The notes beneath the pieces were generated by a model. The model was given only the letters and a program-made list of their open reading frames with translations, made no database searches and was not told the DNA's origin. A stretch of DNA of 64,000 bases, taken from contig NIVC01001280.1 of the NCBI GenBank assembly GCA_002269645.1, positions 186,001 through 250,000 on the forward strand, written 5' to 3'. Numbering within the stretch: the first letter of the stretch is position 1; each line of letters opens with the position of its first letter. This stretch comes from Macrostomum lignano. Lineage: Eukaryota. Both the position numbers and the translations under genes were made by a program. This document shows positions 1 to 64,000 of this stretch, piece by piece.

Positions 1-989
1 CTGCTAGAAGTCGACAAGCGAAGGAGTTATGTCAAAAACCGCCGTGATCTTCTGCGATGTGTGATGATCAATCAAGAAGGTCGCTTTTGAGAGGGGCTAC
101 AAGGATGTCGACGTGAAGCTTGGTCTTGACGAAGGCGGTGAATTTTTCCAATTTTGCGCCAGCTTCCTGCTTCGGGGTGGAGCGAAGCAAGTTATTCGAA
201 AAAGTCAACTGTTCGCCGATTCTGGATTCGCCGCTATGTGTATAAGCCTAGGAGGAATAACAGTAAGTACAGTAGCATCCGACATGAAGGTTGCTAATTT
301 CGCCTGTCGCATACTTCCAGGCACCTGCCACCTACCTATGCTGCTACTTTCTTATCTGCAGAGCTTCATGGCTGCCTGTCGCAGGAACTGAAGCCATACG
401 GCTCCTGTCTGATGAGTTTTGATGCTATTATCAGCAGCTGCTTTGGTTTCCAGCTGCATGCGGAGATCCAGCAGAAAATTTCGCAGTTCAAGACTGGATT
501 TGAGCTGCTTGGTCTGTCAATTCCTTTAAGTGCACGTGCTGCTACACCACGTGTAGGGAGCCTTCTGTAACATCACTGGTAGCTCACTCGGCATGTTCAG
601 CGAACAAGCCTTCCAGAGCGTGCACCGCGATTTAGCTGAAACTTGGCAGAGATGCTGTAATTATAAGCACAGCAATGTCCCATATGCGTTGATCGCAGCT
701 ATTGCTACCTGCAACAGCTTTCACGTGTGACTGGCTGGTTTGCGTCGCGAGCTTAACCGGTGCTTGAGTATACTGTAACTCCATTAGCCTACCGCTATGC
801 GCAGTGTATTTATGCTCAGTGCGCGGCTGGGTGGCCGGTCTGCCTTGGTTAGATTTTTGGAAGCGGAAATTGAAGAGGCTCGTTTTCAAGTTAAGCTAGG
901 CCAGCCAGGTGATCCCTAGTGACTGGCCTTATCTGCGCGAGCTGGTTGACCGGGTTAGCGAGCCTTAACTTCCGACCGATCGTCTGCTG

Positions 990-1331
990 CCAGCACTGAT
1001 ACCTGGCCACCCACTGTCCAGTTTCGGCACTGCACGACTACATCCGCTGCAATCGTGTTGTCCATCAGGACACCCGGCTTTGAAGTCTCGTAAACTTGTC
1101 AAGCAGTTTAAATCCTGGCTCGGCAAGGTGGACATCAGTGCGGTCGGGTTGTCGGTGCACAGCCTGCAAAGAGATTCCGCCACTTTGGGAATGCGGGCTG
1201 GCCCGAATATCAGAGAAATCCGGCGCTTGGGAGACTGGCGCAATGCTACCGTGAACTGCTATCTCTCTCAAGACGATGCGGCGTTCGGTGCAGCTAAAAA
1301 ATTGGCGGCTGTGGTACTGGCGCGGTTCTAA
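990..1331 (+). mobile_element. Degenerate tyrosine recombinase C-terminus of a DIRS/Ngaro-type YR retrotransposon, within PRPF39 intron 1
   Basis: Frameshifted translation gives CPVSALHDYIR (about 1014-1046), then VHSLQRDSAT...IRRLGDWRNATVNCYL. These match the CPV.AL..Y, HSLRRGGAT and LGRW.S....YI motifs of YR-retrotransposon recombinases. The element probably extends left of 990; boundaries were not resolved. Confidence 0.7.
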
Positions 1332-1774
1332 ACAGTTTTTTCTTTTCTCTTTTGCCAGTGGCTCTTGCTAGTTTTCTTTCTTGTGCTCGCGATTTTCGCT
1401 TTGGTTTCGGAAAGGCTCTGTGTGACCTACGTCCTGCTTTCGCCAGCTCTCGTCCTGTTTCATTCAGTTCCTTGTGCGATGACAGTGGAAGCTAATGGCT
1501 CGTTTGCGCCGCGGCGATAATAGGCGTTTGTGTACACTACTACTCTCCCAGCTTAGTCCACCCCCTCCGCCGGTGTTAAGTCACTTTGCCTGGTGGGGAG
1601 CGCCATGAAATGATTTTAAAAAATGCACATTCAAGTCAAAAACAGATGAGAACGAGAAATCAGAGTCAGGAGACAGAATTATATATCAAGTTGCCTAATG
1701 CCGGATTCGAACAAATATAAGTGCGATAAAAATAAAAAAGTTAAAACAAAGCTAAGTAGGAGCCGCAGTCTCAC

Positions 1775-2311
1775 CTCAATAACACGTTCCGGATGGCCGG
1801 TCATCTTCTCTGCATCGGCGAACTTCTTCCAGTAGCCATAGCAATATGGATACCTCCGTAGAAAGCGCTCGAACGCCTGCCTGGCCATCTCTATGTCAGA
1901 GGATACGCTTTGCTCCGCCAACTCAAGCAGCAGCGTCCAAGACGTGAAGTCAGACCCGTCATCAAGGACTGCCCGCCACAGACGGCCAATCTCGCTAGCT
2001 TCATCAACTGAAAATCCAAGCAAATCGCTAAGTGTAGAAGGGGCAGTCACTGGCATGCTGGAATCTTCTGCCATTGCGGCATCACTGGAAGCCTCAGCTG
2101 GCACAGAGGGTGCAGGCGATGGCGAACTGTTGGCAGGATTAGTCCTAGGAACAGAAGCGTTTTCTACCGCATCTCGTGCATCTTCAGCGGCTGGTGCATC
2201 AGAAGTGGTGTCAGCGGAGGCAGTATTCGGATGTAGCACAGGAAGTTCCCGGGCTTCGGATAGCAGCTCGCTTCCATTGTTGGCAGACTCCACCATTGTG
2301 CTAGTCGCCAT
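1775..2311 (-). CDS. PRPF39: Pre-mRNA-processing factor 39, first coding exon; the rest of the gene lies left of the window
   Basis: ATG at 2311. An acidic low-complexity N-terminus is followed by DFTSWTLLLELAEQ...ARQAFERFLRRYPYCYGYWKKFADAE, the first HAT repeat of PRP39. A GTGAGA donor follows ATTGAG at 1775. Confidence 0.9.
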
Positions 2312-3792
2312 GAATTCTGAAGTGAACCAGTAGCACTGATAAGGTAAATAATATAAACCTCAGTGGATCCTGAATGACACAGAAGATGCTCCGGTTTGCC
2401 CTGTAACTGTGACGGTACCATCCAGCTTTAGCGCAAACAGGAGGCGCGTTGTACACCCAACCTAGCTTCTCGTGCACTCATCACGTTTTCAATCTATCCC
2501 CTCCCTAGGGGTTTTAACTTTTAGTGGGATGTCACTAAACAATGTCACTATTCAAATAAGAAGTCTGCTTTGATCAACGTTTTCGCCAACATCCATCCAT
2601 ATTAACTTCTTTCTCTTCCTGCACCAAACTGTCTTAAAAACATCAATAACCACTACTTAAAATAAGTCAATGGATTGAATAATAAAAAAGACGTGAAATA
2701 TAACGTCTCAATCAAACCGTTAACACTAATGTAGATGAGTTATTTTTATAAACGATAAAGTTCATAGGATTTTTCTGCATCACATGAACAAACCCGAATA
2801 AAGCTAGAGCAGATATTAGGAAGTTTATCAACTAAATTTGCTATAAGACTCCAAATAAGCAGAATTAACAAGAACGACGAGCGAAATTTAACAACGAATC
2901 GTTTTGGTGCAGAACTAAGCAAAATCACATCATAAATATCAGGCACTGATGAACCGGCTTATGCTTGAGTAATTTAGTAAGGATGAAGCAATCAACAGAT
3001 TTTGGCTATTTTAAAGAAATTGGGCGCAGCAATAAGGGAGCAGTTCAGCAAATGGGATCAATTAGACTCAATACCAAACGGGGAAAGAAAAAAGTACAAT
3101 GGATTTTGATCTGGTCGCGTTCACCAGCTTGAGGGGACAAAGTATCAGCAGAATTTGCGAAATATGCTTGACAAAGGGATAAGAGACAAAGGATTTTCGG
3201 ACATCACATCACAGCCACAGTGCGTACGAAATCATCCGGATAAACATGCTTAAAACTGATGGATATTCTGAATTCTTAATTATAAAAACTATAGAATTCG
3301 ATAGTTCGGTAGTTTCAAATGGAAATGAATTTGGTCAAAAGAATCTTTATCTTCATGTAAGTTTTTGGAATATTCTTAATTTTTGTAAAACTACTTGCAT
3401 TTGATGCACTCCCTTTATGAATCAGTCTACCCAGGAACGATTGCGAAATAACATATTTGATGAAACAAGAAAACAAAATTGAAATACACAAAAAAGATAC
3501 AAGCAAAGTAAGAGCGCATAAAAACATCCACTGAATAATGCTCGGGTACGTGCAGAATCGAAATCAGTAAGACATTTAGTATAGGTGAATTTAGTGGCAT
3601 TGCAAGTGTCTTGTCTGGTCAGAAAATATCTGAACCATACTAATAAATCAAAGACAAGCAAGGTACAATTGGTAATATAGTTAGAATTACAATAAGAAAA
3701 TTGAAGAAGGTGCAATAAACCTGAAAATCGAGTTACCAAGTTAAACAACAATCTACTCAGCAGACAGGCTGGCTATGAGACAATAGTTAGAA

Positions 3793-6700
3793 TTAGGCTG
3801 CAGGCAGCAACTGAGCCAGTGCGCCAGCCCGCATGAAGACCCTTCGTAGTCCCGCTTTGATTTCTGGAGGGAGGTTTTGAACAAGAAGACAGTCGCAAAG
3901 CAACTGATAATATACAGTCAAATGGCGGCGCAGCTTGTCTGAGGGAAGTCGGCTGAGTCGGACCAGAACCAGAAGCAGAAGTGAATTCCAGGCCTCCCTG
4001 TGAATGTCGGTGGGCAACGACAAGTAGTGCTGCAGAGCGTCACTGCACATATTTACAAGTTTAGTGTGGATTAGTTCAGATTCTCGAACACGGCTTGGAT
4101 CGGAGTTCAAACGGAAAAGAATCCTTAGGCAGCAGCTCAGTGACTGGGTTTCCTGCTTCAACAGATTCGGCTTAGCTTTGCCCTTAAAACCTGTAGAGGT
4201 AAAAAAGATCATAATAAAAACATTTTTGAAAACATTCAATAGTGTTATCTTTCATAAGTTCAGATTTAGTTTGTATACCTTACCTGCCTTCCACAGCAAA
4301 TTACGCTGCTCGTGATCTAAATTGAACTTTTTTGCGAACATGTGCGATTCCATCAGACAATCTGCTAGCACAACCAGTTGATCAGTAGACAAGTGTCTGT
4401 ACATTCCGCGATCTTCGTCAAGCTTCTCCGCAATAGCAGGTAATTCTTCCATTGGATGTTGGGCCGATGCCCAGTTTTCCTGATCTTCTTTGCGACTAGC
4501 AGCCGGGTAGAAAATTATATTGTCAAAGGCTACAATTAGCTCAAACTGCACTACACACTTGATAAGCAAGCTATTAAATAGCGCTTGGTTACTGAGTCCT
4601 TCATCAAGCTGTTGGTTGGCAGACTTCTCAGGACTAGCAGGCGACCAGGTCAACAGTCGAGATGGCACTGTCCTTTCAAAAATCTCCTTCAGCGAATTAC
4701 AAGTCACTTGCCAAATTTCTGGACCGAAATTTGTTCCGTTGGAAATCACAAAGTTCTCAAAGCAGTTTGTACCAGCCCGAGCCAATTGCTCGTTGTCTTG
4801 CTGCACGCACCACTTAAGCTGAGCATAAAGCTCGTTTAACAAAATCGGGCACAATGTGTCGTAATATTGAGTAAAAACATCGACTATTGCGTACAGTGCA
4901 TGATTGCACGTAGTGTTCATCCACTCAATGCGCTCAGCAGGCGAGTCGGACATCTTGATCTCGTCAAAAATTCGAAAGATAACACCAAACAGTTCCTTCC
5001 ACCAGCTCTGAGTGAACTGGCCACCGTACGTCTTCATGATTTCGAACAACACCGTCAGTGAACGGGTTCTCACATCTAGCTTGCATCGACTGATAACGCA
5101 CGTAAGTTCAAATAGTATTGGAAACCATCCACGCACCCAAACACGATCATCCTCCTGTACGTGGACATCAGTGTCACCCTGATGGTCACGAAAAATCATC
5201 CCCTTTTCTGCAACATACCTCGCACAGACTCGAATATAGCGAATTGCTTCCATGCTGGTATCAGGAAACTTCACGTTACAAGCAAACTCAGAGAGAGTCT
5301 TCACTGCATCTTGAAAGGAATCTAGCACAGAAGAAAACTGCTTCTCCATGATCTCGGTAATTATTCGGATAGTAGTCTGAAAAGCTAGGTCCACAATTCC
5401 TTCCTCTTGGTCACTCGCTGCCAGAAAGAACACAGAGAATACATTTTTCCATCCAGATTTGATGTTAAAATACTGAGAATTAACCATTTGAGCGACGCAC
5501 TGCACAACCATGTCTCGAATGTTCTTCGACGTATTTTTCTTCATGATAATTTCAAACGGCTTCATGAAGTCTTTTTGAAAGCGAAAGTTTGGCAGCTCGC
5601 CCTTCTCCAAGAACTTCGTAGACAATTGGCGAAGGGAGTCAACAGCAAAGACGGCAATGTCTTCGTTAGAGTTACATCCGGCTTCGTTAAAATGCTTGCC
5701 AAGAACCTCCCAAATTCGTGACCACTGCAAGCGAATGCGACCCATGTTGTAGTAAGAAATCTCGACAATTTTTTGCAGGCTAAACATTCGTGGATGGTTG
5801 GAAACCAACTCGTCTCGTGATACTTTGCAAAGGGCATCGACAAAATGCACAATCGATTCACCATTTAGTCGAGTAGAGCCTGTAAATATTCTGTCCACTG
5901 CAACTACTACACTCTGCGAACTAGTCTCACCAATTTGCTCTTGTAGCAACTGGATCTTCTTGTGGTCTCGAAATGCCTCTGGGTCAATGCTGCTACTGAG
6001 GTTATCTTTAAGAGTTGCTGAAGAGCCAGATGCATGGCTTGCAACAGATGATCCTGTGATAAATTGAGACTTGACTCCACTTCCGATCAGCTGTGCAAGT
6101 TCAAGTGTGCTTATGCAGCGAAGAATCTCAAGCCAAGATCGTCCAAGGTAATTTCCATCTGTGTTAGCAACAGTGATTAAAGTTTTAATCGTATCAATAT
6201 TCTTTGCCTTCATCTCTGTTATGCTGTTAGCCGTCAAAAACGTGAAGCGAGATAGCGCTTGAACATAGGCATCCCGTTCTAGTTCCATGTAAAAGATACA
6301 TGCGATTCGGATAGCACTTCTAATTCCTTCAAGACATAGTGTAGAAATGTCGTGATCATCGGTGTCTTGCAAGCCCACGCTAAAAGCAGCCAGGAATGGA
6401 GTCCAAACGACTTTGAACATTGGTCTGGTGAGTTCGACATTCGTTGCACTAGTAAAATCAGAAGGCAGATGACTTACATTTTCCATTAGCTCTTTGGCGG
6501 CTTTGGCCATTTGCTCCATTTCCATGTGGAAGATAATCTTTCGCTGCTTCTCAGACGTTGGAACTGGAGTTGTTACTTTGGGCTTAGGTCGAGTTGAAGC
6601 CGACGTTGTCTTCATTTTTATCTCTTTGCCACGAATTTCATCGTATATCTTGCTCAGATATTCTTCGGGTAAGTCTCGTGTGTCGTTGATACCGCGATTC

Positions 6701-9006
6701 ATCTTGATGTAACTCTCCTTAGACATTTTATTATGGGCTTTAATCTGCGAGCTGTGTAGGTCGGTCGTAAGCATGATTATTGAGTAGGCCAATACGTAAG
6801 CGGCATCAGCACTGGAAAAAATCGTGTTATTCTGATTACACTCAAAGTAACGAGATGCAAATTTCTCAACTAAACGATCAATCTTCTGTGCCTCGCCCGG
6901 GAGTCTGAAAGACTCGAGAAACTTTCGAAGGGCAGACACAAAGTCCATGTTCTCAAAATTCTGCTGATCAACGTATGCATACATCACCTGCCTGCTATAG
7001 TCATCATTGTCACTAAGGAAGTCCCCAAGAACGGCCTGGTCAAGTCGCTCTTCAGAGCGCAAAAAATCCGCAACATCTTCGATTGTAGGGCCAAGCAGCT
7101 TGTTTTCTTGCAAGTACTTGATTCCCTTTATTGGCTTCTTGTTGAAAAGGCCGATTCCCGCCTCTACCATTTCTTTTTGCTGTTTTCGGACCTCGAAGTG
7201 GTCAACTGACTCGTTTGGGACAGACGGATTTCCTGAAGCTCCAGGTAGAGAAGACAACGAATTAGAGCTCTCACGTGAATCAGGATCCAGACTACCTGGC
7301 GTCTTCTGATCCGTTATTGTTGTCGATAGCTCAGATTTGTGGTACTCAACAACGTTTAAATTGCTGTGATTGTGCGGATTGTGATAGAGGTCACGGCTCC
7401 ATTCCATCATGCACTTAAGAATAGACACCAAACACTCTAAAGACTTTGTTCGCATCTGCTTCTCTTGCATTGGCGTGCAGCCAAGCTCCTTTGCGTGGGT
7501 TCCTTGGGCAGCTTTAGCCAAGTCCTTTACTAAGCGTTCAAAAATATTCGCGGAGTTCATCTCGCAGTCATAGTTAAGGTACAAATCAACAACGCACTGA
7601 GCATCCGAACAGATTCTTGTCATAATCTGGATAATTATCCACTTATGACCAAACGAGCTACTTGGATTCTCTAGGATGTAGAGGAAAATATCCTTAAAAA
7701 ATACCTCAATTTGTGGCTTTAGATGCTGCTTGAAGTGCGACAGCAAAGAAAGAAAAATTGCACAGGACAGTTCAAAGACTTCCTGGACGGATGAAACACC
7801 GTTTCTAGATAGAGCCACGCAGAGATACTGTTTAATGGCATTGGTGAATGTTTCATTCGTCTTGAAAACTGGTCCCGGATTTTGAAGAATGCTTAGGAGC
7901 AATTCGAGAGCTAAGATTTTTGATCGCAATTCGTGGGATTTCGGGTCAGGGTGACCTTCAGGAAGTGGCTTCATTGATAGCTTGCAGAGACTTCGAAACA
8001 CCAAGAATGCGTCTTTTTGTGAAACATGAGAGTAAGACAAACTTGAAATGTCTTCGACGCCATCCTTTAGCTCTGTCGGCAAACTTGATTCTGAACGAGA
8101 TGGAACCCTTTCAAGGTTGCCTTTTGCGCTTCCATCATCGTCTGGCAGACTGGCTGATATCGACTCTTTCTCCGAATCTTCGGCCGATACTTTAGGTTCG
8201 CCATTGTGAACAGATACCTCGGTTTTGTCAATTATCTCGTCGAGAATTCCTCGAATAATTGTTGCGGTAGCCTGCTTATCATCAGCACAATATGCTGAAG
8301 CGTCATCACAAACCCCTAGGTTACCTTCCTCAGGAGCATTAGGTTTTTCCTCTTTAGATATGTCGGCTTCCTCTTCGATTACTGTAGAGGCTTCAATTAT
8401 CTTGTTTTCCATACGAGAAAAAATGTCGTTCAGCATTTGCGTTAAAGTGGCCTTTGCAGTTGCTTGGTTGATGCTGCTTTTACTTACTAGATAGATATTG
8501 CAGCAAGTGCGCACAATTTTTAGAACATATCCTTCGTGCACTTCGACATCCTGGGCTGTCATTACGGTCAGCAGGACCTTAATGACTTGAAGCTGAACAC
8601 CTTCATCAGTTTCTGGCCCATGAAAACATGATGTGATTAGTTCAGTGATGTGTTCTATAAGTTTTTTTCCACTACCGTCAGCGACTGTTTTGTTTGGAAT
8701 GTGCCCATAGGCAATCAGCTTTTGCAGGCAGTCTAATGAAGTAATGACAATCTGAGCCGATTTTGAATGACACGCATGCTCAAATGGTAATAGATACTTT
8801 TCGTTCTCGAGAAGATTTGAATCAGACTTTAGAGGTGGTAAAACAGAGTTTTGGGAAGGACTGTTGTCTTCCTGTTCTCGTCCTTTAAGCTCCTTCAGAG
8901 TCCTCTCGCATAGTTCTCTCAGCTTGCTATTGTGACTGCGTCGAATCTCCTTCTCACTGAGAATCTTTTGCAAGGCACGAATAAGAAACATGCTAGCACT
9001 AGTCAT
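3793..9006 (-). CDS. ARFGEF1: Brefeldin A-inhibited Arf guanine-nucleotide exchange factor (BIG1/BIG2/Sec71 family), complete, about 1706 aa; exons 9006-4284 and 4190-3793
   Basis: DCB N-terminus, HUS box YLNYDC, Sec7 catalytic motif [18 protein letters not shown], and HDS domains. A 93-bp GTAAG...CTACAG intron (4283-4191) joins in frame to give LLWKAG|[17 protein letters not shown]1 versus BIG2 cannot be distinguished. Confidence 0.95.
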
Positions 9007-9869
9007 GGCCTCATATCAGACAGCATCAGCCGACCAGTGGTTCAGAAACGACAACACATTAGCAATGCAATAGCTAATTAATAAGGGCAAATAGAGTCCT
9101 TAGGAAGATATTTAACTTTAACATTCAAATTTCAGCCATTATAAAGCATTTAAAACAAAAAACTTGAAACATATTTCTATATACCCTGATTAGCATTCAC
9201 AACACTTATCTTAAATGACATAAATACATGTATATATAAGCTACACATTTGACTTTGACATGCCAACTCTAATGAGCTCTTGTTTGAAATAATTGGAAAT
9301 TTTTATTCAAAAAACTTTAGGCCTAGAATCATTTTGGTGACATCATATGACTAAGCCTTATGACAAGTCTTATAAACATGTGGTGAGTGTAGCATAGCTA
9401 CTTTGGGTTAACAAATGCATTAGGGAGGTTAAAATTTAAAAGAAATCCAAACAAAAATTGCAACAAATCAGTGTAGATATAATATAATGTAATAAAATAT
9501 AGTAAAACAATAACATAATAAAACAAAGCTTAAAAATCAATAATATTTATTAGACTTAGTAGTATTAATACTTATAGTTTTGTTTAAATTAAATTATAAT
9601 ATAAAAAAATTATGGTTACAACATAGTTTCAAGCATAGTAGTATTCCTATTCCAATTTTCTGCAGCCTAAAGAAAATTCCACAGATAGCTTAGCCTATTA
9701 AATATGATAAGATTTTCAACATAACTATAGAAAATTTAGTCTTTATAGCCAACTTGATCAATTTATTCAACTATTAGTATTGGCACATTTAAACTCACTT
9801 CTAGACTCTTTAGGTTCCAAGTTCTATTCTAACTAGCTCTAAAGGTCAGTTATGTTAATATTACATTAG

Positions 9870-10552
9870 ATATAGCTTTTTGTAGCCTATTTGGGTTTAT
9901 TATACATTGAATTTAATCTAAGATACATTGGTCAATGCAATTGAGCTTTTGTCTATAGTAGCAAGGCTAGTACAATGGCATTTAATTTGGTCCAACAAGT
10001 ATTCAATTTGGTCTAAACACTTGTGAGCCATTTGGCAAACTCTTGCCTTTTTGCAATTGTATATAGGCTGTTATATACTACTGGAATAATAGTGTCTCTA
10101 CCAACAATTTTCAATTGCTTTTTTCAAAGCTCTTTTGATAAACAAAATCTGATAACCAAATGAACCATTCTTTCAACAATTGTTGCATTATCTCAAATAT
10201 CAATAAAGGGTATGTCTCAATTGCATCCAACAGCAATTGGACCTAAGTATCTAGCAACTTGTCTTGATAATTGTTACCTTTTTGCAGGCAATCTATGCTA
10301 GCAGTTATTTCCTTATCCTTTAGGTGTTCACATCCTTTGATCCTAAGCCAATGGCACTCTTTCGAAAGCCTAGTATCTTGCTCCTTTGCAGCAGTTGCAA
10401 TTGTAGCTATGGACCAAATTGATGCTTGTTGAACCAAACAAATGCTGCTATGCCAACATTGCTACTATAGACAAAAACTTGATTACATTGACAAATGTAT
10501 CTTAGATTAAATTCAATGCATATAAGCCCAAATGGACTACAAAAAGCTATAT
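9870..10552. repeat. Decayed foldback/MITE-like inverted repeat (arms about 9870-10012 and 10411-10552)
   Basis: atatagctttttgtagcctatttggg...tttggtct aligns at roughly 85% with the reverse complement of 10411-10552. The mismatches are nearly all transitions. Confidence 0.75.
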
Positions 10553-11424
10553 TAGAATTTAAATTATTTTAATAAAAACTCTGTTTATTGCTGAATAATA
10601 TAGCCAACAAATGAATGCAATTAATGATAGTTTTACCATAGATATTAAAGCACTTAAAATAAAAATATTTAGTAGATCAATTAGCATGCAGACAATTGTG
10701 TATTATTGCATATTGGTGACTAAAGCATCAATAAATATTAGTATATAGATAATGATACATTAATGTATGTTAACTGATCTTTGTATATGGTCTTCTCTAT
10801 AATTGGCTACTAATCAACCATGTGATAAAACATGGCTTGATCAAGAGAATATTGAATATATATAGAATGCCAATGTAGCTTTAAAAAGTAAAACCTATTT
10901 TTACATTTTTACATTTTGCTAGGAGTTTGGCTTTGGACTTATAATTCATGTATTTATATATAGAATTCCAACATATAGAAAACATTACATATAAGTTACA
11001 ATTAAAGTGTTTCCTTTTTAAATTCTAATATCAAAACAAAATCAAAACAACCAATTTTCTATAAATTGCAAAATTCCTTTTGATTTTCCATAGGCAAGCA
11101 AGAACTTCCACATTGTAAAATTTTTGCAAGTAGTAAAAACACTAATAAATATTAATAGTCTAGTTCGAATCATGCATAAAAAATCATAGCCAATCAATCC
11201 CTATTGTCTTATAGAATAGTGTATATTGGAGCCATCCTAGCATTTAGATAGGACGGAGAAGTATATGCTACATGGGGCTACTTTGGTCTTATTGATTTTT
11301 TTATTGCCACACTTAGAAACATGGCAACTATGTCTATAATGCAAATATTTATCTATAGGCCTTGTCTATAAGTATGGACCTAGTCATTATTAGAGACATG
11401 GCTGCCATGTCAATGAAACTTGCA

Positions 11425-11545
11425 TAGTAGCCATGTCATTATTATTGAATAGGTTCACACTTAGAGACACAATGAGTGGCCATGTTGTTATTATTGAATA
11501 GGTTTATACTTAGAGACATAGTGGGTGGCCATGTTTCTAATATTG
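11425..11545. repeat. Degenerate tandem repeat of about 50 bp
   Basis: Recurring g(g/a)ccatgt...attattgaataggtt...acttagagaca units; partial copies at about 11310 and 11390. Confidence 0.5.
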
Positions 11546-12083
11546 GAGCTTATAAGCATAGCTGCCATTGTCATGTATATAATTATTGATCAGATAAAAA
11601 GATTAATTGATTGAAAAGTTAGAGTTTTTTATTTTAAATTTATTAAGAATAACACGAAATCATTTTAAAGTGCAGCTGCAATTATATATGTAGCTATTGA
11701 CAAGAAATAATTTCTTTGATAAAGAAATATCAAAATTAATTTAATCAAATTAATTTTTAATTAATTAGAAAAAAATGAATTAAATTTAATCAATTATCAA
11801 CCGCACTTTAAGATGTAATGCTAATCCTATTAGAAAAATTACTTTTATTTAATTTCATTTTTTAATTAAAAACTTAAAAAGCTCAAGGCCAAAAAATATT
11901 TGTTTGTTAAAAAAATTCAAACTAAAAAAAACTCCAATCACTTGGGATTTGAATCTAGCTATATGCAATCATAATGCAATCAATATATCTACTAAGCCAT
12001 TACTGGCTTGTGAGAGAACCTTATAAAACATTCATTTTATATTGATGATTATAGCCATGCCTATAAACTCAAATATTATAGAC

Positions 12084-13588
12084 AACAACAACAACAACAA
12101 CACCCCCTGGGATTTACTCCCAGCCTGCTGGGTAATCAGCAGGCCCTATCCGGCGCCGCGTCTTTGTCGCGGGGGGGGAGGCAACGCCCGTTCTTCGGGC
12201 GGCGAAGAGCGCCGGGAATCGGTCACCGCTCCTGGCTCAGGGGCGGTGGATGTGGCTCGGTCCGGCCCTCTGTGCTCAGCCTTTGTCGCTGGCTCTGTCA
12301 GCGGTAGGGGTTTGGTACCTGGTCCGGTTATTTCGAGCTCGGTCCGCAGTCAACAACAACAACAACAACAACAGAGTACGCTGCCGGATCGCAAAAGCAA
12401 CGTCAGATGGCATGCTTCGAAGCCTGGGCGCGAACAAAGGCTGCACCGCCGGCAGAGTCCAGGGCGCCGGCGTCAGCCAGCAGACAGTCGACGTAGCGCC
12501 GTGTCCTCGCTTGTCCCCGCCGGTAGGGTGCCTGCAACGTAAGTAGCAGCACCTCCTGCACCGGCTCCGGACAGTAGGCCTCGGCGCAGATGACGTGGCC
12601 TGCCAGCTGGAGTCGCCGACGGCGCAGCAGATCGCTAGGACGGGCCAGGCCGGCGCGATGATAGAGCGCCATGTTGGTGACTCGCTCGTTGCCGATCTTG
12701 AAGGCGGCGTGCAGCAGGCCAGCGTGCGCCGCGTCGACTCATACATGCGCAACGTCCAAAATTCGGTCGGCCGTGCGACTTAGTTTTAACAAAAATGCGA
12801 CGTAGTTTTTGGCCAAAAATGCGACTTACATGTAAAAAAACCCTAAAGCAAAATTAACGCAACTTTGGGTAAACGGCGGAAGTAACTATGACTGTCTTAT
12901 CAGGCAAAAATGCCTCGTCAGCTACTTAGTACTACTGCGTGGGTATTTTTTGGGTGGGCATTTTTGCGACTTCCTTGGTTGGCTGCCAAATCAGTCGGCC
13001 GGATCGGCCGACTCGGCCGACTGTTGCGCATGTATGCGTCGACTTGAGCCTCGAGCGAGTCTGTCAGCGTCCAGGTCTCGGCGTTGTATAACAGGACGGT
13101 TTCGATCACCGCCTGGAACAGCGCCGCCCTCTGGCGGTCCGGTAGGGCCTCGGACTGCAGGACTGACCTTATAGAACGAAAGGCAGCCCAGGCAAGTCCT
13201 CGGCGATGCCGCAGATCCTCGCGAATGTCAGGAACCAGACCGCCGAGGTAGACAAACTGCTGACATCTTGGAAGCTCACTCGCCTGTCCGTCAGCGCCTT
13301 GGCAGAAGATTGCAGCCTCGGTGTCGTCTGGCACGCATAGCGCGACGGTCTTCTGCATGTTGACCACCAGGCCGACGCTCGCCGCAATGGCAACCAGCCT
13401 ATCCAGCTGTCGTTGGGCGCCCTCGACGGTCGAGGACAGCAGGGCGAGGTCATCGGCGTAGCCAAGCACGCTGAGCCGTCTCTCCGGTTGGCGTCGACCC
13501 ACACGTCGCCGCAGCAGGAAGCCGTCATCGTTGGAAGGCAGAGCAGTCTGCAGCACCCAGTCAAGCACCAGAATAAATAGAATAAATA
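12084..13588 (-). mobile_element. 5'-truncated RTE-clade non-LTR retrotransposon with (TTG)n tail and a 3'-transduced segment
   Basis: RT C-half LFILVLDWVL...LGYADDLALL...FVYLGG...LLYNAETWTLT...RRRRLQLAGHV. (CAA)n tails at about 12351-12368 and 12084-12101. Flanked by a 10-bp TSD attatagaca (12075-12084 / 13589-13598). Confidence 0.9.
12740..13036. mobile_element. Non-autonomous hAT-type element (297 bp) inserted in the RTE
   Basis: 14-bp TIRs CATACATGCGCAAC / GTTGCGCATGTATG. 8-bp TSD cgtcgact (12732-12739, 13037-13044). Removing it restores the RTE frame EAQVDA-AHAGLL. Confidence 0.9.
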
Positions 13589-15213
13589 ATTATAGACACA
13601 CCAACCATGCCTATAAGTACTCCATATTTTATTTAGTTTTATTTTCCTTTTTTAGATCTATAATTATTTTTTTAATCACTAAAGCCATTTTATACAATTA
13701 TAATCATACCATGACAGGCTATTTTTACTTATAAAATGAAATCTAATAATAGAATATACTAAACCAATATTTTGAATAAAATATTATTTTGTTAAGGATA
13801 TGTTTATATAGTTTCATATAGATTTCAACATTAGTATAAATGCTATTAAACCTTGAATTGCACTTATAGTTATAGTTGAAATAACAGGATTTTGATAGGC
13901 CTATAGAAACTAAAAGGTAAGTCTTATAACATTTTTAATATTTATATTTTGCAGCTAAACCTTTTAGCTAAACCTCTTACAAACATATTTGCTTTTCACT
14001 ATATTAGCAATAAACAAGTTTTGCTAACCTAATTATTAAATATGTTTGACTAGGCCTATCTACCTACTACCATTCATAGAATTTCCTTATTATAAAACTT
14101 CTAGCTATAAACCTATCTAGAATTTCAAAAGAATCGCTAGGAAAATTCCCTGTTATAAATATTTTAAAACTTCATGTCTTTTAATTTATATAATTTCTTG
14201 ATTTTTTTAAAACAACAAAAATTATGGTATTCCTAAACTATATTGCAATAGCGATAACTTCAAGATTTGTATCTAATACAACTAAATAAAATTAGTCTAG
14301 ATATTTTTATTTAGAAAAACACCATATTGAAAAGTGCAGCACATACATGCAATCAAATGAAATAATGAGACTTAAATGAAACTTTTATGAATATGAGTGT
14401 TGCCCGGGAGCCAGTCATTCAAGTACAGAACTAGAATTCCGTAAACATTATACAATGTATTGACAATTATAACATGTAACGACTAAACAAAAGCTTTAGT
14501 TTTTTTGTAACAAAGACAAAAACGTATATATATATTGTTTGTAAATTTAAAAATTAATTTTTTTACTAAAATAATAATAATATTTTGCTTAAAAAGTATG
14601 TAAGGATGCTTTGGAGGCCAGTTGTCGCCCGCACACCTGCAGCTAGCAATATGGACTACTCAAGTCGAAGGACAAGAAACTACGTTAATTCGAAATTTTC
14701 GGGAGACACGTTTTACTGAAGAAAACGATACGGAGAATACAGTTTATCATTCCAGTATACTTTTTTGTTATTATTTTGATAGGGAGACGCGCAGACCTAT
14801 GTTTATCTACAGACGCACTAAGACAGATAGACGGACAGACAGACATAGCCAGACAGACGAACAGACATATGTCAATTGCCTTTCTTTTTCTCGTACAGGC
14901 AGCTCTAATTGATAAATGTATTGATAGAACTTTCCGTTTAGAAAATTAGGATCTAAAGACCACTAGGAAAACTTCGTAGTCTAGTCTTTTATAGTAGTCC
15001 TTGATTAGGATTCTACTATATGTACATGTGTATGTTAATTTTGTATCCTACGAACCAACGACTACGTCATGTGCTCTTGGTCGTTCTTAAGTAGTCTACT
15101 TGATTATAGTCCAGTGATACAATGTCCTGTTGAGTATAAAAATGGCACAACTCGACGATCATTATGTATATCCGTACATGAGTTTTATTAATAAATTTTA
15201 TCATTATGTTACA

Positions 15214-15688
15214 CCAGGTCCGTCGGCAAACTCCATCCCGTGGGCCACATGCCGCCCGCTAAGCCTCTATCCGGGCCTAGTTGGTCCTTTTGAAACTTCA
15301 CAAAGCTATCGCAAGCCCGCTCAAGGTTTGTCGATTGTATGACCATTAACATACAATTCTCTGCAGCTCTCTCCCCTATTTTAATTCTTCGATCTTTTCT
15401 TTCTCTTCTCTCTTCTCCTATCGCTCTCCTCTGATCTCTCTCCTCTCATTTCATCTCCTCTCCTCTCATCTCGATCCTCTCTTCTCTCTCTCCTCCCTCA
15501 TCTTCTCTCTCATCGCAACTCTCATCTCGCCTCTCTCCGCCCAGCTCTTCTGTTATCTCTTTATCTCCTCTTCAATTCTTTTCTCTCACACACTCCCTCT
15601 TCTTTCCACTCTCATCTGGCCCCGCGCAGCAATGATCAGCAGGATTCAATTATATGGCTCTTGAGGTAAGAAAGTTTGCCGATCCCTG
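15214..15688. mobile_element. Non-autonomous hAT (Charlie-like) element carrying a CT-rich tract, older copy
   Basis: Left end caggtccgtcggcaaactcc, right end gtttgccgatccctg. Near-TSD (a/c)tgttaca. Internal CT tract 15363-15615 ends in ctggcccgcgcag, as in the 23948 copy. Confidence 0.7.
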
Positions 15689-16108
15689 CTGTTACAAAAT
15701 TTTACATAGTCAACAACAACAACAGATCGTAAATTTAGCTTTTTAAAATTAAAGCAAGTCTGAGTCTGATCGTAGTCTGAGCACCAGCTAGTCGAACGCC
15801 ATTCGCGTCGGTCGAAGTCCACGTACGAAGACGATCTCGACGGTTATTGCAGACCGGTCTCGGTGCATGGCGGCGCGGATGGTCGCAACCTGCTCTGTGG
15901 TGACATGCCCGATCGGAAGCCGCTCAATCGATCTGAAGACTCAAAAGCACACAGCTCGGGTCGAGGCCACCAACTACGGTGCAGGAGGCGGTTTGCAGTG
16001 CATGCATTGCATTGTGAAATGTGCACTGCTTGTCTGTGTGATCATGTACGTAGTAATGAATTGCAATGAGTGTACGTTTATATGAGTTGGGGTTGTTGTA
16101 CAGTCTTG

Positions 16109-16316
16109 CCCTGGAGACTGACAATGCAAATTAAATGAGATTATAATATATTATATTTTTTGCAGAATAATGCATTTTGAATACATTATGCTGTTTATAA
16201 TGGATTATAAATGCTTTAAAATGCATTACAACCATATAATGCAGTAAAAGCGCATTTTTCTGCAAAAAATATAATATATTATAATCTCATTTAATTTGCA
16301 TTGTCTGTCTCTAGGG
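16109..16316. mobile_element. 208-bp MITE/foldback element
   Basis: Near-perfect TIRs of about 58 bp: ccctggagactgacaatgcaaattaaatgagattataatatattatattttttgcagaa and its reverse complement ending at 16316. No TSD identified. Confidence 0.75.
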
Positions 16317-17750
16317 TGCGCAACCACCAAATATATATAATCAAGCCTGCGTGTCTTAGCGCTTAATTGCAAGACCGATTCGTTCTAGCACATACCTGCA
16401 TGCCTTACAGCATTCAGCAACTTCGCCATGGTTGCACTCCAGCGCGCGATGTCACGTTTGGTGGCTGCATGGATGGTTACTAGAGGCCCTTTTTGGGATC
16501 GAATTACGATCTTGGAGGTGCGCGCCATTGCAGAGTTCGCTTCGCCTCCAAGACTCTGCATGTGCAGTGCTTCCCGAATAAAAATTATTGACTAAAAAGT
16601 CATCTTCGAAGCTTGCACAATATGACTGTTAATCAACTTTTAGTCAAAAAATTTAGGGTTGTTCAACAGGCGGGTTGATGGCGGATGGCAGATCGAGGGG
16701 TTATAGCTATAGTAGATCGGGCAGCTTCAGGACCCTGCTGGTGAGGGGGCCGAATGGAATCGACCCCCGAGCGCTATAAAAACGATCACATGGCCGTCTT
16801 CGAGGCCCGCAGCCAACTTCCTCAGGCCGAGTCATGATTGGCAGGGGCGAAATGGCCGTATCGCGCGGTAACAGCTGAGCCGGCTAGAGCAGGTCGAGCG
16901 TTGAGTACGTCGCGCTGTAATTAACTTGCGATGCTAAGATGCTGGCTTTGCGGTGCTGGATGGAGTCCGCGCCAGAAACCGCGCTGGGCCTCCTGCTGCT
17001 GGCCCACCGGCCGTCAGCTGGTTTGATGGCCCGCCAATTAAGTGCAGCAGTGTGGCGGCAGTTGCTATAGTTCTTCCCTCTACACATGCTGCTTGATTCT
17101 TCCATGCAGCTGATCTCGGTCCGCTGGGCATATGTGCCCAAGTTTATGGCCGCCAACCGCGGGTCCTAGCTCCTGCAAGAGGACCACATACAACATTTTA
17201 TACAGTGGTCCTTGCTCCTGCAGCCTCGATCCACGTGTGACTGAGGGTGCAAGATCTTAAAGGTGGCGAGCCAAAGCTGGGGCATGGGCCAGTATGGTGA
17301 TCGACTTGTCTCTCGGTCCGTTTCGCTGGCACGTGCATAGAGCCAGCTCACTTCGCCGTCCCTTGCGGAGGTGGTCGACCATGCAATTTTCCACGCTGCT
17401 GGGCGTGAAAAGTATAGCCAACTGAAACGTCACACTACACAGGAGACAGTACAAGGGACCGAGGAACAGTCGCACAAAAACAAACGTCTACGTTGAGTTG
17501 ATTGATTTAATATTTAAGTATTTTTAAGCCATCTGCCTAGAGGGTCAGATTCGAATGTACATCGTTACTAACGACTTTGTCGATGACTTGGCTTCCATGG
17601 CAACTGATATATTTAAATTGGCCTTAATATTCCATCAATTCTGGATTCGACGCAAACTATTGTGTTATCGATATCGACGAGGTCATATCTTTGACTTTGG
17701 ATGTCTGGTCCTCGTAATCTGTTTCTTATTATTAAGTTTTAAGACTAAAA

Positions 17751-17811
17751 ATGAGTCGTCAGGTGCTTGAGCCCATTAGAGATATCGGAAGGATTAGTTT
17801 GACCCACGATG
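17751..17811 (+). CDS. Putative first coding exon of the CSPP1/CCDC66-like gene (MSRQVLEPIRDIGRISLTHD)
   Basis: ATG in aaaaATGa context, open frame, strong G|GTAAGT donor in phase 1 that is compatible with the phase-1 exon at 23443. No homology support. Confidence 0.45.
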
Positions 17812-18773
17812 GTAAGTATATAATTTTTAAATAAATGCTAAGCTAATTCATTTCAGCCACCTAGATTAAATACACCGAGACCGAGGTAAAGACCGAAACT
17901 ATCAAGCCCATGGCTTCTATTTTTATCCACCCTTGATTTTTTAGTGCTAAAATGAATTATTTATAAAAAATCTTTTATAATATATTCTACAATTTGGGCA
18001 GATCGTGGCTTTTAAAGTTTAATCAATAGGCGCATAATCCACAGAATTTCATAAAAAATTGATCTTTTCTCGTACCCATACTCGATCGATATAATTTTCA
18101 GAGATAATTCTAATTTAAACGAAAGGTTTTTACTATTCTGAAATTTCAATACAAAAGTGTTTCAAGTTTTTTTATTGTGACAAATATTTTGTGCATTTTT
18201 TTGTCCTGTTTTCTTTGTGTAGCATAAAAGCAACGTCTTTAATATCCTTAGTTTTATAGTGAACAAAAAGTAAGATGTTATAATTATGTGATTTCCATAT
18301 ACTAAAAATGAAAATATTGCTTGTTTGTGCGCAATCTAAGCATTTTCTAAACATTTTAAGTTTTATAATAGTAACAAGCATCAGATCTAGGGAAGTGTTT
18401 TTAGAGAACATTGGAGAATCATTTATTTATATATTATATTGCTAATGATTGCCAATTTCCATGTGTACTTCCATATACTAAAAATGGTCTAGTCTGTCAG
18501 TGTATTTCTAGCTTTTTGAACAAGCCAGCAAACTTAATATTCAGATAAATTGTTCATGCTTACTCATTTTTTACAATTAAAGAGAGATAGATGGAAAGAA
18601 AAAAGTTGAATACTATGTATACTACTCCAGATTTTTATACGCTTATTGCTATTTCATTTGAAGTATTTTTTGTTATCTGTTGTGAGTCTTTAACAACACT
18701 CTGGATTCCAAGACTGAAGTTGAAGTATAAATTTATATTATAACATTGCATGTTGCAGACTAAGTTAGAGTTA

Positions 18774-21700
18774 TGTAACGAAAGGGTCTATATTCTAGAA
18801 TCTAGATTGAGCATGTCGAGTTATAGCGAATAAGACGATGCAATATGCAATAACGGTACTTCCGACTATTTGGGCTTGCCAGCCGTAGTCCATCTCTTCG
18901 AGTATCCTATATAAGTAGCTCGTATATATTTGTGGGCCAGTGCCCCTGCCTGGTAAACTAAAATTAGGATATAATATGAATATTAGTGCGTGCGCACTAA
19001 CATCCGACATCCCCCTAAAGTTCGAAGCACCCCAGTCAGGTAAACTAACAGTCCCCAATCATAGTTGAAGTCGATCCGGTGGTTGTCTAGCTGCGCCGCT
19101 GTGGGTAACGTCTAGCCTGAGTGTCCGTCTCAACTATGCCACCGATGGTGTCAGCAGGGTTGATGATCTCGCTGTCTATCGGTACTCCAATGACCTTGTC
19201 TGGTATCTCAGCAATTGTCGGGGTCGTCGCATCGGAGAGTTCTGGCGATGACATGACCTCGGCATCGGGAAGCGAATTTGTCAACAGCTGATCAATGTGC
19301 CGTCGGTGGATGGTGCCATCAGCTTCAACAGTGCAGTTGCGCGCGCCTGCAGATCGCACGGTGCTTTCGGTCCAACTGGTGCCTCCATCGGTCCTGGTGA
19401 TCGAGCTAAAACTGCGCAGAAGCACTTTACCGCCGGTTTGGAAGTCGCGCGCCTGCGGTTGGTGCTCCACCTCCTGATAATGACGTTGTTGCATGCTGTC
19501 CGTCAGCAATGGCATCAGCAGGTCCAACCGACTGAGCAATTTTCTTCCAATGAGCAGCTGGCTAGGGGCCGATCCGGTGATGGAGTGCAGCGTGTTGCAG
19601 TAGGTCAACATCTGCTGCAGAGAGGCATCTGAGTGCCCACTCTTGACCAGGTGCCGCTTGAGCACTTGGACAAATTTTTCCGCCTGGCCGTTCATGCCGG
19701 GTGAAACGGCGCAGAGAAGACGTGACGGATGCCGTTACGTCTAGTGAATTTAACGAACTCCTCAGATGTGAACTGCGTGGCGTTGTCGGAAACTAGTAAC
19801 CAGGGGATACCCAGTCTGGCGAAGAAATCGCGGAGCCACTCAATGATAGCTGTAGACGTGACGCTGTGCACCTGAAGAACCCCCGGCCACTTGGCTATAG
19901 GCATCCACGATCACCAGGTAGGTGTGACCGTCGATAGGGCCTGCGAAGTCCAGGTGCAGCCTCGCCCATGGTTCAGCCGGAAACGGCCATGGCTTCATTG
20001 GTGCCTTGGGCGGGTCGGCCTGGTTGAGCATGCAACGTTTCGGTTGAGCACGTCTCGAGTTGCTTGTCCAGGCCTGGCCACCAGACGTAGCTGCGGGCCA
20101 GCGCTCAAATGCTGTTGATTTTGGGGTGCGCCTGGTGCAGCTCGTCCTTGCCGCAGGGCCGTCGGGACCACAACGCGGGTGCCCCATAGCACGCAGCCCT
20201 GCTCGGCGCTCAACTCGTCGCTACGCCTGGTGAGTCGATGAGATCCGCGCCGGTCATGGGCACACCGGCCTGCAGACAGCGCAGCATGCGGCCGAGGACG
20301 GCGTCTGTTCGGGTTTGCCGCGCTATTGCCTTAGCCGTGATGGCGAATCTAATCTCCTCGTTTAGCAGCAGGGCGTTCACGGCCGGCCGGCTCCTCCTCA
20401 ACTGTCTTGCCAGCGGCAGGCGGGAGAGCGAATCGCAGTTGGCGTGCTGGCTTGTCGGCCGGAACTCCAGCAAGTAGTCGTAGCCCGCCAAGCCGATCGC
20501 CTAGCACTGCATGCAAGCCACCGCGTGTTCCGGGATGCCCTTTTGCTCCCCTAGTAATTCCAGGAGCGGCCTGTGGTCGTTCACGATGACGAACTTTCGG
20601 CCTTGAAGAAACTTTTGGAAGGGTTAGAGACTGAACATAATCGCTAACGCTTTCTTGTCCAGCTGCAAGTAGCCCTTCTGAGATGTAGTCAAGCTGCGGC
20701 TGGCAAAGGCGATGAGCCGGTCCTCGCCATCCACGCAATGCTTCAGCACCACGCCCAGTCCGTAGGGGCTGGCGTCGCACTCCAGTCGCGGCGGCAGCTT
20801 AGCATCATAGTTAATGAGCACCGGAGACTCCAGCAGGAGACGCTTGGACTTCTCGAAGGTCTGATGTTGAGGTCCTTCCCAAGTCCAACGTGTGTTCTTC
20901 GTCAGAAGCTGGTTTAACGGAGCGACAACCGTAGACAGATTAGGCAAGAACAACTTGCCGTAGTGCGTCAGCATTGCCCAGGTAAGCTCGGAGCTGGCTG
21001 CAGTCTGTGAGTGGCCGCACATTCTGCACCGCCGTTACCTTCTCAGCCAGCGGCTGGAGTCCGTTGCTGTCGATTCAATGGCCCAGTTACTCAACATAGT
21101 CACGGAAGAACTCGCATTTTTCACTGTTTAGCCGCAGTCCCGCCTCTTGCAGGCGTTGAAGTACCTTTACCAGATTCTGGTGATGATGATGTATAGTATT
21201 TCCTGTTACCAGGATATTGTAAACAAATACAACATGAACTTGAACCGACTCTAAGTCTCCGAGCAGCGAGGCGAGTGTGCACTGGAACACGGTGCTGGCG
21301 CAGTTGATTCCGAACGGCACGCGATTCAGCTGGAATAGACCGCGCTGCGTGTTGATGGTCAAATAGGCCCTGTTTTCCTCGGATAGCGGCAGTTGCAGAA
21401 AAGCATTGGACATGTCCAGCTTGGACCACTTGCACGCCAAAGCTTGACAAATAGGTCCTCGATGCGCGGCGATGGGTATAGCTCTGGCCTGGGCTCGGCG
21501 TTGTAAGTCAGCTTGTAGTCGCCGCAGATTCTCACCGTGCCGTTTTTCTTGTTTGCACTGCTGCCGACTGAGAACACCCGCAGCTGGCACACGCCCCCGC
21601 TGCCCAACTTGCCTGGGTGACTCTGGCCGGAAACTCTTGGCTGTTTTCGCTGACCTTTGGACGCCGGCCTCTTGGAGGACCGCAGGTGGGCCATCGGTTC

Positions 21701-21870
21701 CGCTTTATGCGCCATCTCAGTAGAGTTTGTCTCGGCTGCTTCAAGAGCGTTGACCTTGGAAATCAGAGCTTGGAGGTCTGGCTTTTTAATTTCTAAAAGC
21801 TTGGCACGGTGAAAAATAATATGTATAATATGTCCAGAAGTTGCTAGTTCGTACATCCTCCTTCCAGAAG
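18774..21870 (-). mobile_element. Degenerate Gypsy (Mag-like) LTR retrotransposon: gag remnant, RT, RNase H, integrase and probable 3' LTR (18774-19009)
   Basis: RT (ICGDYKLT, KLDMSNAFLQ, RVPFGI), RNase H (LECDASPYGLGVVL, IAFASRSLT), integrase (WARLHLDFAGP, LVSDNATQFTS, PFHPAMNGQAEKFVQ). Many frameshifts and no protease. A PPT-like AGGGGG precedes TGTCGG at 19009. No matching 5' LTR was found. Confidence 0.85.
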
Positions 21871-22339
21871 ATGGTAACAGCGCCAAACACGCGTAGACTA
21901 GGAATATGCTAGTAAACCTTATCAATTAAAACCACTTGTCTACGACAGAATTCCTTCACCACAACTCTATCTTACCAAATGGCAAGCAATACATGCCATA
22001 GACAATTTATATCAGCGCTGTACACTTCAAATTTCAAAACAGTTGATACATTATGCACAGGCAAGAAAACTCTTTCTCAACAGGAGAAGTGGCATCTTTG
22101 ACTGGAGAATAGTCTATGGCCAACCTAGAAAAATTTCAAGAGAGAGAAAATACAGGCATGAAAAGTTAAATACAAGAATTTTTACTCATGCCTCCTTAGC
22201 TCACCACCCTAGCTTACAATGTAAGCGGTCAGGCAGCGACGACAAGCAGCCAAGCAAGCCTTGCGAAACTTGGGCCTCGACTGCGAGTCGAGCGATGAGT
22301 GAGCGATGAGTCGAGCAATGACTCATTTGTCACTGCTGA

Positions 22340-22613
22340 GAGCAAGGGAGAGGACGGTGGCGAAAATCAAGCAGGCAACGATGGACCGGAGGAAGACGAT
22401 CAGGGAATGATGCACGATGATTGGAGATCAGTAACTCCAGGGACTGATGCTCGAGCTACGAGCTCGTAATTCTCTTCCCGAGTTCCTCGAGGCAGCTTCC
22501 TCGAGTCGCTATGACTGTCTTGACTTCAAAGCTGATGATCCCTTGTGCAAGATCAGGCCGTTCCTAGACATGGTCTAGACAGTTTGCAAGAACAGCTACC
22601 TGCCCGGTCAAAG
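22340..22613 (+). mobile_element. piggyBac (PGBD-like) transposase remnant
   Basis: An acidic N-terminal stretch is followed by DDPLCKIRPFLDMV*TVCKNSYLPGQS, resembling the piggyBac D.L.KIRP....... Y.PG..LSVDE motif. Truncated. Confidence 0.55.
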
Positions 22614-22619
22614 CCGGTT

Positions 22620-23155
22620 CACAGGTCTTTGGTTAACTCTTTGGTTAACCGGGTACTGCGTGGTGGTGTGGAGCAGCAGCTCGGTGTTGCAATATAATCA
22701 GTATGACAATATAAACAGTTTTTTGGCCTTGGCATGCATAGCATTCCACCTGGTTGAGTCAGACAATGATTCCGTCTAAACTCGCTTTCCCATCGACTTC
22801 AAATCTGTCTATGGTCAGTCGACAGAATGAACGATGGCATGCACAGCATGCCACTGGTAATCATAAGGTTATGAAGCACTTTGAGCCATTGAGACTCGCC
22901 GACAGCTAGGTCCTCAGTTGACGGCACAGGATAGCGGTCTGCAATCACCGCCTTGTTAACCTGTTGCAGATCCACGCAAAATCGAACTTGATTTGGCTCC
23001 AATTGCATCATGACCTTGTTACTGATCCCATAGAAGGCGCTGACCTTTTCGTTGATGCCCTGTCGCTCCATTTGACTAATTTCTGATGCCAACTGTTCCT
23101 TCAGGGCGATCAGAATTTTCCACATTGGATGTGATACCAGCTTGACTGAGGCATC
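22620..23155 (-). mobile_element. Second Gypsy RT/RNase H remnant
   Basis: IDASVKLVSHP.WKI.IALKEQLASEISQMERQGINEKVS...RFCVDLQQVNKAVIADRYPVPSTEDL, which is the Gypsy RT N-terminus. Confidence 0.65.
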
Positions 23156-23442
23156 AATTTATAATAGTATTAGTATCATGCTACTAAATATGATAGTATT
23201 TGTGCTCGATTCTACAGACCCTTAACAAATGATGCATATATTGTTTCTCTTTGAAATAGACCCAATACAATAGTACTTAAAATATAGTTTAAAAAACTAA
23301 GTACGAGTGTTCAGTAAGAATGTAACTACCAGATACTTAATATAACAACAAAATAATTTTTGGTTGGGCCTAAGCATTGTTGGAGCATTAAGCATTGTAA
23401 CTAATTAGTGGTTATTCATTTTCTGACTGGTTAAATTTTCAG

Positions 23443-26400
23443 ACACCCCAGGCAGAGACCCATACAATCCCACATCAAGCCAGCCAGCTATTGGTGATGC
23501 CCGTTTTCAAGGCTACCCAACCCAGCTGATGCAGAAGCCACGCATGCCTCTGACTGTGCCCAGTTCAAAAGCATCCCAAAAGGATGACTGTAATTTTTCT
23601 TTCTTTTATCAAAGTTCATTCATTCTTTGTAATAATGTGGTTTGAACAATTTAATATTTTAATATTGCACTTTGATAAATGGCGTATTTGGAAATTTATT
23701 CTAACATATCCAACCCTTCTAATGGCAATCTTTGTGAACGCATTGCTCAGTAAAACCACTGGAAATTGGTATATAAATATAGCCTTTTTCATTTACTAAC
23801 TAGGCTTGCAGTCTACTAAGAGTGAGTGATTTGGTTTGAAAAATAACGCTAATACGAGCTACGAGCATTTAACACAATGCACAGAATTCAGCGTATGAAT
23901 GAATCCAATGAACCCAATGTAGGAATCCTGAAGCCATTGCATGAGACCAGGGGTCGGCAAACTCCGGCCCACGACGCCTCTCATATCCGGTCGTCGGGTC
24001 CATTGAAACTTCAAAATAGCAACGCGGCCTAAATAGCAATAAAGTAGCAATAAATAGGTTTGTTTATGCTTCTTCTCAGCTCTCTTCTCTCTTCTCTCCT
24101 CTCCTCTCTCCTCCATCTTCTCTTCTCGCCTCTCTATTTTCTTCTCTTCTATCTTCTCTTCTTTCTCCTCCCCTCTTCTTTCTCCTCTCCTCTCTCCTCA
24201 TCTCTCCTGTCCTGTCTCCTCTCTCCTCATCTCTCCTGTCCTGTCTCCTCTCTCGTCTCTCCTCTCCTCTCTCCTCATCTCTCCTGTCATCTCTTCTCTT
24301 TCATCTCCTATTTCGTCTCTCCTCTCTTCTCCTTTATTCCCTCTTATTCTTTCTCCTACGTCTCTTCTCTCTTTTCTCTTCCCTCTCCTCTCTCTGCCCT
24401 GGCGCGCAGGTTGCCCTGAGGTTGCCAACCCCTGCATGAGACTAATAGTAAATGAATTTAAGTTCATCTTGTGTATTTTTGCTCCTGCTTTCATTTTTAC
24501 GTACTTCCAGTTAAAACGTTTCCCTTTCGCTCACTCTATTCTTTTAGGTTTGTTGTAACCAATTTTTATAGTAGCTGCTCATAAGAGCAAAGCTGCAATT
24601 GGATGCTTACTCGTACTAATACTAGCAGAACTTTCTTGATTTTGTATGCATCCTTTCCCATGTGAAAAGTAAAGCATGTACCAGCAATTGCTCTTCGTTT
24701 AGCAATCGGATGAGACAAGTCAGTTTCATTTCGCTTACTGTCCCGCAAAAATTAAAAATAACAGGCCGAATACGCAGCCAATGAAGAGAGACTCCAGTGT
24801 TGCAGCGCCTCTGCATCAAAGTGTATAGCTTATTAATACAATCTATAGCTTTTAGTGAAGTAGCAGTATGAGGTGTCATAGTTGATTTACGAGCGTGTAT
24901 TACACTCGTACGAGCAAACTCTCACCTGTCTGTTTGATTACATGTACTCGCACATTTTCAGGAAAATTTATAGTCACTGATGATAGTTCAGTTGTTTGAC
25001 AAAGTAAAAGTAAATTTTACGTGGCAATAAGCGAAAGGGACACCCCGCTCGATTAACATGTGTTTAGGACTACACAATATTGTTGCTGAAGCGAAGGTCG
25101 CCCTGTGAGGCTACAAGAGCTAGGGGAGGTTCAAGGACAGAAGAGACAAAGAGAAAAGGGTATTCAATTCAGCCTAAATTATGATTAGTATATAATTAGT
25201 ATATTTGGATTTGCAGCATACAAGCTAGTACAATGATTGCTAAGTTTCCTAGCATAGTAAAATTGACAAGCATGAGCTATACGAGTCCGTTTCTATCTTT
25301 ACCAAGAAAGTGAATTTAAACTACTCTAAACTGCTTCAGACCAGCAGCACCACCAACAGCTGAAAAAGGAGGAATCGCTGAGTCAGTTACTGAATCCGCC
25401 TATCAGCACCGACAGGCCATTGGGATTTGATCGCAACCAGTAAGTTCTCGTTAAACTCCCGTGACAGAGCAGTAATCACCTGCGGCTCTGGAAGCAACTA
25501 TTTGGTTTTGCTCAAATTCTTTCATAATCGCATGTTGTGTGTTAACTACGCAACATGGTCGATTGTATTTCGATTGTACTTCCTACATGGATACAATAGC
25601 AAGTAAAATAAATTTTGGTCATTACTCCAATATTGCTCCCAAATGCACCCCATGTACAAATTTCATCACGTGACTGCTTTCTCTTACTTATTATCAAGCC
25701 CCCTCCTTATCATTGTATAAGCGTAAAATAAGCATGGAATATGGTCAATAAGTCCCGAATACAGGTAGACTGTATAGTATGAAGCTGAGTTGAATAGTGT
25801 CGGAAATATGAGCGCGCGTCCCGCACGCGTCTTCCGGCGATTGTTCAATAAAGTTACATACTAAATAAGTGTACTTTTTTAGTTTGTACTTTGTATACGT
25901 ACAATTGTACACTTGTACAATTGTACACTTTGCCCAGATGGCAGGTCTAACTGGGCGCTCTTTCATAATCAGATGCTTTTCTTCCTCAATTCTGCACGGT
26001 TACTATGATGTTCGTTTTTCTTGATTTTCTTTACTTTTCAGGCCAGCGGTGCCATCGCTAAAGCGCGGAAAAGGTGTGAATCCATATCTGAGGTGAGTTC
26101 TTTTCATTTGATCCTCCATAATTAAGCCTTGAATAACTGCGCTGAAAATGCAATGCAACTCCAAATCCCTTGCCCGTGTGGACAGCCATGGCAGGCAGCT
26201 GACTCATTCGATTATACAGGTGATCTTCGGACTTAAATATTTTTAAAGCAAGGTAATTTAAAGCAAAGGGTTTCTTCATCACAATGCACAGAATATTTCT
26301 TCTTATTTTACATTACTTTAATCTATTTATCTGCTCACTAAAAGCGCAGCTAACGAATCTCTTCCCATTGCACTTTGTGCACGGATTCTGTGGCACATTT

Positions 26401-29400
26401 GATTAAAAAGTCTGAAAACAAAGGTACGATCATAAATTACTCTGGCACGAATCCCTTGCCTTCCGTTTTCTCGAATTGGTAGCGGAGTTATATAATTATT
26501 TTTAATTATACTTACAAAACTTCATGGACTGCTGAGGTTCGCAACTAATCAGGATGTGGATGTGTGTACTTTAGCCAACTGCCCTGAATAAAACTTCATG
26601 GAAAAACTGTTCACCTCATTTCATCCATCGGGTATTAATGGTGCTGCAAGCACTCGATGCCATTATCTCATCACTCATCAGTGAGAAGCGAGCCGCTCCT
26701 GGGCGATTCGCTTATTTCGGCGTTCGCTGCGCTCTGTGGTGACCGGAACATCTCATAAAAACGTCTGCTCAAACCTCATCTATGTCCAGATTCACCGGCC
26801 TTGTTTTATCAGCTTTCGGATCACCTAGAGATTGTGGCGAGTGACTTTTTAGAGCCTTTGCCCCTACATGATAATTTACATGAATTTCCATTTCCACTAT
26901 TTGTGAAATCGCCAGGACCCCCTTGAGTTTTGTGATTTTTTGTGAATAGTGAGTTTTTAGCAGCTAATTCTTGACTCATGGTTTCGCAATATGCTCTGCG
27001 CCATTGTAAAATTCGCATGCACAGAGAAGAAAACGTATTCCAGGTGACAAAGAAGTGATTTGAATTGAATACTTAAAAAAACTATTCGACACACAGCGAA
27101 AGTCAAGCCCGATTATTATGTGAAATGCCACCCATCCTATAGGTCAATAAGCAAATATAACACTGTTAAAGATCATTATTCGAATCCAGAGTCACTTCGA
27201 AGCATCTGAATAATCTGTACTAACCAAAGCAAGAGCGGCTACCCAGAAAGGTTTTGGCATGCTATTTTCACTGGGTAATAAATGCTCGTATCAAAAAGGA
27301 AATCATTCCAGTCGCTGTGATGAACGAGACTTACATTATGAATGATGATGAGAATAAAGCTTGCACATTGGATATGTGTAAAAATTGTAAAACTTAGGAT
27401 TTGGATAAAATCGCAAAACTGTTTACCTCTTCAGTTCGGTGAAATTCGGCATTCGTAAATTTGTCATGAAAAATGATTTCTGTATGTACGCTAAATGATT
27501 ATTCCTTGATTTTGAAATGATTTGTTGCTAGAATTTTTTATTAAGGATTAAGAAGTGGACTGAGTGAAATAGGCTCAAGATTGGCCACGATAATCCGTGG
27601 TATCCCTAAACTGCTGCAGTGAAAATGAGGAGGAGAAAATCGCTCGACAGCAGATGGAGGCGGAGGCGGACATCCAGCGCTACAAGCAGGAGAAGCAGAG
27701 ACAGATGCTGGAGAGGCAGCTGGAGAAGCGTCAGGTTGTTCCCAACAGTTTATTTTATTTCACATTCTTCTACTGAAAGTAGTAGTTATGCTTATCACTT
27801 TATTACAGGATATGCACATGCTCAGCAATTACAATCCGTGGGGCCGACCAGGCCATGGTGCCCCCAGGGGCGTCGACTCGGAGGTCCTGAAGAAGCAGAA
27901 GTTTCTGGAGCAAGATGTGCCATCGGACCAGCCGGAAGAGCAAGGGGTAAGGGGATCAGATGGAATACCCCAAAAATAAGCAATCTGATTTCATATAAAA
28001 TAATAGCCACTAAATTAAGCTCTCGATGGCTAGAATGTCATTGGCAACACTCGAGGGCAACACTAAATACAGCCTCGGACATTCTAGCCGTAGAATTCTT
28101 AATAAATGACTATTATAAATTATATATACATAACTCACGGCATGTGAGGCGCGATGGATCTATACAGCGAGCGGAGATTAATTTCTCCGCCGGAGATAAA
28201 CTCGAGCTAAATATAGATGTAGCTCGTATATATTTGCGCATAATTCCGTTGTCTATGGTGTAGCGGAGATAAGCTACTGATAACCTCCGGCGAACAGTCA
28301 GTCAGTCAGTCAGTCAGTCAGTCAGTCAGTCAGTCAGTCAGTCAGCCAGTCAGTCAGTCAGTCAGTCAGTCAGTCAGTCAGTCAGTCAGTCAGTCAGTCA
28401 GTCAGTCAGTCAGTCAGTCAGTCAGTCAGTCAGTCAGTCAAAGACCTGGTGGAGTCACTCACGCTTAAAAAATCGCGCATGCGAATTCAGCTATACATTA
28501 TTCTGTTCTTTACCTGCCCAATGACACTGCATATTTACAGCAAGCCGGTTTTTTTATCTCCATCCCTTCATACTCTGTTTAGCGGTGTACAGCGGGGTAT
28601 GAGTTTAAACTACACTTAGCACCTCAGCGCATGGAATTCCTCCCAAATGAACCCACAGCTACCTTTTAATCGACCTGGTCATGGAGCTCCTATAAGAACA
28701 GAGAGTGGCGAGCTGCTGACACAGGTTCCAGGCGACCCCATGATCCGCTTCCAGGAAGTCAAGAAAGGTCGGGATCCCATCGATCCAATCCGGTACAAAA
28801 ATCCGAACGGCCAGGAGTACGCCAGAGAGCTAGGTAGGCGATGATTTTTTATTCACTTTGCAATTTTTGACCAAAAGGTTTTTACAGGAAATCTAAATGA
28901 TAGACTTTAACTCATTCAGACCATCATATGCAGCAACAAGCGATGCTGCGCGAGGTCGAGAGACAGCATGAGCTAAAGGAAGAGCTGCAAACGGTTTGTT
29001 CTTTAAACATATTTGACTCTTTCAGCTTATTTAGATGCATTTAATTATTTGCATTACCATTAATTGTCATTTTCTTTTAAGTACAGTGGTTAGTATAAGT
29101 GTCACTCATTCTCATCCATTGCAGTTGCAGTATGATCCATACGGAAAACCTGGTGCTGGAGCACCAAACCAATTGCTGCAGGTGCAGAAGAAGATTGGCC
29201 GAGTAAGATATTAATATTAATTTTGATAATATTGGCCGAGTAAGGCAAAAGGAAACTACGAGCGTAGTAGTATTATATTGAATAATACCTTTCTTACCGA
29301 GTTGTGTACCAAGAGATGAGCAGTTTAGTGAGGACATATTTTTAAGAGGACCGCAAATGATAATAATACTGAGATATTGCAGACACTGCAATAATGGCTT

Positions 29401-32400
29401 TGCTTAAAGAAAGTTTTTTTGTTTGCTGAGTAGTAACAGAAAAAAGCAGCAAAATGCGCTGTTTTGATCATCATAGTAGCGTCACAGCAGTAGTCAAAAT
29501 TACTTTCAATTTCTTGAACAATGGATTAACCTTTTGATCAATTTTATGATAAATCATTTAGCTCGCACGATAGATTGACCCCGAACGAGGGCAGGACTGA
29601 GGGACTGTGCGGGGAGGATGTAAATGATCAGCTGAGGGAAATTCTGAGGGAAGGATGCTGAGAGGGAGTTATTCTGAGGGCGGCTGATGCTGATGCTAAT
29701 GAGTGGGAGTGATACTGAGAGGATAGGGAGTGATGCTGAGAGGGAGTGGCTCAGTTGTATAAAACTTTATTACAGTATAGTATTTGATTGTAAAGTGCAT
29801 TTTGTCTGTTAAGTGGGATGTTGACAGGGTTTTCACTGACTGGGAGGGATAAAGACTCAAAAGACTCTAAAGACTCTACTAAAGACTCTACTCAAAAGTC
29901 TAAAAGACTCACTGGCAGGGATTTTACTATGTTGGTGCCGCATAGCGAAGTGTCTAGTCTAGCAACTAATTTGGACTCTGTGGACTCTTTGAAAAGTAAA
30001 ATTCTTAAAACTTTTATATACCCCGACCGTTTCCAGTTCGAGACACACAACCCGGCCAATCCGTTCGGATCGTACGACCCCTGGGGCAAAGGCTATGGCA
30101 CTCCGGTGCGAGACTCGGAGGGCAACGTGCACCGCTACCCGTTCCACGATAAGCGAGACGGCAGTGTGTTGTACCCGCTAGACTCAGAGGCCTACCGTGT
30201 GGCCAGCCAGCAGGCGCAAGCGGCGCCAGGGAATCCTTACACGTTGCCTCGGCTAACTTTTGATGGTGCGACATTCCGTGGTCCCCAAGGGGAGCACATT
30301 CCGCCCTCCCATCGCTACTACGGGGGCTCTGGCGACCCCTACTTTCCCTTTGGCAAGCCCGGTTCCGGGGCGCCCATTGTGGACAGCAAGGGAAACCTCG
30401 TGCCATCCGTTTATGGTGCCATCGAGCATGAAGAGCACGTCTCTGAGAAGCAACGCAAGGCTCTGGCTGCCAGAATTTACTCGCAAGAGCTGCGTGAGTT
30501 TTTCAAACTATTAACATGTAACTGATTCTTCAGTGTAGCATTGAAATGGTGCATAATGTAACGCTATGAATGATACGTGGACGAGTTACATTGCATATTG
30601 TTGAAGGGTGGTAAACTTGAATAATTAATTTGGGCACCGAGCGTAATCAGCTAGTACTTCTCTGGCTCACTCACTCACTAATCAAAGCGTGGATGAGGCA
30701 GTTTTACTATTGATTTTGCCTTAAAACGAATTTCAGAGCAAGAAATGATCGAACAGAGTCTCAGTCGGCGTCTTGAGAAGCAGCAGCGAAGAGCACCGGT
30801 ATGTTCAATCAAAATTTTAGATACTCCTGGGTACTGTCGCATGATATTCAAGGCAGGATCCAATCTGCAATACAGGCGTGTTTAAATTTCAAGGCTAGGC
30901 ATTAACCTAATTACTCCATCAGTCAGAGGTCACATACTATCACGCTCACGTCCTCACGCTGGATTTATTTTCAAACCGCCGCAGGTTGACGACTTCCTGA
31001 CGGAACAGCTGGCTCGAGGAGCGGTGGGCAAGCCGGTGAGGGACCCTCACACCGGATACCTTTTGGATCAGCATCTTCCTTCATCTGACATAACCCACAT
31101 TAATTACAAGACGCCAAGGCACAAGTTCCAGTCTGTCACCGGCTACCAGGTATTTTTTTTTGTTTTTGAAGTGCCAGCTAGATTGTGCCAGTAGTGAAGA
31201 GCTGTATTAAACTTAGTACTTACTCAATTAGGCTTCGAATAAAACTGCATTAGCATGAAGTTTCGGGAACTGAGTAAGCTGTGTCATGATTAGTCATCAG
31301 AATCACAGCATAGGTCAAAATTCAATCCTGTTTGCGACTTCAGCACCTGCCAGCGTTTGTTGATGACGCAGGCACCTACGGCACCGACCTGCAGCGTGCA
31401 GCAGAGGAGCGAGCGGCACTGCGGCAGCTGGAGCGTCTACAAGACGTTCAGGAGGCGAACCAACACGCCAACACCTTCGAGGGAATGTTCGGCCGCCCTG
31501 GCGCTGGCGCGCCGTACCAGCCCACTAATCGAAAGGCAAACCTGCAGGAGGTGCTGCATCACCCAGATTCCCAGGTGAGTACTTGAGTAAATTTTTTGCT
31601 TCTTGATTGACTGATTTTTCAGTAATGCAGTTTTTTATTGGCTCACTATCAATTTCATTTTCGATTTCAGGGGGAGTCTAGTTTAGTCTTGAAGCCTTTT
31701 GTAGATTTGCGAAAAATTAAGTTGCCGTCTCCTTTTAACGAATTAAATTGCATAAAAAAGATTCGTTATTAGTTCAGCAACTCCTTAAACACGAGCTAAT
31801 TAATTCACAGATTTAGTTATGTAGATAGTGCTAATTAGCTAAGAGGCCTTAGCCTTAGCCTTCGCTTCTTCAGCCATTTTCAAGTAAAGCTTTTTAATTT
31901 ACCGAATATCTGCATATACTTCAGTGGTGAATTTACAAATTATATATTAGTTCTATTCATGCCTTTTTATCCTGCTTTGTAAATTTCCGCTCCAACGCTC
32001 ACATGTTAAATTGCTACTCAAATCATATTACTAGCACCAGTGTATTCTTAGTTCATATTTACGAGCGTATTTAAAGCTTCAGCTTAAGTCTTGCTGGGCA
32101 AGAAGTAACTGCAGTTGAAGTCGCTCTTAGCTGTTAGCCAAGCAAAGTGATTCTATAAAATGTATCCTGGGAGAACCTGGATCATTTTAGCCAGTTGTTT
32201 TGTCAAAAGCATTTAACGTTGAAAAATTCATGACAACGGTGGTGGAGAAATGCAGTTTTCATTTGGAAATGTTTCCATGCCATCTCATCCGTTTTCTCTT
32301 TAAAATACCGCCTTTGTTAAATAACCAGCGGCGATTCTGGATCTGGATGCAATTTAATCTTGTAGCTCCAGCTTCATCCACATTCGTCACTCTAACCGCT

Positions 32401-32646
32401 TTGCCCACAACTTGCAGAGGAACGAGTACCGCAAGGCCGTGAGCCACTCGCTGCCAGTGCCCAGCACCGTGTTCGTCAGGAACAATGTGAACAGCACCCA
32501 TGAGAACCGCTATGAGGCCGCAGCTGCCCTCGCAAGCCAGGGCGAGGTGAGTGGGTAGTGTCCAGGCTTATATTGTAATCGAATTTTGTTAAAAAATTTT
32601 TGAATACCTTGGGTGATTTTAGGCCAGAGCCGCTGGGCAATCCTAA
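23443..32646 (+). CDS. CSPP1/CCDC66-like ciliary/centrosomal protein with repeated PxG(K/R)PGxGAP motifs and short coiled coils (about 680 aa including the putative 17751 exon)
   Basis: Phase-consistent GT-AG exons: 23443-23589, 25340-25439, 26042-26092, 27620-27734, 27809-27946, 28620-28833, 28920-28993, 29125-29202, 30037-30493, 30737-30798, 30985-31149, 31344-31574, 32418-32546, 32623-32646 (the last is tentative). Motifs YNPWGRPGHGAP, PFNRPGHGAP, YDPYGKPGAGAP, YDPWGKGYGTP, PFGKPGSGAP and MFGRPGAGAP resemble the PWG(R/K)(P/G)GGGAP motif of CSPP1/CCDC66. Orthology is uncertain. Confidence 0.8.
23948..24434. mobile_element. Non-autonomous hAT (Charlie-like) element, 487 bp, carrying a CT-rich tract of about 330 nt
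   Basis: TIRs CAGGGGTCGGCAA / TTGCCAACCCCTG. Perfect 8-bp TSD catgagac (23940-23947, 24435-24442). Confidence 0.9.
28295..28440. repeat. (CAGT)n microsatellite, about 36 units; possibly part of a Helentron/DINE-like non-autonomous element
   Basis: Near-perfect tetranucleotide array with one cagc variant. Preceded by hairpin-forming ggag/ctcc segments and followed by gagtcactcacgcttaaaaaa. The element assignment is tentative. Confidence 0.9.
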
Positions 32647-34835
32647 GTTTCTGCCGCTGTTCGTCTGACCTCGAGCTGCATCGCCTCATTCGTTAGAAAG
32701 TTGCGCTCTAAGAACAAGGCTGCAAGCTGTCGCCTTTTCAGACGCAATGAGATCTCCAGCTAACTTATACTACGTAAAAATGCAAAATTTATAATTTAAT
32801 TGTACTAACGTTTTCTTTAACTTCGTGTACTACAACTAGAGTAACATTTTCAACAATTTCCCCTCAAACGGTGTCAGCTTTAAGAAATCAGCAGTAAGTC
32901 CCATCGAGACGTGTCAGTAAAATGCGAATGCCTATTTTTCTATTTTATGGCATAAAAGCACTAGATTTCTCAGATTTGCAGAGTGTATTGCTTGTCAATA
33001 ACTGAACTTTACTATTCAGATAATTTTTTACATTTTACCTGTGTAAATTATTACAGTTTGTCTTCCTAGCAATCACAAACGTTTTTAAACTAAAATATTA
33101 TATTGCTATTGGAATTCCGATTAACTACAGTGACCATGGACAGCAGACCCTTGCTCAATTCCAAAAAATCCCATTAAATTTTTGTTGAAACTTGCACCTC
33201 TTCCATTTTTTGGATTTAATGGCTTCTTGCTTGGGGGATTTTGGGGAACACTGCCAAGGGCGCAGAAAAGAGAGGAAATAGTATGTATAACTTAATCTTT
33301 CAACAATTAGAAAGCTGATTAATTCAAATGCTTCAAGCGCAGACTTCAGATTACGCTTTTTGTCTTTAATCAACAGTTGCTCAGCATGTTTCCATCTTCT
33401 CGCTTCAAACCCACGTCTGAAATTTGATAGCTTGATTGATCAACACAAATTTGCTACATGTACATTTAATGCTTAATTTAATGTTTAATGTTTAATGCTC
33501 GACTAGGACTCTCGAGTCTCCTGAAGTCTGCACAGTAAATAATGTCAAGAATTTTCTCATTCACCTGATTGAAAAGTGCCACATAGTGATATAAAATAAC
33601 CCGGCTCAGACCCCCCAAAAACACCGACAGGGATCCCAAGGTACAGCGCGGCCAAGACTCTAAAATACGTAGGCCTGTCGAGTCCCCAAAATACCGTTCA
33701 AACTACCTCGTACTTCCATCAAGTCATATTTTTAAAGACACGTGCGTATTAAGGGAAAATATGGTGTCAAGAGGTACTAATGGAAAAAAGTGAAAATATA
33801 AAAAGGTGAACCTGTTGGCGAACCCAACTCTGATCCTATTCTCGCTCTGGTAGGCGATACTTGAGCTGCTCACGGCCAACAGTTTGTAATTATTGTTTTT
33901 ATTGCCACCTGCCCGAGAACCATTATAGCAGTATGAGTACATGCAAATGTTTGTAACACTGCAATCGTATCAGTTCTTATTAAAGCAATATTTTGGTTGT
34001 ACACTTTATGAGTGCCAGCAAATGCTCTGCTTTCTTAATTTAGTCGAAATCGAAAATCGAAAAAATCTGTCGTGTATCCAGTTTATGTCTTCGGAATTGC
34101 AAATAATGAAAGTTTGTCTGTTTTCAGCACCTGCAGTGCGTGCATGGAAAGCTTATTTATTGAATTTTATATTCACTCTCGGACACTGAAAAGTATTCAC
34201 CCTGATCTAGTGAGCCATTTCTCTCCCATCGCAACTGCAAGTTACGCAATGGCATCCCGCGTGGGGAACGGTATTATATTCAATTGCACACTCTAGGAAA
34301 GCCGCCGCAGAGACTATACTGTGAGGAGCTAATCAGGAGGAGCTACGAGCGCGTAAATTGCTAATCAGGACATTTCTAGCTCGTAAAAGAAATGGTCTGA
34401 AATTTATGGGAATCATTCTTGACTATATTATCAGGTCATATGAAAAGTTTGTCAAAGTTGCAATTTAATCATTAAAAAGGGTACTGTTGTGCGGAATTGG
34501 TTGATACACTCTGTATTATTGAAGCTGCATTATTATTGTTTATAAAACTCGTTTTTGTGATTGTTTAGAACTACGAGTATTTACCTAATTTACCTAATTT
34601 ACCTAATTTAAGTTCGACAAATGATGGAAAAAGAAGAGACGCATTGTTTTGGTTTAATCCTTCTGCTTTTTTCATGGACAGGAAAAAATCAACCTTTGTT
34701 CAACATGAGAAATTGTGTCTGCAGCTGGGTCAGTATGGGTGTAAGTACTATCAGTTTTGCTTAAAGTGCATGGACGAGCTTGAGTTTGGCGCTTTTAGCA
34801 AATTTTTTTCTTGGTTGAATTTTGCGAAAGTACCG

Positions 34836-35208
34836 CTATACGATAACGTCGCTATTGAGGTCTCTTAGGAGTCGGGCCGCGAAGGGATCTCCAAACCTCA
34901 AAGCGATGAGATTCATCAACAGAAAGGCGTCCGGTGAGAAGTGGCTGAGAGTTCCACTCACGGCAGTCTGATCACATGAATCTCCCAGTAGTGCCAGCCA
35001 CAGGCGGGCGGAGCTGGCTCGCTGCCAGTACGAGAGCCGCGCGCACCACACGATAATGTTGGTTAGGAGCGCTGTCAGCAGCAGGCAGCACCAGAACCAT
35101 AGGAATATGTACACCTTTTCGTTCAGCATGTTGGCTGGCAGTACACATTGCACTGAGTACGTGTGCGACTGACCGACTCGGCGAACTGTGAAGTCGCACC
35201 AGGCTACC
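34836..35208 (-). CDS. Innexin, exon 2 (EL2, TM4, C-tail)
   Basis: The cag| acceptor gives FP-R-VAWCDF, then VQCVLPANMLNEKVYIFLWFW, the conserved innexin EL2/TM4 motifs. Stop TAG at 34836-34838. Confidence 0.92.
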
Positions 35209-35965
35209 CTGTGGACGGGTTGGGGCAATAGCTTTAGTGAGCGAATGCAAACTGATGAGTGAATGAAGCCAGTACGAGGTTAGACGAGAAAATTTTACGC
35301 AGAACTGTGCTAATATTAGAAGTGGTTGGTGAGATTTTTGTTTTTGTGCGATCGCAAACCATAAATTGATTCAAATTTCAGCTAGCAAGCTGAACAGAGC
35401 TGACCATGAACACCAAAAAGGGTTCGGCGTCCGTCGTATGCTCTATCCTATAATTTTTTGGATAGCTTATGGCCATGATTGGTATCACGAGTGTCGAAAA
35501 ACTCCATGAAATCTAAGTAAAAATAGTGGGTATTGTTGGAAAAATTGTTAGAAATGTTTGTACGTCGGAATCCTCAGGGCTAATTTTGTCTTAAGTTTTT
35601 ATTGAATTACGAGTATCGGCTAGCACCTCGCGTGATCATGGCTGGATCCGAGCCCAGGATCGACAGTGGGGGCCGCGGGGTGCAAAAAATCTGCGTTCGC
35701 CTGGTGTAGAGGGCCGGGCAGTCGCAGAGCCAGTGGAAAATGGTATCGTCCTCCACCGGTCGCAAGTGGCGGGCACGGCCGAATTCTGGACGACATGGTA
35801 GGCTCTGAGTGCCGTGGCGTGACTGGAGCGGAGTTAGGCCAGTAGCTTCTAATCGACCCGCAAGGTGACGACCTCACGGTCGCGGGTGCTGAAACGTGCT
35901 GATAGACATCCCGGCTGCGTTCGTGGGCCGCCGGTGGGTCGCTGAGGACTCGCTGACAGACAGCA

Positions 35966-36307
35966 ACAACAACAACAACAACAAAGTACGCTGTCAGGTG
36001 GAAAAAAGCAGCGTCACAGGGCACGCTTCAGAGCCTGGGCGCGAAAAAATGGCCGCACCGCCGGCAGAGTCCGGGGCGCAGCGTCAGCCAGCAGGCAGTC
36101 AACGAAACGTCGAGATCGGGCCTGGCCGCGCCGGTAGGCTGCCTGCAGCGTTAGCAGCAGCACCTCCTGCACCGGCTGCGGGCAGTAGGACTCGGCGCGG
36201 ATGATGTGGTCTGCCAGCTGGAGTCGCCGAAGTCGCAGCAGATCACTTGGACGGGCCAGGCCGGCGCGACGATAGAGTGCCGCCTTAGTGATCCGCTCGT
36301 CGCTGAT
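35966..36307 (-). mobile_element. RTE-clade 3' fragment (same family as 12084-13588) nested in the Ingi-like LINE
   Basis: ERITKAALYRRAGLARPSDLLRLRRLQLADH with a (CAA)n tail. 13-bp TSD ctgacagacagca (35953-35965, 36308-36320). Confidence 0.9.
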
Positions 36308-37469
36308 CTGACAGACAGCAGAAGCGGCACAGAACGAGACAGGGGCGGCTCGAGTGGACAAGGCACAGCTTTAGCCAAACGGTCGGCGTGCTCGTTGCCA
36401 GGGATGCCGCAGTGGCCGGGCACCCATTAGACGGCGATGTCCGCGTCAGTCAGGGCCAGCGCCAGCAGGGCGTGGCCGATAACACGGTTGGTGGCAGCGA
36501 GTGCGTCGACCAGGCTGCGGCTGTCCGAGCAGATGACAACAGATGGGGGTGCTGGCGCTGGCGTGCACCCATTCCAGGGCGGCGATCAGAGTAGCGACTT
36601 CCTCGTCGAAGCTGGACGTGACGAGCGAGCTGCGGTGGGCCTCGGCATGGATGACCGTCAGGTTGGCCGGATCGCCCTCCGTGATCACGAAGGCGTGGCC
36701 CCCGGCGATCGTGCCTCCGGTCGCAAAGCAGTCGGTGTAGACTGCCCAGGCCGGTGGGGACAGCGAGGCAACGAGCTCCCGGATGCGATCGGTGGCGGCG
36801 CTGCAGATGAGATCCGGTTCGATTGGCGTGGCGGACGTCGATAGGTTGCAGCAAAAACTGCGGAGCCTCCCGAGAGGCTGGGAGGGGGTAGGCGCGCTCT
36901 ACGGGAAGAAAGGTTGACGAGGATCGATGTTGGTCGGCAAGACTTCGCTGAGCTGCGAAGCCGCAAGCCGCTAGCTGGGGCGAACGAGGCGATGGATGCA
37001 TGGTGGTCCCCCCGAGGCGGCGCGGCGCCACGGGTGGTCGTCGGGAAGCATTTCTCCCACGACCACGCCAGAAGGCGCCTGGCGTGCATGCCGTAGCTGA
37101 CAACACCGGCCTCCAGCCGGAGAGCCTCGACCGGCGTAGTCTGCAGCTGGCCGGAAATGCGGTGGAGGGCGCGGTTCTAGGTGCGCTCGAGCTCATCGCG
37201 GCGAGATTCACTGACCTAGGGCTGCCAGGCCGGCGCGACATAGTCCATCATGATTGATGAGCGCGTTGAAGACGGTCAGGAACTTCTCCTTGCGCCAGCC
37301 CCAGTCGTGATTGGCAAGAGCGGCCAGCATGTTGCAGTGGGCACGACGAGCCTTGGCAATTACGTCACAGACGTGAGGACCGAAACTCAGCGTCCTGTCG
37401 AGGATGACGCCAAGGAAGCGCGGGTTGGGGACCACTGACAGGGGCGTGCCCTCGAGCAGGATCTGGGGC

Positions 37470-40400
37470 CTACCAACGGTACACGCTTCCCGTGGGGGTG
37501 TTTTCGCGGGGCGACCCGCACAAATTGTTCCGGATCCACTCACACTCGTGATAAGATAGCGCAACCGACCGTGACCTGAATAAATATGTCCCACCTGCAC
37601 GCCACAATATCCGTGAGGACATTAAGGCCACCTTTAGCCCGGGCGTGATCATCCCTCGGCCCCCGCACCCTCATCGCAGGTGACCTCAACGCTCCCGCCA
37701 CCTGCTGGGACCCTATCAACGTGAGGACCAGCTAGGTAGTGCGATTAAAGAATGGACGACCAACTGCAGCCTGTCGATTCTCAATAACGGAGCCCACACC
37801 CGCCTTAATCCAGCGACCGGCGGGAAATCAACTCCCGACCTCTACATCGTCACGGCTGACTGGCCAGCCCGCGCCGACTGGTGTACTCTTGGAGGCATCG
37901 GCTCTGACCATCTACCGATAGTGGCCAACTTCGACGCCACCGACCCAGTCAAGCCAAAACACTAGCCGCCTCAACTTCAAAAAGGCCGACTGGCAGGCCT
38001 TTTGGACTTACCTTGACTCTAGACTGGCAAGAATTGAGAACCTGCTCAACTCTGTGCGCTGCTTTGCCGAACGCCGCAACCGCCTCATCAACAGGGCTCT
38101 GACCGGAGCGGCCCGCTCGGCCATCCCCTTTGGTAACGGCCCCCGCAAACAACAGCCCTTCTGGAATGAACGCTGCTAGAACGTCTTGATGACCCTGGAT
38201 AACATCCGCCTGTACTCTGATCTCACTCAAACAGGAGGCCACTCGAGTCATCAGAGAGCAAAAGAAAGCTCGACTTCCGCGAGCGGCTCAGCACGATGAG
38301 ACCGTATGGTGACATGTGGAGCTTCGATTAAACGCTTCGATGGGCGCATCCCCAGCTCCAAGCCGGCTGCAGCCTTCGAACGACCGGCCCACGGAAACAT
38401 TCCCCCGGCTAATCGACTCGCGGTTACAGCCCGAGAGAATGCGGAGCATTTCTGCGGAGCCTATGCGGAAGTCTAGAGAATTCCTAAGAACAAGACCGAG
38501 GACCGCCCCATCATGAGGCGCGCCGCGCAGTCTGCACAACTGCACCCGCTCTGAAATTTGTAGCTCGATATCTAACACTGAACTTGAGCTAACCATCAAA
38601 CAGCACAAAAACGGGAAAGCCCCAGGCCCAGATGACATCTGCAATGAGCTGCTACGCCAAGCCTCCCCGCTCGGAAAAAGCCGCCTCCTAGAACTAACTC
38701 ATCAATGATTGCTGGCACCACTCCTGCTGCTTGGAGGCGCGCCGAAATAATCGCTATCCACAAGAAAGGGAAAGACCCTGGACAGCCTGATTCGTACAGA
38801 CCAATCTTTCAGCTCAGCTGCATCGCCAAGTTAGCCAAGCGCAGCCTCCAGAACCGCCTGTTCCACTGGCTCGAATCACGCAACCTGTTCAACAAAAACA
38901 AGGCCGGTTTCCGCAAGGGCCACTCCACCATCGACCAACTGGCCCGCATTACCCAGGGCATATTCGATGCTCTTGAGCAAGGCAAGCCCGAACGCGCCAT
39001 CCTGATCCTTGTAGACTTCTGGACCGAGTTGGGCGATCTGGCCTGTACGCTAAAATGGCCAGGCTTGGCATCCCGGCCCATGTCATCGGCTTCGTCAAGA
39101 ATCTACTCTCAGACCGCCGCGCCACAGTTCGTTGGGACGGTACCTGCTCAAACTGGAGAGTTTTCACTGACGGCCTCCCCCAAGGATCGTTTTTTGCACC
39201 CCTCCTCTGGCTGATCTATGTCAATGATATCGACGACGGCCTCGACGACAGGGTGCTCCGATCCCTCTTCGCTGACGACACGGCAATCCTGATCACTGGC
39301 AGAAGCCTGGCAGAGTGTGCGTGGACCGCGCCCAGCCGGCTCTCGACGCCATCGTTAGCTGGACTTAACGCTGGAAAGTCCAGTTGAGCACCCATAAGTG
39401 CAGCTTCACCTCATTTACACTCAATCCAGCGGAGAGAGGCGGTAAAGTGCGTCCTGCGATCCGTATCAAGAACGAGCCCCTACGCCACGAAGCAGAACCT
39501 ACGTTCTTGTGTCTTAAGTTCGACGACCAGTTGACCTTTTCCAGCCACCTCGACTTGGTCAAATCCAAGATAGCAAATCGCCGCAACTGCCTGCTGGCCA
39601 TCGCAGGCAAACACTTCCGAGCTGCTTAACCGCCTACATCCGATCCATCTTCGACTATGGCTCTTCAATCTACTTCACCCATGCGGCCCTTACGAGCCGC
39701 CGCTACAAACTGGAAGCTAACAGAATAAATGCGCTCGCATCATTACGGGTTGCCATGGCATCACCAACAGGCGGACCCTGCTCGCGGAGGCTGGCCTACC
39801 TTCCCTAGTTCTCAGAGTGCTGAATCAGGCTGCTAGAGAATACGTAATTCAAGAGCAAAGCCGACCTGGAAACGGACCTCCCAGACGAAGATGTCCTGGA
39901 TCTGTCCTTCAAGCCATGCTTTCGGAGGATCAGCCAGTGGCTTATCAGCCTTGCTGTCGGACAACTGGTCCCAAAAAAGCTACCGGCACCTTTGCCACCG
40001 TGGATCCCCTTCCGAAAGAGGTCACCATCGCTACGGACCTGTGCAGAGCTTCGCGGCACTCGAATCCGGCTGCTGATAGACGCCAAGCGGCCATCGAGAC
40101 GATCGTCACCTCCCGCCAGCGGAGTGCACCATCTACACGGACGGCTCCTGCCAACCGGACGGCGCCGCCAGCGGCGGAGGAGCGATTTTCTCCTGGTTTG
40201 ACAGCCTCAAGACGATCTGCATCTCCACTGGCCGTTTCGGGAGTAGCACCACCGCCGAGCTATCTGCCATCATCGCCGCACTGAAATTCGTGACTGACGA
40301 CCCTGACCATCTGGTGGGAGCCACCCACAGGATTTATCTGTTCACCGACTCGCGCGTAGACCTCCTAATCATCTGCCGCGGCCCCCGGACTTTGGACTGT

Positions 40401-41270
40401 TTGGGGTCGGAAATCTCATCGGCTCATCAAACAACTGCCAGCCCACATCCGCCTTCACTTCCAGTGGGTACATGGCCACGCGGGTATCCAAGGCAATGAG
40501 GACGCGGACCAGGCCGCCCGCCAAGCGCTCGAAATGGATCAGGGCCCCATGACTGTCAACAGCGAAGCAGCGGCACGCGTCACCACCAGGACCCTGCTGC
40601 GGATCTGGTGGAATACCCGCAAAAGGACGCATCCGCTCCGCAGGGACATCCGGGACACGACGATCTGAACCGCTGGGGCCAGGTCATCATTAGCCATCTC
40701 CGCACGCTCCGCACCTCGATCACCAGAGACTCGGTCTACCGCTTCGTTTTTGCTCTGGATGATAGATGAACAGCGTGCGGGGAACCCGATAGCGCAGTTC
40801 ACCTCCTCTTCGACTGGCCGAACTATTAACCGGCGTAGCCAGTTCTGGGGAGGTGGCTTCTGTTGTGGCGTGAGTACTAAGTACTAGTATTGATGAGTAA
40901 TTCAGTTGTATCGTATTTATATTTCCACAATATTCTATTCAACTCAAAAGCATTGCCTAACATATAGCCATTCGGCCAGGTGTATACACCCAACGTGCAC
41001 GCTTTATTTACTAACAAATATAAAGCAGCGGAGTCAGTCGAGACTCCACAATTCTTATTCTCAATTCTCACTCGCATAAAACCCACGCGTTCAATACACA
41101 ACAGCTTCATCGGCATTGACGACATCTTCAGCGGAGACGCGAGCCTCATCTGCCGTTACCTTCGCAGTGTGGGCCGCACGGACCCGCCCATTGATGATCC
41201 TGGCGGACCGACGGCCCCCCACCCCTTGCCCGCGGGCGAGGACAGACGGGAGTGAAAAGAGAGAGAGAAG
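37470..41270 (+). mobile_element. Second Ingi-like/I-group LINE, 5'-truncated, inserted antisense into the first
   Basis: APE C-half (AGDLNA, GSDHLPIV); RT (KAPGPDDI, SYRPI, GLPQGS, LFADDTAI); RNase H (IYTDGS, AELSAI, FTDSR, GHAGIQGNEDAD); degenerate CCHC; A/(AG)n tail. 12-bp TSD aggatctg(g/a)ggc (37458-37469, 41271-41282). Confidence 0.88.
40861..41103. mobile_element. Solo LTR, 243 bp
   Basis: TGTTGTG...CACAACA inverted termini and a 5-bp TSD gcttc (40856-40860, 41104-41108). It interrupts the C-terminus of the second LINE. Confidence 0.85.
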
Positions 41271-44200
41271 AGGATCTGAGGCTGGAGACCGGCTTCGCTA
41301 GTATGATTAGAGAACAGAGCGATGACTCTCTTCGAAGGGTTCAGGGTCAACTTCATCTGGCGACTCCAGCTGGCCACCACGTCGAGGCTCCTGAAGAGAT
41401 CTGGTTGCCACTGCCACAGAGCTGTTCTGGACCCGGATGGCAAGTTCGTCAGCGCAGAGGAACGGAGCGACTCCAGGCGGGCAGACCCGCACCACGCCAT
41501 TAATGAACAGCAGAAAAAGGAACGGGGCGAGCACCGAACTTTGGGGCAGGCCCTGGCGAAGCGGCCCTGGATAGTTCAGGGCACCGTTGATGCAGGTTGA
41601 CGCCCAACGGTCGTTAAGGAAAGCGAAGCACCACCGTGTCAGCAGGAGTGGAGCGCCGAGCTCCAGCATGATCAGGATGTGCGCCTGCCGCTACACCCAG
41701 TCGTAGGCTCTGCTGTTGTCCGAGAGCAAGCAGCGTTCGGATGTGTGGCTTGGCTTGGAAGCTGTCGCTGATCGCTTAGGTCAGTCCCAGGATGGCGTCC
41801 TCGCAGGAGCGCATGCGCTGAAAGCCAGACTGTCAGCAGCTGATCTAGCCGCGGGCCTCGGCGAGGTCGTAGAGCCGACAGAAAATGATGCGCTCCAGCG
41901 TCTTGACGATGCAGGACGATGCGGCTGGCGGGTTTGTCCTGTTTGAGCGGGGGGATGATAGTGGCCTTCCTCCAAGGAGCCGGGACCACGCCAGTCAGCA
42001 GGGACTCGTTGAAGATGTGCAACAAATTCGCCCGGGCACGAAGGCCTAGCGCCTTAACGAAGCTCGGCCAGATGTCGTCAGGGCCGGCGGCGCAACGGCC
42101 GCGGAGCCGAGCAATCGCCGAAACCAGCTGCGCCTCAGAGATGGGGGACTGCGATGGGTCAGCCGCGACGGCCCTGCCGAGAAGTTTGCGGGTTTGACGG
42201 TTGGTCCGCCAGCGGAGGTGGTTGAGGAGGGGGCGTCAGGCGGGCGTCCAGACAGCTGCTTCTGGACCACAATAGGCAGTTGATCGGAGCCCAGGTCCTC
42301 CCCGACCGACCAGTCGGTGCAGTTGGCCAACCGGGGATGCACAATGGTCAGGTCCGGGGAGCTGAGCCCGCTGGTGTTGCGATTGACGTGGGTTGCCGCG
42401 CCGTCATTGCAGGTAATGTTATTGTTCAGGAGCTACTTACTCTTTAAGGGCTTCGCCTCGGGCGTCGGGTGGCTGCACAGGGTCCCACAAGAAGGGGAAT
42501 GGGCGTTAAAGTCGCCGCAGATCAGCGTCCGTCCGCCGGCTCGCAGCAGCTGCCAGGTGGGCGGGGATTTGTCAGCGGCGGCCTGCTCCCGGTGGTCCCT
42601 AGTCGGCGGGGCGTAGAGGTTGACGATGAGAAGCCCGCTGCGGCCACTGGTGTGGACTTCCGGGGCGTCGCTGGTGCCGTCGGCGGCGATGGCAAGGAGA
42701 AAGGTATCCGGTGGATAATGAGCGTAAAGAGCGCCCCCGCTGGCCTGCCCATCGGTGCGGTCCAGGCGGACGGCGGCGAAATCGTGCGGTGGTTTGAAAT
42801 TATCCTAGGGCCGGAGTTTAATTTCTTGGATGACAGCAATGTCAATATCCAGGTTGATCAGCGTGGCGCTAAGCTCGGAGGGCTTGGGCCAGATGCCGTC
42901 CGCGTTCCATTGAAGGATCCCGATTTGCTCCACAGGGCTGCTGGTCGGCCGCAGCAGGGGGGGGCGTGGAACCCACGAAACTTTTAAATTGCCAGTTCCG
43001 GGCCTCAGGGTCGTTGATTATGATCCGCTGGAGCACGCTTTGTGGGCGGCGCGACTGCAGGTAACTCAGCGAAGAGGCGCGGTGTTGGACTGAATGCATC
43101 TGTGCTAGAGGCAGCATTTGGTGGGTGGGTCGGCCGGGTGGCCGTCTGGGCGGGCCGCGGGCTGTCCGTGAAGGAGGTCCGGGTCGCGGCCGCAGGCTTG
43201 TGAGACGGGCACTGCCAGGAGGCGTCACGCCGGTAACGCGAGGACCCGCTGCAGGCGCAGTGTCAGGCCGCGCTACAGCCGGTAGATGCACAGTGGGGGT
43301 GGCGCCCCCCCCCCCTACGGAACTGGCCGCCACAGAGGGTGCAGGAGGTGCACTGGCAGCTCACAGTGGGGTTGGGCGTGAGCGGGGGGCCGTCGGTAGT
43401 CCGATGCAGGTGGCAGAACCAGATCGCAGGCGACTGAGCACGGCAGATTCCGCTGCACGAGGGTTGACGGTGGCAGGTGCTGCTGCAGTGAGGGGCGGCG
43501 CAAGCCAGACCGGGCGTTCCGGAGCGCAAAGCCCGCGAAGAGCGGTCGCAGCGGTCAGAGGCAACGACGGAGTCAGAGCCGGAGTTGCTCTCGATGTCCC
43601 CGGAGCGGCTGAGGCGCAAGCTGCAGGTGCTGACGATGGCAGGCACTGGCTGAAGTTGGGAAGCGGCACTCCACGGCCACCACCGACGAGCCGGGTCCGA
43701 GACCCGAGGCCGGCGTGGTGGCCTGTACGGGTGGCATTTGTCTCTCAATCCGGAGGATGGGTCCGGGTCGCCGTGAAGAGGCTCCTACCATGACCGCGGG
43801 CTGATGCTGTAGCTGGTGCTGTAGCTGATGCTGTAGCTGCTGCTGGCAGCGCTCTTCGGCAACGTTATTGTGTGATGCGCGCGGCTCTCGTACTCGTACT
43901 GGTAGCGATCTAGCTCTGTGGCTGGCCCTACTTGGAGATTCGTCGTGTGACCAGACTGACGCCAGCAAAACTCTCACCCTTCAAACCTGAACAGTGTAAT
44001 CCAAAACGTTCTTTTCCCCCAGAAAAGTATAATATGCATTATTTAAAACGCTATATCACTTAAATTTCGACAGAGTTCATTACCGAAAATATTTTAGCAA
44101 GTTTTGGCGGCTCACATATATTGGGCGAGGCCCAAGTTAAGAAAGCAAAATGAATCACACGCAGTCAGGCAGAGTACATGAGGCATAATCATCCCTAATC

Positions 44201-44535
44201 ACATAAAGTCAGACGCTTTTGCTAGATTTTCTAACTGGTTGTTGAATGCTTTAAAGTCAAGTCTGGTTCCATGGTACGGGCTTTGACCTTGGGTACACTG
44301 GCCTATTGACTCTGACAGTAAGACTAGCTTGCATTCTTTTGCAGCCTCTCCAAGGAGCCAATAGTAAGCGGCATATTCCTAGGGCAATTAGGCGATTTCC
44401 AATGCCAGTATCTACCCATCGAATGAAACCTGGCTACGAGCTTTCATAATTGACCGACGGATGGTGGCCACCAATGTTCTTTGACTTGTACAGCCGATTT
44501 GGGGTCAATAATGTAAGCTTTTCCCAATGTCTCAT

Positions 44536-44649
44536 CAGGGGCGGCGGTCGCCAGAAAAAAAGTCGAAGGGGGACCAAGCGAATTTTCGCTAAAATACAGA
44601 GCCACCCCCTCCGCCCCCTGGCTCCTTACTCTCCAGAATCCGCCCCCCT
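44536..44649. mobile_element. Possible short MITE remnant
   Basis: caggggcggcg ... gaatccgcccccct imperfect inverted ends; no clear TSD. Confidence 0.3.
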
Positions 44650-45929
44650 AAACAAATCTCTTGTTGCACTACTGTGTGTTATCCTTTATAAGTTTTTCTG
44701 AAGTGCACGAATATAAACAGGCTTTTTACTGCAATTTTAGTTGAAAAGATGACTGTTATAAAGTAGCTGTCGCTATCGAAATCTTAACTTTCCTTGGCCG
44801 CAGAGATGCAGCATCACATTTTATCAGAAACTTCTAAGGCCTTGCCTGTTTTTGTGCCCAATAATCTGTGCACACACTCAGTCAAGCAGCGTCTTGTCCT
44901 GCAGGCCTTTTGACACAGTACTGACAGTTTTACGATGCAAGGAACTTCTGACCAACGCTTGCCCCTATCATAGACGGGGAAAATTCCTTAGCCTTTTTCT
45001 TTCCTCAGTTGCTGTGAGCTTTCTTCGGAATCAGAGGACAGTTGCAGCCACAGAAACTACGGTTTTAGGGGTCGAATTGGAAAAAATGAATGCAGGGCAC
45101 TTAGCGAAACATTGTTTATAAATATTGGTTTCGGTATGCAATTTGTATGGATGCAGGTTTGAGGGAAGGCCTGGGGCTAGCCAAGTGGGTTGCGCCGGGA
45201 GAAATATGGGGGGATTTCCCGGGATTCGACTGACAGAATCCAGTGCACCGTGGTTACGGCACATAACCAAAGCTTCATCTATTCATCTGCAGAGGGAGAG
45301 TATCCACTGACTGAATCTGCGCATCTGTCTAAGTTAGTAGAAGATCGAAGGGTAGTGAATCCAAACATAGATCTTTGCAGAATCCAGTGACACGGAAGAT
45401 GAGCTCAATCCGTCAGTCTGTGCTTCCTTCAACCCAGATAGCATTCACGCCACCTTATTTTTCCTGACACATCTATGCATCGAAGTAAGCTCGTACTATA
45501 CATACATGTACTACATTTCTTTCGATACGGTACGAAATCCTGCTACAAAACCTGAGAGTGAAAATTACATTACAAAGCCATTCAAATGCTTGCGGATCCG
45601 GGCAAATTGGCAGCTGCCAGCTACACGGGAATCTCCAGCAAGTCGAACCACCAACTACCTGCTCGCTCCTTGCTTTGCTGCACCTGTTTGCATCCTAGGA
45701 ATTCCAGAACTCTGCACCCGTACCCCTCTCTCCACCAAGCTCTGTTACGAAAAGTTGCATTTTGATTCGAACCTGCACAAGTGTACCCAGACATAGGCGC
45801 AAACTAACACAGTGGGCTGCCTGTCTGTTGACTGACACAGCTGGCAAGTGCTTAATTGGGCACCACCACGTTGCCTCTACTACTACAGCCAGGCTGATGA
45901 ATTGGCGCCCTAGCGAATATTAATCATAT

Positions 45930-46030
45930 ACGCGCGACCAGTTCGAAGAAAATCGGTTCAGCCGTTTTTGCTAAAATCGAAGGCATATACCTACCTACCG
46001 ACAGACCATTTTTAGTATATGGACTGCTAG
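45930..46030 (+). mobile_element. Possible 3' part of a non-autonomous Helitron-like element
   Basis: aaaatcggttcagccgttt followed by a short ctac/acag microsatellite and ttttagtatat. This motif order is seen in Lep1/DINE-like elements; the evidence is weak. Confidence 0.3.
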
Positions 46031-48396
46031 TAAACTCGTACAGCTGAGATCTCAATGGCGGCTTAGAGTAGCTGCTGCACTCTTGCAATGTCTCGTACCT
46101 GTGGGCTACATTCTGGATGCGCAGCCATCTACTTCAGCATTTCAAGGGTATGCAACAACTTCCTCTTCAACACCCATCACTTCATCATAGTAGGCTTTGC
46201 TGCGCCGGAGAATCTTATGATTTCAATGCTACAACCCGCAGCTTATCTCTTCCAGCCTGCCTTACACTGCATCAGATGCCTGCAGCTGATAACAGAATGG
46301 CATTTCATGCAAAGAGTAACGGGTTTATTTAGCGGTCTTTTACGTTTCAGATGCCATCTACGAGTACTCGTGTGATGCCCTTTTTTCGAACTAATTAGCA
46401 TTCTTCGCTCGTTCGTAAGCTCGCAGCTTAATTATTTTATTTGTCATTAAATAGCAGGTTTCTGTAACCTAAAATCGGACTGACTATTCAGGTTCTCCAC
46501 GTTCTCCATTACTAGGCACACATGCTCTCGGAAGGCAATCAATCCAAGGGGCAAGGACACGTCTTCACCAAAACTGCGATTCAGTCTATCCTTACGCGAC
46601 TAGCGTAGTGCTGGGGATGACTCGGCACTGGACGTAACACGCTGTCACCAATGTGAAGACTGGAAACGTGTTTGCCAATAGTAGCAATTTGCCGGCTTAC
46701 AAGCCGAGACGCGTATATTCATCCTATCTATTGCGACAACCCCCGAAGACAACCCTTAATATATACACGCAAACCAGGGGGACACAGCGTAAACTGTGTC
46801 CCATTACTCTCTGCTCATGACATTAAATAGTCAGCGGGTTGCTGTAACCTTCAATCGGATTGAATTTACAGGTTGTCCACGTTTAATTGGTATCTGCTTC
46901 TGCGCTATATCTCCTATATGCAAGCAGTCCGACAGCCATCGATTCCAGTTTATTTTGCCTGGAGAAAACATTACAACACGGTTTCATTCCATAGCCTAAG
47001 TTGACATTTATTGATATACGAGCCATATAATTTTATTCAAAAGGCTTTAGTTTGCTTAGAGTCACTTATTCAACTTCGATTTATTCACGCTTAGATACCC
47101 CCGGTAGCCACTGTAATCAAGCATTGACGAGTGTTCGTTGGTGGATCAAACAGCTCGCTGTGGATAAATGGTAGATGAAGCCCAACAGCCATGCAGGCTG
47201 CGCGCAAGTTCCTGACCGCATCAGCTACCACCACGCGCCCGGCCTCGGATAGCCACGGGGTGCGAAGTCAAACGCGATTTAAGCACGGGACTGGGGCACT
47301 GGGGCCGGACCATTCTATATACCGTAGCCCCAAATGCACACCAGCTCCCACACAAACAGTTCTTCACCCCCCCCCAGCCCACTGGGTCTTTCCATCACCT
47401 CCAGTTTGCCTTTCGGTCTGGCAAACTTTGAGGGTGTTTTGGGGCTTTTAGGGGGGCTGCAACAGTTTCTTTCCTTGCTTCGTTCGTGTTCCTTAAAAAG
47501 TGACCAAAAATCTGTGTTTTCACAGTACGAATCGACCCAATAAAGTGGAAACCAGGAGAGAAATACACCTGTTTTTTTAGGGTTGATATTTCACTACCCT
47601 AACAAGAATCCGAACAATCAGGGGATCATTGCCCGCCACGAGCTCGGCTGGACTGAATTTGTGAGGTAAATAAATACAGTATTTATTAAGTACAGGCTGG
47701 GGAATAACGCGCTAAAGTGTATTCTGAATTCAGCGGATACTCGATCGAGTTGAGAGATTTTTGTGTCCGACCTCCTCCCCTCCCACTCAAATATATTCAC
47801 CGATTGACGAATCCTATGGAATTCCTATAGTCTGAGTAACTTCCTGATTTCTGACGATTCTGGATCATCAGGGCCATCATACTTGTGTCGGAGGAAAAGT
47901 AGCATCGAAAAGTATTCAGCTACTCCATCCATGTATCCCTGTACCCGAAGAATGTGCTTTGATTGGCCCGAGGCTTGAGTGAAGTCACTTATTGGATCTT
48001 GATTGGGATTTTCGAATTTTCTGCGATGCACACAGCAACTGATCAAGCATAGTCAGCATGGCTACGTTTGCTGAAGAAAGAATAATGGGCATTTTGGTGG
48101 GTTTATTTGAGATACTTATTTTGGCGAGAGAACCGGAAAATGAGATGATGAGATGAAATTGTTAAACGCTTTTGTAAGATTTTGGGCATTCTTATATTTC
48201 TAAAACAGCGTTAAAAATATAGTTTACGCTCTTGTATTATTTAAAGTAGCTCTAAAGGATAGCAATAAAGAAATTCGACCGGTGTATGCTTTAATTTAAA
48301 TAGTCGATTACGACTTTACAGGTCTAGCATTGGTGTCTGAACCTGAACCTGTCCTGCTTCTGCTAAAGTAACGGGCGTCAAATCGACAGTTCTCAC

Positions 48397-49136
48397 CTGG
48401 GAAAGTGACCACTGAGCTGCCAATTCCGGCCAGAGCTGGCGTCAAGCAGCAAAGAAAAGCCGAAGTAAAGGCTGGGTAGTCCGAGGAATCCCTGCATGAG
48501 CAGCAGCTGGCACAGACAGTTGATAATGTACAATAGCTTGTAGAAAAGGTACAGGGCAGAAAATCTGCTAGGGCACTTGCCCAGCTGGCTGTAGGTCGTG
48601 CTGCGGCCCAGTAGTGGCTCGACTTGTCTGCTCAATACCGCCACCCTCTGTGCCAGCCGTCCGGAGTCGCCAAGGCCATCACCATCCCAGTCCCGTGCGG
48701 CCTTTGCAGCCGTCTGCACTGCCGAGTGAAGTGGTTTGGCAGCAACTTTCCAGAATAGATGCGGCAAATAGAATCCCATGCTTTGCAGGCTGAGTACTAT
48801 CGGGACCCACTGATAATACGGCAGCACAGCCGACCGCCGCTCGTCCTGCAGCCTCGGTGGGCCCTCCTCAACTGGGCGCGAGGCATTGAAGTACGTGCCT
48901 TCCACCCAGCACAGGTTCTCGGCGTACTCCTCCCATGACTTATCAAACTCCTTCGGCACCCAGCACTGAATTGGTGTGAATACGTATTGCCGGACCCCCA
49001 CCACGCTAGCCAGGATGACGAAAAGGCTGGGGGTCAGGCGGGAACAGAGCCAGTCGAGGTCGTCTTCTGCTTTTAGCTGACCGCTAGCACCTAAGCCGAG
49101 AAGCCGCACCAAGGTGAGCAGAACTTCCGCTCCCAT
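48397..49136 (-). CDS. Innexin, exon 1 (N-terminus, TM1, EL1, TM2, loop, TM3); spliced product about 370 aa
   Basis: EDDLDWLCSRLT, PIQCWVP, YAENLCWV, the YYQWVP signature, GFYLPHLFWK, YLFYKLLYIIN and SGHFPR. An AG|GTGAGA phase-2 donor matches exon 2 (740+373=1113 nt). Confidence 0.95.
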
Positions 49137-50767
49137 GATAATACTGAGGTTCTCAGAACAGAAGTCGCAGAAAACAGTAATGACTGTATGTTTGGTAGCG
49201 TCAGTTCGGATCTCTCCGGATCCTTTCTCTATACCTCAGACAGCCCAGCAACTGATTGGTCTCGTGGTGGATCAACGGCGATTCCGATTCGCTGCGAGCT
49301 ACTGTCTACCCCAATGTTGTTTGGATGTGAATTTTCTGGTACTGGCAACTACTGGCGCTTCAAAAAATTGACCAATTCAGTGTGATTACTATTTAACTTG
49401 GGCTGAATTTCCTTGTTCAAAAAGGTTTGCAACGTTATTACCCTAGTAATAATATCGACGAATGTTACAAGTGCATAAACGTAAATATTGTAGAAAGGAA
49501 ATCAAAATCTATTTGCGGGGAGAATTACTCTAAAATCGAACGAGAAGTGTTTTGCAATCTTCTGGGGCCGCTCACCACTTATGACGCTACCTATCTTCTT
49601 CGCCTGCACATTTATCATCGCTACCGATCACCAGTTGTTTTTGCGCTTAGCCTCTGTTGACTGAGAGACCCTTTGTGAACATGTCTAGCCAGCTGACGAT
49701 TTGAGAATGGGTTTCGTTTTAGCATGCATTTTAACTGTGCATTTCTATTCGGCTTAAAACCGAAGCCTTTTTGTCGTCCACACAACTCTCACACCGACCA
49801 CATGGCTTTGTCTGTAACTTGGAAAGTCAATATATGAATAAAAGGGGTATTGCTCACTTTTTAAAGCAGTGATCAGACACATGTAGACGTGGGTCTTTGA
49901 GGACCCACGCCATCTCATCGTTGCCAACCAAGTAAGTGCGTTGCCCTTCCTGTCTTCTGTCAATCGGTTGCCAGAGGGAGTTGAAGATCCGAGTGTCCTG
50001 ACGCCGACCGAAGTAGACATATCAATACTGTATTGCTTCCTCCGTCCGCCAGCCAGTGCGTCCCGACGCCTCGCTGAAGGCGGCTGGCCTACACCACCGC
50101 GTCCCGCGCGTAGGAAGGCTGCGTGGGTGCGTCCTGACGCTCTGGACTTTGGGAGATTGCACGCACTCGCGCCTGGTCGCAGGCCGGCAAGAACCCGTAC
50201 TGTACTGAATATTTTAGCCTGTAGTACCTACCGTACTGCCTAGACCGGGCTGCAGGGATAGAACAACATGAGAGTAGCATAGAACACAGATCCCATATAC
50301 ACTATATGGGTCACTTGCAGAAAAACCTGTCCCTTTTTCATTGTTCGCTAAGTTTACTTTTTCGTCAAGTAACTTTCGGTTCCAAGGAAAGTAAGATAAC
50401 TTCCTGCACTTGTTCCGGTACCGGTACTTTAAAAAGTAGCTAAAGTAGCTAAAGTAAATAATCATAGCTTTCTTTTACTTCCGGTACCGGTTCTTTCTAA
50501 TTTAAAAGAACCACGAATTAGAAAGTGCTTAAGCTTTTCTTTGTGAAAAAACAAATAACGTGCGTTGGTCTAGAGTTATGCATACAATTATTCCTTAAAT
50601 AAAAATGCTGCATGATTTTTAAATATTATCGCATTTAGGTGAATTAACAAAACACGTTTTGAAAACAGGGACTAGCAGAATAACAGGACGCTACACTCAT
50701 GATCCTTGGAAAAGCTTTTTGAAAGCCGATTTTCAAATGTTGATTATGACTCTTTAGAAGTATGTAT

Positions 50768-51593
50768 TGTCACGTTATTGGCGTAGCGGCCAGCTATGCG
50801 GTGACCCTTAAAAGGGCCGTTTTAGTCCCAAAATAGTTGAAGTCAATTCTTGTAAAGCGGATTTTGTAGCGGAGCACTTGGCGATAAAGGCAGGAACTGC
50901 CGTAGTTGTCTTTATTGTTAATATCAGTATTAAGTTTGGTTGTTACTGGCAATAAACAGACTATAGCTTTCTGGGCACTGGCGGCTGCAGCAATGGGTTG
51001 AATATAATTTGGATATGAAGTCAAGTGGCAGGCGAATGACACAATGGCGACGTGACGTGAGCAGTGGCTATGAGCACCGTGAAGGCAGTGAAACGTAGTG
51101 GTGAGTAGGCGTCGGTCGTGGCGTGAAACAGTCAAGTAAGTGTGTGAGCAGGCTGGCCCAGACAGAAGGGCCGCGGTGAGAAATAAGGAGGCTCGAGGCA
51201 GCCAGACAAACAGATAAGACAGCTAAGAGGCCGCAGGGAAGGAAACAAGGAACAGGCGGGGAGAGACGAAAAAGCGTGAGGGGTGCCCGCCGCCAGGCGG
51301 GGGTTTAATAAAAGAGCGCAGAGGGGGGTAGCGCGAGCACGAGTGATTTCATTGGCTGGCGAGAGAACTTAAAATTATCGATCGTGCCAATTTTATACGG
51401 TTGCGAGAGAGGATAGCAAAATATACAATGAATTATAAATTGCCACAAAATCGTTGGGCACTACTACAAGTAAACGTCGCAATAAACGAATGGAAAAGTT
51501 TAGTTGAAACGGTGAAACTGAAGGGTTGAATGACTATGGAGAACAGCAGTCCAACGGCCCTTTTCGGGACCACCTTAAACTGACAACGTCACA
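50768..51593 (-). repeat. 3' LTR (826 bp)
   Basis: Matches 60215-61041 except for an A/G at 50923/60370 and one G in a G-run (differences found by eye). Confidence 0.97.
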
Positions 51594-51607
51594 CCCGCCT
51601 CCCTTCC
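51594..51607 (-). promoter_or_regulatory. Polypurine tract
   Basis: GGAAGGGAGGCGGG on the - strand, directly abutting the 3' LTR. Confidence 0.85.
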
Positions 51608-52086
51608 GAAAAAGGATAGGGTCGCGCAAAAAGAAAACCAACACGCGGGTCGACGGCAAGAAAAACACAACGTGACCGCAGTTTATGAAATTATAGCAGA
51701 GTGAATTACAGTGGGGTTGAGTCAGTTTGTATGAGCATATGATTACCGGACAAAATTACAAAGTTCCAAAGGCTACAGACGATTACGAGAGCAGAACATT
51801 ACAGGGCAGTAGAACACGGTGAGCACGAGCAATACAACATGGTGGTGTTACAAAAACATTACAAAATACAACAATGGTTACGGAAAGTAGTGCACGACGG
51901 AGCGCGCGGCGCGTGCGAACACAAAAACGACAAAGGACGCGCAGAAGTGATACGATGGATGAGGCAAACACAGAACAAGGATGACAAGGTGGATGAGGCA
52001 AAGGATGCAGAGCAGAGGCACGGAACAGAGGCACAGTCCGGACAACTGCGGGCAAACGACGCCAAGCGTCAAGGGCGGCGGGACAC

Positions 52087-52376
52087 GGCGCGGCGCGCCA
52101 AGGCGGAAGGGAGAACCGGCGCAAGAGCGCCCAAGGCGGAGACACGGCGCAGCGCGCCAAGGCAGAGACGGCGCAATGCGCCAGGCGGAGAACGGCGCAG
52201 CGCGCCAAGGCAAAGACGGCGCAGCGCGCCAGGCAGGAACGGCGCCACGCGCCAAGGCAGGAAACGGCGCAAGGGCGCCACGCGGGAACGGCGCCACGCG
52301 CCAAACAGAGGACGGCGCCACGCGCCAGGCAGAGGGTGGCGCCACGCGCCAGAGGCAGAGGATGGCGCTACGCGCC
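52087..52376. repeat. Minisatellite of about 24 bp, about 12 units, each containing a GGCGC-N3/4-GCGCC palindrome
   Basis: Units start at 52087, 52117, 52146, 52170, 52194, 52218, 52241, 52266, 52290, 52314, 52338 and 52364. Confidence 0.9.
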
Positions 52377-53550
52377 AAAGGCAGAGAGAGCGTGCGTGCG
52401 GTGTGTGTGTGTGTAGTGCTTACTTTTACCCCACAAGAATTATATATATCTAGCTACATTATGAAATTTGCGAAATTTAATGATCAATTGCAGTTGATTT
52501 TTGAAGTAAACGACGCTGACCTGATCAGCCAGCTGCGCAGCGTTACGCTGCACTCGTCAATGAGCTGACCAGGGTCGCGCTGCACTGAGCTAGCTATGTT
52601 CCTATATGCATTTTTTCGAGTTTTCAATGGTTGCTTTTTCAGTTTTTATTTTCCTTTTTGAGTTATTTATGCGTTTCACTCGTCGCCAGTAGGTATGTTT
52701 TAATTACTAACCGTATATTGCACATTATATGGTTTCGGGGTATTACTATTAGCGTCAGAGATGACGCACTTATTCATTTCATCGACTTTGGCAACACCGA
52801 ACGGGTGCCATTGCTATCAATTATTTTAATCATTTTTGCCATTGCTATAATGTTTATACGTGCCCTAGTGTATTTTATCGATTATGGCAACGCCGATGCA
52901 GGCAGAGGACGTCTACAGAATATTTTGACAACTAATATATTTATAGTATTCATCTCGTAATCATTTTTCGACCAATATATGCATTATTTTATGCCATATT
53001 TATGCATTAATTTTTTAGTTTACTTTTGAATATTTGAGCTAAGGCTAATGTCTTATCTACTATTTGTTTCTAGCGCCGTAGTGTATTCTATAGACTACGG
53101 CAACGCCGACCAGGTGCAGTCGGAGTTGGGTGCTGCGATATTATATATATTCTTGCGTTAGAACAATATAGTATTTATACTGTCGGCATATTATGCTAAT
53201 TCTGCTAGTGTTTTATTTTTATTTTATTTATTTTAGCTAGCTATATAAATTATCAAATTGCAATGTCGCCGCAGTTTATCCCCTTGACTACGGTGGTTGG
53301 CTGTTGGCTGGTACAGCTGTGGAAGTTGTGCACACTAGTATCTGGCAGTGAGTAACAGCTGTGGCTTGTGTTTTGTGGCTTGCGGCTGGCAGATGCCGCA
53401 GGGACCTGTGACCAACAGGTGCCACAGGAGGTAGTTTAACGCCTTGCCCGGGGCGTGAGCTTGCGGTCTACAGGTGCCGCAGAGACCTGTGGCTGACAGG
53501 TGCCACAGGAGGTAGTTTTACGCCTTGCCCGGGGCGTGAAAAACTGGCGG

Positions 53551-56500
53551 TTAGTGTCTGCTTCCCCACTGCTGGAGCAGGTCGGACACTTGACAGGTCC
53601 GGTACCTGACAGGCGGGCGGATGGGGCGTCCGTACCTGGATCTGGGTACGTCAGCCGGGGCTGGTGGCTCAGCTGCTTGCGCAGCGACTGGATTCGCAGC
53701 AATCTCAGGTGGTTCTAATTGCTCGGAGGAAGGGTCCCCCAAGGAAGCCGTGTACAGCGACTCTGAGCTGTCTTGGCTGTGGCTGGTGTCAGTGTCTGTG
53801 CTGTCAGTGTCAGTGTCTGGTTGTGGCTGTCCCTCAATAGCTACAGCATCGCCAGCTTCGGCGAATGGTTGGCCTTCTCCCGCTTCAGCTCCCGCCCCCT
53901 CCTCAAAGGCGCCTGAAGCTGGCGGTGGTGGATTTGGCCCTGGCGCTCTGCGTGGGCTCTCTGGCCGGGCAGAGGAAGGCTGGGGAATGGTGACGAGGCT
54001 AAGCTCGCTCGCGGGTCCGCTGGGCGGGTTCACACTAGGCGCTGGAGACCTGGCATGGGTGGCCTCACCATACCGGTCAACTACGTCTTGGTAAGTGGGC
54101 TGTCTGATGCACGGTTTGAGGCGGTCAATGTTGTAAATGTTATGGCGCGGATTTGGCACCCGATCTGCTGGGTTTAGGAGACCATACTCGGGGACTAAAC
54201 GGTAAGTCCGCTCGGAGCAGCGCTGCACTACTCGGTATGGCCCCAACCACACAGCGGGTTCTATGCCCTTGTGGTTCGGGTTCAAGACCCAGACTAACTC
54301 TCCCTCGTGGAACTCAGCGCGGAGGGCGCGGCGGTCGTAATACCTTTTCTGCCTCTCCTGGGCTTTACCCCTAGTGCGGCGGGCTAGGGCAGAGGTTTCG
54401 ACTAGCGTGCGGTGCAACTGGTGGGCGTACCTCTCCGGCTGGTAGTGTTCATTTGGCGGTGGATTGTGACAGAGGTCGAGCGGTAGTTCGAACTCACGCC
54501 CGAAGAAAAGTTTGGCTGGAGTAAATCCGGTGGATTCGGCGACTGTGGCACGGATTGACAGGGCGGCCAGGCGGCTGGCAAGGGGCCAGTCGCATTGTCT
54601 CTCAAGACAGATGGCTCTAATCTGGGCTTTCACCGTCTGGATCATCCTCTCAGCTTTACCGTTAGCCTGAGGGCGACGGGCTGTGATCCGACCCATGTCA
54701 ATCTGTAGGAGCCTAGTTAATTCTATCATGGTACTATTGATGAAGGCAGTTCCGTTATCAGACACCAGCTGCTCCATCACCCCATACCTGGCAACCCATT
54801 CAGTCAGGATGGTTGTGGCAGTGGTCTCTGCGCTGACGTCGGGAACAGGGACTACTTCAACAAACCCGGTGAACCTGTCGATCATAACCAGCAGGTACTT
54901 GTACCCGTCACACTCTTCGAACGGGCCTGCGTGGTCCACGTGGACAACCTGGTTCGGGTAGCCGGACAGTTCTGGTTGCATAGGGGCCTTGAGCTTACGC
55001 TTTGACTTCTTAGTCTTAGCGCAAACGGTGCATTCGGCCAGGACCCCCTTGACTATAGTATCTAAGTCGGAAATAACGAAGCGCGCCTTCAGGGCGGCCA
55101 TCGTCTTGGTGATACCGCAATGGTTCAACTGGCCATGATACTGAAGGACCAGATGACCGACGTCTGCGGTCTCAGGCACCACCAGGCGCCTGTTGGCAGT
55201 CTTGGCTTTGGAGGATTTGGCTAAGTACAATAGACCCTCGACTACTTCAAGGTCATTGAATTGAGCCCAGAGTGCGCGCATTTCCCGGCTACAACCCTGC
55301 AGTTCGGCCTTGGACAATGGCTCAGTCTTACACTGGACACTGGCGATTAGGCGCGCCATGTCAACACAGGAGTCCTGGGCATTCTGGGCCCAGATGAGCT
55401 CAGGTGGCACTTGGGATTCGGTGTCAGGTTGACGGGATTCAGTCTCTGGGCTAGGAACAGCACCGCTAGCAGTAGCGCGGACATTCGGCGTTGGTTCAGC
55501 CGGGGCATCTGTGTCAGTCTGACACGCTACGCTAATGCCTATGGTCTGGACGCACACCTGACGCAGTTCTCTAGAGGGGGGCGTACGCCGGTGCTTTGGG
55601 TCTTGGTCCAGGAATTTCCCTTTAAATTCCGGAATCTGGCTGCACGTCGGGCAGTCAAAGTGATCGGCTCTGAATTTTGGCAGTCTACTAAGAGCGTCAG
55701 CAGGCACGTGGTCAACGCCTGGACGGTACTGGACTGTGAAATCGTATTCGGCTATTCGTTCTAGAGTGGACTGCTGGACCTTCAGCGGGTACAGTTCAAT
55801 GGTGGCAAGCCATTGGGCCAGCATACCAGTGGCATGCTTCTTAGAATGCAGCCATTTGAGCGCGGCCGCGTCCACCCGGACAGTGAAAGGCTTGTCTAAT
55901 AGATAAGGACGGAAATGCTCGAGCATCAGAACGAGCCCTAGCAACTCCCTCATGGTGGCGCAGTAGTTTCTCTGGCTACTGTTGAATTTTTTGGATGCGT
56001 AAGCTATAACTTGCTCTTGGCCATCTGGCCCGAGCTGGTACAGCACACCCCCAGTGCCGTCAAGCGAGCTATCGCAGTCCAAAATAAATTCGCGCCCTTT
56101 GGCAGAGAGGTCTGGATACGCCAGAATCGGTGGTGAACAGAGGCTATGTTTGAGTTCTTGGAAAGCCCGTTCATGATGCGGTTGCCATAGAAACGGAGCA
56201 TCCTTTTTGGCTAAGGCATACAAAGGCGTGGCGATGATTGAGAATCGCGGCACGAATTTCCGGTAATAATTCGCAAATCCCAAGAATGATAGAAGCTGTT
56301 TCTTAGAAAGCGGTTTAGGCCAGTCTTGGACAGCCTGAGTCTTCGCTGGGTCAGCCTCAATGCCCCGGCTAGACACAACGAACCCCAGGAATGCGACCTT
56401 GTCCTTAAACAGCTCACACTTAGACGGCTTAATTTTGAGACCGGCTTTTCTAAGCTGCCAGAGGACCAGCGCGAGATGCGCGATCATTTGGTCGTTGTTG

Positions 56501-59316
56501 ACAGCCTTAATGATAATGTCGTCTAAATAGATGAGGCTGACCTTCATCAGGAGAGGTCTAAACACCTTGTGCATCAGTTTCGCGAAATTGGCAGGTGCCG
56601 TCTTGATCCCGAATGGTACTACCTTCCAGCGGAAGGTGCCTTGGGGGCAGGCAAAGGCGGTGTAATCTCTAGCCTCCTCTTTGATCCCTACCTGCCAGTA
56701 CGCGGAGGTCAGGTCAAGGCTAGAGAATACAGTGGCCCCGGCAAGGCTGTCAAAAGATTCTTCTATGAGTGGCAGAGGGAAGCTACACGGCTTGATGAGC
56801 TTATTGACGGCCCTATAGTCTATGCAAAGGCGTTGAGTGCCGTCCTTCTTCTTGACCAGAACGATAGGCGACACCCAGTCAGAGTCGCACTCCTCAATGA
56901 CCCCCTGTTCGAGCATCTGCGCTATGTTCTGGTCTAAGAATTCTTTTTGTGCTGGCGTGGTGCGCCTGTATGGTTGCGCAACAGGCTTGGCCTTAGGATC
57001 TATTAACTCTATGCCCATCTCGTGTAAATTGGTGTGGCCTAAATCTGCGTTTGATCTAGAAATTTGGCTATTGAAGTAGTTGAGCAGTTTCAAAACGGTG
57101 GCGAGTTGGCCCCTAGACAATTTGGCTTGGTCTAGTTGGAACTGCGTTGTCAGCCATTTGGCTAACTCCCTACTAGGCGGCGGCAGCTTACTGAGTTGGC
57201 TGGTGAGGTTAGCTACATTGTCCAGGCTAAAGTCAGACTCCTTCAGGGTCGTCTGAGCTATGACCTCATGACTATCTAATTCCTGGAATGAGGCAATTTC
57301 TTGCCCCCTAGTTATCTGAATAGGCTGTTCCCCACTGTTGAGCACGCGCACTAGTATGTGGTTAGTATCGCTAACTGAGTCTAGAGTCTTGGCTACCAAC
57401 TGTTCGGTCTCTGGTCCGAGGATCCGGGACATGACTATACCGGAGGTGTACGGCGAAGAGTCGAGGACACGACTGGGGATCAAGGTTTCCGAGTGCGGGG
57501 GCAATTCTACGGTGCCGGCGGCCATCACTCGTCGGAGTTGGAAAATCCCCTTGTCCCCCTCAATGACTGGTACCGACACCCCTGCTACTAAAGCTCGGCC
57601 AGAGTTGAAGTCTAGCAGCATCTCGAAGCTGCGCAGGAAATCCATGCCTAACAGGGCTTCCGTGGTACAGTAAGCAGTGACTAGGAATACATGTTGTTTA
57701 GTCGTATTACCTAAGTTGATTTCGCAGCGTAGCGACCCTAGGATGTCTACCTGAGAGCCGCCGAAGGCGGTGGCACGCTGCTTATTGGCACTAGGCGTGA
57801 ATATGTTATTGACGGGGTCAGCTGCGACCAGTTTGGCTTTCACGTCAGCACCCATGATGCTGGCATTGGCGCCTGAGTCTAGACAGGCCAGAACTTTAGA
57901 GTCTCCTACTCCTAGCTGCACGAAATAGCTAGACTCAAAGGTGTCAGCTGTGTACCCCCCTTGTCGGCATTGTGGATCACTGTCCCCTGGCTGAGGTTGC
58001 ACATTACAGGCCTTGTCGTGCTGGCGCCCGGGGTCGACCTGGCGCTGGAATTTCACCCTAGTCCCCCTAAGGCGGTGCTGCTCGACTAGGCTACGCAGGC
58101 TGGGAGACAGTTGGCTAATGTGAACGAACAATTTCTCTGGCAGGTGCTCAGATTGGATGAACCCGTAATTCTGAGACCATGTGGCAATGGTTCCTAGTTC
58201 AGTCGTGACTTTTCCACGGCTGGGCTGCTGATTTTGGCTCCCCCGGGGCTGCTTTGGCGACTGTGGCCTCGGCGAGGGCGATGGACAGTCAGCGATCAGG
58301 TGATCGGTCTGGCCGCATCGATGGCAAGCCCGCGGAGGGCGAGGAGCTGGCCTAGGTTGTCTATAGGTTTGGCTAACTTGTGGTGGGCCCCCAGTGGGCT
58401 CTGTGCGAGCGGGCCCCTGATTGGTAGTGACAGGCGGAGTGGTCTGGCTTAATCTATTGGCTTGGTCGGTCACCATCTTCTCAAGCTCAGCGACCCTCTG
58501 TTCTAACGCTTTCTTCTCAGCGTCAGGTTCTATGGCACGAACCTTGGCTATAGTAGGAGGCACGTTCAGAAGCTGGCGGACCCCGACAAGATCTTTGGCC
58601 TTCTGCATCAGCTCTTCTGCAGAGGTGGCACTGTCGGTTTCCTGATCCCATAAGAGGAGCTTTTCGGCGAGGTCCTTATCCCTCAGCCCATGGCAGAATC
58701 TGGCCTTGAGTAGGGGCTTCGCTTCAGCGAGCGAGAGACCCGCTAGTCTAGAATAGGAGACCAGTCTGTCGAAGAAATCAGACATCTGCTCATTATGAGA
58801 TTGGGCGGCAGCAACTAATTCTACGTAGGCCTTGTCCTTCTTCTTGGCATCGGTGTACCTTTCCCTGAGCAGCCGAAGCGCAGATTCGAAAGGCAACTGG
58901 TCACACCGGTAATTAAGATATACCTCTTGGCATTCGGCTGACAGCAAAGATACGAGAATGGCGGACTTCTGGTCCTCAGGAACGCGGCAAGTGGCTAGAT
59001 ACGAAGTAAGCTGAGCTTCCCACGTATCAAAGTTCATCTTCGGCTGATAAGCGATTGGAGGGCGAAGGCGTATGTCTGGCTTCGCAGGCGGCGAGGAATT
59101 TGGCGCTAATGGCGAGGAAACAGCGAGACGCTCTTCGAGCATCCGGTGAAGAGAGGCTAAGGTTTGAGTCAACAAGAGTTGCTCACTAGGAGCTGGCGCG
59201 GCGGCAGCAGCTGCGCCTGCTGGCTGCTCGCCGGCATCGACTGCGTCCTGATCTGGCACGGCGGCATCTCCGTCAGCCAATGACGCTGCGGCATGGTTGT
59301 CCCCGTTGTCGGACAT
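53551..59316 (-). CDS. Gag-Pol polyprotein: capsid, CCHC knuckle, cold-shock domain, aspartic protease, RT, RNase H, integrase with GPY/F and an acidic/Pro-rich tail
   Basis: CHRCGQTDHLIADC (aa331-344); CSD aa372-441; LACLDSGA; WVSPIVLVKKKDGTQRLCIDYR; IYLDDIII; LDCDSS; HHCC integrase finger; VHVDHAGP, LVSDNG, PQANGKAERM; WLGPYRV. Confidence 0.95.
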   Translation of the reverse strand: MSDNGDNHAAASLADGDAAVPDQDAVDAGEQPAGAAAAAAPAPSEQLLLTQTLASLHRMLEERLAVSSPLAPNSSPPAKPDIRLRPPIAYQPKMNFDTWEAQLTSYLATCRVPEDQKSAILVSLLSAECQEVYLNYRCDQLPFESALRLLRERYTDAKKKDKAYVELVAAAQSHNEQMSDFFDRLVSYSRLAGLSLAEAKPLLKARFCHGLRDKDLAEKLLLWDQETDSATSAEELMQKAKDLVGVRQLLNVPPTIAKVRAIEPDAEKKALEQRVAELEKMVTDQANRLSQTTPPVTTNQGPARTEPTGGPPQVSQTYRQPRPAPRPPRACHRCGQTDHLIADCPSPSPRPQSPKQPRGSQNQQPSRGKVTTELGTIATWSQNYGFIQSEHLPEKLFVHISQLSPSLRSLVEQHRLRGTRVKFQRQVDPGRQHDKACNVQPQPGDSDPQCRQGGYTADTFESSYFVQLGVGDSKVLACLDSGANASIMGADVKAKLVAADPVNNIFTPSANKQRATAFGGSQVDILGSLRCEINLGNTTKQHVFLVTAYCTTEALLGMDFLRSFEMLLDFNSGRALVAGVSVPVIEGDKGIFQLRRVMAAGTVELPPHSETLIPSRVLDSSPYTSGIVMSRILGPETEQLVAKTLDSVSDTNHILVRVLNSGEQPIQITRGQEIASFQELDSHEVIAQTTLKESDFSLDNVANLTSQLSKLPPPSRELAKWLTTQFQLDQAKLSRGQLATVLKLLNYFNSQISRSNADLGHTNLHEMGIELIDPKAKPVAQPYRRTTPAQKEFLDQNIAQMLEQGVIEECDSDWVSPIVLVKKKDGTQRLCIDYRAVNKLIKPCSFPLPLIEESFDSLAGATVFSSLDLTSAYWQVGIKEEARDYTAFACPQGTFRWKVVPFGIKTAPANFAKLMHKVFRPLLMKVSLIYLDDIIIKAVNNDQMIAHLALVLWQLRKAGLKIKPSKCELFKDKVAFLGFVVSSRGIEADPAKTQAVQDWPKPLSKKQLLSFLGFANYYRKFVPRFSIIATPLYALAKKDAPFLWQPHHERAFQELKHSLCSPPILAYPDLSAKGREFILDCDSSLDGTGGVLYQLGPDGQEQVIAYASKKFNSSQRNYCATMRELLGLVLMLEHFRPYLLDKPFTVRVDAAALKWLHSKKHATGMLAQWLATIELYPLKVQQSTLERIAEYDFTVQYRPGVDHVPADALSRLPKFRADHFDCPTCSQIPEFKGKFLDQDPKHRRTPPSRELRQVCVQTIGISVACQTDTDAPAEPTPNVRATASGAVPSPETESRQPDTESQVPPELIWAQNAQDSCVDMARLIASVQCKTEPLSKAELQGCSREMRALWAQFNDLEVVEGLLYLAKSSKAKTANRRLVVPETADVGHLVLQYHGQLNHCGITKTMAALKARFVISDLDTIVKGVLAECTVCAKTKKSKRKLKAPMQPELSGYPNQVVHVDHAGPFEECDGYKYLLVMIDRFTGFVEVVPVPDVSAETTATTILTEWVARYGVMEQLVSDNGTAFINSTMIELTRLLQIDMGRITARRPQANGKAERMIQTVKAQIRAICLERQCDWPLASRLAALSIRATVAESTGFTPAKLFFGREFELPLDLCHNPPPNEHYQPERYAHQLHRTLVETSALARRTRGKAQERQKRYYDRRALRAEFHEGELVWVLNPNHKGIEPAVWLGPYRVVQRCSERTYRLVPEYGLLNPADRVPNPRHNIYNIDRLKPCIRQPTYQDVVDRYGEATHARSPAPSVNPPSGPASELSLVTIPQPSSARPESPRRAPGPNPPPPASGAFEEGAGAEAGEGQPFAEAGDAVAIEGQPQPDTDTDSTDTDTSHSQDSSESLYTASLGDPSSEQLEPPEIAANPVAAQAAEPPAPADVPRSRYGRPIRPPVRYRTCQVSDLLQQWGSRH

Positions 59317-59706
59317 TGTGTAAGGTTGAGTGAGACAAATGAATCAAGCGTGAACGAAAATAAGGCTCCAGAGAAAACGAATTGAGGTTGATGACGCGAG
59401 AGAGACGAGAGAGATTGCGTCCTACTAACAAAATACGTGCCTGACAGGGGCAAACCGCAAAAAGCCTATAATAGGGGAGAGTCCTATCACGCAAACCACC
59501 CAGACTAACTGTCAGGCAATAGTCCCTACAAACAATCAGCGCACAGCGTAACCTGGCGTGGCTTGGCACACGCAGCGGAGCTATCTTGGCAGAGCGTAAG
59601 CTCGAGCTCAACGCAGTTGACAGCGCGCGTTGCTCAGGGCGACGACCAGCGACGACTCGCGGCGACGAGCGAAGACCGGCCGAGCAGTCAGGACCCCTGG
59701 GCCTGA

Positions 59707-59861
59707 CGTGGCACAGGCTCTCGTAGCCTTGCGGACCGAACCTCAGGCGTGGCACAGGCTCTCGCAGCCTTGCGGACCGAACCTCAGGCGTGGCACAGGC
59801 TCTCGTAGCCTTGCGGACCGAACCTCAGGCGTGGCACAGGCTCTCGCAGCCTTGCGGACCG
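59707..59861. repeat. 41-bp tandem repeat, about 4 copies, in the 5' leader of the Gypsy element
   Basis: cgtggcacaggctctcg(t/c)agccttgcggaccgaacctcagg at 59707, 59748, 59789 and 59830. Confidence 0.9.
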
Positions 59862-60013
59862 TCAGGCAGAAACGTGGCAGGCCGGCACTCAGTCACGAGC
59901 CGGCAGAGCTGAGCAGAATCTTGCTGACGCTTGGTTGCGAGCTGGCAGGGCTGAGCAGAAGTCTTGATGGCGCTGATTACGAGCTGGCAGGGCTGAGCAG
60001 AAGTCTTGATGGC

Positions 60014-60200
60014 ACTGACTTAGTTGCGAGCCGGCAGTGCTGAGTAGGAGTCTCGGTGGTGCTGACTTAGTTGCGAGCCGGCAGTGCTGAGTAGGAGTCT
60101 CGGTGGTGCTGACTTAGTTGCGAGCCGGCAGTGCTGAGTAGGAGTCTCGGTGGTGCTGACTTAGTTGCGAGCCGGCAGTGCTGAGTAGGAGTCTCGGTGG
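60014..60200. repeat. 47-bp tandem repeat, 4 copies, overlapping the PBS
   Basis: gacttagttgcgagccggcagtgctgagtaggagtctcggtggtgct at 60017, 60064, 60111 and 60158. Confidence 0.95.
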
Positions 60201-60208
60201 GACCTCCA
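60189..60208 (-). promoter_or_regulatory. Primer-binding site complementary to the tRNA-Gln 3' end
   Basis: The - strand reads TGGAGGTCCCACCGAGACTC, starting 6 nt after the 5' LTR. It is complementary to ...UCUCGGUGGGACCU-CCA of eukaryotic tRNA-Gln (tRNA sequence recalled from memory). Confidence 0.85.
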
Positions 60209-60214
60209 AAATTA

Positions 60215-61041
60215 TGTCACGTTATTGGCGTAGCGGCCAGCTATGCGGTGACCCTTAAAAGGGCCGTTTTAGTCCCAAAATAGTTGAAGTCAATTCTTGT
60301 AAAGCGGATTTTGTAGCGGAGCACTTGGCGATAAAGGCAGGAACTGCCGTAGTTGTCTTTATTGTTAATGTCAGTATTAAGTTTGGTTGTTACTGGCAAT
60401 AAACAGACTATAGCTTTCTGGGCACTGGCGGCTGCAGCAATGGGTTGAATATAATTTGGATATGAAGTCAAGTGGCAGGCGAATGACACAATGGCGACGT
60501 GACGTGAGCAGTGGCTATGAGCACCGTGAAGGCAGTGAAACGTAGTGGTGAGTAGGCGTCGGTCGTGGCGTGAAACAGTCAAGTAAGTGTGTGAGCAGGC
60601 TGGCCCAGACAGAAGGGCCGCGGTGAGAAATAAGGAGGCTCGAGGCAGCCAGACAAACAGATAAGACAGCTAAGAGGCCGCAGGGAAGGAAACAAGGAAC
60701 AGGCGGGGAGAGACGAAAAAGCGTGAGGGGTGCCCGCCGCCAGGCGGGGGGTTTAATAAAAGAGCGCAGAGGGGGGTAGCGCGAGCACGAGTGATTTCAT
60801 TGGCTGGCGAGAGAACTTAAAATTATCGATCGTGCCAATTTTATACGGTTGCGAGAGAGGATAGCAAAATATACAATGAATTATAAATTGCCACAAAATC
60901 GTTGGGCACTACTACAAGTAAACGTCGCAATAAACGAATGGAAAAGTTTAGTTGAAACGGTGAAACTGAAGGGTTGAATGACTATGGAGAACAGCAGTCC
61001 AACGGCCCTTTTCGGGACCACCTTAAACTGACAACGTCACA
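60215..61041 (-). repeat. 5' LTR (827 bp)
   Basis: tgtcacg...cgtcaca followed by the gtat TSD. Confidence 0.97.
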
Positions 61042-63049
61042 GTATGCTCGTATGGACATAACTTTTGGCTTATAGTTGTGTCACAATGTGTAGAATACTT
61101 CAGCCAGCTTTCAGTTTGTGTGGGTCGTTTTTCGTTGCTCTACTGTGTTGAGTTTTACAGCATCTATACTATTACAGTATAAGTATACTTTTATACTGCT
61201 GACTCATTTAGAATCTATGATTATCTTCTGGAAGTCTTGGAAATGCCAGGTAACAACTAATAAAAAGGATACCAGGACAACAAACTGCTGCAATTTTTCG
61301 AAAAAGTGCACAATAGAGAAATTTAATTTACCCAAACGAGTTAAAAGTCATCCTGCACAGACGAAAATCGAAATGGAGAAATAATCCTTTAGAACATTTT
61401 TTCACGAATGCATCTGGATAGCGTCCTGATATACTACTGCTGGTGCAGTGGTCCTGTTAGAATATTTGCAAGAACTCGGTAAACAACGATTTTTATAGTT
61501 TTTAGCGTGTCTTGTTGCTGAATGAGTTGGGTTAAACGAAACAATTTATAAGCAAAAGAAACTAAAGCACAAATGGAGAATACTTTTCAATCCTTAAAGA
61601 AATTTTAATTGCACACCATTTTGGGGCCGCAAAGTTTAGTTTACAGAGCCTCAAAGCCTAAAAAAGATTTCTCTGTGACGAAGTTGTAGGCCTACTTTTC
61701 TTTTGCTGACGTTGATGAGGTGTCTAGCGGTCTATCAGGATTTACAGTACATGTAGAGAATAAGTAGTAATGAACTAAGCGAATTACAAGGAGCTGTCGA
61801 AATACTGTCGAACTATTCAATATATTTATCTGTTAAAAGTATTAGAGCCAGTACAAAGCCAAGAGCGACGAGCGACAAACCAGACTACTCCTACCACTAC
61901 CAGACAACCAGCTTGGGGCGAAATTCAAAACGTTTTTATAGTAATTTGAAATTTGAGTATAAAGATTTAAACAAAGGAGTGTAAACTTAATCTACTTAAC
62001 GTGTCAAACAATACGTGCAGATGTACAATTAAATAGAATAATTAAATACCAATCACAACAACGGCAAACGACCTAAAAAAGCTCACACCGTCACATCTCA
62101 ATTAAATATTTTTTGTATTTCACTGAAGTTGTCATTCTGTTAACTTTTTAAAGTAATTACCAAAATTTTTTTATTTGTTTCTATGATGCTTAAAATTTGC
62201 TTTAACTTAAAAGTAAAAGCCGCACGATCCTATCATATCTTTTCAACTTTGTATAGTTATATTTTGGTGAAAGCTTTGCACTATTGAGAAATATTTAGTA
62301 ATGGTGGCAGTTTAGCACCAAATTTTAATTTTCAAGCACCGGAAGTATCGGGTTTATCAAAAATTAACTTCCGTTACCTAACTTCCGTTACCGTCCAGTC
62401 AGTCCAAAAAATCGGAAAAGGCCGCTCTTAAAAAAGTAACCTCTGGTACTAAAAGCGTCGGAAGTGCTGGAACTTTGCCCAACACTGCCTTTTCACTGTC
62501 TATGGTTGGAAACACGAGCAGCAGAGATCGGAAGGCGGCAGGAGAAAAGTTAAATGCTTTTAGCCAATACGTAAAGTAAGCCAGTCCATCAACATTTTCT
62601 CGATTACAGTAATGCTGCCACAGAGAGCATGGGTAACAAACACGGTGCTCGTAATTTTTTGCACACGTCCGCAAGCAAGAATGCCGTGAAAGAATCTGTC
62701 TATGTCGTTATTGTCACCTTTTGTTGTTGCCGGATTTCTAGTCAATTCTTCTGTCTAGTGCACGTTGGAAGAGCAGTAAAGATAATCATCCAATCGTCTA
62801 TATGGTAATCGGAAAGGACAGTAAAGGCGACTAACCTAACTGTCATAAATTAATTCTTTATGGATTTTGAGCTTTTTTTTCGAAATAGAAAAAGGAGCTA
62901 TTATTCGCTAAGAAAAAATTCCTAGCTGAGAAATATGTGGACTCTCCACGGAGAAGTTGGTTGGCTTTTGTCACACGAGAGTCAAGCAATCGCTTTGTTC
63001 TGGAGATTAACAATTTGGATGCGTCGTCCAATACCAAAGTGCTGCTTGA

Positions 63050-63330
63050 GCTAACTAGCAAAGATCTGCAAATGCTGGACCGGATTGAAAATGAATCTGT
63101 GCCGAAATCGACCAAGACTCAACGAAAACTTCACGTGGCCAGGTTCCGCCAGCTCTTCAATGAGAAAGGGGCTCTGCCAGGAGTTTAAGAGTGTACCGGC
63201 TTTTCTATTCGTCTCTTCGGAAGCAGGATGGAACATACTACGCGCCGATGTCTCTTATCTGTTCAACCATTTAACGGCTCCTGGAATCCCCTTCCGTCAA
63301 TCGCCAGGTGAACATCATTACCGGATAATC
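63050..63330 (+). mobile_element. Possible Crypton (DUF3504-type tyrosine recombinase) N-terminal remnant
   Basis: LDRIENESVPKSTKTQRKLHVARFRQLFNEKG resembles the N.VPK.T...T...V..F..W helix of Crypton/ZMYM/KCTD1-type YR proteins. Frameshifted and short. Confidence 0.4.
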
Positions 63331-63641
63331 AGTTCCGGAGGAAAAAAATTACTCCTTTGTTGCTTTTATTGTCATGTTTCAATTCTTTTCTACTCGTATA
63401 GCCTTCCGTTAATTTTCCGGCAACAATTTAAAACTGCCGGCAAACAATTGAGTTGTTACTGAGTCTTACTGCCGAAAACAATAAACAAAAGAGTACCATA
63501 TAACTAAAGGCGCGCACCAATGGCATGCACACTTGAATGTTTATGCAGTTTATAAACTCTGCGAAAAACATCAGAGAAAATATGATAGAAAACGAGCGAG
63601 GAAGATTTTAGTGGCAGTTTAAAGCTTAATTAAAGTTTATT

Positions 63642-64000
63642 TTACTTTCGACAGGCTTCAGCTTTAGACTCGGCTGCATCGAACTGCTGAGTCTGCAGTC
63701 TGCAACAGTGATGCAGTCGCACTTTTGTGAACTTGGTCGTCAGCTTCTTCCACAGGGAATCGCTGTGGATCTTGCAGGAAGGCAGTCGAACTCCCGCAAC
63801 GCAGAACGCATCCGGAAGGAGGACGGAAATTTGACTTTGGTGCAGAAAAGTCGTGATTTGTTGTTGAAACATTTTCTCTATCGTCTCGATCCCTGCACAA
63901 CACAAACGCAGCACGAGACCCGCAAAAGCATTTGGATGCCACTTCAGTTGGATGGAAATACCGCAGCCCGATCTGCAGTGAGCATTTTGCTGCAAGCATC
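63642..64000 (-). mobile_element. Possible P-element/THAP9-like transposase C-terminal fragment (continues beyond the window)
   Basis: CKIHSDSLWKKLTTKFTKVRLHHCCR resembles the C..H...L.K.....Y.KIRLHH..K terminus of P-like transposases. Confidence 0.35.

Follow-up and report, generated by a model that had tools for sequence, protein, structure and literature searches.

The closest described parallels to the locus presented here are telomeric non-LTR retrotransposons of flies (citations refer to the accessible parts of the papers named). In Drosophila melanogaster, the element TART-A carries in its UTR a piece of a host silencing gene, nxf2, for which piRNA-guided repression has been proposed, with piRNA and degradome evidence and a fast-evolving target (PMC7785250). 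In Zaprionus and D. auraria/triauraria, fragments of piwi and aub have been captured at about 90% identity and amplified (up to eight fragments), with new regions taken up over time; gene conversion has been proposed and the target evolves faster (PMC13534243). The locus we describe shares these features in part.

The flatworm Macrostomum lignano is rich in germline-type Tudor and Piwi genes and its LTR elements have been active recently, a combination read as a possible arms race. Its T3 (extended) Tudor genes, a type almost entirely piRNA-linked, are strongly expanded and number 63 (PMC12147562). A survey of its Ty3/Gypsy (Ty3/Mdg4) elements describes the same PR-RT-RH-IN order, LTRs and recent activity found here, and the accessible part of its text mentions no captured or antisense host pieces (neither 'antisense' nor 'piRNA' occurs in it) (PMC12801592).

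The element and its surroundings

We analysed a window of 64,000 nucleotides (contig NIVC01001280.1, forward-strand positions 186,001 to 250,000), to which all coordinates refer unless another contig is named. Protein matches identify the host as Macrostomum lignano. The window holds an intact LTR retrotransposon on the minus strand (50768–61041), and its LTR pair with TG..CA ends, GTAT duplication, polypurine tract and order of protease, RT, RNase H and integrase make it a Ty3/Gypsy element (Table 1). With so few differences between the LTRs, the insertion is recent. The single gag-pol frame encodes, in this order, a PNMA-like gag, a CCHC knuckle, a cold-shock domain, protease, RT, RNase H and integrase.

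Table 1. Features of the element and of the array in its 3' UTR.
Feature	Position	Strand	Remarks
Target-site duplication, left	50764..50767	.	GTAT at both flanks
3' LTR	50768..51593	-	826 nt, TG..CA ends; 2 differences from 5' LTR
Polypurine tract	51594..51625	-	Adjoins 3' LTR
Block Z	52461..52554	+	Opening ~95 nt of a host C2H2 zinc-finger gene (C94, C2623, C337), copied from the ATG onwards; 77% to C94, 70% to C337
Decayed upstream part of block A	52727..52759	+	IWFRGITISVR, codon-level likeness to host LYRGMCIRAGQ; judged by eye
Block A core	52760..52809	+	45/50, 44/50 and 45/50 against Tudor gene A copies C3307, C1210 and C2379
Block B, older or converted copy	52860..52900	+	Closest to host Tudor gene B at 35/51, followed by the next domain at 30/51
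Block B, close copy	53069..53109	+	37/41 against the last Tudor exon seen of gene B (C197, C606, C2574)
Fourth DYG motif	53262..53300	+	Without host source; overlaps stop of short minus-strand frame behind pol
gag-pol	53551..59343	-	One intact frame of 1930 aa between stops, with the first Met at 59316
5' LTR	60215..61041	-	827 nt
Target-site duplication, right	61042..61045	.

The cold-shock domain (PF00313, 57994–58194, minus strand) sits in the same reading frame, with the CCHC knuckle before it and the protease after it, and scores 28.7 bits, above the cut-off. Used as a query it gave 113 matches from 114 candidates, at 38–100% identity and mostly at loci of this and related Gypsy families, so the domain marks the clade; our literature search found no description of a cold-shock domain in such elements. 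The 3' region of the element, used as a DNA query, gave at least 74 matches (40 of 55 candidates scored). An earlier note on this DNA had placed the motifs discussed below where errantiviruses carry env. No long sense frame occurs in 52400–53550 and no env-like ORF is present, and with a flatworm as host the likeness to errantiviruses reduces to one of position. Two minus-strand frames of 191–194 aa at 51783–52453 overlie GC-rich repeats.

Elsewhere in the window, we found an uninterrupted frame of 1587 codons for a BIG/Sec7 ARF exchange factor (4252–9015), a PRP39-type HAT-repeat exon (1679–2359) and an innexin exon (48393–49235), all on the minus strand, the Gypsy element lying about 1.5 kb upstream of the last. 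RT fragments of other retroelements occur at 12918–13589 and 21087–21704 (both minus). A 58-nt inverted repeat, 86% complementary (35027–35084 and 43837–43894), surrounds a GC-rich stretch of 8.7 kb that contains another RT fragment (38648–39211).

Host sequences in the 3' UTR

The host-derived blocks of the 3' UTR all have the same orientation, antisense to gag-pol and to the element RNA. The four Tudor-like motifs that the earlier note had recognised lie at its stated positions on the plus strand and, as it described, are separated by AT-rich spacers (50% GC in the blocks; 25% GC and 48% T in the spacers). To find their sources, we compared the array as DNA with 70 Tudor loci (421,796 bases) gathered from the genome, for which 150 of 167 candidates were scored. 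Block A matched one gene (gene A, 45/50, E 1.5e-11) and the close copy of block B another (gene B, 37/41, E 3.1e-8). In a fixed 51-nt window set against 50 host DYG/DFG motifs, block A agreed with gene A at 43 positions and with the next domain at 31, and the close block B agreed with gene B at 39 and with the next domain at 32. Over the matched blocks themselves, identity is about 90% for block A (88–90%) and the close block B (90%), and lower for block Z (70–77%) and the older B block. Both matches lie in frame within host Tudor domains and a third one, described below, sits at the start of a spliced gene present in three copies, which shows that the array is captured host DNA and that the direction was from host to element. 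The earlier reading of captured Tudor-gene fragments is thereby confirmed for blocks A and B, with two specific sources.

Gene A is present in three copies (C3307, C1210, C2379); its named relatives are TDRD1 (twice), TDRD6 and TDRD15 (four of four matches), and a search of the PDB gave no sequence match. Gene B encodes an RRM and several Tudor domains, the matched exon being closest to Drosophila Tudor among solved structures. Both genes hold PF00567 domains of the extended-Tudor type, which they share with TDRD1, TDRD6 and Tudor; this is a likeness of domain type. From domain type we infer that both genes may act in the piRNA pathway. In contigs from two runs, loose ends of gene B sequence coincide to the nucleotide with 53069 and 53109. 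An independent host origin of the older B block was also considered and dropped, since a degenerate 29-mer matched element copies in 24 of 24 cases. In the host, the gene B target is a perfect 13-bp hairpin (L076:3319–3346), which in the element (53075–53102) is reduced to a stem of 8 bp whose inner part is imperfect.

The third source, missed in the earlier note, is a gene with three host copies (C94, C2623, C337) that encodes a C2H2 finger and a helical domain. The transcript evidence comes from assembled, unstranded contigs of four runs, none of them recorded as RNA; run X1 shows splicing and the leader, and depth was not used for ranking. In the X1 contigs, exon 1 of the zinc-finger gene is joined to exon 2, and the M. 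lignano spliced leader (sequence from PMC5173321) is joined just before the ATG. Block Z begins to match at this same ATG and therefore takes in the opening nucleotides of the mature mRNA without the upstream repeats; its identity ranges from 66 to 85% across element copies. The protein falls in no Pfam family, has no relative among long proteins and matches only sequences of the same species; its fold gave Atlas scores below 0.8 or none, a single-sequence model a pLDDT of 44, and fold searches only generic helical bundles. The name of the gene, sought for an expression class, is absent from the readable supplements of PMC5730564 and PMC5816591. It is a candidate for an unrecognised restriction factor. 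A degenerate copy of its exon exists elsewhere (L157, G000:C255, about 361600–362050), with another gene piece (L166) some 7 kb off. The text beside this pseudogene looks like a SAMHD1-type HD domain but has no Pfam support; a SAMHD1-like reading of the zinc-finger gene itself, prompted by this likeness, was rejected for that reason and because no such exon was seen behind the gene by eye.

Two of the pieces previously assigned to Tudor did not trace to a Tudor gene. The upstream 'helix' AQRYAALVNELTRV is a frameshifted portion of the block copied from the zinc-finger gene. The fourth motif, AAVYPLDYG, reached at best 25/51 among the 50 host motifs, all 26 of its 26 protein matches are element copies, and its GACTAC overlaps the stop codon of the short minus-strand frame after pol. 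Chance motifs in low-complexity DNA can be set aside for the array in view of the specific host-gene matches (45/50, 37/41 and the 50-motif comparison).

What the element holds of a Tudor domain amounts to 13–17 codons of the barrel. Against Pfam TUDOR, the first block scored 21.7 bits (E 2.2e-4) in its stop-free frame, under the 23-bit cut-off, and 25 bits (E 2.2e-5) with stops read as X, the match spanning only profile positions 68–97 of 121. The upstream part of block A contains stops and frameshifts in other element copies, and 30 of 53 B-type blocks have S, L or C at the aromatic position before xDYG, a position to which SMN numbering would assign a role in the cage. With its partial barrel, flanking stops and frameshifts that vary among copies, and loss of this position, the array is not a Tudor-domain protein gene.

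These observations bear on the suggestion that a spliced antisense transcript could encode a Tudor-like decoy peptide binding the methyl-arginines of PIWI proteins. A 123-codon open frame does join blocks A and B in the subfamily of this element, all 33 matched copies retain an AG inside block A, 20 of 22 retain AG..GT around the close B block, and the low pN/pS reported below would also agree with a peptide. The donor GT after block A, on the other hand, is present in only 15 of 33 copies and is lacking after the older B block, so that the AG/GT bounds to which the earlier note drew attention are kept only in part. In other subfamilies the blocks are bordered by stops and frameshifts, no block has an intact first half of the barrel, the unstranded contigs of the four runs contain no splice joint inside the array, and 52635–53468 is crossed unspliced in three of the four. 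With these results and the loss of the aromatic position, we regard a decoy peptide as very unlikely.

Retention and divergence of blocks and targets

The blocks are conserved among family members, at least one being carried by 49 of 52 element loci, while their number and order vary. Among the orders are Z-A-B (18 loci) and Z-A-B-B-P (12, including the element at 50768–61041); Z-B-A-P and Z-Z-B-A-P also occur, as do A/B chimeras, and some loci have duplicated blocks. The array is missing from three of the 52 loci. None of 19 loci of related families and more diverged copies has Tudor or zinc-finger blocks, and a second check of related families found them only at loci of the present family (L170, L178) or in the pseudogene. 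Some contigs skip gag-pol (joint 53460/59361, three of four runs) and the array (52208/53395, also three of four), with equal joint depth in X1 and X4. Since the ends of the skipped parts are not GT..AG, these contigs look like a short non-autonomous derivative of the element that lacks the array. L172 and L176 likewise have no array.

The bias towards synonymous differences that the earlier note had seen between motifs extends to the family: counting distinct changes, pN/pS is 0.20 for the 17 variants of block A as well as for the 19 of block B. Pairwise divergence, however, reaches 0.22–0.34 at third positions of the blocks, against 0.08–0.12 in the spacers (19 selected copies) and 0.035 at third positions of pol (13 copies). 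Among columns, 14 of 29 third positions of Tudor blocks are variable versus 58 of 271 in spacers (p 0.003), and the extra conservation of positions 1–2 (7/60 versus the same spacers, p 0.11) is not significant; as the element copies are related, these p values overstate independence. Silent coding sites should not exceed non-coding spacers, which is a further argument against a decoy, since a protein is then not the best account and diverged coding templates would fit. The excess of third-position variation suggests re-copying from diverged host coding versions. About half of the minor alleles are common to A and B blocks (9/17 and 10/18), so part of the synonymous excess is accounted for by conversion within the array, with no need of selection.

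The variants of the elements can also be compared with those of the host. All columns that differ between two zinc-finger copies also vary among elements (12/12 and 10/10, p 0.005 and 0.0015), in a test whose anchoring pattern fixes some columns and favours the coincidence, and element subfamilies differ in which zinc-finger copy is closest to them. For block A, 9 of 18 minor alleles are found in gene A copies or the dead duplicate exon; the shared columns give p 0.008, or p 0.37 without the duplicate, in a comparison based on two of the three gene A copies. Dead duplicates of the start of the targeted exon lie 3–4 kb downstream of each gene A copy (L189, L190, L191) and keep alleles common to some element blocks.

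Such sharing weighs against a reading in which the host is the one to benefit: piRNAs derived from its own mRNAs, antisense to the element, would mark the element, and the blocks would vary to escape. The geometry would permit this, thousands of M. lignano transcripts give rise to piRNAs (PMC4604429), and block third positions are hypervariable. Deletion of the array would nevertheless be a simple escape, yet nearly all loci keep blocks and some have them duplicated, and element variants carry host-version alleles instead of avoiding them; we therefore give this reading very little credence.

On the host side, where target-region divergence refers to copies within one genome only, gene A presents the clearest concentration of changes. 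Within the matched window, 8 of 50 positions are variable among its copies, amino acids of the Tudor core being altered, as against 18 of 580 elsewhere (p 5e-4), whereas the exon's dead duplicates, three on these contigs, do not differ from one another across the 50 nt; the second Tudor motif of the exon is variable at 2 of 52. Gene B showed no change in its window between C197 and C606, two of its three copies. The zinc-finger copies C337 and C94 differ at 24 of 99 positions in the captured part, then at 34 of 133 (nt 106–250), 18 of 191 and 1 of 345 (3' end of the exon), as compared with 10/288 in exon 2, 2/213 in exon 3 and 10/810 in the neighbouring gene. This divergence is at the captured end and is wider than most captures (one element copy reaches nt 150), and an old allele or a recombinant would explain it no less well than escape site by site.

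A different reading is that the blocks are passengers, captured by template switching and refreshed by conversion with no repression of the host, or that they help the element in some other way (granules reached via pairing with Tudor mRNA, or looking like self). The non-significant conservation of positions 1–2, the existence of array-less copies and the unchanged window of gene B would all agree with this, and the authors of the fly study likewise suspect a second benefit of capture (PMC13534243). Passengers would not be expected to comprise three captures in one orientation, two of them on the same motif of two among many Tudor genes, nor would they account for the divergence of gene A being concentrated on the window and absent in the dead duplicates. 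Moreover, the cores of about 50 nt alone stay close to the host while the adjoining captured part decays, and the 19 loci of related families and diverged copies are without such blocks. Both versions of this reading are, in our judgement, unlikely.

A possible route to repression and its relation to known systems

The account we incline to, as somewhat the more probable one, is that the 3' UTR array of 40–100 nt pieces, antisense and from three host genes, is a source of sense piRNAs that would cut the mRNAs of those genes and so weaken silencing. In M. lignano, the piRNAs of Macpiwi1 are mainly transposon-antisense, and sense piRNAs form ping-pong pairs with them (PMC4604429). Antisense piRNAs cutting the element RNA would start ping-pong and give trailing piRNAs from the element sense strand, and those derived from the blocks would pair with the Tudor A, Tudor B and zinc-finger mRNAs, which a PIWI protein would then cut. 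An attack on the element would in this way cost the host components of its defence, a feedback trap from which it could escape by changing the target window, the element following by re-copying or converting its blocks. The piRNAs antisense to the element, the main class bound by Macpiwi1, would have the same sense as the host mRNA and leave it untouched, and the model therefore depends on sense piRNAs.

In favour of sense piRNAs are the three independent captures in the same orientation, two of which hit a common Tudor motif. The specific source genes, the retention of the blocks, their excess of third-position variation and the local divergence of two of the three targets point the same way, and the proposal in the earlier note that the element could seed piRNAs against a silencing factor agrees with all of this indirect evidence. 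The most similar 30-mers differ at 3 positions from gene A copy C3307 and from gene B, at 4 from zinc-finger copy C337 and at 5 from C1210 and C94. Against the piRNA reading, every 30-mer differs at 5 positions or more from C1210, a copy of gene A, and from C94, a copy of the zinc-finger gene, and block Z is only 70–77% identical here; fly captures at about 79–82% identity gave almost no host-gene piRNAs (PMC13534243). The unchanged gene B window, the three loci without array and the array-skipping contigs also speak against it. G:U-tolerated mismatches are not in excess for gene A (4–6 versus 4–6) and number 7 versus 3 for gene B.

The nearest alternative is that long element RNA pairs directly with the host mRNAs, either blocking translation, since the start codon lies within block Z, or feeding Dicer. 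For Z, A and close B, the duplexes have energies of −66 to −105 kcal/mol where shuffled sequences give −33 to −59; these values and the beginning of block Z at the ATG of a trans-spliced mRNA are in keeping with such pairing, and a mismatch of 20–25% would presumably be better tolerated by long duplexes than by single guides. The duplexes are short, though, with a mismatch every 5–10 nt, and the fold of the array itself is not unusual (z −0.98), so that direct pairing seems improbable. A hairpin precursor was rejected on the same value, the array folding no better than shuffles.

Taking the sense-piRNA model further, the array might be a renewable, CRISPR-like hit list, re-copied as hosts escape and providing guides only upon piRNA attack; we offer this as a tentative extension that is rather doubtful as yet. 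If it were true, the array would be a record of past host alleles and would name a restriction factor, the zinc-finger gene. The array itself marks two of some 63 germline-type Tudor genes and one family-less gene as candidates for those mattering most in silencing the element. The idea of an arms race is testable, given that published small-RNA libraries, RNAi and transgenesis exist for M. lignano.

The locus touches on the question of whether transposons fight the piRNA pathway, for which the RNA-based cases that we found are Drosophila telomeric non-LTR elements. A literature search, with subscription papers mostly outside it, turned up neither a transposon that has captured Tudor sequence nor a description of such an array. 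Here an ordinary, recently active LTR element of a distant phylum has a multi-gene antisense array, with signs of change on both sides. TART-A is a telomeric non-LTR element with one captured gene, and the piRNAs that hit nxf2 are TART-antisense (PMC7785250), whereas the flatworm element is an LTR element with blocks of 40–100 nt from three genes, all antisense to its RNA, so that sense piRNAs or the RNA itself would have to act. The piwi/aub captures also belong to telomeric non-LTR elements, and their targets are PIWI genes and one F-box gene, 'tudor' being absent from the accessible text (PMC13534243). In the flatworm, by contrast, 49 queries against 30 Piwi-domain loci found no Piwi-domain capture (two matches looked like unrelated repeats), and the targets, next to the two Tudor genes, include a lineage-restricted zinc-finger gene.

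Follow-up and report, generated by a model that had tools for sequence, protein, structure and literature searches.

A Ty3/Gypsy retrotransposon of the marine flatworm Macrostomum lignano encodes a cold-shock domain (CSD) between the CCHC zinc knuckle and the protease of its polyprotein, and about eight subfamilies—with silent sites already saturated—share this arrangement. Judged from substitution patterns, the CSD has been kept intact by purifying selection. We give about even credence to the reading that it is a captured host-type RNA-binding module, now a fixed and selected part of the polyprotein, which acts in cis as an RNA chaperone.

The element and its relatives

The element spans positions 50768-61041, on the minus strand, of the window, the 64,000-nucleotide stretch of contig NIVC01001280.1 that was analysed (Table 1). 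It possesses LTRs, a primer site, a polypurine tract, a target duplication, and the domain order protease-reverse transcriptase (RT)-RNase H-integrase, all as in Ty3/Gypsy elements. It is a recent insertion, and its two LTRs differ by one substitution and one 1-nt indel. The Gag-Pol frame, reported as uninterrupted in the first-pass annotation, proved to be intact, and the tRNA-Gln priming suggested there is likewise borne out by a primer site that matches the host tRNA-Gln, 17 nt corresponding to the gene end and the last three to CCA. No env-type third ORF of the Errantivirus kind is present in 51594-53550, where no frame that opens with ATG on the element strand exceeds 25 codons; no canonical heat-shock element occurs in the LTR, and the spacer between protease and RT gave 0 Pfam or PDB matches. 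Splicing of this element and its subfamilies (lineage 1) was not seen in four sequencing runs; none of the runs listed as holding the element is on record as RNA.

Table 1. Features of the element, with positions given in the window
Feature	Position	Strand	Details and basis
5' LTR	60215..61041	-	827 nt; TG...CA ends; direct repeat of 50768-51593
3' LTR	50768..51593	-	826 nt
Target-site duplication, 4 nt	50764-50767 and 61042-61045		both element flanks
Primer-binding site	60189..60208	-	20 nt, complementary to tRNA-Gln(CTG) 3' end; 6 nt from LTR
Leader	59317..60188	-	about 870 nt; tandem arrays, units of 47 nt and 41 nt (repeat families D3, D5, D6)
Single Gag-Pol ORF	53551..59316	-	1921 aa, uninterrupted
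Capsid region aa85-245, PNMA-like	58582..59064	-	Pfam PNMA E 1.8e-5, 24.7 bits, just under cut-off 25
CCHC zinc knuckle, one only, aa331-344	58285..58326	-	Pfam zf-CCHC 20.8 bits, at cut-off
CSD, aa372-441	57994..58203	-	Pfam PF00313
Aspartic protease aa461-585, DSG at aa480	57562..57936	-	motif; Pfam Asp_protease families E 6e-4 to 2e-3, below cut-offs
RT core, YLDD at aa930	56377..56856	-	Pfam RVT_1 E 1e-35
RNase H, 15-residue insertion near its end, clade marker	55747..56187	-	Pfam RT_RNaseH E 4e-28; alignment
Integrase zinc-binding and core domains	54670..55155	-	Pfam Integrase_H2C2 and rve
Polypurine tract adjoining 3' LTR	51594..51607	-	sequence

Lineage 1 shares one clade, marked by the RNase H insertion, with a second lineage described below. 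In a tree built by a quick method and without named reference elements, this clade groups with family Mlig-id38 of the Gmr1/Osvaldo cluster at 91/98 (not starred). Identity of the element with Mlig-id38 itself was rejected, since the LTR motif of that family maps to other loci. For the Gmr1/Osvaldo families of the same species, PMC12801592 lists no domains beyond protease, RT, RNase H, and integrase, and the words 'cold' and 'CSD' each occur 0 times in the available parts of its text and supplements.

A CSD was found neither in 26 other Gypsy loci of the M. lignano genome nor in the available sequence of relatives from other sources. Scans of IMG/VR with the CSD alignment and with the relative P0310 returned 0 relatives, as did a GTDB scan with P0310; in the ESM Atlas, lineage 1 matched only knuckle/protease clusters (at most 0.80) and lineage 2 had no usable match, a result that is not evidence of absence. 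Gypsy families that lack a CSD are likewise young and intact in this genome, and thus the domain is not generally required.

Identity and conservation of the cold-shock domain

The CSD proposed at aa372-441 in the first-pass annotation maps exactly to its assigned interval, and PF00313 is the sole Pfam family to match it (36.8 bits, E 3.6e-9, cut-off 27; profile positions 3-64 of 66), with YGFI at aa384-387 and LFVH at aa396-399. The order of one knuckle, CSD, and protease in a Gypsy Gag-Pol is likewise as described there. The domain is predicted to fold as the expected five-stranded OB barrel: an AlphaFold2 model from a 10-row alignment (pLDDT 88) has five strands and one helix, while modelling from the single sequence, without an alignment, was poor (pLDDT 53.5). 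Among the Foldseek matches listed, 44/44 were cold-shock-type domains, the best being CSD1 of Drosophila Unr, 'Upstream of N-ras' (4qqb chain X; TM 0.73, rmsd 2.1); a viral fold library gave 0 matches at E<=0.001.

The CSDs of the other subfamilies all match PF00313 (8/8), five of them above the cut-off. G385, F386, F397, and H399 are invariant in 7/7 subfamilies and W380 is found in 6/7, with Y, F, or H at position 384; L403, L407, H414, R425, D428, D434, and A436 are conserved outside the RNP motifs. By motif, W380, residue 384, F386, F397, and H399 match Lin28b W39, F46, F48, F66, and H68, and mutation of W39, F48, F66, and H68 is described as impairing RNA remodelling by Lin28b (PMC3424542). 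F77 is described as essential for the same activity (PMC3424542), and the element residue that matches it by spacing is not aromatic. On this residue-by-residue comparison, the RNA-binding face of the element CSD is intact.

Thirty loci were fetched from 114 genome matches, picked so as to span identity classes; the CSD sought in other copies of the family was present in 30/30, and 27 had the knuckle upstream in the same frame. Across seven subfamilies, mean identity was 0.46 for the CSD, 0.47 for the capsid, and 0.53 for the protease, as against 0.13 and 0.14 for the linkers flanking the CSD. The dN/dS of the CSD, a check proposed at the outset, is about 0.14 in two informative pairs, and neutral evolution was not seen; in the closest subfamily pair, however, constraint on the first linker is on a par with that on the CSD (0.17 vs 0.14). 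Downstream of the capsid, the subfamilies share a conserved motif resembling a cleavage site; their alignment shows no such putative site in the stretch that joins knuckle to CSD.

Five RT-bearing lineage-1 loci (L081, L096, L097, L099, and L100) were considered as instances of CSD loss and rejected: gag and protease are missing from the fetched stretch as well, and these loci are therefore truncations. No intact young lineage-1 subfamily lacking only the CSD occurs among the loci examined.

A second lineage and the donor question

A second Gypsy lineage, whose RT is 45% identical to that of lineage 1, fills the same slot with a different CSD (33.1 bits against PF00313), with a first hairpin of CspA/Y-box type where that of lineage 1 is UNR-like. 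Upstream of this CSD, 18/19 loci have TTTAAAC followed by a GC hairpin, with gag and pol overlapping and pol in the -1 frame; the hairpin is no more stable than its shuffles (z 0.12). Because it is encoded behind a predicted -1 slippery site, the lineage 2 CSD is probably present only in Gag-Pol. Some 150 residues with weak matches of coiled-coil type come after it. In both lineages, conservation is highest at the surface aromatics and histidine of the RNA face. A tentative reading, one that we would not favour, is that CSDs have repeatedly settled in the slot between nucleocapsid (NC) and protease, through two independent captures, in one case of a UNR-like CSD and in the other of a CSD whose first hairpin is of CspA/Y-box type, each then held by selection; the CSD would be an undescribed RNA-chaperone component of retroelement replication, gained by convergence and needed only at Gag-Pol levels.

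The initial description of the lineage 1 domain as UNR/CSDE1-like is borne out for resemblance. UNR domains are its best sequence and fold matches, with profile scores of 24-48 bits (18-35 for an unnamed tandem-CSD protein, 15-21 for bacterial, and 6-12 for Y-box domains), and it shares with UNR/CSDE1 a short first hairpin. The spacing of UNR CSD1, also attributed to it, is not followed throughout: the stretch from the FxH motif to the VxF strand has 21 residues in the element as against 16 in arthropod UNR CSD1, the predicted helix sits inside this loop, longer by 5 residues, and the element has a single CSD. Nor does UNR/CSDE1 emerge as donor, since in a CSD tree of 70 columns lineage 1 joins no UNR domain and stands beside a host CARHSP-like domain at 91/80. 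The element CSD is about 29% identical to the host's first UNR domain and far from every host CSD. The host genome holds five Y-box type paralogues together with UNR, Lin28-like, and CARHSP-like genes, which counts against a need for a private copy.

Lin28 resembles the element in carrying a CSD and CCHC knuckles on a single chain, with a gap of about 25 residues between them; in Lin28, however, the CSD comes first and two knuckles follow, whereas the element places its own single knuckle first (PMC3424542, as far as its text describes the module). The element thus lacks the Lin28-type succession of a CSD and two knuckles, and no Lin28 entries are among the sequence and fold matches listed for its CSD.

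Possible roles and wider meaning

The most likely role, we infer, is that of a cis-acting RNA chaperone in packaging or priming. The CSD would bind the element's own RNA where it is single-stranded and loosen its structure there; the single knuckle could then take hold of it and the tRNA primer anneal, by analogy with Lin28, in which the CSD opens RNA for the knuckles. Available text on the betaretroviral G-patch describes it as binding single-stranded nucleic acid and as mattering for infectivity (PMC4322301). In lineage 1, knuckle and CSD would probably be released together, as a single NC-CSD protein some 190 residues long. For lineage 2, a CSD made only on frameshifted Gag-Pol would point to a task for which a few copies per particle suffice (loading of Gag-Pol on RNA, or priming), rather than to genome coating. 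The earlier idea of an extended nucleocapsid consequently fits lineage 1, in which no splice was seen and knuckle and CSD would form one product, but not lineage 2, whose CSD lies beyond the predicted frameshift site and would be missing from Gag.

The CSD might instead regulate how the element's own mRNA is translated or how stable it is, via the repeat-rich leader or the frameshift region, and so set the amount of Gag-Pol. UNR acts in translation, its domains are the best matches of the CSD, and the leader of about 870 nt contains tandem arrays; moreover, lineage 1 has a single ORF with no splice in four runs, and so no obvious control of protein ratio. Against such UNR-like control, UNR works through a series of CSDs (five scored per protein), a lone CSD tied to the capsid precursor is better placed for assembly, and lineage 2 keeps its CSD despite a predicted frameshift signal of conventional type; we consider it unlikely, if worth keeping in view. 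A role in counter-defence, in which the CSD protects RNA against silencing by small RNAs or acts as a competitor of the host's CSD proteins, would suit the recurrence of CSDs among retroelements (reported for 46 bird endogenous retroviruses [ERVs] in PMC12287698) and the described action of host YB-1 on HIV RNA metabolism (PMC6040738), both of which indicate that CSD proteins touch retroelement RNA. It is nevertheless improbable, as there is no sign of positive selection (dN/dS 0.14) and the RNA face is invariant.

That same face, with its aromatics and histidine the most conserved positions in both lineages, speaks against a folded spacer or protein-interaction module that does not bind RNA but serves, for example, the timing of protease activation. 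The extra predicted helix, the conserved residues outside the RNP motifs (L403 to A436), and the coiled-coil-type matches behind the lineage 2 CSD would accommodate such a module, to which we assign a low probability. A neutral passenger, that is, a host gene fragment not yet decayed, is what bird ERV CSDs resemble in the nine rows considered, out of about 46 (host-like scores, scattered positions), but the element CSD lies in frame at one position, with silent sites saturated and both linkers diverged across subfamilies, and is far from every host CSD; for lineage 1 this is scarcely credible.

No Gypsy element with a CSD was found in the published literature searched; the novelty first claimed stands to that extent, but CSDs had already been reported in LTR retroelements, as PF00313 domains of 46 bird ERVs, acquired more than once and at varying positions (PMC12287698). 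In the nine rows considered, out of about 46 in that source, these have host-like scores (E 1e-11 to 1e-25) and never lie between a listed knuckle and protease, and the text available describes no selection test on them, whereas the M. lignano CSD belongs to a Ty3/Gypsy element, occupies a fixed in-frame slot, is strongly diverged, and is under purifying selection. The betaretroviral G-patch and dUTPase-Pro are, in the portions of their sources at hand, likewise host-type modules fixed beside the protease, dUTPase-Pro on its N-terminal side—the slot of the CSD—and the G-patch on its C-terminal side, albeit with other folds and in another virus family (PMC4322301, PMC1224870). Chromodomains, the orchid AlkB, and planarian Burro are also stable gains of host-type domains by Gypsy lineages, but without a CSD, 'cold' occurring 0 times in the main texts of PMC9289625 and PMC6431247 as available.

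Stable domain gains by LTR retrotransposons are rare, and each has exposed a step in the interplay of host and element. Here, the gain is an RNA-binding fold at the Gag-Pol junction, kept through a deep radiation, which suggests that the element brings its own RNA chaperone. The purpose of a CSD for a retroelement is a question raised for bird ERVs, in the text available (PMC12287698). In M. lignano, a natural comparison is at hand between a CSD made with every Gag (lineage 1) and one probably confined to Gag-Pol (lineage 2), with close CSD-less families in the same genome; and because the host is a tractable laboratory flatworm, the isolated domain and endogenous particles offer ways to ask what a CSD does for a retroelement.

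A cold-shock domain within Gag-Pol

The element's single 1921-residue ORF encodes capsid, one CCHC knuckle, the cold-shock domain (CSD, PF00313; residues 372–441), protease, reverse transcriptase (RT), RNase H, and integrase, with no env-like ORF in the element. Its LTRs (826 and 827 nt) are one substitution and one 1-nt indel apart, and a 4-nt target duplication lies on either side; the insertion is thus very recent. The primer site is complementary to host tRNA-Gln across 20 nt, and tRNA-Gln was called in all four host loci picked by tRNA-arm pattern. A 12-nt part of the primer-binding site recurs in every 47-nt leader repeat, so that three incomplete copies stand beside the true one. The 185-residue protease–RT spacer equals the protease in conservation (0.53) and has no match in Pfam or PDB; we take it to resemble the dUTPase-like spacer of related elements.

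The first-pass annotation read the domain as a captured UNR/CSDE1-like CSD. It scores 36.8 bits against a Pfam cut-off of 27 across nearly the whole profile, and a PDB search with a profile of ten family sequences placed UNR domains top (E 2e-7), followed by bacterial and Y-box CSDs. The structure predicted from the ten-sequence alignment (pLDDT 88) matches Unr CSD1 with a TM of 0.73. That reading holds for a real, family-wide, selected CSD with UNR as best match; the CSD tree does not place the donor. Host CSD genes lie at loci L070 (G000:C3334), L073, L074/L075, L077, and L123–L128, and are presumed from their motifs to be UNR-like, CARHSP-like, Lin28-like, and at least five Y-box paralogues; in the Lin28-like gene the knuckle lies downstream of the CSD exon. 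Database proteins P0093 and P0141 consist of tandem CSDs, 11 in the former and 5 in the latter; the P0141 domains have a G-x-I-x-x-W-x-x-x-aromatic-G-F spacing in common with the lineage 1 domain.

Four sequencing runs, taken as RNA by guess, were compared with window 44500–59600. The ORF is covered by contigs, in two runs by single ones of 5.9 kb, and in three of the four the contigs reach part of the neighbouring innexin exon. They contain no splice-type joint within the ORF, which hints—if the runs are RNA—that the family has an unspliced transcript, whose source copy is not distinguishable. In run X7 a contig lacks 5900 nt that include the complete ORF, with ends that are not splice-type, and is probably a non-autonomous deletion derivative.

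Features of the element, its surroundings, and lineage 2 (window positions unless a locus is named)
Feature	Position	Strand	Remark
Complete Ty3/Gypsy retrotransposon	50768–61041	−	holds the CSD
Gag-Pol ORF	53551–59316	−	
CSD	57994–58203		
RNase H insertion	55747–55797		
Protease–RT spacer	57007–57561		
Leader repeats	60024–60211		
Stretch skipped in X7 contig	53460–59361		
RT fragment	38705–39214		
PRP39-like exon	1679–2311		host gene
Sec7/BIG-type exon	4252–9006		host gene; 1584 codons uninterrupted
Innexin exon	48393–49136		host gene; 1.6 kb from element
Lineage 2 example	L121:7314–7547 and 7607–8848		G000:C2907
Lineage 2 example	L061		G000:C530

Spread, selection, and rarity

A genome search with the domain of lineage 1 (the window element and its subfamilies) gave 114 matches among 117 candidates, 24 identical and the others down to 36%; these are domain matches and do not equal copy numbers. 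Thirty loci taken across the identity classes group into about eight subfamilies (RT 72%–100% identical). The CSD is present in all 30, with a same-frame knuckle upstream in 27 and a knuckle within the locus in 29. Across seven subfamilies, between which silent sites are saturated, the CSD averages 0.46 identity, capsid 0.47, protease 0.53, and RT 0.81, compared with 0.13 and 0.14 in the linkers on either side of the CSD; RNP1 and RNP2 positions are invariant or almost so. The CSD dN/dS is 0.14 for the window element versus locus L047 (14/163 replacement and 20/47 silent sites) and, near saturation, 0.14 for L044 versus L055, whilst a third pair has two differences only; the upstream linker is also low in the L047 comparison (0.17). 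Neutral evolution is not borne out in the measurable pairs, and the CSD characterizes the family as a whole and is under selection.

In the same genome, 26 loci belonging to other Gypsy families all lack a CSD. A HMMER search of residues 1–759 against 1.84 billion representatives returned two hits below 1e-30, both of the window element's family; among the best 150 of 570 hits, the other CSD carriers were two tandem-CSD proteins, with no element domains in the part inspected. The CSD was likewise absent from 117 RT–RNase H relatives from other sources, 112 further proteins, and 80 metagenome loci (knuckle and protease motifs in view in 39), a partial negative because many compared proteins begin at the protease.

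A second lineage and the origin of the domain

Scanning the genome with PF00313 revealed a further Gypsy lineage (lineage 2), whose RT is 45%–46% identical to that of the window element and whose CSD (33.1 bits; 39 of 43 candidates matched) is 21% identical to lineage 1's. Its gag stops shortly past the knuckle and the CSD begins the overlapping pol frame, with the slippery site TTTAAAC and a GC hairpin upstream in 18 of 19 loci; if shifting works as elsewhere, this CSD would be made only in Gag-Pol. By eye, a pseudoknot could form between the GGGAG loop of this hairpin and a CTCCC farther downstream. About 150 residues, coiled-coil-like, separate CSD and protease. P0310, a protein whose record gives a 'Kangiellaceae bacterium' MAG as its source, shares 72% identity with lineage 2 across RT, RNase H, and integrase; it is probably animal DNA misplaced in a bacterial bin, and a sign of lineage 2 in another host.

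Both lineages have an 11–16-residue insertion at the RNase H end, absent in 17 of 29 rows compared, and form one clade with six proteins from other sources, some mislabelled and including metagenomes (100/100 on RT, RNase H, and integrase, insert columns excluded; 99 under a mixture model, from a fast search in which branches were long). Four of the six (P0317, P0425, P0346, and P0352) lack a CSD in the stretch of at least 180 residues that precedes the protease; P0229 and P0310 start at the protease, the CSD slot lying outside them. Constraining lineage 1 to the CSD-less group was rejected (p-AU 0.021), but neither the same constraint on lineage 2 (0.26) nor joining the two CSD lineages (0.40) was. 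The CSD tree separates the two domains, a common origin not being rejected (0.32). Both have an E-x-G start, a 21-residue loop, and a VxFxRxxD motif; the first hairpin differs, being UNR-like in lineage 1 and CspA/Y-box-like in lineage 2. One capture for both lineages is somewhat favoured, and two separate captures are a serious if less probable alternative.

Possible function and standing among captured domains

The predicted fold, slot, selection, and conserved RNA face of the CSD are established by these comparisons. Cutting at a cleavage-like motif that follows capsid, and at a likely second one ahead of the protease, would release a basic product of about 190 residues containing both the knuckle and the CSD. 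In Lin28, the CSD melts RNA and enables the knuckles to bind (PMC3424542), and the element's CSD is proposed to act likewise, as a chaperone working in cis during packaging or annealing of the primer. Because of this precedent and the putative shared product, the chaperone role is favoured over four rivals, at about an even chance. Translational control by the CSD seems unlikely and counter-defence quite unlikely; that the domain is a protein spacer is judged a little less probable again, and that it is a passenger very improbable.

The first-pass annotation knew of no Gypsy lineage with a CSD, and none was found in open-licence PMC and bioRxiv literature, nor is a CSD mentioned in the available portion of a 2025 survey of M. 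lignano elements (PMC12801592). CSD capture itself is already published for 46 bird ERVs (PMC12287698), and the Gypsy case is thus a variant of host-domain capture. In the bird ERVs, CSD positions vary. Host-domain capture by LTR elements is known; in M. lignano Gypsy the captured domain is a CSD that is fixed, under selection, and present in two arrangements.
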